Shown here: positions 1-64,000 of the stretch, one piece after another
How positions within the stretch are numbered: the stretch's first letter is position 1
Layout: the number at the start of each line of letters is the position of its first letter
Source: Nemertoderma westbladi
Taxonomy: Eukaryota; Animalia; Xenacoelomorpha
Reading direction: 5' to 3'
NCBI GenBank assembly: GCA_032718475.1
Contig: JAUCBJ010005652.1
Coordinates: 62,001 to 126,000, forward strand
Length of the DNA stretch: 64,000 nucleotides
Notes under the pieces: generated by a model
Database searches by the model: none
What the model was told of the DNA's origin: nothing
What the model saw: the letters and a program-made list of their open reading frames with translations, nothing else
Program-made: the position numbers and the translations under genes

Positions 1-1
1 T

Positions 2-3000
2 GCTCAACCGCAGCCCCTACAGACCTATGCGGTAAGAACTAGAGTAGGTTGGTACTTTACTGGCCCTTCCCGTAGAACACTCAGAGAAAGACTACCGCAA
101 GAGAGAGTCTGCCAGGTGAGTGAATGGGAAGATGATGCTAGTGAAGGAGACGATTCAACTGAGGGAATTCCTTACTCCTCAGATAACGACGACGTTCACC
201 AGCTTTTTGATGAGGAGAATACCATCGATCTCCTTAAGGAAAACGAGGCTTGGCAAAACCAAGTGAACTTATGTCAACTTCTCTATCCATCTGAACGAGA
301 AGCTTACAACGACGAGTTAAATGACGTCATTGAGCGTTGCAATGCCAAGACTCGAGATGAACATGCAGTACGATTCTTTACGCAAGAGGCGGTAGAGCCC
401 AATTCCTACGATAAAGCCTTGTCGGTGGAAGAGGAAAGGGCCAAGCAGATCCAAGAGACAACTACACGTTTCCTCAAAGATCAAGGAAGGTACGAAGTCG
501 GTTTACCTTTTCGCAAGAGAGAACCGAAGTTCATCAATAACAGACCTTTGGCGGAAAAAAGAATCGCGCAACTCCATCGACGCCTTACGGCTAATTCTTC
601 AGCTTCATTCTTCAGCTAAAGTGTATCAAACACAGCTGGAAAAATTTATTAGTAAGGGATACGCGGAGAGAGTACCGGAAGAAACACCTGTGACTGAAAG
701 AACGTATTACTTAACTCACCATTACGTTCCTAAACCCGGTAAGCCACACGAAGTGAGAGTAGTGTTTGATGGCTCCGCTCTTTACATGGGTCAATCCCTT
801 AACTCTGAATTGTTACCCGGACCCAACTTGCTTCAATCTTTGTTGGGAATTCTTTTAAGATTGAGACAATATTCGATTGCTTTCGCCTCCGATATAGAAG
901 GCATGTTCTTACAAGTCAAGGTGCTAGATAGGGATCGAGATAGTCTACGATTTCTGTGGTGGCCCGAAGGAGATCTCAACCAGAAACCGGTGGAGTACTG
1001 GATGACCATCCAGGCCTTTGGGATAATCTCAAGCCCTTCCAACGCCTGTTCGGTAGTGCGTACCACTGCAGAGGACAACCGAGAGGCATTCTCTAAGGAA
1101 GTGATCGACAACATCAAGAGAGACATATATATGGACGACAATCTGAAGTCCCTTCCATCAGTTGAGGAAGCCATTGAGGTCGCTAAAGGAACGGTAGAGT
1201 GCTTAAAAAGAGGTGGGTTTCGATTAACGAAATTCACCAGCAACTCCCGTGAGTTTCTGGAGTCGATCCCTGCGGAGGATCGAGGAGCGAAAGATCTCGA
1301 TTTGATCAAAGATGATCTGCCAGAAACCAAGACACTCGGCTTGAAATGGGACACAGAGCGAGATATCCTGTTTTTTCAGCTAAAACAGAGAGATAATCCA
1401 GTTCGAACCAAACGGATTTGCTTAAGTATACTGAGCACTTATTTCGATCCATTGGGATTTATTAGCCCAGTTATATTGATTGCTCGTAGTTTGGTACAAC
1501 AAATGTGGCTTGAAAACCACTCATGGGACGATCCACTTAAGGGGGAATTATTGAAGCAGTGGATGAAATGGGAAGATTCTCTGCCAGCTATCGAGGATTT
1601 TATAATTTCCCGTTCATATTTTGGTCATGTTCTCCCTACGTATTCCTATCAACTCCATGTGTTTGGAGACGCCAGCGATATGGGAATAGGTATAGTAGCC
1701 TATCTAAGAGTGGAAACTCCGGATGGAATCAAAGTCGCCTTGGTTACTTCTAAGGCATTAATCAACAACAAGTTGAAAGTTCCTCGAGCGGAGTTAAAGG
1801 CGGCTCTATACGCTACAGCCATCGGCCGGAATGTAACAGAACAGATTGACTATCCATTAGAGAAAACTGTCTATTGGACCGACGCTTTACTCGTGTTAGA
1901 GTATATAACCAATGAAGTCTGTCAGTTCAGCGTCTTCGTTACCAACAGGGTAGCCATCATACTTAGTCGCACGACGATGGACCAATGGAGACATTGCCCC
2001 GGAACGATTAATCCAGCAGACATCGCGTCCCGAGGAGCGACTCCAAAGGAATTGGTAAATACTCCCGAATGGTTAGGAGGACCCGACTTTCTCTACAGGG
2101 AAGAAGAAGAATGGCCTCCTCATCTCACAACAGCAGAGATCAGACAGGCCAAGGGAGCGGAGAAAGTTAAACCCAAAACTCGAGCGAGTAAATCGAAGTT
2201 GTTTAAACCTGCGGTTGATCTATCTGTATTATTTACTTCCGGAGAGGATGCTTTGGATCAGAAACCCACCGCCACGGATAAAGAAGTCTTGGAAATCCGT
2301 GACAAGGATTGGAAATCTGGAATACCAGATATCGCACAAGGACTCTCACCTCTCTTGCAGAGAGCGATACGTCACTACAGCTCCTGGAATCGGCTCTGTA
2401 AAGCCGTCACCTATTTAAAACGATGTTTTCATCATCGTTACTCCGGGACAAAGACCAATAGTGATGATGCTCCATCAACATCTGCACGAGTCCAGGTTTC
2501 TAAAGGAGAAGATCAGTTACCAGGAGCATGATGAAACTAACAAACAGATGCTGAGACTCCTACAATGCTATGAGGATTCCGATAAGTATTTCCTGTTGTT
2601 AAGAAATCCGCAGATGCGCTTAAGGGATCGCTTCTCTAGTACCATGATAGATGGGTTAATACGTGTTGGAGGCAGGCTTACCAACGCCCCATTATCCTTT
2701 GACACTAAGTTCCCCATACTCATTAGAAATCTTGACATACAAATCAAGATAATTGTAGATGTTCATAGCAAACTGTACCATGCTGGTAGAGAACGAGTTC
2801 TGAGCGAAATTCGAACTCGCTACTATTTTTATAAACCCCGTAGGGCTCTGAACCAAGTTCTTAGGAACTGCATACCCTGTAAGAAAGCATTCAGTAGGCC
2901 TTTAACACAGCGAGAGGCAGAATTACCTAGGGAAAGAGTAAGCTTCTATGAACCACCCTTTACTAATACCGGTGTGGATTTATTTGGCCCTATTGAAGTA

Positions 3001-3949
3001 TATCGTGCCCGGACTATAGTCAAGAGATGGTGTGTCATCTTCGTTTGTATGACTTGTAGAGCTATCCATCTCGATATGGTAAACGATCTATCCACCAACA
3101 GCTTCGTGTTGAGTTTACGACGACAGATCGCTCGCTTCGGAACCAGTAACACGATGAGATCGGATAAGGGAACGAACTTCATTGGCGCCAACAACGAAAT
3201 TCAAGCTTACGTAAAGGACTGGAACAAAAGACAGGTGGACGATCAGCTAAGGATAACAGCGTCTAGCTGGACCTTCAACGCCGCCGACGCCCCTTGGTGG
3301 GGAGGAAGTTGGGAGAGATTGATTAGGAGCGTGAAGACTGCGTTCCACTTTATTTGTGCCTTGTCGCGCTTATCTCACCGACGAACTATTGCGGACGTTA
3401 ATGGAGGAAATCGCCGCCTATCTCAACGAAAGACCGCTTATGCCAGTCTCTTCAAATCCTGATTCCCTGGAAGCGCTAACACCCGCGCACTTTCTACTGA
3501 AGAAACCCGTAGCCATGCTCCCACGATCGGAGATCACAGACGGAGACGAGTACTGCCGTCGAACCTGGCAACTTATGCAGTTGCTATCCCGTCGTTTCGC
3601 TGACCATTTCGAGAAACATTACCTGCCCACTCTACAACTTCGAACTAAGTGGTTTGCGCAGCAAGAAAACGTCAGCGCTGGAGACATGGTACTTATTGTG
3701 GACCCCGATCTCCCACGTAAGCGATGGCAAACAGGACGTATCATCGAGACGTATATCTCGAGCGATGGTTTGGTGCGATCAGTAGAGCTCGTCGTCATGC
3801 GGCGGAACTTTAAGAAACCAGGGATAGTCTTTGAGACTCAACAGCTCAATCGCCCAGTGGGACGTTTATGTTTACTGGAAAGAGACAGAGAGCTCTCCGG
3901 AAACTATGGAAGGCAAGAAACTCTTCCCACGACCACTTCCCTAATCTAA
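2..3949 (+). pseudogene. pol: BEL/Pao pol (post-protease linker, RT, RNase H/Peptidase_A17 region, integrase, DUF5641-like C-terminus), broken by three frameshifts
   Basis: ORFs 2-619, 621-2531, 2461-3462, 3356-3949; motifs RVVFDGS, DIEGMFLQV, YMDD, FDPLG, LHVFGDAS, NPADIASRG, H..HAG..C..C, GVDLFGP, SDKGTNF, PWWGGSWERL; the first shift coincides with a TTCTTCAGCT duplication near 595-617. Confidence 0.93.
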
Positions 3950-4520
3950 CCGACATCTAGGGACTCCCCAACTTAATATCGTTCGGAGTGGGCGTGTGAC
4001 TCTATTATTTTATATTATTTTATTATTTTTATATTTATGTATGTATTACTATGTAATTTTATTATAATCGTTTTATTTAATTTAGTAGAATATTATTTAG
4101 CGATTATTTTGTAGAATAGTGCAATATATTCGTGTTTATTACGTACGTAATTACTTATATTATATTTAGTGAGACGGCGAAGAAATAATTATTTTTTTTC
4201 TCTTTCCTTACTGTCCGTATTATATTATAAATACGTAACTACAGTAAGATGAAATGTCCGTACTTATTAAAGTACAATAAAGCCACTACTATATTTAAGT
4301 ATTATTGGTAGGCAGAGTATTAGGAATGCAAAGTTCAGATCCTCGTGTCTCGGCTAAACCAAGCTCTGGGTAGACCTTGGAAACGACTTGCCTCTTCACA
4401 CTGACATTGCTTCGTGCGATATTGCTCTCATACCGTATATAATAATACATATAGTAGCGTGATGTCCCTCTAACAGTAGCGTAAAACGCACATAAATCTG
4501 TTAAACCTTTTGACCATCTG

Positions 4521-4800
4521 TAATTCTAGTCGATTAAGATATCGCGGCACCCACCGATATACTTGAAAGACAAATTCTAGAATCAGTGGTTAACGTCCCC
4601 AGACAAGTTCTGGAATAAATCGGTGCCCATCTCAAATATTAATTATTTAATATTTGCAAATCTAATAAATCAAAATCTGTAAAATTCAGATCCTTCAACA
4701 ATTCTAGTCAATTAAGATATCGTAGCATTTACCGATATTCTTAAAAAGGACAATTGTCATAGAATTAAGGATCTTGTGTCCCCAGACATGTTCTAGAATC
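4521..4800 (+). repeat. Diverged direct repeat (period ~179 bp) in the BEL post-pol region; also present in copy C (~49770-50035)
   Basis: AATTCTAGTCRATTAAGATATCG...CCGATAT...TCCCCAGACA.GTTCT.GAAT occurs twice. Confidence 0.75.
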
Positions 4801-5624
4801 AAAATATGTCCATTTAATTATCAAATAATAAAATTTCAGGGAATAATTTAAATTCATGCCTTTTAATGAATTTAATAAATTGTCATTTTTACGCAATGTA
4901 TAACATTCCCAAAACTCCATTAATTAATAGATCAAGGGAGCGGAGATTTATCTTATTATGAGTATGAGTGTGCGAAGTCTCCCAAACATAGTCAATAGCC
5001 GATAAAATTCATAAAGTCATGTATAAAACAGGACTTGACTATTAAAGAATTACTATTAAATAACATCCCAGATCTGTATGCATTGGAATTACCCTAATTC
5101 TACCGCTAGCTTTACATAATGTCACCATAGCAACAACCACGCTAGAATTAGAATTGAGTTAAGAGAACAATAGAAAGCTTGTCCCATTGAATAGCATAGG
5201 GAATAAATAGTGCACTGATAGTATCCAAGGATACATAATAATACAGTGACATTCTGGAAGGCATTGACTAACGGACAAGTGACCCGAGTGTGTGTAATTT
5301 GTGACAAGTTGTGTGTGTGGTACTTGTGAGTTTATAGGCGAATGTTACTACTAAAGTGTGTTTACAGTAGCCAGTCGCAATCGTAAAGTAACCTAACTCC
5401 AAGGAAAACCTGAAGTACATCTAAGACTTTGGGACGGACAGTTGAGTGACTTGTGCCGGTTGTCGTTGTCGTTGTGCGGCTACGTCGTTGGCGAAAGTAC
5501 AGCGGCTACGACACATCGGCGCTGAGGATCTCGTACTGTCCGGGGGTTGATTGGGGTAGGCAGCGACGCCCGCTCGCCTAAATATAAACTCATTATAATA
5601 TGGATAAACTCATATATAGCAGAT

Positions 5625-5928
5625 ATGACGGAGTTGATAGAAGATGGTCTTAGTATCGGGGAGCGATATACTCTACTTTTACAAGCGTTTGTTGATAGCT
5701 TAATACGCGGTGACGTTAGTCCAACTGCTGCGGAGGACGATGGTCGTTATATCGAACCGCCAATGTCCCAAGAGCAGCTCGCGCGAGTTGGACTATAGAA
5801 AATTCGCTGCTCGATATACGCAGCGTAATGGTACGTATATGGTCTTCTTAACTACTGGTCATCCTATCGATTTACATAATACGGACTATGTCGACTATAT
5901 ATCCTGCCCAGCGGAGTCGGAACCATAA
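5625..5928 (+). pseudogene. Accessory ORF of BEL copy A (~100 aa, one frameshift), unknown function
   Basis: MTELIED...AFVDSLIRG...EDDGRYIEPPMSQEQL / ELDYRK...TTGHPIDLH; homologous to copy C 48685-48958 with many synonymous differences. Confidence 0.65.
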
Positions 5929-6748
5929 ACTGAAATTCGAATGCGAAAATTCTATTCGAAATCGACTCGAAAGAAAAGACACTAAAGAAACAAATAAACG
6001 CGGTAACTCCAACATATATTTGGAATTCTTGATAGAAGCATTGTAACAACAAATAAATATCATCCGCGTTTCCCCTACAAGACGTGCGTCTTTGGTATTA
6101 TTACGATAAATGCCCTAGACCCAACTAATAAACGGAAAGACATAAACATCCACGGAAACGTTGTGTTAAACACAGTTGTGCTCGTTATATTTACTGGAGT
6201 TTCGAGCGAAACTTGTTTGACGTATCACCTATGCTCACTCGGCTCGAACGATCCTGGAGTAAACCTACGATCAGAGTCCCGGAATACTCGGTCAAACCTC
6301 CTCATTCCTTAGTTGGACCTCAGACCTGCGATCCTGGTGGTGTCGCGGATCCTCGCGGACTGTATTCACTGTTCAAAGATCTAGTGCTACCCTAACAATT
6401 AATCGGTAACACTCCGACAGTGATTTCTAGCTAGCCGCCCATCTTACCTAGCCGGATTGTGACGCGGACACCTAATATCATTATCCAACCGTATGGTCGT
6501 TCCCGTTTAACGCGATACAACCCTTCATCAAGGTGAAGGAGAGTGTTGTACGAAACGAGTTAAACGCTATTCTATAAAGATCAAAAAAGACACCTGCGTT
6601 TGTTCAGATAAACGTAAGTTATAACAGTAAGTCCAATCGATAAACGAATTGGCCTTATCTCAGTTCGATTGGGAAATCTCGAATCTCTAAGAAGATATCA
6701 AGCTTAGAAAACCCTATTCTCTGCGAGAGTTTTGGACGAACGTATCCC

Positions 6749-6955
6749 ATGATAAGCGGAGGAAAATCAGCTCGAGGAGAAGCATATCGAAATGGACGAG
6801 ACACCGACCGTAAACCCAAACCTTCTGATGCAATCATATTGCACCCTTCACCCAGGAGTTATAGCCCTCCTTGTAAAGTGGCTCGCCCCAAAGAGAAAAA
6901 GACTCTTGCTAGCTTTAAAAAACTGCGTAAACGCCGTCCGCGCAAGAAAGACTAA
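6749..6955 (+). CDS. Short basic ORF ending just before the PPT (…KEKKTLASFKKLRKRRPRKKD); possibly the end of a longer degraded accessory ORF
   Basis: Nearly identical C-terminus in copy C ORF 47695-48027. Confidence 0.4.
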   Translation: MISGGKSARGEAYRNGRDTDRKPKPSDAIILHPSPRSYSPPCKVARPKEKKTLASFKKLRKRRPRKKD

Positions 6956-7033
6956 CTGTTTAGAGTATTTTTATATTTTAGAAACTGTGATTTTGTATAT
7001 TTTATAGACTTAAATCCCATTTTCTGGGAGCGG

Positions 7034-8208
7034 TGTAAAAGCTTTTGTGGGATAACTGGTTCGTTTGCCTTGCTGGCCAGTTCCCCCCCGGTCGCTAGAA
7101 TACTCTAAAAGGGATTTATAGCTAAAATAGTGCAAGCTACCAGCTTATTGACTGATTTGCTGTACGAAGGTATCTGGGCTCCGTTTAATCGGCCAACCAG
7201 CCTAGGAAAGTTGCGTCATAGCCCTATTTCTGTATCTGCCAATAGAATTTGAGTTGGCTTTGATCTTGACCTATCACAGAGCTACTGAACTGAATTTTCC
7301 TATCTCACTGCTCTTTCTCTGTGTTGGACGGGAGCTTCGTGGAATAAGGGTAGCTGGTATTCTTATAGTTATTCTTATCAGTTTTTAGTGTTGTTGGTGA
7401 TTCTAAGCCAGGAAGAACGGCTTTAGCCCTACACTAGTAGGCTTAATTATAAGGACATATATCCGTTATCTGATGTCTGATCACTGCATACCATACATTC
7501 AACCATACCTAATCAAACAACCTGTGCATACTTTATATTGTTATACTGCTATTTACTGTCAGTTCTTCATAATATGGTTGATGAATTATTATATTTGGAA
7601 TAACGATAAATAACCCCGAAACCCAATATTCTTGATATACCGAAGGTAAGAGAGAAGGGTTACATATAACAATTGTGACTTATGTTGGAGTGGTTTGAAG
7701 TGAATCTAATGTTATTTGATAGACCCTACATGATTCGGTCCGTGTTCCTTTTATATGTGACTAAAATCAGTGAAGATCGGCAGATCAGTGTGCAGTATTG
7801 TGCAGCATTGTGTATGAGTGAACCTGATAACGAAGCATTTCCTAAAGAATGCGCCATATATGTGAATTATAACTAAGCCATATCGTTGTGAGTAGTTTAA
7901 GTCATAACTCTGTTTGTATAAATAGAGCGCCACGTCCTAAAGGAACTGTTAATATTCCCCGAAGGTGAATAATATTGTCAGAGATTATATAATACTGTCA
8001 GTCGAATAATACATTAGGCTTACATAGCAATAAAATTAAGCCGTCGAACCCAATCTCCCGGGTATATCCAGCGGGTGAATGATCGCGCACAGATTGGTTT
8101 CGACTAGTGTAGTGAATTAAATACTTGTCATAGGCTAAAGGTGATTTATTATCTAGAAGACATCCTAATTTGGCGGGTTAAACTGCCAAAGGTCTGAAAG
8201 CGCGAACA
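7034..8208 (+). repeat. 3' LTR of BEL copy A (1175 bp), preceded by a short purine-rich PPT-like GGGAGCGG
   Basis: TG...CA termini; homologous to 18584-19795, 46381-47616, 57052-58287 and 63406-64000. Confidence 0.92.
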
Positions 8209-9575
8209 TCAGCAGTGGTGCGCACTACTGAACAGGCGTTCGAGGGGCTCGAGATGATTCCGAAAGCCTGGATGGTCATCCAGTATTCCACAGGTTTTTG
8301 GCTGAGGTTTCCTTCAGGCCACCACAGAAATCGCAGGCTGTCTCGATCCCTATCCAGCGCCTTAACTTGTAAGAACATGCCTTCTATATCCGAGGCGAAA
8401 GCGATCGAATATTGTCGTAATCTTAAGAGTATTCCCAACAAGGATTGGAGTAAGTTGGGTCCCGGCAACAACTCGGAGTTAAGAGATTGGCCCATGTAGA
8501 GGGCGGAGCCGTCAAATACTACCCGGACTTCGTTGGGTTTACCGGGTTTGGGAACGTAATGATGTGTTAAATAGTACGTTCTCTCAGTTATGGGTGTTTC
8601 TTCCGGTACTCGCTCCGCATATCCCTTGTCGATGAATTTCTTCAGCTGGGTCTTGTACATCTCCTTAGCTGAAGCATTTGCCGTAAGGCGTCGATGTAGT
8701 TGCGCGATTCTCTTCTCTGCCAAGGGTCGGTTATTTATAAAATTAGGTTCTCGCCATCGGAAAGGCAGACCAATCTCATACCTACCTTGATCTTTAAGAA
8801 AACGTGTAGTCGTTTCCTGTATCTGTTTGGCTCTTTCTTCTTCTACCAATAGGGCCTTATCGTAGGAATTAGGCTCTACAGCTTCTTGAGTAAAGAATCG
8901 TACGGCGTGTTCATCGCGAGTCTTCGCGTTGTAACGATCTATCACTTCATTCAGTTCGTCGTTGTAATCGACTTGTCCACCTGGATGGATTAGGTGACAC
9001 AGGTTCACTTGGTTTTGCCAAGTTTCATTTTCCGTAAGGAGATCGATGGTATTCTCCTCGTCGAATAGTTGATGAATATCGTCATTATCTGAGGAGTATG
9101 GTGTTCCCTCAGGTGTGTCGTCTCCCTCACAGATTTCCTCTTCCCATTCACTCACCTGATGGACTTGATCTTTAGGTAGCCTTTCCATGAGAGTCCTACG
9201 GGAAGGTCCAGTAAAGTACCAACCTACTCTAGTTCTTCCCGCATAGGTTTGCAGTTGAGCAGGCCGTTTCTCTAATGTCTCAAGCGCCTCATGCGCATTT
9301 TGGCCGATGAGTATTTGTACCCCTGGGCAGTCGGTGTTGAATCTAGGTATCTCATGCTGCTGGGTGAAATTGTCTTCATCCCAGTTATAAGGTTCCACTT
9401 GGCTGGTAGCGAAGTTCTTTATCGCCACCATTTTTACTGACCTTATACTGTGTTCTCCTAGTTCACCTGGGGGGTGGACAATGCGCCTACATAGTAGTCT
9501 GTAGCTACTGTAGATTTCCAAACCTGCATAATTCCTGAAAGGTTCAACTTAGTTCGGAACTTGGGTTGTCCAACA
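8209..9575 (-). pseudogene. pol: Copy B pol fragment (post-protease region to RT N-terminal half)
   Basis: ORF 8178-9521 closely matches copy A protein (YLTHHYVPKPGKP, RVVFDGS, DIEGMFLQV); truncated at the copy A LTR. Confidence 0.9.
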
Positions 9576-12500
9576 TTCATTTCATTTCATTTGTTTTAAT
9601 CAATTTACTTGATATAGTAAAATTGCACAATTGTACAAGGGTAAGTAAGCATTAAATAAAATAAAAAAGGAAACAAAGCACAGATATCAGTTAATAACAT
9701 AGCAATATATATGGACTAGGGTAGCTGTTAGAATCTGAGTACACGAAAGTGTGGTGGGGCGAGCCATGGTAGTAGGTGGGTGGTGATGTGTGACATGTCA
9801 TTTTCATTAGACATTATAGAATTCCATGATACGGGCGCGTTTTTGATTGATGTTAGTATTTTGTAGTCGGAAGCAGTTCTGTATGAAGTTTGCATTATGG
9901 AAATCATTTTGTGAGGGGCTGGCAGTGCAGATACGCTCAGTGATGGATGTAGTTCTGTATTTGAAGTTTATAATTGAACGTAGCTGTGGCAGGGGGTATG
10001 TGGCCAGTGCTCTGTGATATCCACTTGAAATTCCCTTACGTAACTGGGAGTTACCCATGTTGAGTTGTGAGGCAATGCGGAAAGGTAACTGTAGCTCGAG
10101 ACTGGGGCAATCAAGTGTTCTAACTAAGGTTCTATAGCAACTCCGATAGGCAATGATCGATAATGGTGGGGTCCCTGAGAGTAGATAGAGTGTATTATTC
10201 TCCAAATAGTTCCCAAGAAGTAAGAGGCCACGTTGCACCTTGCGGTGGTAGGCGTCGAGTTTGTCGATATCCTTTCGGCGTAGGGATCCAATAGTCAGAG
10301 TTAATCTGTAGATTATGACAGGGACGGCGAGTGTGTTCCACATCTTAAAGATGGTCTCTAGGTTGAGCCACCTTGCTGTCCATCCTTTGGTATGGAAAAC
10401 TTGCGACATCATGGCTATTGTCTGGATACCATCGTGGAGGTTGCTAGCGGGGTTAGAATTTCCCAGTTTGTGTCCGAGGAATTTCAGATGGTCCGACATT
10501 TGGATTAGTGATCCGTTGACTGTAATGAAACATTCCTTGTGGGTCATATAGTTACGGTTTAGGATCGTCCATTTTGTTTTCTTCATGTCGATTTGGAGGG
10601 ATACCTGTGCAGCTTCCTGTATGAGTATGTCGCACATCTTCTCGACGGATTTAAGCGAGGTTCCCAGGAGTAGGTAATCGTCAGCATAGGCCACTGTACC
10701 AAGCCAGGATGTGTCAATTCGGCATCCGAGGTTACTATGTTCTATTCTGCTTAAGATGTTGGAGGTGTAAAGATTGTAGAGGATAGGTGAGATGAGTGAT
10801 CCCTGTTTCAATCCCCGCGAGACTTTTATTGGAGTTGGGTCGACTAGATTGCCGAATTTGAGGAAGATTTTGCTCGATCCAAAGTAAGCTAAGATAAGGC
10901 AAATAATGTAAGGATTAACATTGTTGTTCAGCATCTTTTCTACTAAGATAGTGTGGTCGACGTTATCGAAAGCCGCCTCAATGTCAAGTTGGCAAACGTA
11001 TACTGGCGATCCTTTCGATGTGTATTGTTCCACCGTTTCCAGTATTGTAGCGACTACTATGTCAGTGCTGTGTTTTCTCTTGTAGGCAGTTTGGTTCCCA
11101 TGTGAGGTCAAGTTGTTTAGATAGTCAGATAGAAGGATATGTTCGAGCACCTTGGCAAGTAGGCTGATGGATGAGACGGGCCTGTATGATGTAGGTTCTA
11201 GGGTAGAGCGACCCTTTCCTTTGTAGATACTTGATATCACTGTATGACCAAATGTAGAGGGGACCTCTTTGAGAGTGAGACAGCAGTTGATGAGTCGGGC
11301 AAGTGTGTCAGAAATTAAATCAGGATTAAGGGATAGGAGGTGTTCAACTGTCATAGATACATAGTCAGGGGCCTTGCCCCTGGAGAGTGAAGATATCGCC
11401 CGTTTAACTGCAAGGGGGGTTATGGTTGGTGGGATAGATGATCTGCACTGCTGTTCTAGAATATCATGGATGTTTTGGAGTTTGGCTGCATCTTTCATTG
11501 TGGTTGAACTGAACTTTTCCTCATTGTGTTTGCGAATAATTGATTGCATTTCTGGGGTGAGGGGCTGATTGTCTTTTCGATTAATGTTGCTCCAGAAATA
11601 CTGTGGGTTCAATGTTCGTTTAGAACACCAGCGGCGGGCAGTGTTCGCAACAAGGTTTGTGTGGAGGAAGTTTCTGAGGCGTCTAGTGGACCGCTTAGAT
11701 TCTTTAAAAGATTCACCGGACAGGTGATTGTCATCCTTCCCATGTGATACCCAAATTTTGTAAAGGTCCTTAGTTGTTTTACTACGTCGGTCAAGTAACT
11801 GTGAGCGTATTCTGATGTTCTTTGTCTTCTTGTTCACCTTAATCGTGGGTATGTGGAGTATAGCTGCAGCCATGATAACGGATTGAATGGTATCGCAAAT
11901 ATTATCAAGTTCTGACTTGGGGGAGCTACACTCTAGAAGGTGATGAAGATCTTTTTGAAGTACTGATAATCCTTCATCCACAGCTGATTTGTATAAGTCC
12001 CGTTGCGCGGTTGTTGCTCTGTTCCAAGCAAATTTATGTTGCCGTACCTTCTTGTGTGGGTTTTCTGTTGGGTTGGTTATAGGTTGGCATATCTTGAAAT
12101 GGGCAGTGATAGGTGTGTGATCGGATAGGTTGTTGGAAGGGTCGTGCTCGTATACCCGGCCATTGGTGAAAGAGTTTAGACAGTTACTGGAGGTGACTAT
12201 GTGATCGAGGTAAGATTCGCCGTGTGCCCCTTTAAATGTTACACATGGTCCTTGGAGGGCTGCATGAGTGTCAGCTGCCACTAAGCTGTTTGTACGTAAA
12301 AAGTTATTGAGGAGGTGGCCCCTTTCGGAGCATCCATGTTGACTTGTTCTGGGTCCTTGTAGATCGCCTAGATCTGCATTGAAGTCAGCGAGGATGAGTG
12401 GGGTTGCCATTGGATACAAGTTAATAAGGGCTCGGAGGCGTCCAAGGAACTCATGATATAAGTATATCTCTTTACCGGAATCTGGGGCGTAGGGAGACAG

Positions 12501-12796
12501 TATGAGGTAGTATGAGTTGCTACCTACCAGCTGAGCCAGTACTCCAACAGTTTCATCTCCTGAAGTAATTTTTACCGGCTCGGATTTCAGGATTCTCTTT
12601 TTAATGTATAAAGCGGATCCACCGGCTCCTCTACGTCTGTTGGGGTTGCTCATAAGTTCACTAGTTATACCTACGCAGTGGAAGCGACCGTCCAATGGTC
12701 GTAGAGTAGTCCTGCACTCGATATCATCAAGCCAGTGTTCCTGTATGGCGACGATGTCACAAGAGTTGAATGTCATAAAGACATGTCACAAGAGTC
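9576..12796 (-). mobile_element. Non-LTR retrotransposon (APE endonuclease + RT; RTEX-like or L2/CR1 group, clade unresolved), 5'-truncated, (TGAAA)n 3' tail, inserted in the copy B protease region
   Basis: Removing it rejoins TTGTCCAACA/AAGATGTCTTC, matching copy C; TTCATTTCATTTCATTT at 9576. Confidence 0.9.
9807..12776 (-). CDS. LINE ORF2: apurinic endonuclease + reverse transcriptase, 989 aa uninterrupted
   Basis: QEHWL, ADFNA, LDHIV, SDHTPI (APE); YRPVS, DIEAAFDNV, GLKQGSLISP, YADD (RT). Confidence 0.92.
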   Translation of the reverse strand: MTFNSCDIVAIQEHWLDDIECRTTLRPLDGRFHCVGITSELMSNPNRRRGAGGSALYIKKRILKSEPVKITSGDETVGVLAQLVGSNSYYLILSPYAPDSGKEIYLYHEFLGRLRALINLYPMATPLILADFNADLGDLQGPRTSQHGCSERGHLLNNFLRTNSLVAADTHAALQGPCVTFKGAHGESYLDHIVTSSNCLNSFTNGRVYEHDPSNNLSDHTPITAHFKICQPITNPTENPHKKVRQHKFAWNRATTAQRDLYKSAVDEGLSVLQKDLHHLLECSSPKSELDNICDTIQSVIMAAAILHIPTIKVNKKTKNIRIRSQLLDRRSKTTKDLYKIWVSHGKDDNHLSGESFKESKRSTRRLRNFLHTNLVANTARRWCSKRTLNPQYFWSNINRKDNQPLTPEMQSIIRKHNEEKFSSTTMKDAAKLQNIHDILEQQCRSSIPPTITPLAVKRAISSLSRGKAPDYVSMTVEHLLSLNPDLISDTLARLINCCLTLKEVPSTFGHTVISSIYKGKGRSTLEPTSYRPVSSISLLAKVLEHILLSDYLNNLTSHGNQTAYKRKHSTDIVVATILETVEQYTSKGSPVYVCQLDIEAAFDNVDHTILVEKMLNNNVNPYIICLILAYFGSSKIFLKFGNLVDPTPIKVSRGLKQGSLISPILYNLYTSNILSRIEHSNLGCRIDTSWLGTVAYADDYLLLGTSLKSVEKMCDILIQEAAQVSLQIDMKKTKWTILNRNYMTHKECFITVNGSLIQMSDHLKFLGHKLGNSNPASNLHDGIQTIAMMSQVFHTKGWTARWLNLETIFKMWNTLAVPVIIYRLTLTIGSLRRKDIDKLDAYHRKVQRGLLLLGNYLENNTLYLLSGTPPLSIIAYRSCYRTLVRTLDCPSLELQLPFRIASQLNMGNSQLRKGISSGYHRALATYPLPQLRSIINFKYRTTSITERICTASPSQNDFHNANFIQNCFRLQNTNINQKRARIMEFYNV

Positions 12797-15700
12797 ACAA
12801 AGATGTCTTCGGCTAGTTCTTTGTCGATGAATGTTCCTGTGCTGCCGGAGTCAAGGAGGGCGTTCACTATGTAGCTCCTTTTTAATCCGTGGACTCTCAA
12901 CTGCACTACGGGAAATTCTCGGATTCCTACGTTGGAAGTTGGCGCTTTCCAAGATGGTTGTCGGTCAGGAATAGTTAGGGGGAGCTCACTATCGGTTTCA
13001 GTCTCATACGTAAGTGCTCGATACACTGCGGTGTTTATTAGATAACAGGATTTGTTTTCGTCGGAGAATTCATCCGTGTAGAATCCTTCCATCTCAGAAC
13101 TTTGGTCAGTGTCGTTCACATCACTGAATTGGACATGTAGTTCGGACTCACTTACCTGACTCGGGCTGTTTCTTTCAAATTCGGTGTGCAACAAGATACG
13201 ATGTTTCGCGCCGCACTTAGCACACCTCGCATCGGAGTAGCAGGTTCGCCATTGGTGTCCTTGTCTGAGACAATTATAACATAACCGCTTATCCCACATG
13301 ACATCACGTCTATCTTTTAGGGATTTCTTTAAGAATTCATCACACACACTTAAACGGTGGGGCCCGTCGCACAATGCATATTTTGGTTTGATGTTACTTA
13401 CTTTACCTTGGGTAGTGTTGTGCACACTCGTTCTTTCCTCGGGCTTTCTTCCATGAATTCTCTTAGGAGACGTAGGAGGAGTTTTTGTTACCTGTTCTCT
13501 CCTGTCACTAGTTCGAGACTTAAATTTACTTACGTCCTTAGGCGCTTTGTTGACATAGTAAGATCTTTCGGTGTCTTTCCCGTTGTTCTCCTCTTGAGAG
13601 GCCTGGCTTTCGCCGTCGTCTGTATAACATACTGGTGTTCTCCTTTCTCCTAGAAACGGGTTTCTCACTTACCTTATTTTCCGGTGTCTTCTCTCTGGAC
13701 TGCTTTAGGAGCTGTAATTTTACCTCTCCATCTAAGAATGACATGAGATCAGCCATGGTAGGGTCTCTTCGTTGTTGTTGCATCATATACAGAACTCTTT
13801 TGTCCCAACGAGTACCCACTCCACGCTTTGGCAAGGTAGATGCTACAGCTCCAATAACCATAGAACTCTGATACTCATGAGACTTACCTAGCCAATCTAA
13901 TTGTCTACAAATCTCCTGGATCTCATCGGAAAATTCTATAATCCCGCTGCTAATAAACTTTCGTGGCGCTACCAATTTCGCATACAAATACCTAGCTATG
14001 TTATTCCTATTACCATACCTGATGTTTAGTGTATCCCAAACTTGTCTTAATCCATCTGGATGTCCAATAAACTTTAACGCCATTAACTTGGGAGATCCTT
14101 CCAAGCACTCGATGAGGAATCTAAGTTTCTCTCCGTTAGATAGCATAGAGTTCTGTATGTTATCTTTATAATATTCATTAAAAGGCAACCATTTCATCTC
14201 ATCTCCGTTGAACTTGACGATCTCTCCCACCTTTACCGCTTGGCGGGCTTCGGTTCTAGCCATTTGACGCGTAAAACTTTCTTGGGCCATCGTATTATTT
14301 AATATCGAGTTATCGGTATATAAATTTCTCGGATTAGGATCAGGTCTATAGGGAATATCATTATCAACAGGTTTATCGTTACCCTTAATAGGGTTTACTA
14401 TAGGAGTTTCTACTTCACTAGCAGTATAGATGCGTGTAGGCTCCACACATTGCGCATGAAATACTTCAGACCTAACAGGTTGACACATTGTTACAGGGGG
14501 TGGTGGTATACCTCTTTGTATATTTACCAATTTATCGCGTTCTAACGCGATACTCTGCTGCACTTCTTGCAACTCTAACCTACCCTCTCTGACTGTTCCC
14601 TTTAACTGTTGAACAGTCCCTTCCATCTCTCGGACCTGCTGAGAGGAACACAAACGGTGTTCCCTCAGCTGCCCGAGCAGGAGACCCATCTCCCGCCGTC
14701 CCTCATCCACCCACTCTACCGCCGAAGCGGGAGCCGCCAACATAGTAGCGGGTAGACAAGGGACGATGGGCGATAAATCGTTAATGTCTCGCTCGGCGTC
14801 CAGGACTGGAATTGACTCTGGAACAGTCCTACTGGGTACAGGTAGTTTAGTACTGTACAAAGGGAATTTAGAGTTAGGTTCTGGAAGTACAGGGGTCTCT
14901 ATCACAGAAGGGGTGGCTTCGAGAACAGGCCTAATTATTTCAGGCTCATCTACTATAGTAGGGAGTCTTTCTACTCTAATAATTTGGTCTGTGGGTTCTG
15001 TACTACCTAAGTCTGCACTAGCTAGTTCGCCTTCTCACAGCTGGGGGCAAATTAGGCAATATCTGATGGTGAGGCGTTCTTCTACGTCTGCTGGAACGAG
15101 ATCTATTTCCTCCGCCTTCAGGATCTGTTGTATCGCCTTCATCAGATGATGTAAATCCCTGTCTCTTGGGAGTAGATCGACTTATCATCTGCATATACTT
15201 AGCTGTTCTTTGTTTATTGAAGTAATCTTGCTTCTCTTGAAGATTTTCCAACTCTAGTTGGACTGTCTCTTCAGAACCCCTCCATTCTGCTGCTGCCACT
15301 GCCTCTGCCGCTTTTCTTTCTGCTTCTGCCGCTGCTACCTTTCTTTCAGCATCTGCCTCTGCCGCTGCCGCTTTTCTTTCGGCTTCTGCCGCTGCCTCTG
15401 CCACTGCCGCTGCCGCTGCCGCTTTTCTTTCAGCTTCTGCCGCTGCCGCTGCAGCTGCCGCCTTTCTTTGAACTTCTGCCGCTGCCACTGCTGCTACCTT
15501 TCTGTCTTCTATCCGTTTTTTCTTTAATTGTTCTTCCTGTTCCCTAGCGAGGAGGATGCTTTCATCAAATTTAGCTTGCTCTGTGACTAACATTTCCGCA
15601 TCTAATGCGTCTAACACAAATTTGGCTCCTTCACTAGTAGGGTGAAGTCCAGCCAGACGTCTCCTCAACTCTTTGTCACCTATAAATCATTGATAGTCCG

Positions 15701-16679
15701 ACAGATAGATGTCAATAGCGTCCTTCTTCTGAGGTTTCTCCAATGTCGCTTCGCTTTCCACTTGAGAAAAGGTAGCGTCTGTTGATTCTCCGTGGGTTGA
15801 GTGCTCAGTTAGCTGAATTTTCCATTGGGATGTTCCTTGAACTTTAAGGCTCACCCATTGGAACCAAGTCTTTACGGCAACTTGCAACGACGTGTCTTGG
15901 CTTCTTTTCGAGGCTTCCTCAAAGGCCGATAGGATTAGTCTGATTCTTAGGATACGTACTCGAACTTGATAAAGCAGCTCTCCCTGCTCTTGAGGTCCTT
16001 GGGGTTGTTGAAACAGTTGTTCCTCTAATCGCTCCAAAGAGCTGAAGAATCCCTGTACATATCCGGCTGCTGACCTCTTCCACACAGCTGGATCTCTAGT
16101 GTCCTTTACCACTCCCATCCTGTATAAGTCCTCCCAGGCAGCTTCCGATAAGTTAAACGGGAGTCCGGGTCCGGGGAAGTTCCATTGCGTCTCGACAATA
16201 GACTTCAGTTCCTCCTTCGTGTATCCCGCATAACTGTCCTTGGTCGATCGCTTACTTCTCGCCCAATCAATTTGATGTTCCTCCACCGCAATCAATACTC
16301 TAGTGAGTACGGCTTCAGGAAGAATGAGAAGTGGATCCGAATAAACTACATCTGCCATCTTTGCTCCGCGCTCGGGTGGCAACTCTACAGTATCTGAACT
16401 ACTGGAGCTATCGGGCTGCTGAGAAATAAGTTCTCGGCTCGGGTGTTGCTGCTGTTTAACAGCTGCCTCTGTGCCGGCCTCCGTGCTTTGAGCCCGAGTG
16501 CCTATGATAGACCTACGGTGCTTTACTAGTCTAGGGTCTGATACTACTACTGAAGGGATGACTTTTCTTACAGTAGGAGGGGACTTGGACTTCGGTCTCA
16601 AATGTTCGGCACTCCTGTCGGAGTCGCAGACTGTTTTTTCTAGGAGACTATCTGACAGAGTTTGCTTTGTGTCAGCCAT
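12797..16679 (-). pseudogene. gag: Copy B gag + aspartic protease, fragmented by stops and frameshifts
   Basis: Colinear with copy C ORF 50585-54784; KFNGDEMKWLPF (DUF1759-like), BEL-type triple Cys/His motif, LLDSGSTGTFI. Confidence 0.88.
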
Positions 16680-18572
16680 GTTTGATTGTACAGTTGAATG
16701 TCTACTACTATAACGACAGTTAAAGCAAGTATATTAATTCAGTATCAACTGTAAGCCTAGTAATTAATTACCGATATCGTTACTAAATGTAACGCGATAT
16801 ATATATAATATATTAGAATACTGGTATACACTTACAGTATATATATAAGTATTATTACAGACTAGGGTTTGTCACAGAATACCGGTATATAATTTCAGCA
16901 CAAATATATAAATATATAATAAGCCTACCGTGAATACCGGTATACAGCTTACACTTATAGTATATATAAGTATAATTATAGACTAGAATTAATTACAGAA
17001 TACCGGTATATAATTTTAGCATAAATTTATATAAATAAATATAATAAGCCTATAGTAAATACCAGTATGTCAATTATTTTATGATAATTGAATTTCTGAG
17101 TTTTAGGGTTACTTTTCTTTACTTTGTTACTGTTATTTAAGCAGTAGTCCAACTGATATTAAGACCTAATTGATGGATAACAGGCCTACTATTTTATAAA
17201 TCGGTTTGAGTTGATTTATAATATATATATACCCGTATAATGGGTTTTGACAATATTCGAAATAAATGTTATTATTTCTGGTAAGGAGTCACTACACAGA
17301 AGCTGAACGCTCTCAGCGAAGTGCTACTTGTGGGACACTAAAACAAATAATTCTACTTGACTAAGTTACTTATTACTACAAATTACGTACAATTATGGGG
17401 TGAGATTACAATCTCTAAATAAACACAAAAATTACACGTACAAATTTTAGGGTAATTTTACAGGAAATTTACAAACCAGCCTAACAAGAGGTTATAATTT
17501 CTGGTTATTACAACGGACAGGATACTACGGTATTTGAAAATAATTAAGCAGTAGTAAATAAATTGCGTTGTCCAGATAAGAAAATACCACCGTCTGACGA
17601 CTTATAGTCTTTAGCTGTACAGCTCTATAAGTACTACGTTATGTACCCGGAGTGTTCCTACCTAGAAGTTAATTACCACAGCCAACCAGAGCTAATGTGC
17701 CTATTAACCACTTTACAACACAAATATACCGCCTACTCACTAATTACCTTCGGAAAGTATTGTACACTAAACCCTAAATTAGGTACAAGTACTTATACAA
17801 CAAATAACCAGTAGTTAAAAATACTTGTACAGCTAAAAGAACCACGGTATCTGCTGGAGTGACTAGAGCATAAAATCACCAGTCTTTACCTACGCCAAGC
17901 AGCCCTGATGTAGTACCGGGGTTAATTTAACTATAACGGTATGTATAACAAGCACAATTACTGTAGGAATTAACTTGGGGAGTTATGTATGTTGCGAATA
18001 CTCGCATAGACTCTGAATAATAAATAAATACGCTACCCGTGCAGACTACACAAACAAAATACAGACCAAATGCTGGCAGACTACTATCAAGCCCAAATAA
18101 ACTACAGTATATGCAGACTCCGAAATGGTTAGTTAGTATGCGTTCTAACCGAGTAGTACGACTTATTCTTTCGGGGGGGATTTACCTTACCGCACTGGAT
18201 GCCCCTACCTTCCTAACTAGTACTTTATCGGACATACACTCTACACACACTGCAATCTCTTCAGACTTAACAACAACCAAACAACAATCCAGCCTACAAA
18301 TTATTTATACAATCTGAGCAGGCTTACACGCCTTCTGCTCAATATTACACTTACAAATAAATAAAACTGACAGAAATAAGTAAAATCCCAATAAAAAACC
18401 AGGGCGGCCGTCCCTGATTAAATATCAAGACCTACCGGTATATAATTATAAAAATCGAATAATACTGCTGTACCTGTAAGTACCGGTTCGGGCAGTTGGG
18501 TAGTTAGGCCTACAGCTTACCGTTCGACCGGTACCTTCGACTTTATTGCCTACGGTGCAATAAAGAATCTGA

Positions 18573-18583
18573 AAATCTATTAT
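18573..18583 (-). promoter_or_regulatory. Non-tRNA primer-binding site of copy B (sense ATAATAGATTT), complementary to its own LTR at 19373-19383
   Basis: Abuts the LTR CA end; no TGG; exact 11-nt reverse complement inside the LTR. Confidence 0.75.
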
Positions 18584-19795
18584 TGTTCGCGCTTTCAGAC
18601 CTTTAGCAGTTTAACCTGCCAATTTTAGGTGTCCTCTTTTTTATAAATCGACTTTAGCCTATAACAATTATTTAATGCACATGAAGTAACATTAGCCGAA
18701 GCCAGTCTATGCGCGATCATTCACCCACAGTTAAGGGAGACTGGATTCGGATGCTTTGACCTTATTGCGTTGCAGACCTACTGTATTATTCGATTGATTG
18801 TTACTATATAATCACTGACAATATTATTCACTTTCAGGGAAATATTAACAGTTCCTTTAGGACGTGGCGCTTTAAGTATAAAACAGAGTTATGACTTATA
18901 CTAAACACAACGAGATGGCTAATGATTTTCATAAATAGCGCATTCTTTAGGAGATGCTTTATTATCTGTCACACTGCTGCATACGATTTCACACTGCTGC
19001 ACACTGATCTGCCGACCATCACTGAATTTGATCATATATAAGGAGGATAGCCACTGACACATGTAGGGATTATGAAATAGCATTTACTGCACACTAAAAC
19101 CAATGTAATGTAAGTCGCAGTTGCTACCGGTAACCGGTCCCTCTAACCTTTAGTAAGCAAGAAGATTGGGGTTTTATGATTATTTATCGATATTCTCCAA
19201 ATATAACAAGATATCCATCAACATATAACCATTAATAACAGACAGTAAACAGAAGTACAATAATGCGGTGATATTCAGCCAGTATCGGTAATACCGGTAC
19301 CGCAGTTGCAGGTGCAGTATCAAAGTTGTTCAGTCAGTGCAGACTGCAATTTCATCAGTCAGGTGATCGGAGATAATAGATTTACGTTCTTGTAATCAAA
19401 GCCGTCTAATGTTGGCCAAAGTCTGAAACTTCTAACACAGAAGTACAGAAGAATCCTAAGCCGGTGTTCTGGGCTTAGAAAAGATACACACTGACTGAAT
19501 TGCGTGGGTTTCTGTAGGCACTGTCCAACACAAAGTGAAAATCGCTCTGATTGGCCGAGCAGAACAAAGAACAAAGAAAAGCTCCACGCTGGCAGTAAAT
19601 CAGCTGACAGATGTCGTCATCTGAACTACCCTCTATTTAGAGTATTTGGCGTATTGCGGCATAAAATGGCTTGTTATGTCCGCTAAAACACCTACAGGGT
19701 ACATTGCGGAGAAAATGGCTTGTTATGTCCGCTAAAACAACTAAACAGTTCATTGCGGAGAAAAATTACTGGTTATATCCGCAAAAGCTTTTACA
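18584..19795 (-). repeat. 5' LTR of copy B (1212 bp), with three ~50-bp tandem repeats in U3 (19653-19783) and a CCAAT box (~19549)
   Basis: TGTTCGCGC...GCTTTTACA on the plus strand; ATTGCGG..AAAAT..GTTAT.TCCGC repeated three times. Confidence 0.92.
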
Positions 19796-20443
19796 ATAAC
19801 TTTCGGAAGCGGTTCTTCATACGGAAGGGGGAATCGTTTATGAGATTGCGATCGTGAGCGAAATATCCCGTTAAAGTGAATATATATGGAGCTATTAGCT
19901 GGAAAGGGAAATCGCCACTAATGATACTACCAGGTAAAGCCCGAATAAACTCGTCAATGTATTGCGATATGGTGCATAAAGGAATTATTCCCTTTTTGAA
20001 GTCAACATTTCCCGAAAATGACTACGTGTTACAGGCAGACTCGGCTCCTTGCCATAAAAGTAAAGAAACAATGGCATTCCTCGATAAAAACAATGTAAAC
20101 TATTCACCGGGGTGGTGGCCTCCTGAATCACCAGATTTAAATGCCATTGAGTGCGTTTGGCATGAATTGAAGGAACATTTTTACGCAATAAAGCGCAACC
20201 ACGTAATAAAGAAGAACTGATTTCTGGAATAACAGATTTCTGGCAAAACATTATCACTGTTGAGAAATGTCGCAATTACATTTGCCATAATCTAAATGTC
20301 ATACCAATGGTTCAAACAAACAACGGTGGTCCAACTCTCAGTTAATTTATGTTTAATTGTAATTACTGTATAATATTATTTCATTACATACTGGCATTAC
20401 TCGCCTCCATTCGAGCTCGAGGTCAATTATTTGGAGACAATTG
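19796..20443 (+). mobile_element. 3' part of a Tc1/mariner transposon (frameshifted transposase); target of the copy B insertion
   Basis: ORF 19876-20220: YGAISWKG, QADSAPCH, WPPESPDLNAIECVW; candidate right end …GGAGACAATTG followed by TA at 20444. Confidence 0.82.
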
Positions 20444-21020
20444 TATACAAAACTATGTATAATCAAAATTTAATCTAAATTATACCTTCAGCTTCACATG
20501 GGGGAATGTGAATGACGCATCATGGCCGAGATAGGATTTGCGTCAAGATTCCCCTCTTCTCGCATACTGCGTAATTGTAAGGTTTTACTGTGTTGAATTG
20601 AGTATATTTGATGAATGCCCCATTGCAATATTTCTAGTTAAAGAGTTAATTGTATTTTATTTATTTATCAAGCACGTTAAGTAAAAACCTTACCGGTAGG
20701 TATGTCAGTGCCAAAGTATGTATTAAACTAAAAAGCAACAAGACCTAGACGTTGCATGGAATCTGTGATCAGCTGACGGCAGCCAGCTGATCGGTAGGTT
20801 TCGCCCCGCAACTGAAGGCATTCTCAGGAGGCCAAGCCAGGAAATGTAGAGAGAGATTCCCAAAGGGGGACGGAACAGGTAACGAAATGAAGATATGTCG
20901 TCTGTACTGTAACTAACCACTGGAAAGCAGCACCGTAAACTTGCGCCAGTCACGTCTCTGCTTGTTGTTAACCTGCTTGTTCTGCTTGTTTTGATGAATG
21001 TCCCATTGCAACCAATTGTT

Positions 21021-21205
21021 TTGGACAGGCGTCCACTGTAGTACCCACGATGACAAATAGTGTTGGACAGGCGTCCACTGTAGTACCCACAACGACAAAT
21101 AGTGTTGGACAGGCGTCCACTGTGGTACCAACGATGACAAATAGTGTTCGACAGGCGTCCACTGTGGTACCCACGATGACAAATAGTGTTGGACAGGCGT
21201 CCACT
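21021..21205. repeat. 42-bp minisatellite, left half (~4.4 units)
   Basis: TTGGACAGGCGTCCACTGTAGTACCCACGATGACAAATAGTG tandem. Confidence 0.95.
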
Positions 21206-22616
21206 CCCTATAAGCATCAACACGTCAAAAACACGTGGATACGACGTAATTATTTGACGTCAACGTGTTGAAAATGACGTCTTGGCCACGTGTATTTTGG
21301 AAGTGTCAAACACGTGTTTGAGCACGTCAAACCATGACGTGTTACAGTTTACGTCAAATGACTTGTTAGACACGTGTCAATTACGTCATCAGACGTCAAA
21401 TACTACACTGGAACACCACACAAGCACGTCAAATGACGTGCTAGACACGTACTGTAACAATAACAGACGCCAAATTCAAATAACTACACCACACAAGCAC
21501 TTACGCGTCGCTTTTTACATCGCTTAGATCCATGACATTATGATTGAAATTGACGGTGTTTGTTGATACTATAATAAAGAAAAAACATTATTATATAATG
21601 TAACCAATAATAAACCAAATATAATATAAATAAATATCTAAATATAATAAACCTAATGGGTCAATTTGGCCATTTTCTTGTCATTGGTGGTGCGCAATAG
21701 CACCACTCACACCCACCATAGTACCTTCCTACCCACTCACTCCCACTATAATACCTTCCTACCCACTCACACCCACTTCATTACCTTCCTACCCACTCAC
21801 ACCCACCTCATTACTTTCCTACACACTCACACCCACCTCATTACTTTCCTACACACTCACACCCATCATATTACCTTCCTACCCACTCACACCCACTATA
21901 TTACCTTCCCACCCACACACACCCACCATATTACCTTGATACCCACTCACACCCATTTCATTACCTTCCTACCCACTCACACCCACCTCATTACCATCCT
22001 ACCCACTCACACCCACCTCATTACTTTCCTACACACTCACACCCACCTCATTACCATCCTACCCACTCACACCCACCATATTACCTTCCTACCCACTCAC
22101 ACCCACCATATTACCTTCATACCCACTCATACCCACTTCATTACCTCCCTACCCACTCACACCCACCATATTACCTTCCTATCCTACCCACACGCACCCA
22201 CCTCATTACTTTCCTACCCACTCACACCCACCACCAATATAAATAACTAACTAAAATATACCCACCACTAATATAAATATACTGTACTCATACTGTAGTC
22301 AGTGAGTAGGTAAAAGTGGTAAGTAGATGTGTCATTAAGACGTGTTCAAGACGTAATTTTAGGTAATTATTTCCAACATGAAAAGTATCACACAGATACG
22401 TGCCATCAAGACGTGTTCATGACGTCATTTTAGGTAATTATATCCACCATGTATAAGTCTCATACAGGAACGTGTCAACAAGACGTGTTCAAGACGTAAT
22501 TTTACGTAATTACGTCAACCATCAAAACTTTGAGTTCTTGCAACAAACATAATTGACGTAAAATGACGTCCACATACCTGTTGAGGTGTAAAAATAGACG
22601 TCAAATGCTTATAGGG
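21206..22616. mobile_element. Non-autonomous CMC/EnSpm (CACTA-like) element inserted in the 42-bp minisatellite
   Basis: 12-bp perfect TIR CCCTATAAGCAT/ATGCTTATAGGG, 2-bp TSD CT, ACGT-rich subterminal repeats. Confidence 0.82.
21702..22235. repeat. 30-bp minisatellite (~17 units) inside the CMC element
   Basis: TTACCTTCCTACCCACTCACACCCACCATA tandem. Confidence 0.95.
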
Positions 22617-22823
22617 CTGTGGTACCCACGATGACAAATAGTGTTGGACAGGCGTCCACTGTGGTAGCCACGATGACAAATAGTGTTGGACAGGCGTCCA
22701 CTGTAGTACACATGATGACAAATAGTGTTGGACAGGCGTCCACTGTAGTACCGACGATGACAAATAGTGTTGGACAGGCGTCCACTGTAGTACCCACGAT
22801 GACAAATACTGTTGGACAGGCGT
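22617..22823. repeat. 42-bp minisatellite, right half (~5 units)
   Basis: Same unit and orientation as 21021-21205. Confidence 0.95.
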
Positions 22824-23164
22824 ACAATCCTGTACACCTTATGAATAAACCGGATGCCACAACGAATAAAATCGAAACAAAATCGAAACATAAACCAAAA
22901 CCAACCAAGTAAACAAAACAAACCCAGTCTTGCTCGGGACAGGGAAATATAAACGTTGTACCAGGTGAGTAACCTAAAATTCCATACCCCCCCCCCCCCC
23001 CCATCATTAAAAAGAAATATGGGTGTACTTTCACTGAAAGTTATCTAGGCATACAGTACTGTATAATGTATAATATCCTGACAAGCCAAAAATAGTAGGC
23101 CTATAATAGATAATAATAATATATTTATAATACTGTATTATATATATTTATGTTCATATTGCAG

Positions 23165-24021
23165 TAGCCGATAATGTTGTGTTTCCTCCTACACCAACAC
23201 GTCAACGTTTACTATTAGACGGTGGTATATCTGAACATGATTCAATTAACCGAATTCGTGGTGACGCGTTTCATGACTTCAATACCATTGAAGTCCAGTC
23301 AGCGACTACTGGTACTTCCCGAGAAAACATTGCTCAATATGGATCAACAGCAAGGCTAAGGATGCCACAACCACCACTGGATAACCGATATTTTTCATCA
23401 GGATACGCAGTAGTTTCAGCAGGCGATATGTGGATATCTGCATTAAAAGCATTTACGGAAACAATGCAGACGACAAATTCGTTAATGGTAGAAATCCGAA
23501 GTTTATTAGTGAGAAATGGAAATGCGAACTTATTGTCTGCAGTCGTTACGCCTACACCTGCACAAACCGCGACTGTTCCAAATTCCTCTAACCATCTACA
23601 CTCTGTCTCCGGGAGCGAATACAACACATCGAAATCGTTTGACATTCTTCAAAGTAGAAAACAATTCCAGCACTACCCTGAGCTACAATTGATAGAACTT
23701 GAAAAATATGGCATCTCTCGATCTCAATTATCTAACATATGTTCTAATCCGGATTTTGATTCACGTAGCAAACTATATTTTAAACTCTTGCAGATGGTTG
23801 TATCACCTGAGGAATTGTCATCAAACGCAACGATCAGTACATCCAAAGATAATTCCAAAAATGTTATTGACCAAATGAAGGTTAACTGGGCCAAGAAGGA
23901 ATTGTTTGAGTTGATTAGTGGAATCGAAAATATGCGCCAGGTATGGAGAATGGTCAGAAATTGTGTAAACACCACTCTGGCCTCTCTATACAAAAATTGT
24001 CAACAAAAGAAGGACTTATAA
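23165..24021 (+). CDS. Terminal exon of a probable BEN-domain protein (gene may be disrupted upstream)
   Basis: C-terminal LLQMVVSPEEL…IDQMKVNWAK…WRMVRNCVNTTL resembles the BEN pattern; acceptor TTGCAG at 23164 is in phase with donor CAG/GTGAGT at 22965. Confidence 0.6.
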
Positions 24022-24896
24022 TTACTGTAATATATTGTTACAATATTAATTCAGGATAATGTATTCTGTTACCCTTTATTTGAACTATTTATTTCATGTG
24101 CTCGTTTGTTATATTCAAATTAATATAATGTACAGTAGAAGTTATAGGCTTAATCATAATATCTTGAAGAAAAATAAAACCCTCCATGTTAACTCTATAT
24201 AAATTTTCCCTGGAATAATAATTTCTTGTTTTCAATATAAATTGGCTGAAACGTGCTCGTTTGTGTGCATCCTTCGTGCCAGAAATAATTAACCAACCCG
24301 AATATATAAAAAAAGGTTCATGGGGAGTATACCACCCCCCCCCCCCCCCCCCCCCCCCTTAAGCTAGTTTAGCCCTTAAGCTTTAATTTAAACATTAAGG
24401 GAAAGTAACAGGTTGCGGTGGCTGTGGCATAGTTTTCTAACCAAAACAATAAACGATACTTTATTTCACTTGTGATCAATTTGCGGTGAAGATCACTATT
24501 TTCACTTGCATAGTCAATGTACGCCATTATCTGGTATCATAATATTGTAACATAAAATAATGTTAGGCAGTTCTGTGCTCTGAGTTCTTGTGTGTCACAT
24601 GAAACGAAGCCCCGCCTTAAACATTCTTGCCAAGATCTGACAAGAATCCTCAATTACAGTACTAACAAGAATTAACAAAAGTCTCAAATCACACCAAGAC
24701 AAGCCAAGCCAATATCTCTCAATAACCTCCGAAACCCGCGAAGTCTTGGTGACTCTTGGCCACTCCAGACAAAGCCCACCAATAATTACCAAGAGCTCAA
24801 TCAATTCAAACCGCAACTATTGGAGATTCTTGAGAAGAGTTGGCCAATAATTGTGCCAAGTTGTTAAAATGATATGGAATTTGTAAAAAGTACTGT

Positions 24897-27600
24897 ACAT
24901 ACGCGTATGTGCCGTATGTAATGGATTCCTATGGAGAATAATCCGTATGTGATTTTAGAGATTAGGCATTGCGGACCAGTAAGAAGTGCACATCACACAT
25001 GCAGACTGAAGACAGGTAGGCCTACTTAAAGCTAAGTGATTTAAAGCGTGTATCTACCGCTACCTTTTGTCAAATAAACAATGCAGGACAGGTCCATGGA
25101 TGAGTGACAGCCGGTGTCCGCCAGCCCCGGGATGCGCCAGCAGTGCAGTACCTATTAACCATAACTCTTCTTGACGCCGCTTGGAAATCTAACCAACCGT
25201 GATTTATTTTTGAACTGTTTTTCCACCAACCTGGCTATAGAATGTTGTTGGTTGCTACAGTATATATGGCACTAACATAGTATAACATAGCATAGACTGA
25301 TAGAAGCAGCAATGAGAATGCTAAGGGAATAAACATTCGCACGCACATATTGAAAACCATCGTGCCAGTCTGTCCTTCTTTGTGAATTTATTAACATATA
25401 ATATACCTTTACTTTCGCTGTTTCGGGGCCAGTATTTAGTTAACCATAGCAGGCCCTATGCAGCCAAGTGCCAACAAGACAAACCTACTGTAGTGTCAGT
25501 TAGTCAAACCACGGTCAGCGAGTGCAACCGGGTGTCAGTAATTAATCTAAGTCCAACCGGGCGTCCCGTGTCAGTGACGCGTCCCGTGACAATAAAACAA
25601 GCGCTGTGGCGCATCCCGGGGCTGAAGGACATCATCTGTCACTCATCCCGGACCTAAAATGTTTATTTGCCATTAGGTAGCGGCAGCCGCAGTACATACA
25701 GGATAAAACTGAAGCAATTACAACTGCTCACATACAGCAACAATCAAGACTTACCTGGCAAACTGTAAATGAGGTATCTGGTCGGATAAGTTGTGCAAAG
25801 GGGCGCCTCAAAGCCGATAGTCCTGAAGAACGTGTTGGGAAGTGGAAAAATCACTTCAGCAACTTGCTTGGGCAGCCACCAAACATCGAGGTCAGCCCTA
25901 CAAGGAAAATATATGACAAGACACTACCTATACATAGAAACAGGGGACTTCACACCTGCCGAACTCCAAAGAAGCATTAAAAGCATGTCCAATAATAAAG
26001 CGAGTGGATTAGATGAAATCCCAGCGGAGGTATGGAAAACCGGAGTGCTAAATAGACCATTATTGAATGTTTGCAACCGGATGTTAAAAGGGGAAAAGCC
26101 ACCACCAATTTGGACTAAAGGTAAACTAAAACCTCTCCCCAAGAAAGGAGACCTCGGCATACCAACAAACTATCGTGGGATCTGTCTGCTTGTGGTAGCT
26201 GCCAAAATATACAATAAAATGATTCTATATAGGATTAGGCCTCACATAGAGAAACTACTGCGTAAGAGCCAAAACGGATTTCGACCAAGTAGATCAACAA
26301 TAGCTCAGATACTTGCACTACGGAGACTGATTGAAGGAATAAAGTCAAAGAATCTCCCCGCAGTCATGACTTTTGTGGACTTCAAGAAGGCATTCCACTC
26401 CATCCATAGAGGTAAAATGCTTGAAATCCTAAGAGCTTATGAAATACCAGAAGTAATTGTTGCTGGCATTGGATTGCTATATTGTGACACAGAAGCGCAG
26501 GTACTCTCACCAGATGGTGAAACTGAGTTTTTCTCAATCCTAGCTGGCGTACTGCAAGGTGACACATTAGCACCATTACTATTTGTAGTAATTGTGCTGG
26601 ATTACGCAATGAGGACGGCCACAAAGGGTGAAGATCTGGGATTCACACTTCAAGAACGCAGAAGTAGTAGATATCCGGCAACTACAGTCACAGACACCGA
26701 CTTTGCGGATGACATCGCCCTGCTCTCTAACCTGACGCTAGCAGATGCACAGCTTCTACTAAATAAAGTGGAGAGGGCTGCTAAGGAGGTTGGATTGCAT
26801 ATAAATGCTACCAAGACCGAATTCATGACCTTTAATGTTGATGGAAACTTGACAACCATTGATAATAATCAACTAAGGAAGGTCGATGACTTCCAGTACC
26901 TTGGATCATGGATAGAGAGTAGCAAAAAGGACATAGAAGTTAGGAAAGCAAAGGCTTGGGTAGCTCTATCAAAAATGGATACCATCTGGAAATCAGATCT
27001 TTCGAGCCACAGTGGAAAGTGTATTTTTATACGGGGGTGAGACCTGGACACTGACTAAATCACTTGAACAACGAATTGATGGTTGCTACACAAGACTACT
27101 AAGGGCAGCCCTAAACATCTGCTGGAGACAACACATGACAAACGCCGAGCTTTATGGTACAATACCACCTGTATCAACCACCCTCCGTGAACGCAGATTA
27201 AGATTCAGTGGGCACTGCTGGCGAAGTAAAGACGAGGTCATACCAGATCTACTTCTCTGGCAACCAACTCATGGAAAGCGCAGTCGTGGACGACCTGCCA
27301 TAACATATATAGATTAACTTGAAAGGGATACTGAACTTGGGAGAAACGAAATTGCGACAACTATGGAGAATCGGGAAGCCTGGAAGGATCTCATTTCCAC
27401 TGTCCGAGTTCGCTCGACTTAGTAGTAGTAGTAGTAGCGGCAGCCGCACTCTTTAAATCATATCGCTTTTAAGTAGGCCTACCTGTCTTCAGTCTGCATG
27501 TGTGTTGTGCACTTCTTACTGGTTCGCAATGCCTAATCTTTAAAATCACATACGGATTATTCTCCATAGGAATCCATTACATACGCACATACGCGTATGT
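24897..27600. mobile_element. MITE-like element with ~145-bp inverted arms, interrupted by an RTE LINE
   Basis: 24897-25040 is the reverse complement of ~27465-27600; outer ends and TSD not resolved. Confidence 0.7.
25692..27433 (+). mobile_element. 5'-truncated RTE-clade LINE (RT, frameshifted), (TAG)n tail, 15-bp TSD
   Basis: ORFs 25793-27040 and 27012-27317 (NYRGICL, GVLQGDTLAP, FADD, RLRFSGHC); TSD GTAGCGGCAGCCGCA at 25677-25691 and 27434-27448. Confidence 0.92.
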
Positions 27601-28160
27601 GCATACGGATACGGCAAATGCATACGGATACGGATATAGATACGGCGAAAAGTTATACCCAATAAATAGCCTGTTGTGTCAACTGATTGTTTGTTTTTAT
27701 AGCATGTTTATTAGTTGATTGTTTATGTGTCTACTGATTGTCTGTTATTGGCCAATAAATAGCCTGTTGTATCAACTGATTGTTTGTTTTTATAGCATGT
27801 TTATTAGTTTATTGTTTATGTGTCAGCTGATTGTTTGTTATTGGCCAATAGAATGTCATCTGAAAGTTTTTAGTGTTGATGATTGTTATCTTGTAATAGT
27901 ATTGCCCTCTTCCAATAAAGTCTTAACGAAAGAAACAATTGGAAAACATAACATTTTAATTTTTAATAGATTAAATTAACATTAAACACTAAAATTAGAC
28001 AAGATTTGGTGTTGATGGATTCGAAATAAACATTCAGATTTAAATTAATATTAACCAAATTCTTATAATCGTACTTTGTAAGTTATCTATGTAATAATAA
28101 TATAATAGACTGCACGCACACCGTATGTGAGTATCCACAATGGAGGCTGTTAACTGTAAC

Positions 28161-28730
28161 CAGACATCCCACTCAAAACAAAAAAAAAACGCAGCCAACT
28201 TCAAAAAAACGCAGCATCGAAATGTGCCCTACACCCCTATGTCAGTCCCACACCCACTACACTCGTCGACGCCCCCCCCCCCCCCCCCCCCCCCAGTCCC
28301 ACACCCACTACACTCGTTACCCCGATAGCCGATCACAAGGAAGCATACCAAATGAGGAGACAGAGGGCAGGAGGGAATCCGTACTCTGCAGACAGCACTC
28401 ACTATGTACATTGTCCAATGTCTAACTGTACTGTAGGGATCCGCCATCCATCCGGTATTTAGCTGATTCAGACAGAGCGTTGCGTTGCTAGGATACTGTT
28501 CCATTGACCATTACTGCATTAACTATCTATTGTTAAATAAATAAAAAATAAACTTAAAGTCTTTTTTTAAGTTCTAACAAATTTGGATTATGTGTATTTT
28601 ATTTACAAATATACTCAACATTTCAAGAAAAAAACGCAGGATTGGCATGTTTTCGAAAAAAAAAGTGGCTTTAGCGCAAGCTGTGAGAGAAAAACGCATT
28701 GCGTTAAAAACCGCAGCAGTGGGATGCCTG
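28161..28730. mobile_element. hAT-like MITE (570 bp)
   Basis: TIR CAGACATCCCACT/AGTGGGATGCCTG (1 mismatch); 8-bp TSD ACTGTAAC/GCTGTAAC; AAAAACGCA subterminal repeats. Confidence 0.75.
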
Positions 28731-29228
28731 GCTGTAACCTAAATTAATCCAGCGATTAGACCTCGACATTATTAGTATCCAAACACCATTTAGACCTCGA
28801 ACGAAAGTTTAGATTCAGAAAATAGTAAAGAAAAAAAGTCGAAAAGTAAGTAAATAATGTGTAGGCGTATATGAATGAATACAATATAAATCCAGAATTC
28901 CTAAGTAAAATAGCACAATAGGTTGCAATCGTATTATATATTAAATGTGTTTTTAAATTAATTAAATAATTACTAAATTATTAAATTGAAACATTTAGAA
29001 AGTTTAGATTGTTAAAATATTTAGAGCGTAAGTATCAAACAACCGTAATATTTCGATGAAAGTGAAAGGGGGTGTAGGTGTGGGTGTGATTGCAGAGCAG
29101 GGTTGAGTTGAAGGTTTGAAATACCCTTTTAAGACATTGTTCGCCAAGGCCAACTATTATCTCAATACAAAAAATATAGAGGTCCAAAGTCAATCTAACG
29201 CCCAATTACAAATAAAAATAAACAGTGA

Positions 29229-31800
29229 CAGTACCACAGCGCCTCAACGTTGTTACCTAACTGCCCCACCAGCAGTACCACAGTGCCACTAGAGGTTACC
29301 TAACTGTCCAGCCAGCAGTACCACAGTGCCACTAGAGGTTACCTAACTGCCCCACCAGCAGTACCACAGTGCCACTAGTGGTTACCTAACTGTCCCACCA
29401 GCAGTACCACAGTGCCACTAGAGGTTACCTAACTGTCCAGCCAGCAGTACCACAGTGCCACTAGTGGTTACCTAACTGTCCCACCAGCAGAACCACAGTG
29501 GCACTATTGGTTACCTAACTGCCCCACCAGCAGTACCACAGTGCCACTAGTGGTTACATAACTGTCCCACCAGCAGTACCACAGTGCCACTAGAGGTTAC
29601 CTAACTGTCCAGCCAGCAGTACCACAGTGCCTCTAGTGGTTACCTAACTGCCCCACCAGCAGTACCACAGTGCCACTAGTGGTTACCTAACTGTCCAGCC
29701 AGGAGTACCACAGTGCCTCTAGTTGTTACCTAACTGCCCCACCAGCAGTCACAGTGCCTCTAGTGAGTGGTTACCTAACTGTCCAGCCAGCAGTACCACA
29801 GTGCCACTAGTGGTTACCTAACTGTCCCACCAGCAGTACCACAGTGCCACTAGTGGTTACCTAACTGTCCAGCCAGCAGTACCACAGTGCCACTAGTGGT
29901 TACATAACTGTCCCACCAGCAGTACCACAGTGCCACTAGAGGTTACCTAACTGTCCAGCCAGCAGTACCACAGTGCCACTAGTGGTTACATAACTGCCCC
30001 ACCAGCAGTACCACAGTGCCTCTAGTGGTTACCTAACTGCCCCACCAGCAGTACCACAGTGCCTCTAGTGGTTACCTAACTGCCCCACCAGCAGTACCAC
30101 AGTGCCTCTAGTTGTTACCTAACTGCCCCACCAGCAGTCACAGTGCCACTAGTGGTTACATAACTGCCCCACCAGCAGTACCACAGTGCCACTAGTGGTT
30201 ACCTAACTGTCCAGCCAGCAGTACCACAGTGCCACTAGTGGTTACATAACTGCCCCACCAGCAGTACCACAGTGCCTCTAGTGGTTACCTAACTGCCCCA
30301 CCAGCAGTCACAGTGCCTCTAGTGGTTACCTAACTGTCCAGCCAGCAGTACCACAGTGCCACTAGTGGTTACCTAACTGTCCCACCAGCAGAACCACAGT
30401 GGCACTATTGGTTACCTAACTGCCCCACCAGCAGTACCACAGTGCCACTAGTGGTTACATAACTGTCCCACCAGCAGTACCACAGTGCCACTAGAGGTTA
30501 CCTAACTGTCCAGCCAGCAATACCACAGTGCCTCAAATGGTTACCTAACTGTCCCACCAGCAGTACCACAGTGCCACTAGTGGTTACCTAACTGTCCAGC
30601 CAGCAGTACCACAGTGCCACTAGTGGTTACATAACTGCCCCACCAGCAGTACCACAGTGCCTCTAGTGGTTACCTAACTGCCCCACCAGCAGTCACAGTG
30701 CCTCTAGTGGTTACCTAACTGTCCAGCCAGCAGTACCACAGTGCCACTAGTGGTTACCTAACTGTCCCACCAGCAGAACCACAGTGGCACTATTGGTTAC
30801 CTAACTGCCCCACCAGCAGTACCACAGTGCCACTAGTGGTTACATAACTGTCCCACCAGCAGTACCACAGTGCCACTAGAGGTTACCTAACTGTCCAGCC
30901 AGCAGTACCACAGTGCCTCAAATGGTTACCTAACTGTCCCACCAGCAGTACCACAGTGCCACTAGTAGTGGTTACCTAACTGTCCAGCCAGCAGTACCAC
31001 AGTGCCACTAGTGGTTACATAACTGTCCCACCAGCAGTACCACTGTGCCACTAGTGGTTACCTAACTGTCCCACCAGCAGAACCACAGTGGCACTATTGG
31101 TTACCTAACTGCCCCACCAGCAGTACCACATTCCCACTAGTGGATACCTAACTGTCCAGCCATCAGTACCACAGTGCCACTAGTGGTTACATAACTGCCC
31201 CACCAGCAGTACCACAGTGCCTCTAGTGGTTACCTAACTGCCCCACCAGCAGTCACAGTGCCTCTAGTGGTTACCTAACTGTCCAGCCAGCAGTACCACA
31301 GTGCCACTAGTGGTTACCTAACTGTCCCACCAGCAGAACCACAGTGGCACTATTGGTTACCTAACTGCCCCACCAGCAGTACCACAGTGCCACTAGTGGT
31401 TACATAACTGTCCCACCAGCAATACCACAGTGCCACTAGTGGTTACATAACTGTCCCACCAGCAGTACCACAGTGCCACTAGAGGTTACCTAACTGTCCA
31501 GCCAGCAGTACCACAGTGCCTCTAGTGGTTTCCTAACTGCCCCACCAGCAGTACCACAGTGCCACTATTGGTTACCTAACTGTCCAGCCAGCAGTACCAC
31601 AGTGCCACTAGTGGTTACATAACTGCCCCACCAGCAGTACCACAGTGCCACTAGTGGTTACATAACTGTCCCACCAGCAGTACCACAGTGCCTCTAGTGG
31701 TTACCTAACTGTCCAGCCAGCAGTACCACAGTGCCACTAGTGGTTCCCTAACTGCCCCACCAGCAGTGCCACAGTGCCACTAGTGGTTCCCTAACTGCCC
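29229..31800. repeat. 43-bp minisatellite (~60 units) with higher-order structure, overlapping the hexosaminidase stop codon
   Basis: CAGTACCACAGTGCCACTAGTGGTTACCTAACTG(T/C)CC(C/A)(A/G)CCAG tandem. Confidence 0.97.
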
Positions 31801-33510
31801 CGCCACTGCAATTGCGTCGTTTTTATTAAGATTCGAAAGTTCTTTCTGCCTTATAGACTCGCATTGTTCGAGAATGGCCTGTAGTTGCTTGGCAACTGGT
31901 TCTACGTAAGATTCAATCAATTCATCGATGTGATAAACCGGCATAAAGTCGACTAGAGCCGATCGGGTTAGAGTCTCTGTAGCAGAGAGCAACTCGACGA
32001 AATGTTTAGCTTTACGTTGTAGGTCGTCAACACGAAGCAGATTGATTTGGTTGCGTTTGAGTTTGGCGGGATTCAGCCAGCCAGCCACGTATTGGCCGTG
32101 GACGAAGTCCTTAGAGCGGTGCAGATAGCGGTTCAGATCAACTACAATCTGGTAGATATTGGCGCCCGGGAAATCGCCGACGCCGGAAGATCCGTCGTCC
32201 AGTTCCATGGATTCTAGACGGAGCGGGTTGAGGAAACCCAGCGATCTGGAGACCTCCTCGTGGAGTTGGTTGGTAAAGCAACCGGTGTCCAGAGCTCGGA
32301 GACATACAACCAGCGAGGGGACAGACACCGGTAGCAACTCGCACTGGATCGCGAAGTGGTCGTAGCGAGACCAGCCGGTGAGCGCGACTCCGCGGAAATC
32401 GATCGAGTGCGGAAGCTCGTTGACGACGTTCAACCAGAGGACCTGCGGGACGACTTGGTTGAGAATAGGAGTGGTTAGTTTGTCGCTGTTTGTGGACCCT
32501 TTGAAGCAACTGGCGCCCCAGACGCGAGGGAACACAGCCGCGTAGTTGGCCCACATGTTGGGCGGGTAGAGTTGCTTGTGGTTGTACCAGCGGTAGTTCC
32601 AGACCATCGGCTCGACCAGGCGACCCAGATCGAGTTGTTTCATTGCGTCAACAGAGGCCGTGCGAATCATATCGTCCCAGATTATCGGTGTGACGCGTTT
32701 CTCGCGAACGTATTTGGCTACGGTTACGACGTGGTTGAGAAAGAACAGCGTTTTATCGCCGTGGAATGTTTCACGTAGAACTCGCTGTGTCAGCTCGTTC
32801 TCCGCAATGTTATAAACTTCGTCGCAGCCGATGTGAAGGTATTTAACAGCGGGATGCATCGCAAGGATTTGATCTATTATAGTTTCTATGAGTCTCTGAG
32901 ATTCGTCCAAACTTGGGTTTATTACCATCGAGTACAACGGCACTTCCCTAAGATGCGCGAATTTACCGTGTTTCAGAACGAATTCCATGTGACCGTAAGT
33001 CTGGATCAACGGAATAACATCCAGGTTGTGAGCGGCGGAGAGTTCTAGTATCTCTGCGATATCGGCGCTCTGGTAGGCGTGTTTAGCTGATAAGACGGAA
33101 AGTTCTCCGGAATACGGAAAAGTATCTTCGTACTCTATCAGTAAACCGGTTGCTCCCCATTGGGATAAGTAAGGAATTATCTTCCTGAGATAAGAAATAC
33201 TAGGGGGAGATCCTTTTAAGTCTAGATGTACGAGTTTATGTTTATCTTTCATTAAATCGGGTTTGGATTCGCATTTAATGTCAACGTCCATCTTACAGTT
33301 TGTGTCTCCGTACTTTACGAACCGCCCTCTGTTGGAGTCCGGACTGGTGGACGCGACTGACGTGCTGTGGGAGATCGACTTACTAAGATTATTGTGTGGG
33401 AAGGTCAACTTCTCATTAGCGATCGATGTGTACCCGAAATAACTTACTGAAGAAAACACAATGATAGCCCCCAATAGTTTGAGATAAAACTGCAACCCTC
33501 TTCTCCTCAT
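31780..33510 (-). CDS. HEXDC: GH20 hexosaminidase D-like protein with N-terminal signal anchor, single exon
   Basis: LVHLDLKGSPP, GATGLLIEYEDTFPY, PLIQTYGHMEFVLK, catalytic HIGCDEV, WDDM, LTGWSRYDHF; hydrophobic N-terminus. Confidence 0.92.
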   Translation of the reverse strand: MRRRGLQFYLKLLGAIIVFSSVSYFGYTSIANEKLTFPHNNLSKSISHSTSVASTSPDSNRGRFVKYGDTNCKMDVDIKCESKPDLMKDKHKLVHLDLKGSPPSISYLRKIIPYLSQWGATGLLIEYEDTFPYSGELSVLSAKHAYQSADIAEILELSAAHNLDVIPLIQTYGHMEFVLKHGKFAHLREVPLYSMVINPSLDESQRLIETIIDQILAMHPAVKYLHIGCDEVYNIAENELTQRVLRETFHGDKTLFFLNHVVTVAKYVREKRVTPIIWDDMIRTASVDAMKQLDLGRLVEPMVWNYRWYNHKQLYPPNMWANYAAVFPRVWGASCFKGSTNSDKLTTPILNQVVPQVLWLNVVNELPHSIDFRGVALTGWSRYDHFAIQCELLPVSVPSLVVCLRALDTGCFTNQLHEEVSRSLGFLNPLRLESMELDDGSSGVGDFPGANIYQIVVDLNRYLHRSKDFVHGQYVAGWLNPAKLKRNQINLLRVDDLQRKAKHFVELLSATETLTRSALVDFMPVYHIDELIESYVEPVAKQLQAILEQCESIRQKELSNLNKNDAIAVAGQLGNH

Positions 33511-33849
33511 AACAAATATAAATTGTTGAAATAGGTAGGGGGTTAAAGGGCTACGGCTAAACTAGACCTACTATACTTTGTTGATTACTAGTGGAACTGA
33601 TTGATAAAAACTGGCGTTAGCGGTACGTACATCGGTCGCTATGGCACAACAATGTGTACAGTATACCTGTATACAGGTATAGGCTTACCTGTATTCAGAT
33701 GGAAAGTGAAATAATAACTTTCGGTATGGTATGGAGCGAGCACGAGATATGGTATATCAATATCAGTATTCAGGTTAGCAATTGCAAAACTCTTCCTATA
33801 GTAGTAGTAGTCCAGGAGTCTACTAAAACATAATAATTATGATACTGTG

Positions 33850-34870
33850 TTCCATTGCTTGTCTGACTCGCTTGGCTGGGGTCTCTCAGTGAGGTGAGAG
33901 TTTATTCTATTTGGTTGTCTGACTCGTTGGCTGGGGTCTCCCAGTGAGGTGAGAGTTGATTCCATTGGTTGTCTGACTCACTGGCTGGGCTCTCCCAGTG
34001 AGGTGAGAGTTGATTCCATTGGTTGTCTGACTGGCTGGCTGGGGTCTCTCGGGTAGCAGATAGGAGTAGCGCCCAACTCTACCTTCGGGTAGCAGATAGG
34101 ACTACCAATGAGGTGAGAGTTGATTCCATTGGTTGTCTGACTCGCTGGCTGGGGTCTTCCAGTGAGGTGAGAGTTGATTCCATTGGTTGTCTGACTCGCT
34201 GGCTAGGGTCTCCCAGTGAGGTGAGAGTTGATTCCATTGGTTGTCTGACTCGCTTGGCTGGGGTCTCTCAGTGAGGTGAGAGTTGATTCCATTGGTTGTC
34301 TGACTGGCTGGTTGGGGTCTCCCGCAGTGAGATGATAGTTGATTCCATTGGTTGTCTGACTCACTGGCTGGGCTCTCCCAGTAGGTGAGAGTTATTCCAT
34401 TGGTTGTCTGACTCACTGGCTGGGCTCTCCCAGTGAGGTGAGAGTTGATTCCATTGGTTGTCTGACTGGCTGGCTGGGGTCTCTCGGGTAGCAGATAGGA
34501 GTAGCGCCCAACTCTACCTTCGGGTAGCAGATAGGAGTACCAATGAGGTGAGAGTTGATTCCATTGGTTGTCTGACTCGCTGGCTGGGGTCTTCCAGTGA
34601 GGTGAGAGTTGATTCCATTGGTTGTCTGACTGGCTGGTTGGGGTCTCCCAGTGAGATGATAGTTGATTCCATTGGTTGTCTGACTCACTGGCTGGGCTCT
34701 CCAGTAGGTGAGAGTTATTCCATTGGTTGTCTGACTGGCTATGGCTGGGTCTTCCAGTGGAGGTGAGAGTTGATACTATTTGGTTGTCTGACTCGCTGGC
34801 TAGGGTCTTCCAGTGAGGTGAGAGTTGATTCCATTGGTTGTCTGACTGGGGTCTCCCAGTGAGGTGAGAG
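33850..34870. repeat. 54-bp minisatellite with a 435-bp higher-order duplication
   Basis: GATTCCATTGGTTGTCTGACTCGCTGGCTGGGGTCTCCCAGTGAGGTGAGAGTT tandem; a ~60-bp insert recurs at ~34048 and ~34483. Confidence 0.95.
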
Positions 34871-35000
34871 GGATGTTTTATATTCGTTCTACGTTAGAGT
34901 AGTGAGTGTACTTGTGTAATATTGCATTTGTAACCATGTAACATGAAGGACCCCTTTGCAGCCTTGGAAATAAAGCTGCAAAGCTTTAAGGGCAATCCAT

Positions 35001-35237
35001 GTGTCGCAGTGTCCGAGTGGATACGGCGCCTGAACTGCTTACACAATAGTGTTTGTTGGCGCAGGTTCGAATTCGGCTAAGGGGTTTGCAAGACACTTTG
35101 ACTAGTGCTACGCCAACCCACCATAGATGGGAATCTGGCTTTGTTGGGTGCTTGGGTGTTATGATAATAAAAGCGCTTTGAGTATGTCGAGCCTAGAAAA
35201 GTGCTAGACCTATATAAGTAATCAATATTATTATTAT
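35001..35237 (+). mobile_element. tRNA-derived SINE
   Basis: A box TGTCCGAGTGG, B box GGTTCGAATTC, LINE-like tail AAAGCGCTTTGAG…AAAGTGCT and (ATT)n end. Confidence 0.7.
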
Positions 35238-35865
35238 TTTTTGTTTGTGTTGGACAATTAATACATACATTGTTTTGGTGTATATTTGTTATTGTTGTAT
35301 ATAAAAAAAATAGGCGGGAAATTCAAAAGGTTAGATCCAGTGAAGGAGTGAACTGGAATGGTATTGTGAATTTTCAGAATACGGGACGGGTACCCTACGC
35401 CCTCCTCATGTCTGCATGTACCTACTACTGCTTCCTTACTAACTGTGTAACTGTAGTGTCTGCCGGTCTGACTGTACTACAGTATGCAGTACCGGTACTG
35501 CAGTGCAGTTAGGTTGTAATGTTGTAGTAAACTGTACAACCTGTTGCTTGTAGCTGTAGTCCTGTAGACACTTAGTCAGTTAGACAATAGGAGGTCTACA
35601 CCTACATCCAGACAGCTACACCACCCAGCCACCACGCCTACGCCTATCAGCCTACAGGTTCTAGCCAGACAGCTAGATGCTAGAAGCCAGCTAGCAGTGC
35701 AGTAGCCGTGAATACTGAAATAGTCGAGCCCGTGGTCCGCCGATAGTAGTAGTCGAGTAGTCCGTCGATAGTAGTAGTGATCATACTGTCCTACAAAGTA
35801 CAGTAGGCCTACCGGCTACCCTTTTTAAACTTTGCTATAAACATACTGACAGACTGACCAATAAA

Positions 35866-36609
35866 ATGTTATGTTTTAATATATTTAGATTGCGGGTTGT
35901 TGGCAATAACTCCAAACAAAGCTTTAATTTTAAACAAAAAGTCGTTTATAATTCAACTCAGGGACAGAGATTTTCCTTTGAAAATCGCTCACTATTTGTT
36001 TACATGAACCCGCATACCTGTTATGGTAGTTTATATAAAGCGTTTAAAATCGGCGGAGTCTATTCAATAACAAAAAGGAACTTTGCGAATACTGATGATG
36101 ATGTGGAGGAAAACATTGCCGACAATGATGACGAAGAAGATGACCTGGAAGTAGATGATGTGGGGCCGGTAATCGAAAAGGATCCGCGGTTCGCTGGTAT
36201 TCCTTCCTACGATAAAATCAATGTGAGGCTTCAGGGTCATGACTTCCCTGTATTGGAAAACTATTGTCGATTTATTGAGCGGCAAGTTCCCAAACGTTTA
36301 CCTGGTATATATATAGAGGAAATATTTCCTCTTCCAACTAAATTATTGGCAATGAGTTACTTACCAATAGGCGGGGTAAAAATGGAGAACGTTAATTTGA
36401 AGTTGCACGAACGGGTTGTAACTGTGGTCGATCTTCCCACAATAATTGGCCCCATTTTAATAGAGTTTCTCCAATGCAATCTCCCTGAAGGTGTTTCCAT
36501 GCTAATCGAACATTATAATGATTCCTTGTCGGAGCAACGCTATAAGAGTGAAGATGAATTAATTAGAGAGATATCAATGATTGCTGATACTGAAAAGTTT
36601 TTCAAATGA
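35866..36609 (+). CDS. MRPL48: Mitochondrial ribosomal protein mL48 (S10-like fold), single exon
   Basis: INVRLQGHDFPVLENY…PLPTK…HERVV…LQCNLPEGV pattern recalls MRPL48; basic N-terminal presequence-like region. Confidence 0.85.
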   Translation: MLCFNIFRLRVVGNNSKQSFNFKQKVVYNSTQGQRFSFENRSLFVYMNPHTCYGSLYKAFKIGGVYSITKRNFANTDDDVEENIADNDDEEDDLEVDDVGPVIEKDPRFAGIPSYDKINVRLQGHDFPVLENYCRFIERQVPKRLPGIYIEEIFPLPTKLLAMSYLPIGGVKMENVNLKLHERVVTVVDLPTIIGPILIEFLQCNLPEGVSMLIEHYNDSLSEQRYKSEDELIREISMIADTEKFFK

Positions 36610-38216
36610 ACAATATCAGTGAAATTTATTATAGTTACTATTAGTACTGTAGCATCATGTCGTTACTGATTAGAATGATGTAACTATTATGGACTCATTA
36701 TACATACCGCTCCTTAGGAGTATAACTTTATTATACAATGCTATTTTATTTTATTCTCCTCTCTTGGAACCGGGTATTTTTTTTCGCGATGAACAACATA
36801 GCTACTAAACCAGCAGCAAGTTTCGGTTTCATAGATTTTAAGATTTTTCCAATTAAATGTTATTAGTTACCTGGTCCATCATGGTGGGTATTATAGTCAG
36901 CCGTCCTCAGTGATTCACAAGGACATGACATTACAAAATGTTAATGTTGGCCCATATGTATGAAGTATACCAGACTTTCTTCCGTTATATTTCACTTTGC
37001 AGTTAACCCCCATATGAAGAATACCGGTACCAGGTTTTCTCCAAAAACACAGGTTACAGAAGGGCTGAATCTAACCAAAACAATAAACGAATTAGTATAT
37101 GTACAGGTTACAAGACAGAAATAAGCGCTATAAAACACTTAATAAAGATAAATTTAAAAAAATAGAAATTCTTCATATATGAAATTCCAATAAAAAGTCG
37201 ATCGAAAAGTGAAATCCTGGTATTCTTCACATGGGCGGTTATTCTAAAATATGATTTGGTGACTTCCGCTGTCCTTTGCCGACATATATTAATTTTGTTG
37301 ATTTGGACATCAGATATTATAAAATGAGCTAAAATGTAACTAACCTGTGTTGTTTTTACATTTTTCTTTTGTAATCTATTTTGTGTAAACAGGTAAATTT
37401 AACGTAAATTTTAATGTTACCAATTTAAGAATTCTCAGTAAGCAATGTGGTTTGCATATCAGTAGGATCGAATGCTGGTTAACATGATGTACATGCGTTT
37501 GACGTTGACCCATATCATAAATCATTATGAATTTAATTGCCTTTTTTATACTACAATATACTTTTATAAACATACAGTCTCCATAGTATTAATGTCGGCA
37601 TTAATGTAGCCAACACAAGTCATTCAGCTTACATTATCAGAGTGAGTAACTTGTATATATTCCCATAGAATGCATTGGGAAGAGTTATTCAGCTGAGGCG
37701 GTAATAGATTTCAAACTAAACCAACCAGTTAATGTTTGCATTGCCAGACAGTGGTAGGGCCTAAACAAACATTATGGGTGTACTAAGTACAATAATCTCA
37801 TCGATTTATACTAAGCATTGTGTAGAAATCCATTACATAATTTTTACCAATTTCATAGCCAATTAATTTATTACAGTGATACCGTGATACTGAATATTTT
37901 GCCGCAACAATTATATTTTATATGAGTGTTTAGATCGTGGCTCTACCAGTTAGTTACCTTTATTCCATTTTGTAGCAAGGCCATTACTGTTATTGGCGAA
38001 AGCTGCTCCTATAAGCAGCAACCAATCGCGTTATTGTAGTTTAACACAGTCAATGATAATGTAATATTGGCAACTGGTACTGTACAAGTTCAGGTTACGA
38101 TTATTCCAGATCTTTTTTTTTATCACGGAGTTAATGAAGCTGGAACCGTAATTCGAACAAGTTGAGATTGACATTATTCTAAATCTGTAATAAGATATTG
38201 ATCACGGTGTTTAGTG

Positions 38217-39780
38217 TTTTAGTTATCCGTTACTCAATGTGGGGCGAGCCACGAAGTTGGCGGAGCCTTAGCGAATTGACACTGTTAGGGGGTGGGTCAA
38301 TTTATGCAAATAGTTGTCGTCGTCGTCGTCGTCGTCGTTGTCGTCGTCGTCGTTGTCGTCGTCGTCGTTGTCGTCGTCGTTACGATTTTGACATGCTAAT
38401 AACTTTGTCGGATTTAAAGCTGCCAAGTTGAAAATTTGTAGGTATCAATATGAGCAAAAGTTGAGATTTTTGAGAGACTTTCAGACACCATCAGTGCAAT
38501 GGTCTCCCGCTAGAGGGCCACATGTCTAAACATTAAATGGCCACCCATTTCTTTGCTTTTAATCCGTTTAAGCTGAAACTTGGGAAGTATGTACTAGACC
38601 ATTAGCTGTAAATTTCAAAGGAGGCTAATCTGTCTGCAGTTCTCCAGTCTGCCGCTAGAGGGCGAAATGTCCCGAATGTGAAATTATTCTTCCATTTAGT
38701 TGTTTATGATCTGATTACGCTGAAACTTGTCATATATGTACTAGATGACATCCTGAGTCTTTGTGTGGATTGTAATCGGTCCGAAGTTTTCCAGTCTCCC
38801 GCTAGAGGGCCACATGTCTAAACATTAAATGGCCACCCATTTCTTTGCTTTTAATCCGTTTAAGCTGAAACTTGGGAAGTATGTACTAGACCATTAGCTG
38901 TAAATTTCAAAGGAGGCTAATCTGTCTGCAGTTCTCCAGTCTGCCGCTAGAGGGCGAAATGTCCCGAATGTGAAATTATTCTTCCATTTAGTTGTTTATG
39001 ATCTGATTACGCTGAAACTTGTCATATATGTACTAGAAGACATCCTAAGTCTTTGTGTGGACAGTAATCGGTCCGGAGTTTTCGAGTCTGCCGCTAGAGG
39101 GCGAAATGTAGGAAAGTGATAACCTTTGCGAATTCCTTGATCTTAATCTATTTAAGCTGAATTTTGGAATATACAGTACCGGTATGTACTAGCCACCACA
39201 TGCCTCGTCTTTGTGAGGAAGGTGATCGATCCGTAGTTCTTTAATATGCCGCTAGAGGGCTAAATGTATGAAAGTGAAAACCTTCCAACATTTCGTTATT
39301 TATGATCCGTCAATCGGAAACTTGGTAGATATGTAATAGACCATAGGATGTGGCTTTGTAGGGAAACTAATCCTTCCTTCTTCAGTTACCCAGTCTCCCG
39401 CTAGAGGGTTAACGTTTTCCGGGAAAATCTTCTCCTATGTTTTTATAATCCTTTCGAGTTGATACTTAGCATTAACTCATTTCACGTGCTGCGCGAAGGC
39501 CCCACTTCGTGTAATAATATATACAGGTGTACATAACATCCCTCATGTTTGAAAAACTTCGACCTCCCTTTTAAGGTTCTCCAGCTTTTAAAGTACTGTA
39601 GGATTAAGTTTATAATGGAGTCTCCGAGACTCCGACTATAAAAGTGTGAGTATCCTCAATTGCTATCAGTAGTGGCTTCCCAAGCGAAGGGTTTAGTAGA
39701 CTTACTGTTGCTTACTGAAGGCGTTTACACTCGTGGATTACAGATTTGGAATAATGGTTACTAATATTCTATTCTCATTG
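38217..39780. repeat. Interspersed repeat (possibly a Helentron/DINE-1-like non-autonomous element) with a (GTC)n microsatellite and ~146-bp internal tandem repeats
   Basis: (GTC/GTT)n at 38314-38380; seven CCGCTAGAGGG units; 292-bp near-exact duplication; ends uncertain. Confidence 0.55.
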
Positions 39781-39819
39781 ACTCCCTGCTGCCCTGTTAA
39801 GGGGGGGGGGGGGGGGGGG

Positions 39820-40070
39820 GGGTCTCTGGAGGTCGTGGGTTCAATCCCCGCATGGCACGAATTCTACGAATGCGTTTCGGCACGAATGCTTTGAAGGGAC
39901 CAGCCAGGGCGCATCGGACTCTGCCTTGCCTCCTTAAGTGGTAGCTAAATGAGTACTGGAGTTTCTTCTGGGGAGCATAGTTCTGGGGGGACCGCACTTG
40001 AATTAAATCGTTTACCTGTCGATTGTGCGTTATCATTGGTTTAACGGCCGAAGAAAACTTACTTTTTTTA
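39820..40070 (+). mobile_element. Probable 5'-truncated tRNA-derived SINE
   Basis: GGTCGTGGGTTCAATCCCCG B-box/T-arm-like segment, then a unique body ending in TTACTTTTTT. Confidence 0.4.
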
Positions 40071-40580
40071 GGCATATTGCATTAGGCTGGCTGTTAGGAA
40101 GTCAGACCAGATACAATCCATCAATTACTACATCAATTTATATTAATTTACTAATAAATCAATTAGCCTATATTCATGTAATAATAATCAATTATAATTT
40201 ATAATTGATCATTATTAAAATGGATTACTGGGGTGTCGTTATAATGCAGTGGTGTCGATCACCCATAGTGGTGGCCATGGCGGTGGATGAACAGGCACTC
40301 ATTGGCTTAAAGAGTTAAAGACCCTAATCGATTATCTCAATCAATTAAATTAATTTTGCTGCAGTTCTTAGATTCTAGTTCAGACTTGTTTGTACATTGT
40401 AGTGATTGCACGGTGACGGTACATGTAGTACGCTGTACTGTAACTAAATATGATGTAGTACTGTACAGTCAGAAGACAGTGTAGCTTAGCTACTGAGCTA
40501 ATTCAGTCAATTTTACTGGATATACCCTACTCAGCTACTGCCGTACAGCTGTACGTACAGCCCTGCAGCCGTATATCATA

Positions 40581-43022
40581 ATGGGGCGCCGAACTGCCAA
40601 GGGACAATCAGGACTCGGTAAAACTATAATGAGAGATAAAAAGAGTTCTGGTATCCATCTCCGTAAAGACGGTTTGGTTAACTATCAACCCCCAGCGACC
40701 GTGGATGCATTGGTTTCGGTAACAGACCAGACCAGTCTGGAGGACTTCCTAACCACCGCCGATCTGGCGGGGCGCGACTTCACTGCTGAGCGCCACAAAA
40801 ACAGCGCGAAAATAATCAACCCCGCATGTGCAGTGGAGTGTGACGCGTCAGAGGATATGTTGAGGAAGCAGGAGAAACTCGCTGATATGGTGCGGATCCC
40901 TCGACGTCCGCCCTGGGACACAACGACCACTCCCGATGAGTTGGAGGCTGCGGAGAGAGAGAGTTTCCTCGACTGGCGTCGGGGGTTGGCCTTGATGCAG
41001 GAGCAGTACGACGTGTTGGTGACTCCTTACGAGAGAAACCTCGAGATTTGGCGTCAGTTGTGGCGGGTCATTGAACGCAGTCACCTCGTTGTACAGATCG
41101 TGGACGCGCGGAATCCCTTGCTCTTCCATTGCGAGGACATCGATAGGTACGTAAAGGAAACCGACTCCAATAAGGTGAACCTCTTGTTACTAAACAAGGC
41201 GGATCTCCTGACAGAGCGACAGCGCCGAAGCTGGGCCGAATACTTCAGTTCCCAGCGGATAAACTTTGCGTTCTGGTCGGCGTCGACTGAGATGGACCTT
41301 GTGGCCTCCTCGGCGTCGGATACGGACTCCGATACCGACAGCTCCGAGGGACCGGATTCCCCGGGGTACGAACTGGTCTCCGGTTCGCGGTTCAACTATA
41401 GAGATGTTGAGGGATTCGCTGACGACCTTCCTGGCGTGGTTAATGAAGGTGTAGAGGAGAACGATAATTATAATGGTGGCACCAAAAGTATGGGGGCCCA
41501 TAAACTCGTCCACGTCCAACAATCTCCTAATTCCTGCAGCTCCTCCTCCCATTCTTCCTCTAGCTCCTCCCGCTCCTCCTCAGCCCGCTCCTCTCCCTTC
41601 CAACCCCCCTCTCCCACCCCCGATTATACCCCCCATGACTGTCTCCCATTGGTCACGATTACCTCGGACCAGCTCTCACTAATAGACCCCCATCGTCCCG
41701 ATGGCAGCGACGACGACTACTACAGGGACTTCGAGGAGCTCTCCGACTACGGCTACCAGCCCCTCCCCGACAACGATGACGATGTGGACTCCGCTGACGA
41801 TATGGAGAGCAATGTTGACAAAGTAATGGAAGAGCCGAAGGCGTTCGAAGCGTTTTCCAACGATATGGAAGTCAACGAAGTAGCTTTGGAGGTTTTAGGT
41901 GTTGAAGCGATGGTGGAGCTGGCTGAGGTCGTAAAGGAAGTCGAAACAACTGGGGTTGTAGATGAGGAAGACGTTGTGACCAGGTACAGCGTTATATCGC
42001 CGGACGTCCACGCAATATTCGACACGAGTAGCGCGGGGAGTGTGGGAGACGTTAACCAAGGAGCGATGGGGGACATGGATGGGGTTGTAGACGAGGAAGT
42101 TATGGAGAACAGCAGCGGTGAGAGCGACACTAACGATCTATCGTACAAGGTACTCAGTGGGGATGAGTTGCTTCGTTTGTTCCGACGGTTGGGATCCGAC
42201 GTACCCCGGACAGGATCCGACGTACCCCGTACCGGATCCGAGACCCCCACACGGCTCACTGTCGGTCTCCTAGGCTATCCTAATGTCGGTAAGAGCTCGA
42301 CCATCAACGCGCTCCTCGCATCCAAGAAGGTCGCTGTGAGCGCGACCCCGGGCCGTACCAAACACCTACAGACGCTCTACGTCTCCGACGACTTGGTGCT
42401 GGCCGACTGCCCCGGCCTGGTCTTCCCTTCCTTCGTCTCCACTAAGGCCGAACTCATCCTTAACGGAGTTCTCTCAGTCGACCAGATGCGGGACTACGTG
42501 GCTCCGGTCGCGTTGCTATGCCAACGCGTACCGCGACCCGTGCTGGCCGGCCTCTACGGGTTCCGGTTGGCCGAAGGTTCCGAGTCCAACAGGATTCCGG
42601 ACGTCCGACCCGCCACTGTTGTGTCGATGACTCACGAATTTCTCGACGCCCACGCAACGTCGCGCGGCTTTATGACGTCACGAGGTCGTCCTGACGGGCA
42701 GCGTTCCGCCAGACTGGTGCTGAAGGACTACGTACAGGCCCGTATAGTCTACTGCCATGCGCCCCCTGGTGTTCCTACCCGCGGCTTCCAGGATTGGATG
42801 AAGTCGCGTGTCTCCCTAGGCAACACAGTGACGTCATCGCCACCACCCACTAAGGAACCGCAGTTGAGTCAGTTTGATAGTCAGTTTTTTTCGGGGCAGC
42901 AGTCGAGACTCGGGGTGAAGGGTAACCGGGTCCCGGGTGCTATGACAACCGGCAGGAAGAGACATAACAATAAGTGTAAAAAGGAAAAGTTAAGACGTGT
43001 TTATAAACATTTGGATCAATAA
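40581..43022 (+). CDS. LSG1: Large subunit GTPase 1 (circularly permuted 60S export GTPase), single exon
   Basis: IPRRPPW, TPYERNLEIWRQLWRVIERS, IVDARNPL, NKADLL (G4), GYPNVGKSS (G1), TPGRTKH (G2), DCPGLVFP (G3), KKEKLRR C-terminus. Confidence 0.97.
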   Translation: MGRRTAKGQSGLGKTIMRDKKSSGIHLRKDGLVNYQPPATVDALVSVTDQTSLEDFLTTADLAGRDFTAERHKNSAKIINPACAVECDASEDMLRKQEKLADMVRIPRRPPWDTTTTPDELEAAERESFLDWRRGLALMQEQYDVLVTPYERNLEIWRQLWRVIERSHLVVQIVDARNPLLFHCEDIDRYVKETDSNKVNLLLLNKADLLTERQRRSWAEYFSSQRINFAFWSASTEMDLVASSASDTDSDTDSSEGPDSPGYELVSGSRFNYRDVEGFADDLPGVVNEGVEENDNYNGGTKSMGAHKLVHVQQSPNSCSSSSHSSSSSSRSSSARSSPFQPPSPTPDYTPHDCLPLVTITSDQLSLIDPHRPDGSDDDYYRDFEELSDYGYQPLPDNDDDVDSADDMESNVDKVMEEPKAFEAFSNDMEVNEVALEVLGVEAMVELAEVVKEVETTGVVDEEDVVTRYSVISPDVHAIFDTSSAGSVGDVNQGAMGDMDGVVDEEVMENSSGESDTNDLSYKVLSGDELLRLFRRLGSDVPRTGSDVPRTGSETPTRLTVGLLGYPNVGKSSTINALLASKKVAVSATPGRTKHLQTLYVSDDLVLADCPGLVFPSFVSTKAELILNGVLSVDQMRDYVAPVALLCQRVPRPVLAGLYGFRLAEGSESNRIPDVRPATVVSMTHEFLDAHATSRGFMTSRGRPDGQRSARLVLKDYVQARIVYCHAPPGVPTRGFQDWMKSRVSLGNTVTSSPPPTKEPQLSQFDSQFFSGQQSRLGVKGNRVPGAMTTGRKRHNNKCKKEKLRRVYKHLDQ

Positions 43023-44171
43023 TTAATGTGTTACAGTTAGTAATGCACGGTTATTTTGCAAGATTAATTTCGTTAGTGCTTTCTATTTGGTGTATCTATG
43101 TAGAACTATATCAACTATACATGTTGCATTCTGTCTATATAAAGGAAAGAGTATTCAATGTTTGTACAAACACGATATGGAGTTTTCTATCAACATGTTC
43201 CCGGTTTCATATGCGAATGCAAACAGACGGGAATGCACTGGTCGTCCTATATATATTTTTGCATATATTTACTTACGGTATTGTCAGGTCAGTAGGTACA
43301 GCACTAGATCTACAGCCGACCCTTTATCTGTATGCAGATTTTTGATATGAAATCACTTTTCATCTCACCGTGAATTACCTGTTGTACTCTGAAAATTCAA
43401 AGGCCAATTAGAAGACTCAAATCGATACCAATTCAATTAATTTTTACTGTTATAAAAATGCTTAACTATATAATTACATTTTTGAACTTAATCAATAAAA
43501 AAATTCCACCGATAAACATAATTGTAAAAATAGGAGAGAAGGGGGTGGGTTGTCTTGAAATGTTAAAGAAGTTATTATATTAAGGGCGATGGTGAATTCT
43601 ATGTATAACGTTTTTTATTTAATTTGTTTATTTAAAAAAATATTATATCGGTTTTCAGACACTCGTTTATTTACGTAAACCTCCCCCGTTGCGCTCGCTC
43701 TCTTCTGGCATATATGGGGGACTTTCCACGCAATCAAATCAGCTGATTATAAATAATGATAATATTAATATATTAAATATAAAACCCAAAAGTTGCTGCG
43801 GCGTATCTCAAACCGAATTTCTATATTAGAGGCCTCCTAAAATGTCATCCCACTTTCTCGGTGACAATTATCAACGATGTTGTACTGGAATGATTAATTC
43901 TAGGATTAAATATATCAAGTTGTGTATCAAAAATACAATAGTGTGTTTGTCGATCATAAAACATTCTTCCATAAGTAAAACATACGCGATAATTTATCAT
44001 TATTGCTCCGGGGTAAATTTATAAGAGAAGCGTGAAATACTTACATAATACTCAAAAAATAAAAACAAAAGTACAATAACAAACTGCACGTATAACGATC
44101 GCAGACTATTTATACACCTAATAAACATTTTTCCACTTTTCACTTTTAAAAATTATGACTTACAACTAAAT

Positions 44172-45582
44172 TTACTTCATCCAAGTTTTTGATTGTGGTA
44201 TAAAATATATTCTCCAAGCGTTTGGCTTCGTCGCTGTCACGCAATTGGTTGATTGTGGCACAGAATGCCTTTTCCAGAAACTTGTAGCAATTCTTTTGGC
44301 CGGTTCAGGTGATATACCGGACGATTCCGAATCCTCAGCCAACTTTTCCGCTTTGGTAGCCTGCTCCATGAAATATCGCACTTTAGACATGGGGTCCTTT
44401 GAATGAATATTGGGCACAACTGTCGCATCCGATTGCGATTTCATCAAAACGCTTTCAGTTTCGCTATTTTGCAATAATCTCGGATACTTTTTTTTGTCTT
44501 TCAGGTTTTCCTGTGACTTGTTACCTCGTGTATGGGTATCGAGATTTGTGTTGTAGTTAGTGAGTGCTGGCCTCGAGGTTGGAAGCGTCCAACCTACACT
44601 CAATGGATTATTTATTGTAGTACTAGAGGCAGATGTAACGGACAAGGGTAACTGATCTGTAGGTAGTGATGGTTCCTTTGATGTGTGTGAAGGCGAGGTA
44701 ACATGTGGTGTGTCTTGGGGGACCTGAATGCTGCCTACTGGAGGTTGTTTAGAGTGAGATTTAAGGTCTGTGGATATTGTTTTATGTGACGTGTCAATAC
44801 CAATTGAGTTTGAATGTTGTGGCTGTGGCATGGTGGTATGGAAAGGATATCGTACGTAGCCTTGGGTCTGGTGACGTCATTACTTTCGAATGCGGAGGAA
44901 TAATATTGGGATGAGTATGTGCGGGTAGTTGAGGTGGATGAGAATAGTGATTGATCTGGTTTGGAGGTAAAATAACTGGCTCAAGAGGAGGGGGAGGGTG
45001 ATGCATTTGATAGCGACTAAAAGGAAATGTTTTATCTGGTGGAGGTCGTTAGAATGGCGGGTGTATCGAGAACTGCTTCGATTTACGGAGCTGTCCAAAT
45101 AGGTTCTTTGCTTTTGAATTCGAAACTTGTATGTTACTGGTAGCTTCATCGATAATCGAAAGTTTCATCAGTTTTGAATAGCTCTTTATTATTTCTTGAA
45201 AAGATTGTCTTATAATAGTTGGAAACTTCTCAGTACAATTTTGTATAATTGTTGCAGCTAATTCTCTAATCGTGTATCGAGGAACGCAGAGTTTGCTTGA
45301 TAAAACACACTTGATGCCTTTATCATTAAATATGTTAATCGAACATCTAAAGCGTATCTCCAGTTTTCTAAGCATTTCCCTATTTTTACAACTTAGTACA
45401 GAAGATATGCTAGGTGTAATATCGAAGAGTAGTTTATATTTATTGCCATTATTCCTTTCTGAAACAAATCTTGAAACATTATTCCATTGTAAATAAACAT
45501 CGTATTCTTTCTTATCGGAGCTAGAAGACGCGGCAGTCGGTACAAAATGTGCTTTTGCACAATGCGGTTGCCCTGGTTCCAT
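44172..45582 (-). other. Cluster of unassigned ORFs (177, 89, 70, 219 aa); possibly one degraded gene or TE-borne ORF
   Basis: Overlapping same-strand ORFs in AT-rich DNA; no motif recognised. Confidence 0.35.
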
Positions 45583-45593
45583 CCGGGTTTACT

Positions 45594-45704
45594 CAAGGAC
45601 TTCTAGAACATAGTATACATTCATATACATATAGAATATATGAATGTATAGAATGTATAGAATGTATTACATATAGAATATATACTATGTTCTAGAAGTC
45701 CCTG
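45594..45704. mobile_element. 111-bp palindromic MITE, P-element-like
   Basis: TIR CAAGGACTTCTAGAACATAGTATA/TATACTATGTTCTAGAAGTCCCTG; 7-bp TSD GTTTACT at 45587-45593 and 45705-45711. Confidence 0.75.
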
Positions 45705-46066
45705 GTTTACTATGAAATTGAATTTCTTACCGGTCAGCCAGTACCGGTACTATACCAGTAAACAATATTCTTAACCCCAGACGGACTGACGGCAGTTTCC
45801 TTTCCTTGTTCATTGTTTTGATTCTTTATTACTATGAGCAGCCAGCACCATTTATTGGCTTATTGATAAGTTAAATAATCACCACATAATGAATATGTAA
45901 TAAAGTCTTACTGTCTTAAGAATAACATAAAATCTGACATCATGTATCAGCATTTTCAAATTTTGAAAAAAAGTAGGGTCCCCTATATTTAAGGAGTGCC
46001 GCTAAAACGTCTGTCCTTATCATCTGTTCCGATCTGACAGTATCTGACACTTGTTCCACTTGTTCC

Positions 46067-46380
46067 TTGAATAGGCTTTCCAGGATTTGGAAGTCACCTA
46101 GAATTAATCGGAAACTTAAGGTCCGATTATTCAGAGCAGCAGTAGTTCCAGTACTCCTCTACGGGAGTCCATGCTGGGCTCTAACTGCTGAGGACACCAA
46201 ATCTCTGGATGGCACATTCACAAGAATGCTACGCCGGGTTCATTGTGTCAAGTACAATGCACACATCTCCAACCAGACACTATATAACATTGGAGGTGTC
46301 TCATTGGTTCCCCCAAGCTTGACACTAGAACAAAATCGCCTCCGCTTTGCAGGACATTGCTTTCGCCGTGAGGACCAGCC
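46067..46380 (+). mobile_element. RTE LINE 3' fragment, left part (split by BEL copy C)
   Basis: LKVRLFRAAVVPVLLYGS…RLRFAGHCFRREDQP. Confidence 0.85.
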
Positions 46381-47616
46381 TGTTCGCGCTTTTGAAGACC
46401 TTTAGCAGTTTAACCTGCCAAAATTTATATGTCTTTTAGTTAATTAACACACCTTTAGCATACGACAATATTTTATGCTAATAAACAAAACATTAGCCGA
46501 AGCCAGCCCATGCGCGATCATTCACCCGATGGATCTACACCCGGGAGGCTGAATTCGGATGCTTAGATTTTATTATTGCAGTGTAAGGTTGCAGTGTAAG
46601 CCTACTGTATTATTCGATAGATCACTAATAATTAATTTCTGACAGATATTATTAACTTTCGGGAAATATTAACAGTTCCTTTAGGACGTGGCGCTCTATC
46701 TATTTAAACAGAGCTAGGACTTATACTAAACGCAACGATAAGGCTTATGATTAAAGTATAAGTCGCATTCTTTAGGAAATGCTTTGTTACCAGTCACATC
46801 ACACTCACAATCATGCACACTATTCTGCCGACCGTCAGTACATTTGATCACACATGAAGAGAACAGCAATTGACTCAGGTAGTGTCCACTAAATAACATT
46901 AGATTCAATACACACCACATTGATATAAATCGCAATTGTTATATATAGCCCGCCTCTCTAACCTGTAGTGTATCAAGAAAATTGGGAATTTGGGTGATTT
47001 ATCCGTATTATCCAAAGAGCAATATTTCCATCAACAAATAGGTACAATTAATAACTGACGGTAAATAGCAGTACAAACAATATGATTAGTGCAGTTAAAT
47101 TAAGTGAGGTAACACCGCCGCCGGTAACAGTTATACTTTCTATAATCTAAGCAGTTTACTAGAGTTCTTACCAAAAAGCCGGTGTTTCTGGCTTGGACAG
47201 CAATAACAACAAAGTATCAAGTAAAAACAGTAAGACTGAACACTCTCCTTATGATCGGCTGAAAAGCTACACGTCGACAGGAAAAATCGCTCTGATTGGC
47301 TCAAGCCAAACAAAGAACTATGCGTCCAATGGCTGTTTCCATGTCAGCAACCAGCTGTTAGATGTCGTAATATGAATCATCACGGCTAAGCTGTGAAAGG
47401 TAGTTGGTGCATTACAGGTTTTTTGCTTTACCATGTCCGCCAAAACACGTATATAGCAGAATGATTTTTATGTCCGTTAAAACACCTGTAACGGTACCTT
47501 GCGGGCGAGGGGAATATATATACAGTTAGAGAACCTTTTTAGAGTATTCCAGCGCCTGGGGGGAAACTGGATTGCGAAGCAAAAGGGGCCAGTTATATCC
47601 CACAGAAGCTTTTACA
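46381..47616 (-). repeat. 3' LTR of copy C (1236 bp)
   Basis: TG…CA termini; PPT-like GGGAGCGG adjacent on the minus strand. Confidence 0.96.
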
Positions 47617-47694
47617 CCGCTCCCAGAAAATGGGATTTAAGTCTATAAAATATACAAAATCACAGTTTCTCAAATACGAAAATACTCTAAACAG

Positions 47695-48347
47695 TTAGTC
47701 TTTCATGCGCGGACGGCGTTTACGCAGTTTTTTAAAGCTAGCCAGAGTCTTTTTCTCTTTGGGGCGAGCCACTTTACAAGGAGGGCTATAACTCCTGGGT
47801 GAAGGGTGCAACATGATTGCATCAGAGGGTATAGGATTATGGTCGGTGTATCCGCCAGTCGAAGTGCCGAGTTGATTGACATCAACGTCGGGGGAGAGGG
47901 GTCTAACGGCTTTGAGAGCTCGTTTCAAGACAGCCGCTCTTACGGGTCCTTTACGAGTGGTCTGAATGAGGGCCGTGGGTGGACCATAGGCAGTTAGAAA
48001 CTTCCTTGGTTTAATGGTTCTTTCCAACTCGCGTTCGCGGGCTCGGTACTCGTAAGGCCGTCGATATACTTCCTGTAACTCGATATGCGTGATTTCTGTT
48101 CGACAGAAGCGAATAGATAAGGATGGAACGCATAAATTCCTTCGTAAGCGCGTCCAAGATAATAGCGATGGCGCGAATCACGATGTAAATCAGCGTTCGC
48201 TTCCCAAGCTCTAATGTAACGTAGTGTGATCATTTCATCTACGCTTTCCAAATCGCGATTAAAAGGGCAATCGAAACTGGCGTGTCCCTTTAGTGGACAG
48301 TGGTGACATTGAGTCATAAATTGAGGGTAAACCGCAAAAATATGCAA
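47695..48347 (-). CDS. Accessory ORFs of copy C: 117 aa with a CCHC knuckle (47994-48347), overlapping a 110-aa basic ORF (47695-48027)
   Basis: C-HH-C-PLKG-H-ASFD-C fits CX2CX4HX4C; C-terminal KKLRKRRPR shared with copy A. Confidence 0.5.
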
Positions 48348-48684
48348 ATTATTAAATCTGCAATACGCTCAATAAATTTCCATCGCCGGTTGTTCGTGGA
48401 AATAGGAACAGCGGACGTTTGTGTCCATGGGCGTAACATGGTCTCTCGATGCGCATAACCGACAACGTTGCCGAGAAACATAGTTGGCATGGCGATAATC
48501 GTACGCAGTGAGACACTGTGGACCTTGATACCATTCTAGGATGTAATCGTTGTCGCTGTTCCGAGCGCGATAGGCTGAATCTCCTCAGATTCTAGGCATA
48601 TTGGTTCGTCTTCCCAGTCTGTTACGAATATAATTTTCGTGATCTATTCTCGGTTTATCGTTACGACTCCGCTGGGTATGATAT

Positions 48685-48958
48685 TTAAATAGAACCATTT
48701 CCCTTTAGGGTGTCTACATCGTCCGTATCATGTAAATCGATAGGATGGCCGGTAGTTAAGAAGTCCATACACGTACCATTACGATGCGTATAGCGAGCGG
48801 TTAATTTTCGATAGTCCAATTCACGCGTAAGTTGCTCTTGGGACATCGGCGGTTCGATATAACGACCATCGTCCTCCGTAATAGTCGGATCGGCTTCACC
48901 GCGTATCAAGCTATCCACAAACGCTAATACCAAGGTCATCTTCTATTAATTCCGTCAT
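48685..48958 (-). pseudogene. Conserved accessory ORF of copy C (homologue of 5625-5928)
   Basis: AFVDSLIRGEADPTITEDDGRYIEPPMSQEQLTRELDYRK…TTGHPIDLH; the ATG at 48958 is out of frame because of a short deletion. Confidence 0.65.
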
Positions 48959-50584
48959 ATCTGCTATCTGAGTTTATTAATATTAGTATGAGTCAATATT
49001 TAGGCAAGCGGGCGTCGCTGCCTACTAGTCTTTGACCCCGGACAGTGGGTTTCTCAGCGCCGATGTACCGTTGTAGCGGTGTTTGCGCCAACATGTAGCA
49101 ACAGCACGACAACGATAATCGACACAAGTCCCACCACTGTCCGTCCCAAAGGCTTGAATCCACTTGAGGTTATCTCGGTAGAGTTAGGCTACTTTACAAT
49201 TGCGATTAGCTACTGTAAACACACTTTAGTAGTATCATTCACCTATAAACGCACAAATTCCATACAATCATTACTTACTGCACACATGCAAGCCATTTTG
49301 TCCGTTAGTCATTGTCTTCCAGAATGTCACGTTATTACTATGTATCCTTGGATACTAATAGTGCGCTATGTATTCTCTTATGCTACGCAATGGGGCAAGC
49401 CTTTATTGTTCCTTTAACTTGCTTCTAATTCCAGCGTGGGTGTTGCCATGGTGACATTATGGAAAACTAGCGGTAGAATTAGGGTAATTCTCATGCATAC
49501 AGATCTGGGATGTTATTTAATAGTAATTCTTTAATTGTCAATATCCTCTTTATGCATGATTTTATAAATTTTATCGGCTATTGACTATATGTTGGAGATT
49601 CTCACACTCTAATACACTCAATATGAATCTCCGCTCCCATGATCTATTAATTACTGGAATTTTGGGAATGTTATAAATTGCACAAAATGACAATTTATGA
49701 AATTCATTTGAATATGAATTTAAATTTATTCCCGTGAATTTTATTATTTGATGTTAAATTGACACAAATTTTATTCCAGAGCATATCTGGGGACTTAGGA
49801 TCCTTAATTCTATAAAATAGTCCTTCTAAGAATATCGGTAAATACTGCGATATCTTAATTGACTAGAAATTTTAAAGGATCGGGATTTTACAGATTTTAA
49901 TAAATATTAAATTAATATTTAGGATGGGCACCGATTTATTCCAGAACTTGTCTGGGGACATTAACCACTGATTCTAGAATTTGTCTTTCAAGTATATCGG
50001 TGGGTGCCGCGATATCTTAATCGACTAGAATTACAGGTGGTCAAAGGGTTTAACAGATTTATTTTGCGTTATACGCTACTGTTAAAGGGACATCACGCTA
50101 CTATATGTATTATTTAATATAAGGTAGAAGAGCAATATCGCACGAAGCAATGTCAGTGTGAAGAGGCAAGTCGTTTCCAAGGTCTACCCAGAGCTTGGTT
50201 TAGCCGAGACACGAGGATCTGAACTTTGCATTCCTAATACTCTGCCTACCAATAATACTTAAATATAGTAGTGGCTTTATTGTACTTTAATAAGTACGGA
50301 CATTTCATCTTACTGTAGTCACGTATTTATAATATGATACGGACAGTAAGGAAAGAGAAAAAATAATTATTTCTCGCCGTCGCACTAAATATATATTATA
50401 AATAATTACGTACGTAATAAACGCTAATATATTGCACTAATCTACTAAATAATCCCTAAAATAACATTCTACCAAATAAAATTAAAGAAAACGATTATAA
50501 TAATATTACGTAATAATACATACATAAATATAAAATAAAAAACAAATATAAAATGATATAGTCACACACCCACTCCATATGTTA

Positions 50585-53500
50585 TTATGTTATGGAGTCC
50601 CTAGATATTTGTCGGATTAGGGAAGTGGTCGTAGGAAGAGTATCTTGCCTTCCATAGTTTCCGGACAGTTTTTGGTCTCTTTCCAGTAAACATAAACGAC
50701 CAGCTGGGTGATTGGGTTGTCGTGTTACTTTCTCCGCTCCCTTGGCCTGTCTAATCTCAGCCGGGTTAAGGTGGGGAGGCCATTCATCTTCTTCTTTACT
50801 TAGGGAGTCGGGTCCACCTAACCAGCCTGGAGTATCTATCAGTTCTTGAGGAGTTGCTCCTCTGGAAGCGATGTCGGCTGGATTAATCGTCCCAAGGCAA
50901 TGTCTCCATTGATCTACATTGGAGTTAATATCGTCATTATCTGAGGAGTATGGTGTTCCCTCAGTTGGGTCGTCCACATCACTGCTCTCCACTTCCCCCT
51001 TTACTTGGTATACCTGTTGTTGAGGTAATCTCTCTTTGAGAGTTCTACGGGAAGGGCCAGTGAAGTACCAACCTACTCTAGTTCTTACCGCATAGGTTTG
51101 TAGTGGCTGTGGTTGAGCAGGCCGTTTCTCTAATGGCTCGAGCGCCTCATGCGCGTTTTGGCCGATGAGTATTTGCACTCCAGGATAATCGGTTTGGAAT
51201 CGAGGTATCTCAAGATGTTGGATGCACTCGTCCTCGTCCCAGTTATAAGGTTCTGCTTGAGTAGTAGCAAAGTTCTTTATAGCCACCATTTTTACTGACC
51301 TTATACCTTGTGTTCCTAACTTATCCTGGGGGGTGGACAACACACCTACATAGTAATCTGCCGTTAGGGTAGATTTCCAAACCTGCATAATTCCTGACAT
51401 ATTCAATTTAGTCCGGAACTTGGGTTGTCCAGCAAAGATATCTTCGGCTAGTTCTTGATCGATGAATGTTCCTGTGATGCCGGAGTCAAGTAGGGCGTTC
51501 ACTATGTAACTCTTGTTGGGACCATGAACTCGAACTTGCACTACAGGAAATTCTCTTATTCCTATGTTGGAAGTTGGAACTTTCCAAGATGGTTGTTTGT
51601 CAAAAGGAGTTGGAGTAAACTCGTCAGTGTCCTTTTCATCCGTAAGTGCTCGATACACTGTGGTATTTATTAGATAACAGGATTCGTTGGCATCGGAGAA
51701 TTCGTCTGTATAGAATCCTTCCCACTCAGAACCTTGGTCAGTGTCGTTCACATCACTGAATTGGACATGTAATTCGGGCTCACTTACCTGACTCGGGTTG
51801 TCTCGTTCGAACTCACTGTGTAACAAAATGTGATGTTTCGCGCCACACTTTGCACACTTTGCGTCGGAGTAACAGGTTCGCCGTTGGTGTCCTGATCTGA
51901 GGCAATTATAGCATAACCGCTTATTCCACAGGACTGTACGTCTGTCTACAGGGGATTTCTTTAGAAATTCAGCACACGCACTCAAACGGTGAGGCCCGTC
52001 GCACAGCGCACATTTTGGTTTGATGTTACTCACCTTAACTTGGTTAACGTTATGCACTCTCGTTCTTTCTTCGGGCTTTCTTCCGTGAATTCTCTTAGGA
52101 GACGTAGGAGGAGTTGTTGTTACCTGTTCTCTCCTGTCACTGGTTCGAGACTTGTATTTACTTACGTCTTTATAGGTCTTGTTGTCATAGTAAGATTTTG
52201 CTGTGTCTTTCCCGCTGTCCTCTTCTTGAGAAGCTTGGCTTTCGCCGTCGTCAGTATAACACACTGGTATTATCCTTCTCCTAGAATCGGGTTTCTCACT
52301 TACCTTATTTTCCGATGTTTTCTCTCTGGCCTGCCTTATAAGTTGTAATTTTACTTCACTATCTAAGAAAGACATGAGATCAGCCATGGTAGGACTTCGT
52401 CGTTGTTGTTCATTCATGTACAACACTTTCTTGTCCCAGCGTGTACATACTCCACCCTTTGGTAAAGTAGAGACTACGGCTCCAATAACCATGGAACTCT
52501 GATATTCATGCGACTTACCTAACCAGTCCAGTTGTCTACAGATCTCTTGAATTTCATCGGAAAACTCTATAATCCCGCTACTAAGGAAGTGTCGGGGGGC
52601 TACTAATTTTGCATACAAATACTTAGCTATGTTATCCTTGTTACCATACCTGATGTTTAGTGTATCCCAAACTTGTCTTAATCCATCTGGATGTCCAATA
52701 AACTTTAACGCCATTAACTTGGGAGGTCCTTCCAAGCACTTGATGAGGAATCTAAGTTTCTCTCCGTTAGATAGTACAGAGTTCTGTATGCTATCTTTGT
52801 AATATTCGTTGAAAGGTAACCATTTCATCTCATCTCCATTGAATTTGACGATCTCTCCCACTTTGACCGCTTGGCGGGCTTCTGTTCTAGCCATCTGACG
52901 CGTAAAGCTTTCTTGGACCATCGTGTTATTTAATATCGAATTATCGGTATATAAATTTCTCGGATCATTATCAGGTCTATAGGGAATATCATTAATAACA
53001 GGTTTATAATCACCCTTAATAGGGTTTGCTATAGGAGTTTCAACTTCACTAGCAGTATAGATGCGTGTAGGCTCCACACCTTGCGCATGTAGTACTTCAG
53101 ACCTAACAGGTTGACACAATGTTACAGGGGGTATTGGTATGCCCTTTTGGATATTGACTAATTTGTCGCGTTCTAGTGCGATACTTTGCTGCACTTCTTG
53201 CAACTCTGCTCTACCTTCCCTCACTGTTCCCTTAAGTTGGTGGACAGTCTCCTGCATCTGTCCCAGCAGGAGATTCATCCCCCGCCGTCCCTCTTCCACC
53301 CACTCAACCGCCAAAGCGGGAGTCGCCAACATAGTAGCGGGCTGACGCGGGACGACGGGAGACAAATTATTGATTTCTCTCTCTGCTATCTGGACAGGGG
53401 TATTTGCATGGACTGTTCCACCGGGTACAGGCAGTGTAGTACTATGTAAAGGGAATTTAGAGTTAAGCTCTGGAAGTACAGGGGTCTCTAACACAGAAGT

Positions 53501-54784
53501 GACTTTGGGAACGACAGGCCTAATTATTTCAGGCTCATCAACTATTGTAGGGAGTCTTGTGACCTGAATAATTTGTTCTGTGGGTTCTGTACTACCTAAA
53601 TCTGTGCTAGTTAGCTGTCTTTTAACAGCGGGGGGCAAATCAGGCAGTTTATGACGGTGAGATGTTTTTCTACGCCTGCTTAGACGAGATCTATTTCCTC
53701 CGCCTTCAGGATCGGTGGTCTCGCCTTCCTCCGATGATGTGTATCCTTGGCGCTTGGGAGTAGATCGACTCATCATCTGCATTTGATTAGCAGTAAACTG
53801 TTTATTTATACTGTCTTGTGTCTCTTGCAGATTTTCCAACTCCAGTTGGGTAGTCTGCTCAGAGGCTCTCCGTTCTGCTTCGGCCACTGCCCTTTCCGCC
53901 TTTGCTTCTGCCGCCGCTGCCTTTCTTTTTGCTTCTGCTTCTGCCGCTGCTGCCCTTGCTGCTATTCTTTCTGCTTCTACTTCTGCCGCCGCTGCCTTTC
54001 TTTCTGCTTCTGCTTCTGCCATAGCCGCCGCCTTTTGTTCCTCTATCCTTCTTTTCTTTATTTGTTCTTCTCGGACTCTAATGAGGCGGAGTTTTTCATC
54101 ACATTCAGCTTGGTTTGCAGCTAACATTTCGGCATCGATTGCGTCCAACACAAGCTTGGTTCCTTCACTATTAGGGGAAAGTCCAGACAGCCGTCTCCTC
54201 AACTCTTCGTCTCCTAGGAATCGCTGATAGTCGGACAAATAAATGTCGATAGCGTCTCTAGTTCGCGGCTTCTCTGCTGATGTTAATTCGCTTTCCACTT
54301 CGCTTTCCACCTCGCTTTCCACTTCGCCTTCCACCTCACTTTCCACTTCGCCTTCCACCTCACTTTCCACTTGAGAAGAAGTGGCGTCGGTTGATTCCCC
54401 ACAGGCTGGCCGCCCATCATAAACCGTATCCGCCATCTTCGCTCCGCGTTCGGGCGTCCGCTCAACAGTATCCGAACTACTGGAGCTATCGGGCCGCTGA
54501 GAACTAGGTTCTTGGCTAGGAGGTTGCTGCTGTTTTATAGCTTCTTCTTGATCCCGCTTGACTTGGGCCCGAGTGCCTATGGCAGACCAACGGCGCTTCA
54601 CTAACTTCGCAAATTGCGAAATCTTTTCTACCAACCTAGGTTCTGTCACAATCACCGCAGGGGTTGCCCTTCTTACAGTATGAGGGGTTTCAGACCTCGG
54701 TCTGGGATTCTCTACACTTTGATCCGAGAAACAGGCTGTTGTTTCTAGGAGACTATCTGACAGAGTTTGCCTTGTGTCAGCCAT
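50585..54784 (-). CDS. gag: Open gag-protease ORF (1399 aa) fused in frame to two small pol remnants; RT, most of RNase H and IN are deleted
   Basis: CALCDGPH..C, CYNCLRSGH..C, CAKCGAKHH..LH, LLDSG; junctions SDNDDI/NSNVDQWRHC and GAEKV/TRQPNHPAGRLCLL. Confidence 0.9.
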   Translation of the reverse strand: MADTRQTLSDSLLETTACFSDQSVENPRPRSETPHTVRRATPAVIVTEPRLVEKISQFAKLVKRRWSAIGTRAQVKRDQEEAIKQQQPPSQEPSSQRPDSSSSSDTVERTPERGAKMADTVYDGRPACGESTDATSSQVESEVEGEVESEVEGEVESEVESEVESELTSAEKPRTRDAIDIYLSDYQRFLGDEELRRRLSGLSPNSEGTKLVLDAIDAEMLAANQAECDEKLRLIRVREEQIKKRRIEEQKAAAMAEAEAERKAAAAEVEAERIAARAAAAEAEAKRKAAAAEAKAERAVAEAERRASEQTTQLELENLQETQDSINKQFTANQMQMMSRSTPKRQGYTSSEEGETTDPEGGGNRSRLSRRRKTSHRHKLPDLPPAVKRQLTSTDLGSTEPTEQIIQVTRLPTIVDEPEIIRPVVPKVTSVLETPVLPELNSKFPLHSTTLPVPGGTVHANTPVQIAEREINNLSPVVPRQPATMLATPALAVEWVEEGRRGMNLLLGQMQETVHQLKGTVREGRAELQEVQQSIALERDKLVNIQKGIPIPPVTLCQPVRSEVLHAQGVEPTRIYTASEVETPIANPIKGDYKPVINDIPYRPDNDPRNLYTDNSILNNTMVQESFTRQMARTEARQAVKVGEIVKFNGDEMKWLPFNEYYKDSIQNSVLSNGEKLRFLIKCLEGPPKLMALKFIGHPDGLRQVWDTLNIRYGNKDNIAKYLYAKLVAPRHFLSSGIIEFSDEIQEICRQLDWLGKSHEYQSSMVIGAVVSTLPKGGVCTRWDKKVLYMNEQQRRSPTMADLMSFLDSEVKLQLIRQAREKTSENKVSEKPDSRRRIIPVCYTDDGESQASQEEDSGKDTAKSYYDNKTYKDVSKYKSRTSDRREQVTTTPPTSPKRIHGRKPEERTRVHNVNQVKVSNIKPKCALCDGPHRLSACAEFLKKSPVDRRTVLWNKRLCYNCLRSGHQRRTCYSDAKCAKCGAKHHILLHSEFERDNPSQVSEPELHVQFSDVNDTDQGSEWEGFYTDEFSDANESCYLINTTVYRALTDEKDTDEFTPTPFDKQPSWKVPTSNIGIREFPVVQVRVHGPNKSYIVNALLDSGITGTFIDQELAEDIFAGQPKFRTKLNMSGIMQVWKSTLTADYYVGVLSTPQDKLGTQGIRSVKMVAIKNFATTQAEPYNWDEDECIQHLEIPRFQTDYPGVQILIGQNAHEALEPLEKRPAQPQPLQTYAVRTRVGWYFTGPSRRTLKERLPQQQVYQVKGEVESSDVDDPTEGTPYSSDNDDINSNVDQWRHCLGTINPADIASRGATPQELIDTPGWLGGPDSLSKEEDEWPPHLNPAEIRQAKGAEKVTRQPNHPAGRLCLLERDQKLSGNYGRQDTLPTTTSLIRQISRDSIT
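54288..54371. repeat. 12-bp coding tandem repeat (VESE/VEGE)
   Basis: TTCCACYTCGCY units. Confidence 0.85.
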
Positions 54785-56129
54785 GTTTGATTGTACAGTC
54801 GAATGCCTACTGCTATATTACAGTTAAAGCAAGTCTAGTAATTCAGTATCACTGTTAGCCTAATAATTAATTACCGATACTGCTACTCAGTGTAGCGTGA
54901 TATATATATAATATATTAGAATACCGGTATGCTTATAATATATATATAAGTATTATTACAGACTAGATTTGTCACAGAGTACCGGTATATAATTTTAGCA
55001 CAAATATATATAAATATATAATAGGCCTATCGTGAATACCGGTATACAGCCTACACTTATAGTATATAAGTATAATTCTGGACTATAATTAATTACAGAG
55101 TACCGGTATGATTTCAGCACAAATTTATAGAAATAAATATAATAAGCCTATGGTAAGTACCGGTATGTCAATTATTTTTAGAATAATTGAATTCCTGAAT
55201 ATTTTAGGGTTACTTAGTTACTTTAACTTACTTTATTACCGTTATTTAAGCAGTAGTCCAACTGATATTGAGACCTAGTTGTTGTATGGCAGGCCTACTA
55301 TTTATAAATCGTTTGAGTTGATTTATAATATTTATATACCCGTTTAAATGGGTTTTTGTCAATATTTGAAATAAATGTTATTATTTCTGGGGGTCACTAC
55401 ACGGAAGCTGTGCACTCTCAGTGAAGTGCTATTTATTTGACACTAAAACTGATAATTCTAATTTACCTAAGTTACTTAATACTACGAATTACTTACGATA
55501 CGGGTGAGATTAATTCTCTAATTAAACACAACAAAATATTACGTACGAAATTTTTTAGGGTAATTTTACAGGAAGTCTACAAACCAGTCCAACAAAGGGT
55601 TAGATTTCTGGCTATTACAAAGGACAGGGTACTACGGTATTTAAATAATAAGTAGTAGTAAATATATTGTACTGTCCAGATAGGAAAATACCACCGCCTG
55701 ACGACCTATAACCGTATCGCTATAGGTACTACGTTATGTATCACGGATTGTTCCTACCCAGAAGCTAATAGAGCTAACGAATGTGCCTATCAACCACTTT
55801 ACAACACAAATATACTGCCTACACTAATTACTTTGGAAAGCACTGTACACTAAACCCTAAATTAGGTACAAGTACCGGTATAACAAATAATCAGTAGTTA
55901 AATATACTTGAACAGTTAAAAGAACCACGGCATCTGCTGGAGTGACCGAAGCACAAAGTCGTCAGTCTTTACCTACGCCAAGCAGCCCTGATGTAGTACC
56001 GGGGTTAGTTTAACTATAACGGTATGTATAACAAGCACAATTACTGTAGGAATAAACTTGGGGACATGAATGTTGCGAATAATCGCATAAACTCTGAATA
56101 ATAAATATTACGCTACCCGTACAGAATAC

Positions 56130-56670
56130 TCAAACAAATACAAACCAAACGCTGGCAGACTACTATTAAGCCTAAACAAACTACAGTATATGTGCAGATT
56201 CTGAAACTGTTAGTTAGTATGCGTTCTAACACGGTAGTACGACTTACTCTTTAAGAGGGGATTGTCCTTACAGCATATGGCTGCCCCAACTTACTAACGG
56301 CACTTGATCAGACCAACTCTACACACGCAGCAATCCCTTCAGACCCAAAAATAGCCAGACAACAATCCAGCCTACAAAATATTTGAGTAATAACTATTAC
56401 GGTACCTGAACAGACCACACAAACAAACACAGACTAAAACACTGGCAGACTACGATCAAGCCTAAACAAACTACAGTATGTGCAGATTCTGAGACTGTTA
56501 GTTAGTATGCGTTCTAACACGGTAGTACGACTTATTCTTTAAGAGGGGATTGACCTTCAGCATATGGCTGCCCCAACTTACTAACGGCACTTGATCAGAC
56601 CAACTCTACACACGCCGTAATCTCTCCAAACTCAACAACAGTCAGACAGCAGCTCAGCCTACAATTATCT
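56130..56670. repeat. ~290-bp tandem duplication in the copy C 5' UTR
   Basis: CTGGCAGACTAC…GCCTAAACAAACTACAGTAT…CCAACTCTACACACG occurs twice; single copy in B. Confidence 0.85.
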
Positions 56671-57039
56671 GAACAATCTGAGCAGGGTCACACGCCTTCT
56701 GCTCAATATTAGCCTACTAGTAAATAAAACCGACAGAAATAAGTAAACTATACAAAAGAATGAGGGGTGATCAATCCCTATTCCCCTGGCAGCCTACAAT
56801 ATACAATAGATCACAATCGAAATAATACTAAATGTACTTGTACAGCAGTACCGGTACCGGTGATGACAGTTAGGCCTACTGACCTACAGAAGTACCGGTT
56901 CAGTTTTACCGGTCACTACGGTATTTTGCAACCTTATTGCTTACTGCAATAAGATCGATAACTGTTACTGTTCGACAGAACAGTATTAAACTGTATTTAA
57001 TGCCTACACTTGCAACCTTATTGCTTACTGCAATAAGAT

Positions 57040-57051
57040 TATAACTGTTAC
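57040..57051 (-). promoter_or_regulatory. Non-tRNA primer-binding site of copy C (sense GTAACAGTTATA), complementary to its own LTR at 57795-57806
   Basis: Abuts the LTR CA end; no TGG; exact 12-nt reverse complement inside the LTR. Confidence 0.75.
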
Positions 57052-58287
57052 TGTTCGCGCTTTTGAAGACCTTTAGCAGTTTAACCTGCCAAAATTTATA
57101 TGTCTTTTAGTTAATTAACACACCTTTAGCATACGACAATATTTTATGCTAATAAACAAAACATTAGCCGAAGCCAGCCCATGCGCGATCATTCACCCGA
57201 TGGATCTACACCCGGGAGGCTGAATTCGGATGCTTAGATTTTATTATTGCAGTGTAAGGTTGCAGTGTAAGCCTACTGTATTATTCGATAGATCACTAAT
57301 AATTAATTTCTGACAGATATTATTAACTTTCGGGAAATATTAACAGTTCCTTTAGGACGTGGCGCTCTATCTATTTAAACAGAGCTAGGACTTATACTAA
57401 ACGCAACGATAAGGCTTATGATTAAAGTATAAGTCGCATTCTTTAGGAAATGCTTTGTTACCAGTCACATCACACTCACAATCATGCACACTATTCTGCC
57501 GACCGTCAGTACATTTGATCACACATGAAGAGAACAGCAATTGACTCAGGTAGTGTCCACTAAATAACATTAGATTCAATACACACCACATTGATATAAA
57601 TCGCAATTGTTATATATAGCCCGCCTCTCTAACCTGTAGTGTATCAAGAAAATTGGGAATTTGGGTGATTTATCCGTATTATCCAAAGAGCAATATTTCC
57701 ATCAACAAATAGGTACAATTAATAACTGACGGTAAATAGCAGTACAAACAATATGATTAGTGCAGTTAAATTAAGTGAGGTAACACCGCCGCCGGTAACA
57801 GTTATACTTTCTATAATCTAAGCAGTTTACTAGAGTTCTTACCAAAAAGCCGGTGTTTCTGGCTTGGACAGCAATAACAACAAAGTATCAAGTAAAAACA
57901 GTAAGACTGAACACTCTCCTTATGATCGGCTGAAAAGCTACACGTCGACAGGAAAAATCGCTCTGATTGGCTCAAGCCAAACAAAGAACTATGCGTCCAA
58001 TGGCTGTTTCCATGTCAGCAACCAGCTGTTAGATGTCGTAATATGAATCATCACGGCTAAGCTGTGAAAGGTAGTTGGTGCATTACAGGTTTTTTGCTTT
58101 ACCATGTCCGCCAAAACACGTATATAGCAGAATGATTTTTATGTCCGTTAAAACACCTGTAACGGTACCTTGCGGGCGAGGGGAATATATATACAGTTAG
58201 AGAACCTTTTTAGAGTATTCCAGCGCCTGGGGGGAAACTGGATTGCGAAGCAAAAGGGGCCAGTTATATCCCACAGAAGCTTTTACA
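57052..58287 (-). repeat. 5' LTR of copy C (1236 bp)
   Basis: Direct repeat of 46381-47616. Confidence 0.96.
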
Positions 58288-58517
58288 CAGCCAGTGCATA
58301 ATCTTGTACTTTGGCAGCCTCATGGAGTGAATAAGCATGGTGGACAGCCATGACTTTCTTGAGACGCATCTTAAAGGACACTGGCCTTAAAGATGCGGAT
58401 GATCTAGCAAATGTCATGGGTGATAGGGAGTTGTGGCGGTGCAATTTTGTTGACTAGCCGGCACAGCATTCTTAAAAATGCAGCTGCAATGCAGCATGCC
58501 GATCCTAGTAGTAGTAG
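58288..58517 (+). mobile_element. RTE LINE 3' fragment, right part, with (TAG)n tail
   Basis: VHNLVLWQPHG continuation; CCTAGTAGTAGTAGT end. Confidence 0.82.
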
Positions 58518-58589
58518 TTCCACATTAGTGTTGTGGTTTATACTATTAGTTGATACTTACATGAACAAGGTAGTAAACGAGTGCATTCT

Positions 58590-61500
58590 GCCAGTATGTT
58601 TCGAGTTTTATAACGCCAATAAACCCCAAAACCAACCCCAAAACCCATGTCCCACTCTCGACGCCCGAATTTCTGCCACCGAAGTTACAGAACCCAGTTA
58701 AACATGAGTATGTGTTTCATATATGGTTGCCATAAATAATTCGACATGTGATACATATATGTAAATGTTACAGTGTTGTCAAATGTGATCCATATGTGGA
58801 ATGTTCACATGTGATACACATATGTTTTTTATGTGACAAGTGCGACAAAAAGAGTAAAAATTTAAACTGAGACCGACCAATCACTGGTGTGGGTCTGCAT
58901 TTCCTATAGAGAGGTGGGGCGGGGGGGGGGGGGTAGCCTACCTCAGTACCATTATCCTATCCAATCCCTACACCCTATCCTACGGCCCTACACCTACCCT
59001 ATACATTTAGAGAAGGAAGCATCGGAGTATATATGACAATATTTAATCCATAGTGATATGAGAGTATCCTTAATAGATTTTGGTGATGATCCGTAAATTC
59101 GTATTCTATTAGTTAGATTTAATTAAGTTATCTAATTTCCAGCTATAATAGATTATTCATTTTGATAAATCTTCGAAAATTAATTAATTCTAAGATCATA
59201 TAATTGCTCATATGATATTTTATATCTAATTTTAAGACATCTTTTCCCTACAACATATATATACCACATATGAAACATATGTTCAATTTTTTAACGGGAT
59301 AAGAACTGCAATAGGCCTGCCTACCTTACGGATGGTATAGTGCATGTATGTTATCTGTCTATGTCTGTACCCCTTACTGATACTTAGCAGCGCAGATGAC
59401 AATGCACAACCACAACCTGACAAGTGAAAACCACCATACAGTCATACATATGTTTGTCTAATTCTGTTAATACAGCACTGTACAGTGCAAATGGACAGCA
59501 CAATGTGCATAGTGCAAGGCAGAAAGCAGGCAAGTCACACACTGCATCACTGAACAATTGAGTCAGTGAGTGGACTATGATAAGCGGTAGGCTTATGCAA
59601 CGCATTATGCTGTTATGGGTAAAATATAAAATAATTCGCGATTCACTAGCTAAACTGCAAGCGACACGACGTGGTTAAGAAGAAAGATTGGAGGATCAGA
59701 CTATGAAATGCCTATCATTTTAAGAATGTGTCCCACCACCAGCCCTCAAATGCAATAAACAAAACAATTGGACGATCGACTATGGTTACTTCAATTTAGT
59801 GTCCATACAGCCTTCACAGATCATTCAAACCTTATAGCAGGCCTATGTCTGTATGTATTGATTATACATTATATGGTTAAATAGCCGGTACTTTGAAAAT
59901 ACAGTATAACAAAAAATATAGATTCAACGTATTATACTGCTGATTAAAACGATATTTGTTCTTAATGCAAAAAGCTGAGTAGTGACATCAAGAAATTCCG
60001 CATCCCCCCTCGTTATTCTTTTCTGTACATGTATTACTGTAAGGACTGTATTACCATAAGGCAAACATGTGTGCAACATATAAAATCCATGAACTGGATT
60101 ACAAAATTACGAATTGAATAGTTTATAGATTGAAATTTAACTTCGGAGTCTTGGCTATGGCTATTTCACATATGCTCGACATATATTATTCACATGCGCA
60201 TTCTCACACATTTATTTATGATAAATCATGTAAATTCATATGTGCAACATATAAATACCATAAATGGCGATACACACATTCTAAGTGTATGTATCACCGC
60301 ATGCGTGACATGTATTATTCATACATGAGCATAAAAACCCAATTTCCAGACACACCTATTCCATACAACATATATATACCACATATGAAACATAAGTTCA
60401 TGTTTAACTGGGAAGCAGTCAAAGACCAGAAAGCCCATAAGGCAGCTGGTCCAGACAGAATAACCAACGAAATATTAAAATCCGGTTTTGGGTTATTATT
60501 ACCCTACTTACTTGCTTTATTCTCTTTGTGCTTTAATTGTGCCTGTTGCCCAGTTTCGTGGTTAGCGTCGTATCTACTACCACTTTACAAGGGAAAAGGC
60601 CCCAAGTGCTCTCCTGATAGTTATCGGGGTATAGCGATACTTTCTTGTTTACTCAAAACTTACACCGCCATTCTATTTACTAGACTTTATACGTGGGCGG
60701 AGTCTCATTTTATTTTACCGGTCCAGCAGTTCGGCTTTCGAAAAAAGCATTCCACAAAAATGGCTGTCAATTTACTGTATAACTTCATTCATACATCGCT
60801 ACAACCCGCAGGTGGTCATGTGTATTGTGTTTTTGTTGATTTTACCAAAGCTTTTGACTCCGTTAACAGGCAAAAACTTTGTTTTAAATTATCTCGTTTC
60901 GGTGTCAGCAAACATTTTATATCCTGTATTTGGGCCCTTATTGCTATTAATTTTGTCTACATTTGTGTTGGTGCATACGTTCTACAGCCGATAATTCAGA
61001 CCATTGGTGTTGTGCAAGGGGATAAACTTTCACCTCTTTTATTTAGTTTGTTTGTTGCAGATCTACCTAGTATTTTAGTTGCAGCTGGCTGCCTTGTTAT
61101 TATGATGCCGACGACCTGGCAATAGATGGTAACTCGATTGTTGACGTACAAAATGGTCTTGATTCTCTAGTTGACTATTGTAAGGTAAATGACCTAACCG
61201 TCAATTTATCCAAAACCAAAGCCATAAAATTTCGCCGGGGAGGTCGCATGTGTAACAATGATGTTCTAATTTACAAAGGTACGAAGATCGAATTTGTCAG
61301 TGAGTTTAATTATCTCGGTACAACTCTCTCAACCAAAAATGGCCCCAGCGGTCACTTCGCGCACTTGCACAAAAGGGGTCTGGCATGCTGTGTCCACTTA
61401 GCCTCGAAAATAAATATGTATCTGATCTCCTTAGACTCAGCAAAACGTCTATGGCTCTCGGTGGTCTTCCCTGCAGTCACCCATGGGTGCGATATTTTCA

Positions 61501-62040
61501 CACCCTCCGAGAACATTGCCGTTCTAGAACATGTTCGCAAATGTCGCGCCTTTTATTTTAAACTGTGGTGTGGAGTAAGCAAGTTCTCCTCCTCCACTGC
61601 GATACTAGACGCCGTAGACAACGTCGTCAACCCCGATTGTGACATCAGGTTGGGAGGCCTGTCCGGCTTCCGCCGCCGTGCAGCGGCGTTGCTTCTCTCC
61701 AACGGGTGTCATCAGACTCTTTGCAGCAGTCCCAACTGTTGGAAAGCGGATGATGGTTGCATCTGCTTGCTGTGCATCAATCCGGCTGACACTAAATTGC
61801 ACTTCAAATCTTGCCCTGGCATTCCCCCATGCGCGACTGACCTTCGATGCGCTCTTTTCCTTCTCACCCTGGGTCTCCCCAAATAATTATTTTTATCACT
61901 GTTTGCCATATTTTAATCGCCTTATATTTTTCTGCCACTGTATATTTAAATTATATGAATTCATACGTAGGCTACTTACTGTATTGTATATAATTATATT
62001 ACTCGTATGAGTGTTACCCTGTTACCCATTTGTATTATTA
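58590..62040 (+). mobile_element. 5'-truncated LINE (RT, RTEX-like), frameshifted, split by a CMC element; both ends approximate
   Basis: LDARISATEVTE (to 58692) rejoins AVKDQKAHKAAGPDRI (after 60412); YRGIA, VDFTKAFDSV, GVVQGDKLSP, ADDL, FNYLG. Confidence 0.85.
58693..60412. mobile_element. Non-autonomous CMC/EnSpm-like element
   Basis: 14-bp TIR CCCAGTTAAACATG/CATGTTTAACTGGG; 2-bp TSD AA; CATATG-rich subterminal repeats; excision restores the LINE frame. Confidence 0.85.
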
Positions 62041-62469
62041 TTTAACTAATATTCCGAATGTTATGGGATTAAAATAAATAAATTCATAAAACCAAAACGG
62101 TGACACAGGATAAAACACGGACGTACAGTATTGGGAATCAGTGCATGTAAATGCGGCCATGTGAAGTATCACAGGATTCCATTCCCCAGCGAAAAAATAA
62201 ACACATCGGAAAGGAATCTGGCCCATTCACTATATCATTAGGCAACTTTCGTATTTTCCCGTGCTGGGCGATGTCCTTTATTTTATGAGGGGGATGATCT
62301 GTCGATCAGTCAGTCGGATGGTAAGTAAGAAGGTGGGTGGTGGGTGGAGCAGATGTTGGAAGGTGGGTGGATGGCAGGTGGTTGGATGGGCTTATGGGAA
62401 GGTGCCTGGATTGGCATGTGGTAAGATGAGAAAGTGGGTGGGCGGGAATGTGAGGAGGTGGCCGGATGG

Positions 62470-62940
62470 TATTTTATTGTTTTGGTTAGAAAAAACAGCC
62501 CCTGTAACATTCTCCTTTCCCTCAGTTGCTAGGTGACATAATCGTTTGTTTTGGTTAGAACCGTACCTCTATAACCTGCTCCTTTCCCTCAATTGGTAGG
62601 TAGGTATCAACAAAGTTTAATGTTTTGGTTAGAAAAGCAAAACCATGTACAGATGTAACCTGCTCGACACACTTTTATTGTTTTGGTTCTGAGGTAAGTA
62701 ACAACAACATCGTTTATTGTTTTGGTTAGAAAAGCCAGATTATGTGAACTGCTTTATTCCCTAAATTGGTAACAACATCGATTATTGTTTTGGTTAGAAA
62801 ATCCAACCCCTGTATCCTTAACCTGCTCCTTTTCCCTCAATTTGTAGGTACCTACATCGTTTATTGTTTTGGTTAGAAATTGCCGCCGCTGAAACCTGCT
62901 CTTTTCCTTCAATTGGAAGGTAACAACAGCGTTTATTGAT
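62470..62940. repeat. Diverged ~60-bp tandem repeats; the motif also occurs inverted at ~24435 and ~37071
   Basis: ATCGTTTATTGTTTTGGTTAGAA…ACCTGCTCCTTTCCCTCAATTGG units. Confidence 0.75.
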
Positions 62941-63405
62941 TTGAGTCCCACATTCCCATCCACCTTTCCACATTCCCATCTTCCCACATTCCCATCAACC
63001 TTCACATCTTTCCTTCATCGTCTGGGTATAAACTCCACCGTATCAGCTGGCAATCAGGGCAATATGCGGCATGTTAGTGTTTCGCCATATTCGGCAGTAC
63101 ATAGAGGCCTACCCCTTCATGGGGGTTGTTATGTATATATTAACTTAAAGGAAGAACAGGAGTCTTACACCCCCAATAAAAAATATAGAATCAGGACATT
63201 TAGCCCAAAATATACTTCTCGACACCTAGGGTCATCGAAGAACAACAAACACACAAACAAATATAAATACATGCTAAACATAGAGTTATGTCTGTTAGTC
63301 AGTATGTCGTTAACATCAATTATTATAACGAACCTGCCTATTAATAGGCCAGGGTAGTTCTTGTCAAGAGTTGAGCCGTTTAAAAACACGATGTGGTTGT
63401 GTGTG

Positions 63406-64000
63406 TGTTCGCGCTTTCAGACCTTTGGCAGTTTAACCCGCCAAATTAGGATGTCTTCTAGATAATAAATCACCTTTAGCCTATGACAAGTATTTAATTC
63501 ACTACACTAGTCGAAACCAATCTGTGCGCGATCATTCACCCGTTGGATATACCCGGGAGATTGGGTTCGACGGCTTAATTTTATTGCTATGTAAGCCTAA
63601 TGTATTATTCGACTGACAGTATTATATAATCTCTGACAATATTATTCACCTTCGGGAAATATTAACAGTTCCTTTAGGACGTGGCGCTCTATCTATATAA
63701 ACAGAGTTATGACTTAAACTACTCACAACGATATGGCTTAGTTACAATTCACATATATGGCGCATTCTTTAGGAAATGCTTCGTTATCAGTCTCACTCAT
63801 ACACAATGCTGCACAATACTGCACACTGATCTGCCGATCTTCACTGATTTTAGTCACATATAAAAGGAACACGGACCGAATCATGTAGGGTCTATCAAAT
63901 AACATTAGATTCACTTCAAACCACTCAACATAGGTCGCAATCATTTATCTGTAACCTTTCTCTCTTACCTTCGGTATATCAAGAATATTGGGTTTTCGGG
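63406..64000 (-). repeat. BEL LTR copy D (A-subfamily; 3' LTR or solo LTR), runs off the window
   Basis: Near-identical reverse complement of ~7615-8208; its flank has no PBS or hairpin. Confidence 0.92.

Follow-up and report, generated by a model that had tools for sequence, protein, structure and literature searches.

BEL/Pao-type retrotransposons in the genome of Nemertoderma westbladi probably prime reverse transcription as Tf1 does, using an 11-nucleotide segment (11-mer) of their own long terminal repeat (LTR), as judged from sequence, and some form of self-priming is very likely. The window analysed here, a stretch of 64,000 nucleotides, contains LTRs of one family that belong to elements B, C (twice) and A, and part of an LTR from element D. 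In B and C, the primer-binding site (PBS) pairs with a segment inside the element's own LTR. This self-pairing is real and lies far beyond chance.

The elements differ in age and completeness. B is an old copy, with broken gag frames, a non-LTR insertion and element A inside its reverse transcriptase (RT). The two LTRs of C show 0 mismatches in 1236 nt and are flanked by the target duplication GGCTG. Because this young element lacks RT and most of integrase, it must have moved in trans, and its identical LTRs and target duplication indicate that its cis sites worked recently. The 5′ LTR of A falls beyond the window. Protein profiles identify BEL/Pao domains, namely DUF1759 (gag) in B and C, and Peptidase_A17, Integrase_H2C2 and DUF5641 in A. 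The RVT_1 profile finds no match in A, yet the YMDD motif is present and homologues align at 40–45%; specifically, the RT–RNase H region is 40–45% identical to sea urchin, coral and ascidian elements. Roughly 3 kb separate pol from the 3′ LTR in A (3950–7033) and C (47617–50584), and these stretches are 83–91% alike in parts, with no frame longer than 103 amino acids in that of A.

Elsewhere in the window, three host genes occur as single long intronless frames at 31780–33561, 35761–36609 and 40497–43022, corresponding to a hexosaminidase D-like protein (whose matches across animals reach only 34–45%), a ribosomal S10-like protein and a large-subunit GTPase. Tandem arrays with units of 42, 30, 43, 54 and about 146 nt occupy 20900–22900, 29100–31700, 33850–34900 and 38500–39400. 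Just outside the B LTR, positions 20000–20350 resemble what we take, from a motif, to be a fragment of a DNA-transposon transposase.

Table 1. Positions of the BEL/Pao-type elements in the window and of the features relevant to priming.
Feature	Positions	Strand	Remarks
B 5′ LTR	18584–19795	−	1212 nt, TG...CA
B PBS	18573–18583	−	Directly after LTR, without TGG; window reads AAATCTATTAT
B candidate self-primer	19373–19383	−	800 nt from LTR end; window reads ATAATAGATTT
Presumed CCAAT box (−171) and TCAGTC initiator-like motif (−115) upstream of B 11-mer	19493–19554	−	
Predicted helix adjoining PBS duplex	18587–18716	−	18716–18711 with 18592–18587; invariant in 4/4 LTRs
Hairpin just 3′ of B PBS	18541–18565	−	C has same stem, different loop
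B internal region	8209–16733	−	gag-pro in several broken frames
Non-LTR element inside B internal region	~9576–12797		
Interruption of B pol	8209		A inserted in RT of B
C 5′ LTR	57052–58287	−	1236 nt
C PBS	57040–57051	−	11 nt plus 12th pairing base
C second exact PBS copy	56958–56968	−	83 nt downstream of first
C candidate self-primer	57795–57805	−	Pairs with 57051–57041; duplex extends to 12 bp
C gag-pro frame	50585–54817	−	RT and most of integrase deleted
C 3′ LTR	46381–47616	−	Purine-rich tract before it
A pol frames	396–3949	+	RT (YMDD), Peptidase_A17, Integrase_H2C2, DUF5641
A 3′ LTR	7034–8208	+	1175 nt
A candidate self-primer	7459–7469	+	ATATCCGTTAT; homologous site
D partial LTR	63406–64000	−	97% identical to A; cut by window end; no PBS after it

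An earlier note on this DNA had claimed perfect pairing between the B PBS and an LTR 11-mer. A check of coordinates and letters bears this out: AAATCTATTAT at 18573–18583 and ATAATAGATTT at 19373–19383 are exact reverse complements. B and C differ at positions 2, 4, 7 and 11 of the 11-mer and, as had also been claimed, each of these differences is mirrored in PBS and LTR. The length of 11 nt, equated by the earlier note with that of the Tf1 self-primer, holds for the 11-bp duplex of B but not for the C and A-type duplexes, which have 12 bp. In both B and C, the 3′ end of the LTR 11-mer pairs with the first base past the LTR, which is the geometry that a primer needs.

Each PBS pairs with its own LTR over 11 nt (B) or 12 nt (C), whereas cross pairs (the B PBS with C or A LTRs, the C PBS with B or A LTRs) reach 5–6 nt at offset 0 and do not exceed 9 nt when offsets 0–5 are allowed. 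The flanks of three 3′-LTR or solo LTRs match over at most 7 nt. In the composition-matched null that had been proposed, dinucleotide-shuffled LTRs keep the match at offset 0 in only 7/5000 (B) and 3/5000 (C) cases. The corresponding counts are 19/5000 and 34/5000 at offsets 0–5, and 34/5000 and 8/5000 in a less strict search in which matches may also span splice junctions.

The pairing segments lie at a homologous LTR site in B and C, as the earlier note supposed, although automatic alignment with MAFFT alone places the B 11-mer out of register with those of C and A because B has indels on both sides of it. With a manual anchor, each of the three LTR pairs shows about 75% identity over the 20 nt that precede the 11-mer. 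The 11-mer is preceded by T, starts with A and is followed by C in all three LTRs, and an AAGCC...GGCTT hairpin lies 54–93 nt upstream in each of them.

This register also yields a third pair. The PBS expected for A was predicted beforehand from ATATCCGTTAT and then seen in public contigs. Specifically, when contigs from four public runs were compared at the PBS of B, the predicted A-type letters were found adjoining the junction at a loose end before 18580 in run X1 (16 contigs, agreement 0.62 over 30 letters, among the 18 of 41 loose ends listed). The twelfth pairing base is present too in this sequence, which is a majority call unphased with any A LTR. Among the rows listed (18 of 41 and 24 of 526), four further PBS types occur in 2–4 contigs each, with their LTR partners out of view; all their differences from B fall at positions 2, 4, 6 and 7. 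Because PBS types vary at these four positions, one host tRNA cannot fit all of them. In addition, at least five joints in runs X1 and X3 (4 of 15 listed joints and one further listed row) leave the B sequence at 19372, the base that follows the 11-mer on its 3′ side.

Comparison of B, C and A assigns the changes to branches, as each variable site is a singleton: 2 and 7 belong to B, 4 and 11 to C, and 6 to A. The four compensatory changes that the earlier note ascribed to B are therefore four mirrored differences between B and C, only those at positions 2 and 7 having arisen on the branch of B. Its proposal that the pairing is maintained and not the sequence holds. The 11-mers are identical at 7, 8 and 8 of 11 positions between subfamilies and, with flanks at about 75%, are no better conserved than their surroundings, yet pairing is perfect in each, and the third pair appeared as predicted.

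All five variable pairs have changed on both sides and stay Watson–Crick, including three transitions for which a G–U step was open. In contrast, only one of nine variable pairs in the predicted U5 helices of four LTRs shows a two-sided change, the other eight being one-sided. This contrast gives a Fisher p of 0.003; a hand calculation restricted to the three transition sites gives about 0.02. The comparison is biased and the contrast inflated, since perfect pairing was the reason for choosing B and C and since A and D are almost the same sequence. The all-Watson–Crick pattern in these sequences favours a primer copied into the PBS over independent compensation, and lends indirect support to the earlier suggestion that copying during plus-strand synthesis could rewrite the PBS. 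As no RNA other than the primer serves as template for the PBS, templated rewriting would point to the 11-mer as that primer. In Tf1, about one cDNA in two carries a DNA copy of the primer as its PBS (PMC11042837, available excerpts).

These features suggest the following cycle for the window elements. The transcript would start at the A of the 11-mer, which would fold onto the PBS across 750–800 nt. A cut by RNase H after base 11 would free the 11-mer to prime reverse transcription, and minus-strand DNA would start at the last LTR base. Plus-strand synthesis would then copy the primer into a new PBS, such that a single LTR mutation could be passed on to the PBS in a subsequent cycle, leaving mirrored changes.

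Calling the LTR 11-mer a primer requires that the transcript starts there. Transcription commonly starts at a purine preceded by a pyrimidine, and the T before and A at the start of the 11-mer in all three LTRs fit this rule, as far as letters can indicate. Self-priming with another geometry, in which the transcript starts elsewhere, is unlikely. A start at the TCAGT(C/T) motif, which lies at −115, −105 and −81 relative to the 11-mer in the three LTRs, would give a long primer bearing a hairpin; a start downstream would leave the 11-mer only in the 3′ LTR copy, which would then prime. Consistent with an upstream start, CCAAT occurs 50–140 nt before TCAGT(C/T), a conserved hairpin lies between this motif and the 11-mer, and no TATA match is present within 300 nt upstream of the 11-mer, including near −30. 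However, the complementarity ends sharply at 11–12 nt, when a longer primer should be copied further, and the addition of at least 30 nt upstream abolishes the predicted duplex in B.

Folding predictions for a transcript that starts at the 11-mer depend on where the RNA ends. For B RNAs that extend no more than 20 nt from the PBS start, and for C RNAs that extend no more than 40 nt, the mean predicted probability of the PBS duplex is 0.89–0.98. It drops to at most 0.03 when B is extended to 40 nt or more and C to 60 nt or more, where the duplex costs 3–17 kcal/mol. One longer B fragment has a predicted duplex probability of 0.24–0.88. For the third duplex of the Tf1 pretzel, on the 3′ side, no partner common to B and C was found. 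A hammerhead-like CTGATGA in B was discarded as a candidate, being missing from A and C. A tRNA gene search found none in the window, and an Rfam search at 18000–20000 gave no match.

The PBS of C is doubled. CGAACA, the last six LTR bases, is repeated before the second copy and the hairpin is repeated after it (56920–56975, minus strand). B carries only a decayed look-alike at this place, and in each of runs X1 and X3 three contigs have PBS-side sequence preceded by a stretch that is not LTR; together these suggest that the doubled PBS may be an older trait.

It is improbable that the duplex is a structural long-range pairing, kept by selection for packaging, dimer formation or circularisation, while a tRNA half or another small RNA serves as the primer. 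Half-tRNA primers without TGG do exist in Copia lineages (available text of PMC6317226), the C and A 11-mers are near-palindromes, and in the predicted C fold the second PBS copy captures the 11-mer. Against this reading, the B 11-mer is not palindromic, the first pair of the duplex lies precisely at the LTR boundary, no G–U pair occurs at the three transition sites, and a separate host RNA would be required for each of at least six PBS types, which differ at as many as five positions. Chance or a one-off DNA rearrangement is most improbable and largely refuted: the 11-mers are AT-rich, their register is missed by automatic alignment and the loosest null still retains 7/200 matches for B (1/200 for C), but three different sequences pair at the same site, all four PBS changes would be mirrored with a probability of about 4e-5 if placed at random, and only 1/5390 and 0/5890 internal 11-mers match their own LTR.

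The self-match between PBS and LTR has counterparts in distant relatives. A profile scan recovered 15 loci (L006–L020; 33–46% identical) from bacterial genome bins; they carry animal-type BEL/Pao elements and are likely host contamination. The end of the 5′ LTR is definable in six of them (L007, L008, L009, L011, L014 and L019) and not fixable in the others, which were left out (L006, L010, L012, L013, L015, L016, L017, L018 and L020). None of the six carries TGG after the LTR, and four have an 11-nt self-match, three of these across a predicted splice junction. In L011 the match is contiguous (6301–6311 with 6415–6425), lies at offset 4 past the LTR end and recurs in 2/5000 shuffles. L007 (1381–1718), L008 (1356–1806) and L014 (13601–13988, read from the 3′ LTR because the 5′ LTR is cut) have predicted GT–AG introns in the LTR whose joints would pair over 11 nt with the PBS; such matches arise in 5/5000, 11/5000 and 1/5000 shuffles, respectively. 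L007 and L008, which come from one bin and are closely related, are counted as a single lineage; they differ at two exon-1 positions, and each difference has its counterpart in the PBS. The joint of a predicted GT–AG intron in L009 (5855–6016) pairs at 10/11 positions and fails the strict test, as does L019 (from 4679 onward), in which the self-match is only 5 nt contiguous and the site begins with ATAAC, like the Tf1 PBS. For the window family itself, a splice-built primer was rejected, since the match is uninterrupted and no strong acceptor turned up in its vicinity.

In an RT tree, the window element sits on a long branch, no labelled clade references (Sinbad, Suzu, Pao and others) being included, and primer types do not cluster. 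LTR pattern scans returned 0 hits in viral contigs and 0 in metagenome contigs, protein-based scans confirmed no locus in either, and five LTR-pattern matches of 19–20 nt were set aside as chance.

A broader reading, which we offer tentatively and with slightly more doubt than confidence, is that self-priming may be the standard way of priming in a broad section of aquatic-animal BEL/Pao that is as yet undescribed, and a third origin beside those in Gypsy and Copia. The primer would be the capped RNA start, contiguous here and spliced together in some relatives; the mirrored PBS changes would be a fossil record of primer copying; and the ATAAC-like start in common with Tf1 would reflect a common enzyme constraint. 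If such a self-primed branch exists, tRNA-free priming occurs in all three LTR superfamilies, which bears on the proposal, made in the accessible portion of PMC3601003, that self-priming preceded tRNA priming. Annotation tools that require a tRNA site would then miss such elements. In a very high-copy family, covariation would show directly from the genome whether the PBS is rewritten by the primer.

We found no report of BEL/Pao self-priming in the literature, and subscription papers, supplements or Repbase entries may hold one. A term look-up in PMC554778, PMC3118150 and PMC6238403 found no mention of PBS or tRNA, and self-priming is not linked to BEL/Pao in the available portions of PMC3601003, PMC8220671, PMC5445492 and PMC5443660.

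The window elements agree with Belpaoviridae in their DUF1759 gag, Peptidase_A17, integrase zinc finger, DUF5641 and PR-RT-RH-IN order, in their TG...CA LTRs of 1.2 kb, target duplication and purine tract before the 3′ LTR, and in 42–45% identity to sea-urchin, coral and ascidian elements. The ICTV profile of this family describes an 18-nt PBS for tRNA-Arg or tRNA-Gly and priming by host tRNA, with replication poorly understood (PMC8742986). In contrast, neither B nor C has a PBS of this kind, and no TGG follows the LTR in B, C or any of the six relatives. The elements are of BEL/Pao type by their proteins only and depart from the ICTV profile in the PBS.

Published accounts describe self-priming in Tf1/sushi and predict it in Tcn1 and TAR (excerpts of PMC6317226, PMC7175516 and PMC4600332). 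For the TAR lineage (Houba, Osr-1), as here, the prediction comes from LTR–PBS complementarity alone (PMC6317226, same excerpt), but these are Copia elements of plants with an unrelated Pol order. In the Ty3/Gypsy chromoviruses Tf1/Tf2/Tj1, Tf1/sushi and Tcn1, about 11 nt past the 5′ LTR pair with the LTR and there is no tRNA site, as in the window elements. The latter are not members of the Tf1/sushi group, as they belong to another superfamily, have BEL/Pao proteins and show no chromodomain match; no TATA box was found at the expected place either. Tf1 needs three duplexes, according to the accessible part of a preprint (bioRxiv 10.1101/2022.12.06.519325), whereas only one of the two flanking duplexes, the predicted and invariant helix on the LTR side, is evident here. 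In Tf1, the first 11 bases pair with the PBS and RNase H separates base 11 from base 12 (PMC7175516, in the excerpt available). The Tf1 PBS begins with ATAAC (PMC11042837, likewise in part), as does the A-type PBS, with GTAAC in C and ATAAT in B. One mark of the Tf1 type, a PBS that is perfectly complementary to an LTR segment and abuts the LTR end, is also what these BEL/Pao-type elements carry.

Follow-up and report, generated by a model that had tools for sequence, protein, structure and literature searches.

A BEL/Pao retrotransposon family of Nemertoderma westbladi with a primer binding site complementary to its own LTR: evidence pointing to self-priming

Results

The window, by which we mean the whole stretch of 64,000 nucleotides analysed here, contains four pieces of one LTR retrotransposon family, called A, B, C and D. 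The features used in this study are as follows, where PBS stands for primer binding site.

58287-46381, minus strand: copy C, from LTR to LTR
57052-58287, minus strand: 5′ LTR of C, 1236 bp, TG..CA, identical to the 3′ LTR (46381-47616)
57795-57805, minus strand: candidate self-primer of C (the 11-mer), ATAACTGTTAC, complement of the PBS, with a homologous site in A and B
57041-57051, minus strand: PBS of C, GTAACAGTTAT, abutting the terminal CA of the LTR, no TGG
57966-57970, minus strand: CCAAT box, conserved with B
57905-57910, minus strand: initiator-like TCAGT, a rival transcription start 103 nt upstream of the 11-mer
57627-57636, minus strand: donor-like AG/GT(A/T)AG, conserved in A, B, C and D, downstream of the primer
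57240-57245, minus strand: likely polyadenylation signal AATAAA (aligned site AATAAA in A, AATAAG in B)
57055-57191, minus strand: predicted U5 structure, closed at the LTR tip by pairing of an invariant TCGCGC (within 57183-57191) with GCGCGA (57055-57060)
57015-57039, minus strand: hairpin directly 3′ of the PBS of C, from fold and sequence
56931-56974, minus strand: leader duplicate in C, consisting of LTR tip, 11-nt PBS (56958-56968) and hairpin
50585-54817, minus strand: gag-protease ORF of C, with DUF1759, triple Cys-His box and ALLDSG
46381-47629, minus strand: polypurine tract (47617-47629) and 3′ LTR of C
18573-19795, minus strand: copy B, with 5′ LTR (19795-18584), candidate primer AAATCTATTAT (19383-19373) and PBS ATAATAGATTT (18583-18573)
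2-3949, plus strand: pol region of copy A, with RT (YMDD), RNase H region (Peptidase_A17), integrase zinc finger and DUF5641
7034-8208, plus strand: 3′ LTR of copy A, with the homologous 11-mer ATATCCGTTAT at 7459-7469
63406-64000, minus strand: D, an A-type LTR end, 97% identical to A, with no PBS after it, cut by the window edge

Copy C is flanked on both sides by the target site duplication (TSD) GGCTG (58288-58292 and 46376-46380). Since its LTRs are identical and its TSD is intact, the cis signals of C were probably working recently. The ORF of C encodes 1410 amino acids. Near 50917 it switches abruptly to the final part of RNase H, and RT, integrase and most of RNase H are absent from C. 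A hairpin related to the one after the PBS of C, and one pair longer, follows the PBS of B. The leader duplicate (56926-56974, minus strand) is also present in contigs of three runs and is therefore a subfamily trait. Approximately 3 kb lie between integrase and the 3′ LTR (3950-7030, plus strand, in A; 47620-50580, minus strand, in C). Over 2.2 kb, the regions of A and C show about 83% similarity. They hold no long ORF, a Pfam search of them gave no match, and they are possibly a decayed extra gene.

Copy B is split by a LINE and by copy A, which interrupts it at 8209. The LINE (9807-12785, minus strand) has an APE endonuclease and an RT in a 992-aa open frame. Copy A has only its 3′ LTR in the window and its PBS outside, leaving two complete PBS/LTR pairs, those of B and C. 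The window also holds tandem arrays of 43, 30, 42 and 54 bp (29118-31805, 21643-22302, 20927-21249, 22550-22914 and 33873-34870), and next to the 43-bp array is a frame that matches glycosyl hydrolase 20 (31780-33561). Frames with GTPase (MMR_HSR1) and ribosomal S10 matches, at 40497-43022 and 35761-36609 on the plus strand, are either host genes or processed copies. The window has two more reverse transcriptase fragments, at 25790-27040 and 60118-61886, both on the plus strand. No tRNA genes were found in the window, and an Rfam scan of 55000-58400 gave no meaningful match.

The initial annotation had assigned the family to BEL/Pao, and this assignment was confirmed. Across the window family we found DUF1759, Peptidase_A17, Integrase_H2C2 and DUF5641, the BEL-specific set in PR-RT-RH-IN order, and a triple Cys-His box and an LLDxG protease motif were read in translation. 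RT was recognised from its YMDD motif and its 40-52% identity to BEL homologues; Pfam RVT_1 did not score on the ORF. All 77 homologues returned (30-49% identity) were BEL-type by precomputed domains or alignment. A chromodomain search gave no match, and BEL domains were present instead of the Ty3/gypsy chromovirus pol of the Tf1/sushi group. In trees from RT, alone or with RNase H, whose references include no named Sinbad or Suzu elements, the family stood apart from the insect BEL rows, with or beside aquatic-animal elements and on a long branch. It shares with the Belpaoviridae and the Sinbad-like aquatic elements the gag-PR-RT-RH-IN order, the triple Cys-His box and the 5-bp TSD, and with Sinbad the ALLDSG protease motif given in the available part of that paper (PMC554778). 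In the ICTV description, Belpaoviridae carry an 18-nt PBS for tRNA-Arg or tRNA-Gly (PMC8742986). This PBS, which is a described trait of the Belpaoviridae and not the basis of our placement, is absent from the window family.

What follows the 5′ LTR of C instead is a sequence complementary to the LTR itself. The 12 nt 3′ of the LTR (57051-57040) are the reverse complement of 57806-57795, a segment that is unique in the LTR and starts 755 nt before its end, and B has an 11-nt match at the homologous site. Coordinates and letters of the site in C, and its counterpart in B, had been given in the initial annotation and were borne out when the sequence was re-read and compared with shuffles and mock LTR ends. 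The match of 12 nt described there stands for C, where 57806 gives a twelfth pair, but the shared core is 11 nt, as the twelfth pair is absent in B and in the duplicate PBS of the C leader. In both B and C, pairing ends exactly at the terminal CA. No TGG was found in the 40 nt after the 5′ LTRs of B and C, in agreement with the reported lack of a tRNA-type PBS. Four positions distinguish the 11-mer of B from that of C, and at all four the PBS of the same element carries the matching change. Cognate duplexes had energies of -11.7 and -8.0 kcal/mol, compared to -3.8 and +0.1 kcal/mol for swapped ones, which upholds the proposal of compensatory change between the two copies.

The sequence is AT-rich, which favors the explanation that the match is a chance inverted repeat or a DNA-level feature without a priming role. 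Shuffled sequences matched in 7 of 20,000 cases for the C 12-mer, 17 of 20,000 for the C 11-mer and 25 of 20,000 for B. With mock LTR ends at every window position, 11-mers matched at 71 of 62,752 positions on the plus strand and 72 of 62,752 on the minus strand. The chance of a complement anchored at a true LTR end is about 1 in 1000 for each of B and C, and the flanks of the 3′ LTRs, used as controls, gave matches of at most 5 nt (C) and under 5 nt (A). These frequencies and the homologous position with four compensated changes argue against chance. The complementarity between PBS and LTR is a real, non-chance feature.

Predicted folds point to an RNA start near the 11-mer, while promoter motifs point to one about 100 nt upstream. 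The CCAAT box said to lie upstream of the 11-mer is present, and its distance was put at 165-171 nt in C and B. TCAGT is found about 60 nt downstream of CCAAT in B and C, and in all three LTRs it precedes the 11-mer by 79-113 nt (at -103 in C, and at -113/-109 and -79 in the other two). The TATA-like motif previously noted near the 11-mer lies at about -11 and was found as TTATAG in C and TTATAA in A, but it is altered in B (TTACAA); in A and C it would place the start downstream of the 11-mer. The AATAAA, about 190 nt before the LTR end, places the 11-mer upstream of the R/U5 border. For the donor-like motif, no conserved acceptor partner was found within the LTR. RNAalifold on four sequences predicted the U5 stem in all four with a covariation term of only -0.75 kcal/mol, and its inner hairpin (57074-57091) is kept by G-U/G-C exchanges. 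When folded from the 11-mer through the PBS, the RNA had a pairing probability of 1.0 in C and 0.93 in B, compared to 0.08 and 0.00 when folded from TCAGT. When the start is moved upstream, pairing between 11-mer and PBS persists to 85 nt in C and to only 15 nt in B, which loses the duplex at 20 nt; long-range folds such as these are fragile.

A start at TCAGT about 100 nt upstream would give self-priming from a longer capped primer with the 11-mer as its 3′ end, acting in cis or as a second RNA, and with a 3′ end made by RT cleavage or by poly(A)-type cleavage. The positions of TCAGT with CCAAT upstream favor this explanation. So does ATTATA/ATTACA at about -12 in A, B and C, which is presumably a weak variant of the poly(A) signal. 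Evidence against a longer primer is that the predicted pairing is lost from an upstream start, allowing for the fragility of such folds, that neither B nor the duplicate PBS pairs beyond 11 nt, and that a stronger AATAAA lies far downstream.

A narrow RT alignment was used to retrieve further BEL elements, of which 6 lie in genome contigs and 79 in metagenome contigs (the best 80 of at least 532 confirmed stretches). These relatives are animal-type elements with 35-52% RT identity; many are near-duplicates, and they probably come from few hosts. Sixteen of the 85 loci had too little upstream DNA, which left 69 testable loci. Viral contigs searched for relatives gave none, and the LTR motif of the window family was not found in metagenome contigs. 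Six of the loci (L001-L006) are BEL elements, some with paired LTRs, within contigs deposited as bacterial genomes, and P0015 carries a Streptococcus label; these most likely reflect host contamination.

Among the relatives listed, none of the 14 LTR ends fixed by a second LTR copy was followed by a TGG site. In 26 of the 69 testable loci listed, the LTR contains an intron, and the PBS is complementary to the junction of the two exons that flank it. A locus was counted if the site lay 0-3 nt after CA or TA, 11-15 nt were paired, and the LTR held a GT(A/G)AG-type donor and a pyrimidine-rich YAG acceptor. The same search with reversed, uncomplemented sites, a control that differs in base composition, gave no junction match in 69 loci. 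All but one of the 14 fixed LTR ends fall among the 26 loci. These include L009, L014, L024, L031, L034, L046, L052 and L057, and the intron is kept in both LTRs; in L016, one LTR has an intact donor and the other an intact acceptor. The junction primer of L006 was found by hand, while candidate matches in L074, L054, L075/L078 and L003 were inspected and not accepted. L003 (1561-3189) has LTRs of more than 1.6 kb with a clear CCAAT/TATA promoter and internal donors, and its LTR end and PBS are not fixed. Self-complementarity is thus found in further BEL lineages, as the initial annotation had anticipated.

Contiguous 11-mer matches at loci without a fixed LTR end were found in 32 of the 69 loci listed and in 26 for the control and are therefore uninformative. 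This favors a chance origin for unanchored matches, but the junction matches (26 compared to 0) are impossible at the DNA level. As an explanation of the window sites, chance or a DNA-level feature is already largely refuted, and we consider it extremely improbable. A complement that arises only through splicing can function only at the RNA level. If plus-strand synthesis copies the primer into the PBS, as in standard LTR replication, a PBS complementary to a splice junction would be a record of a spliced RNA primer, and this would be the strongest argument that such sites prime.

A hand list of 19 related families held 15 distinct 11-mers. The primer 3′ end is AC in 15 families and AT in two (17 of 19), as in A, B and C, and a poly(A) signal lies downstream of the primer in 16 of 19. 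Among the same 19, a poly(A)-like hexamer occurs in the 60 nt before the donor in only one, which is a further point against poly(A)-type cleavage of a longer primer, and no initiator or TATA was found at a consistent position upstream of the donors. Only 3-10 nt of exon 1 pair in the spliced relatives, and a first exon of 3-10 nt is unlikely, which speaks for a longer primer. The same is true of L011 and L013, where further pairs can form beyond a 4-nt bulge. On balance, we regard the longer primer as unlikely and prefer a primer at or near the 5′ end of the RNA.

In the window family the primer is contiguous in A, B and C, unlike the intron-split primer of the relatives. A spliced primer was also sought in B and C and rejected; C offered only weak GC/GT donors adding 1-2 nt, and B offered none. 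Two related groups, L011 and L013/L036, have apparently contiguous primers with two compensated differences, judged by eye at LTR ends not fixed by a second copy. A quick tree from RT alone grouped the window family with L011/L013/L036 (SH-aLRT 82), while a tree from RT and RNase H placed it beside the whole relative group with a long-branch warning. The trees fit both intron loss and an ancestral intron-less state of the window family.

The PBS of the A type was predicted beforehand from the 11-mer of A, and one contig of run X4 agrees with it at 9 of the 10 letters shown. The contig runs from the LTR end into the PBS and then into the family’s post-PBS hairpin, and it has a letter unique to the A type. 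Its first base probably also differs, the contig does not show its own LTR site and the run bears another organism label, and the agreement is partial support. PBS variants are common in family contigs, mainly a change of the first base from G to A (about 30% of summed depth in run X1) and one extra T (about 32%). Both were seen at the C junction across four runs, in contigs that do not link them to LTR partner sites, which is a possible objection to self-priming. The G-to-A variant would fit primers ending in T, as in A and B. The summed depth of the family was very high in two of the four runs.

These unlinked variants could indicate that a host RNA (a tRNA half, a tRNA fragment or another small RNA) primes and that the duplex of LTR and PBS serves as a structural switch in packaging or translation. 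Priming from internal tRNA sequence is known in copia, according to the available parts of two sources (PMC6317226, PMC5445492). Each of the 15 distinct 11-mers in the 19 families, and those of B and C, is matched by its own LTR and would need a separate host RNA. The exact register at the LTR end and the shared AC/AT end are also what a primer needs. We therefore consider priming by a host RNA improbable.

Discussion

From the sequence evidence, we estimate a probability of about 0.8 that this BEL/Pao family self-primes minus-strand DNA from its own RNA in some form. A Tf1-like form, with the primer at or near the RNA 5′ end, is probable. Transcription would start at or slightly upstream of the 11-mer, and a loop of about 750 nt in the genomic RNA would bring the 11-mer to the PBS for pairing, with the U5 stem at the LTR tip assisting. 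The primer would act in cis. RT/RNase H would cut after the final AC/AU of the 11-mer, leaving the primer for strong-stop DNA; for C, these enzymes would be supplied in trans, borrowed from an autonomous relative. The strong-stop DNA would then jump to the 3′ R, and the primer sequence would be inherited through the 3′ LTR. Plus-strand synthesis would copy the primer and rewrite the PBS in each cycle, as in standard LTR replication, which would explain the perfect covariation.

Self-priming has been demonstrated for Tf1, with predictions for Tj1, Tcn1 and copia TAR, in the portions of the literature available (PMC4600332, PMC7175516, bioRxiv 2022.12.06.519325, PMC6317226). The initial annotation had credited self-priming to Tf1/sushi elements only, and the predictions for Tcn1 and TAR make that background incomplete. 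The primer of Tf1 consists of the first 11 nt of its mRNA. In Tf1, RNase H cuts between bases 11 and 12, as given in the accessible text of PMC7175516. Like Tf1, Tf2 and Tj1, which are Tf1/sushi elements (Ty3/gypsy chromoviruses), the window family has an 11-nt LTR segment complementary to a PBS beside the terminal CA and lacks a tRNA site; the U5 stem adjoining the PBS in Tf1 also has a counterpart, only predicted in the window family (same partial texts of PMC7175516 and bioRxiv 2022.12.06.519325). Unlike Tf1, the window family belongs to another superfamily (DUF1759, Peptidase_A17, DUF5641) and has a loop of about 750 nt, its start at the primer is putative, and its relatives build the primer by splicing. 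Where Tf1 has the third duplex of its “pretzel”, 3′ of the PBS, the window family has a local hairpin.

The plant elements Tcn1 (gypsy) and TAR, Houba and Osr-1 (copia) carry a stretch of 10 nt or more that begins 0-5 nt downstream of the 5′ LTR and is complementary to the LTR, as in the window family. They belong to other superfamilies, and the available part of the source describes no intron-built primer for them (PMC6317226). The fungal GalEa copia elements also lack a tRNA PBS and have a “conserved hairpin site” adjoining the 5′ LTR. In the accessible part of that paper, the site has no LTR complement (PMC5445492), whereas the PBS that precedes the hairpin in the window family has such a complement. 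In a literature search of a limited library, no report of self-priming in BEL/Pao was found, and an earlier mention is possible. The available portions of the Sinbad paper (PMC554778) and the de la Chaux paper (PMC3118150) contained no statement on PBS or tRNA. The finding is likely a known mechanism, published for gypsy and predicted for copia, now in a superfamily described as tRNA-primed.

The initial annotation had considered a single lineage with possibly acquired LTRs. This was not supported in that form, since a tRNA site is also absent from many distant BEL families, most of which build the complement across an intron, suggesting that the trait is old within part of BEL/Pao. The window family looks like an intron-less form of a wider tRNA-independent system. 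We give slightly better than even odds to a broader scenario, in which a large BEL/Pao branch gave up tRNA priming long ago. In most of its families, splicing of an LTR intron would build the primer, so that splicing licenses reverse transcription, while the window family and a few others would carry a ready-made primer across a 750-nt loop.

The paired site supplies exact, testable coordinates. Annotation tools that require a tRNA site would under-call such elements, and priming without tRNA would also evade host control by tRNA fragments. If true, self-priming extends to a third LTR superfamily, and the ICTV account of BEL/Pao as tRNA-primed would be overturned for a broad aquatic-animal branch. 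Three separate occurrences would bear on whether self-priming or tRNA priming is ancestral, a question raised in the available text of PMC3601003.
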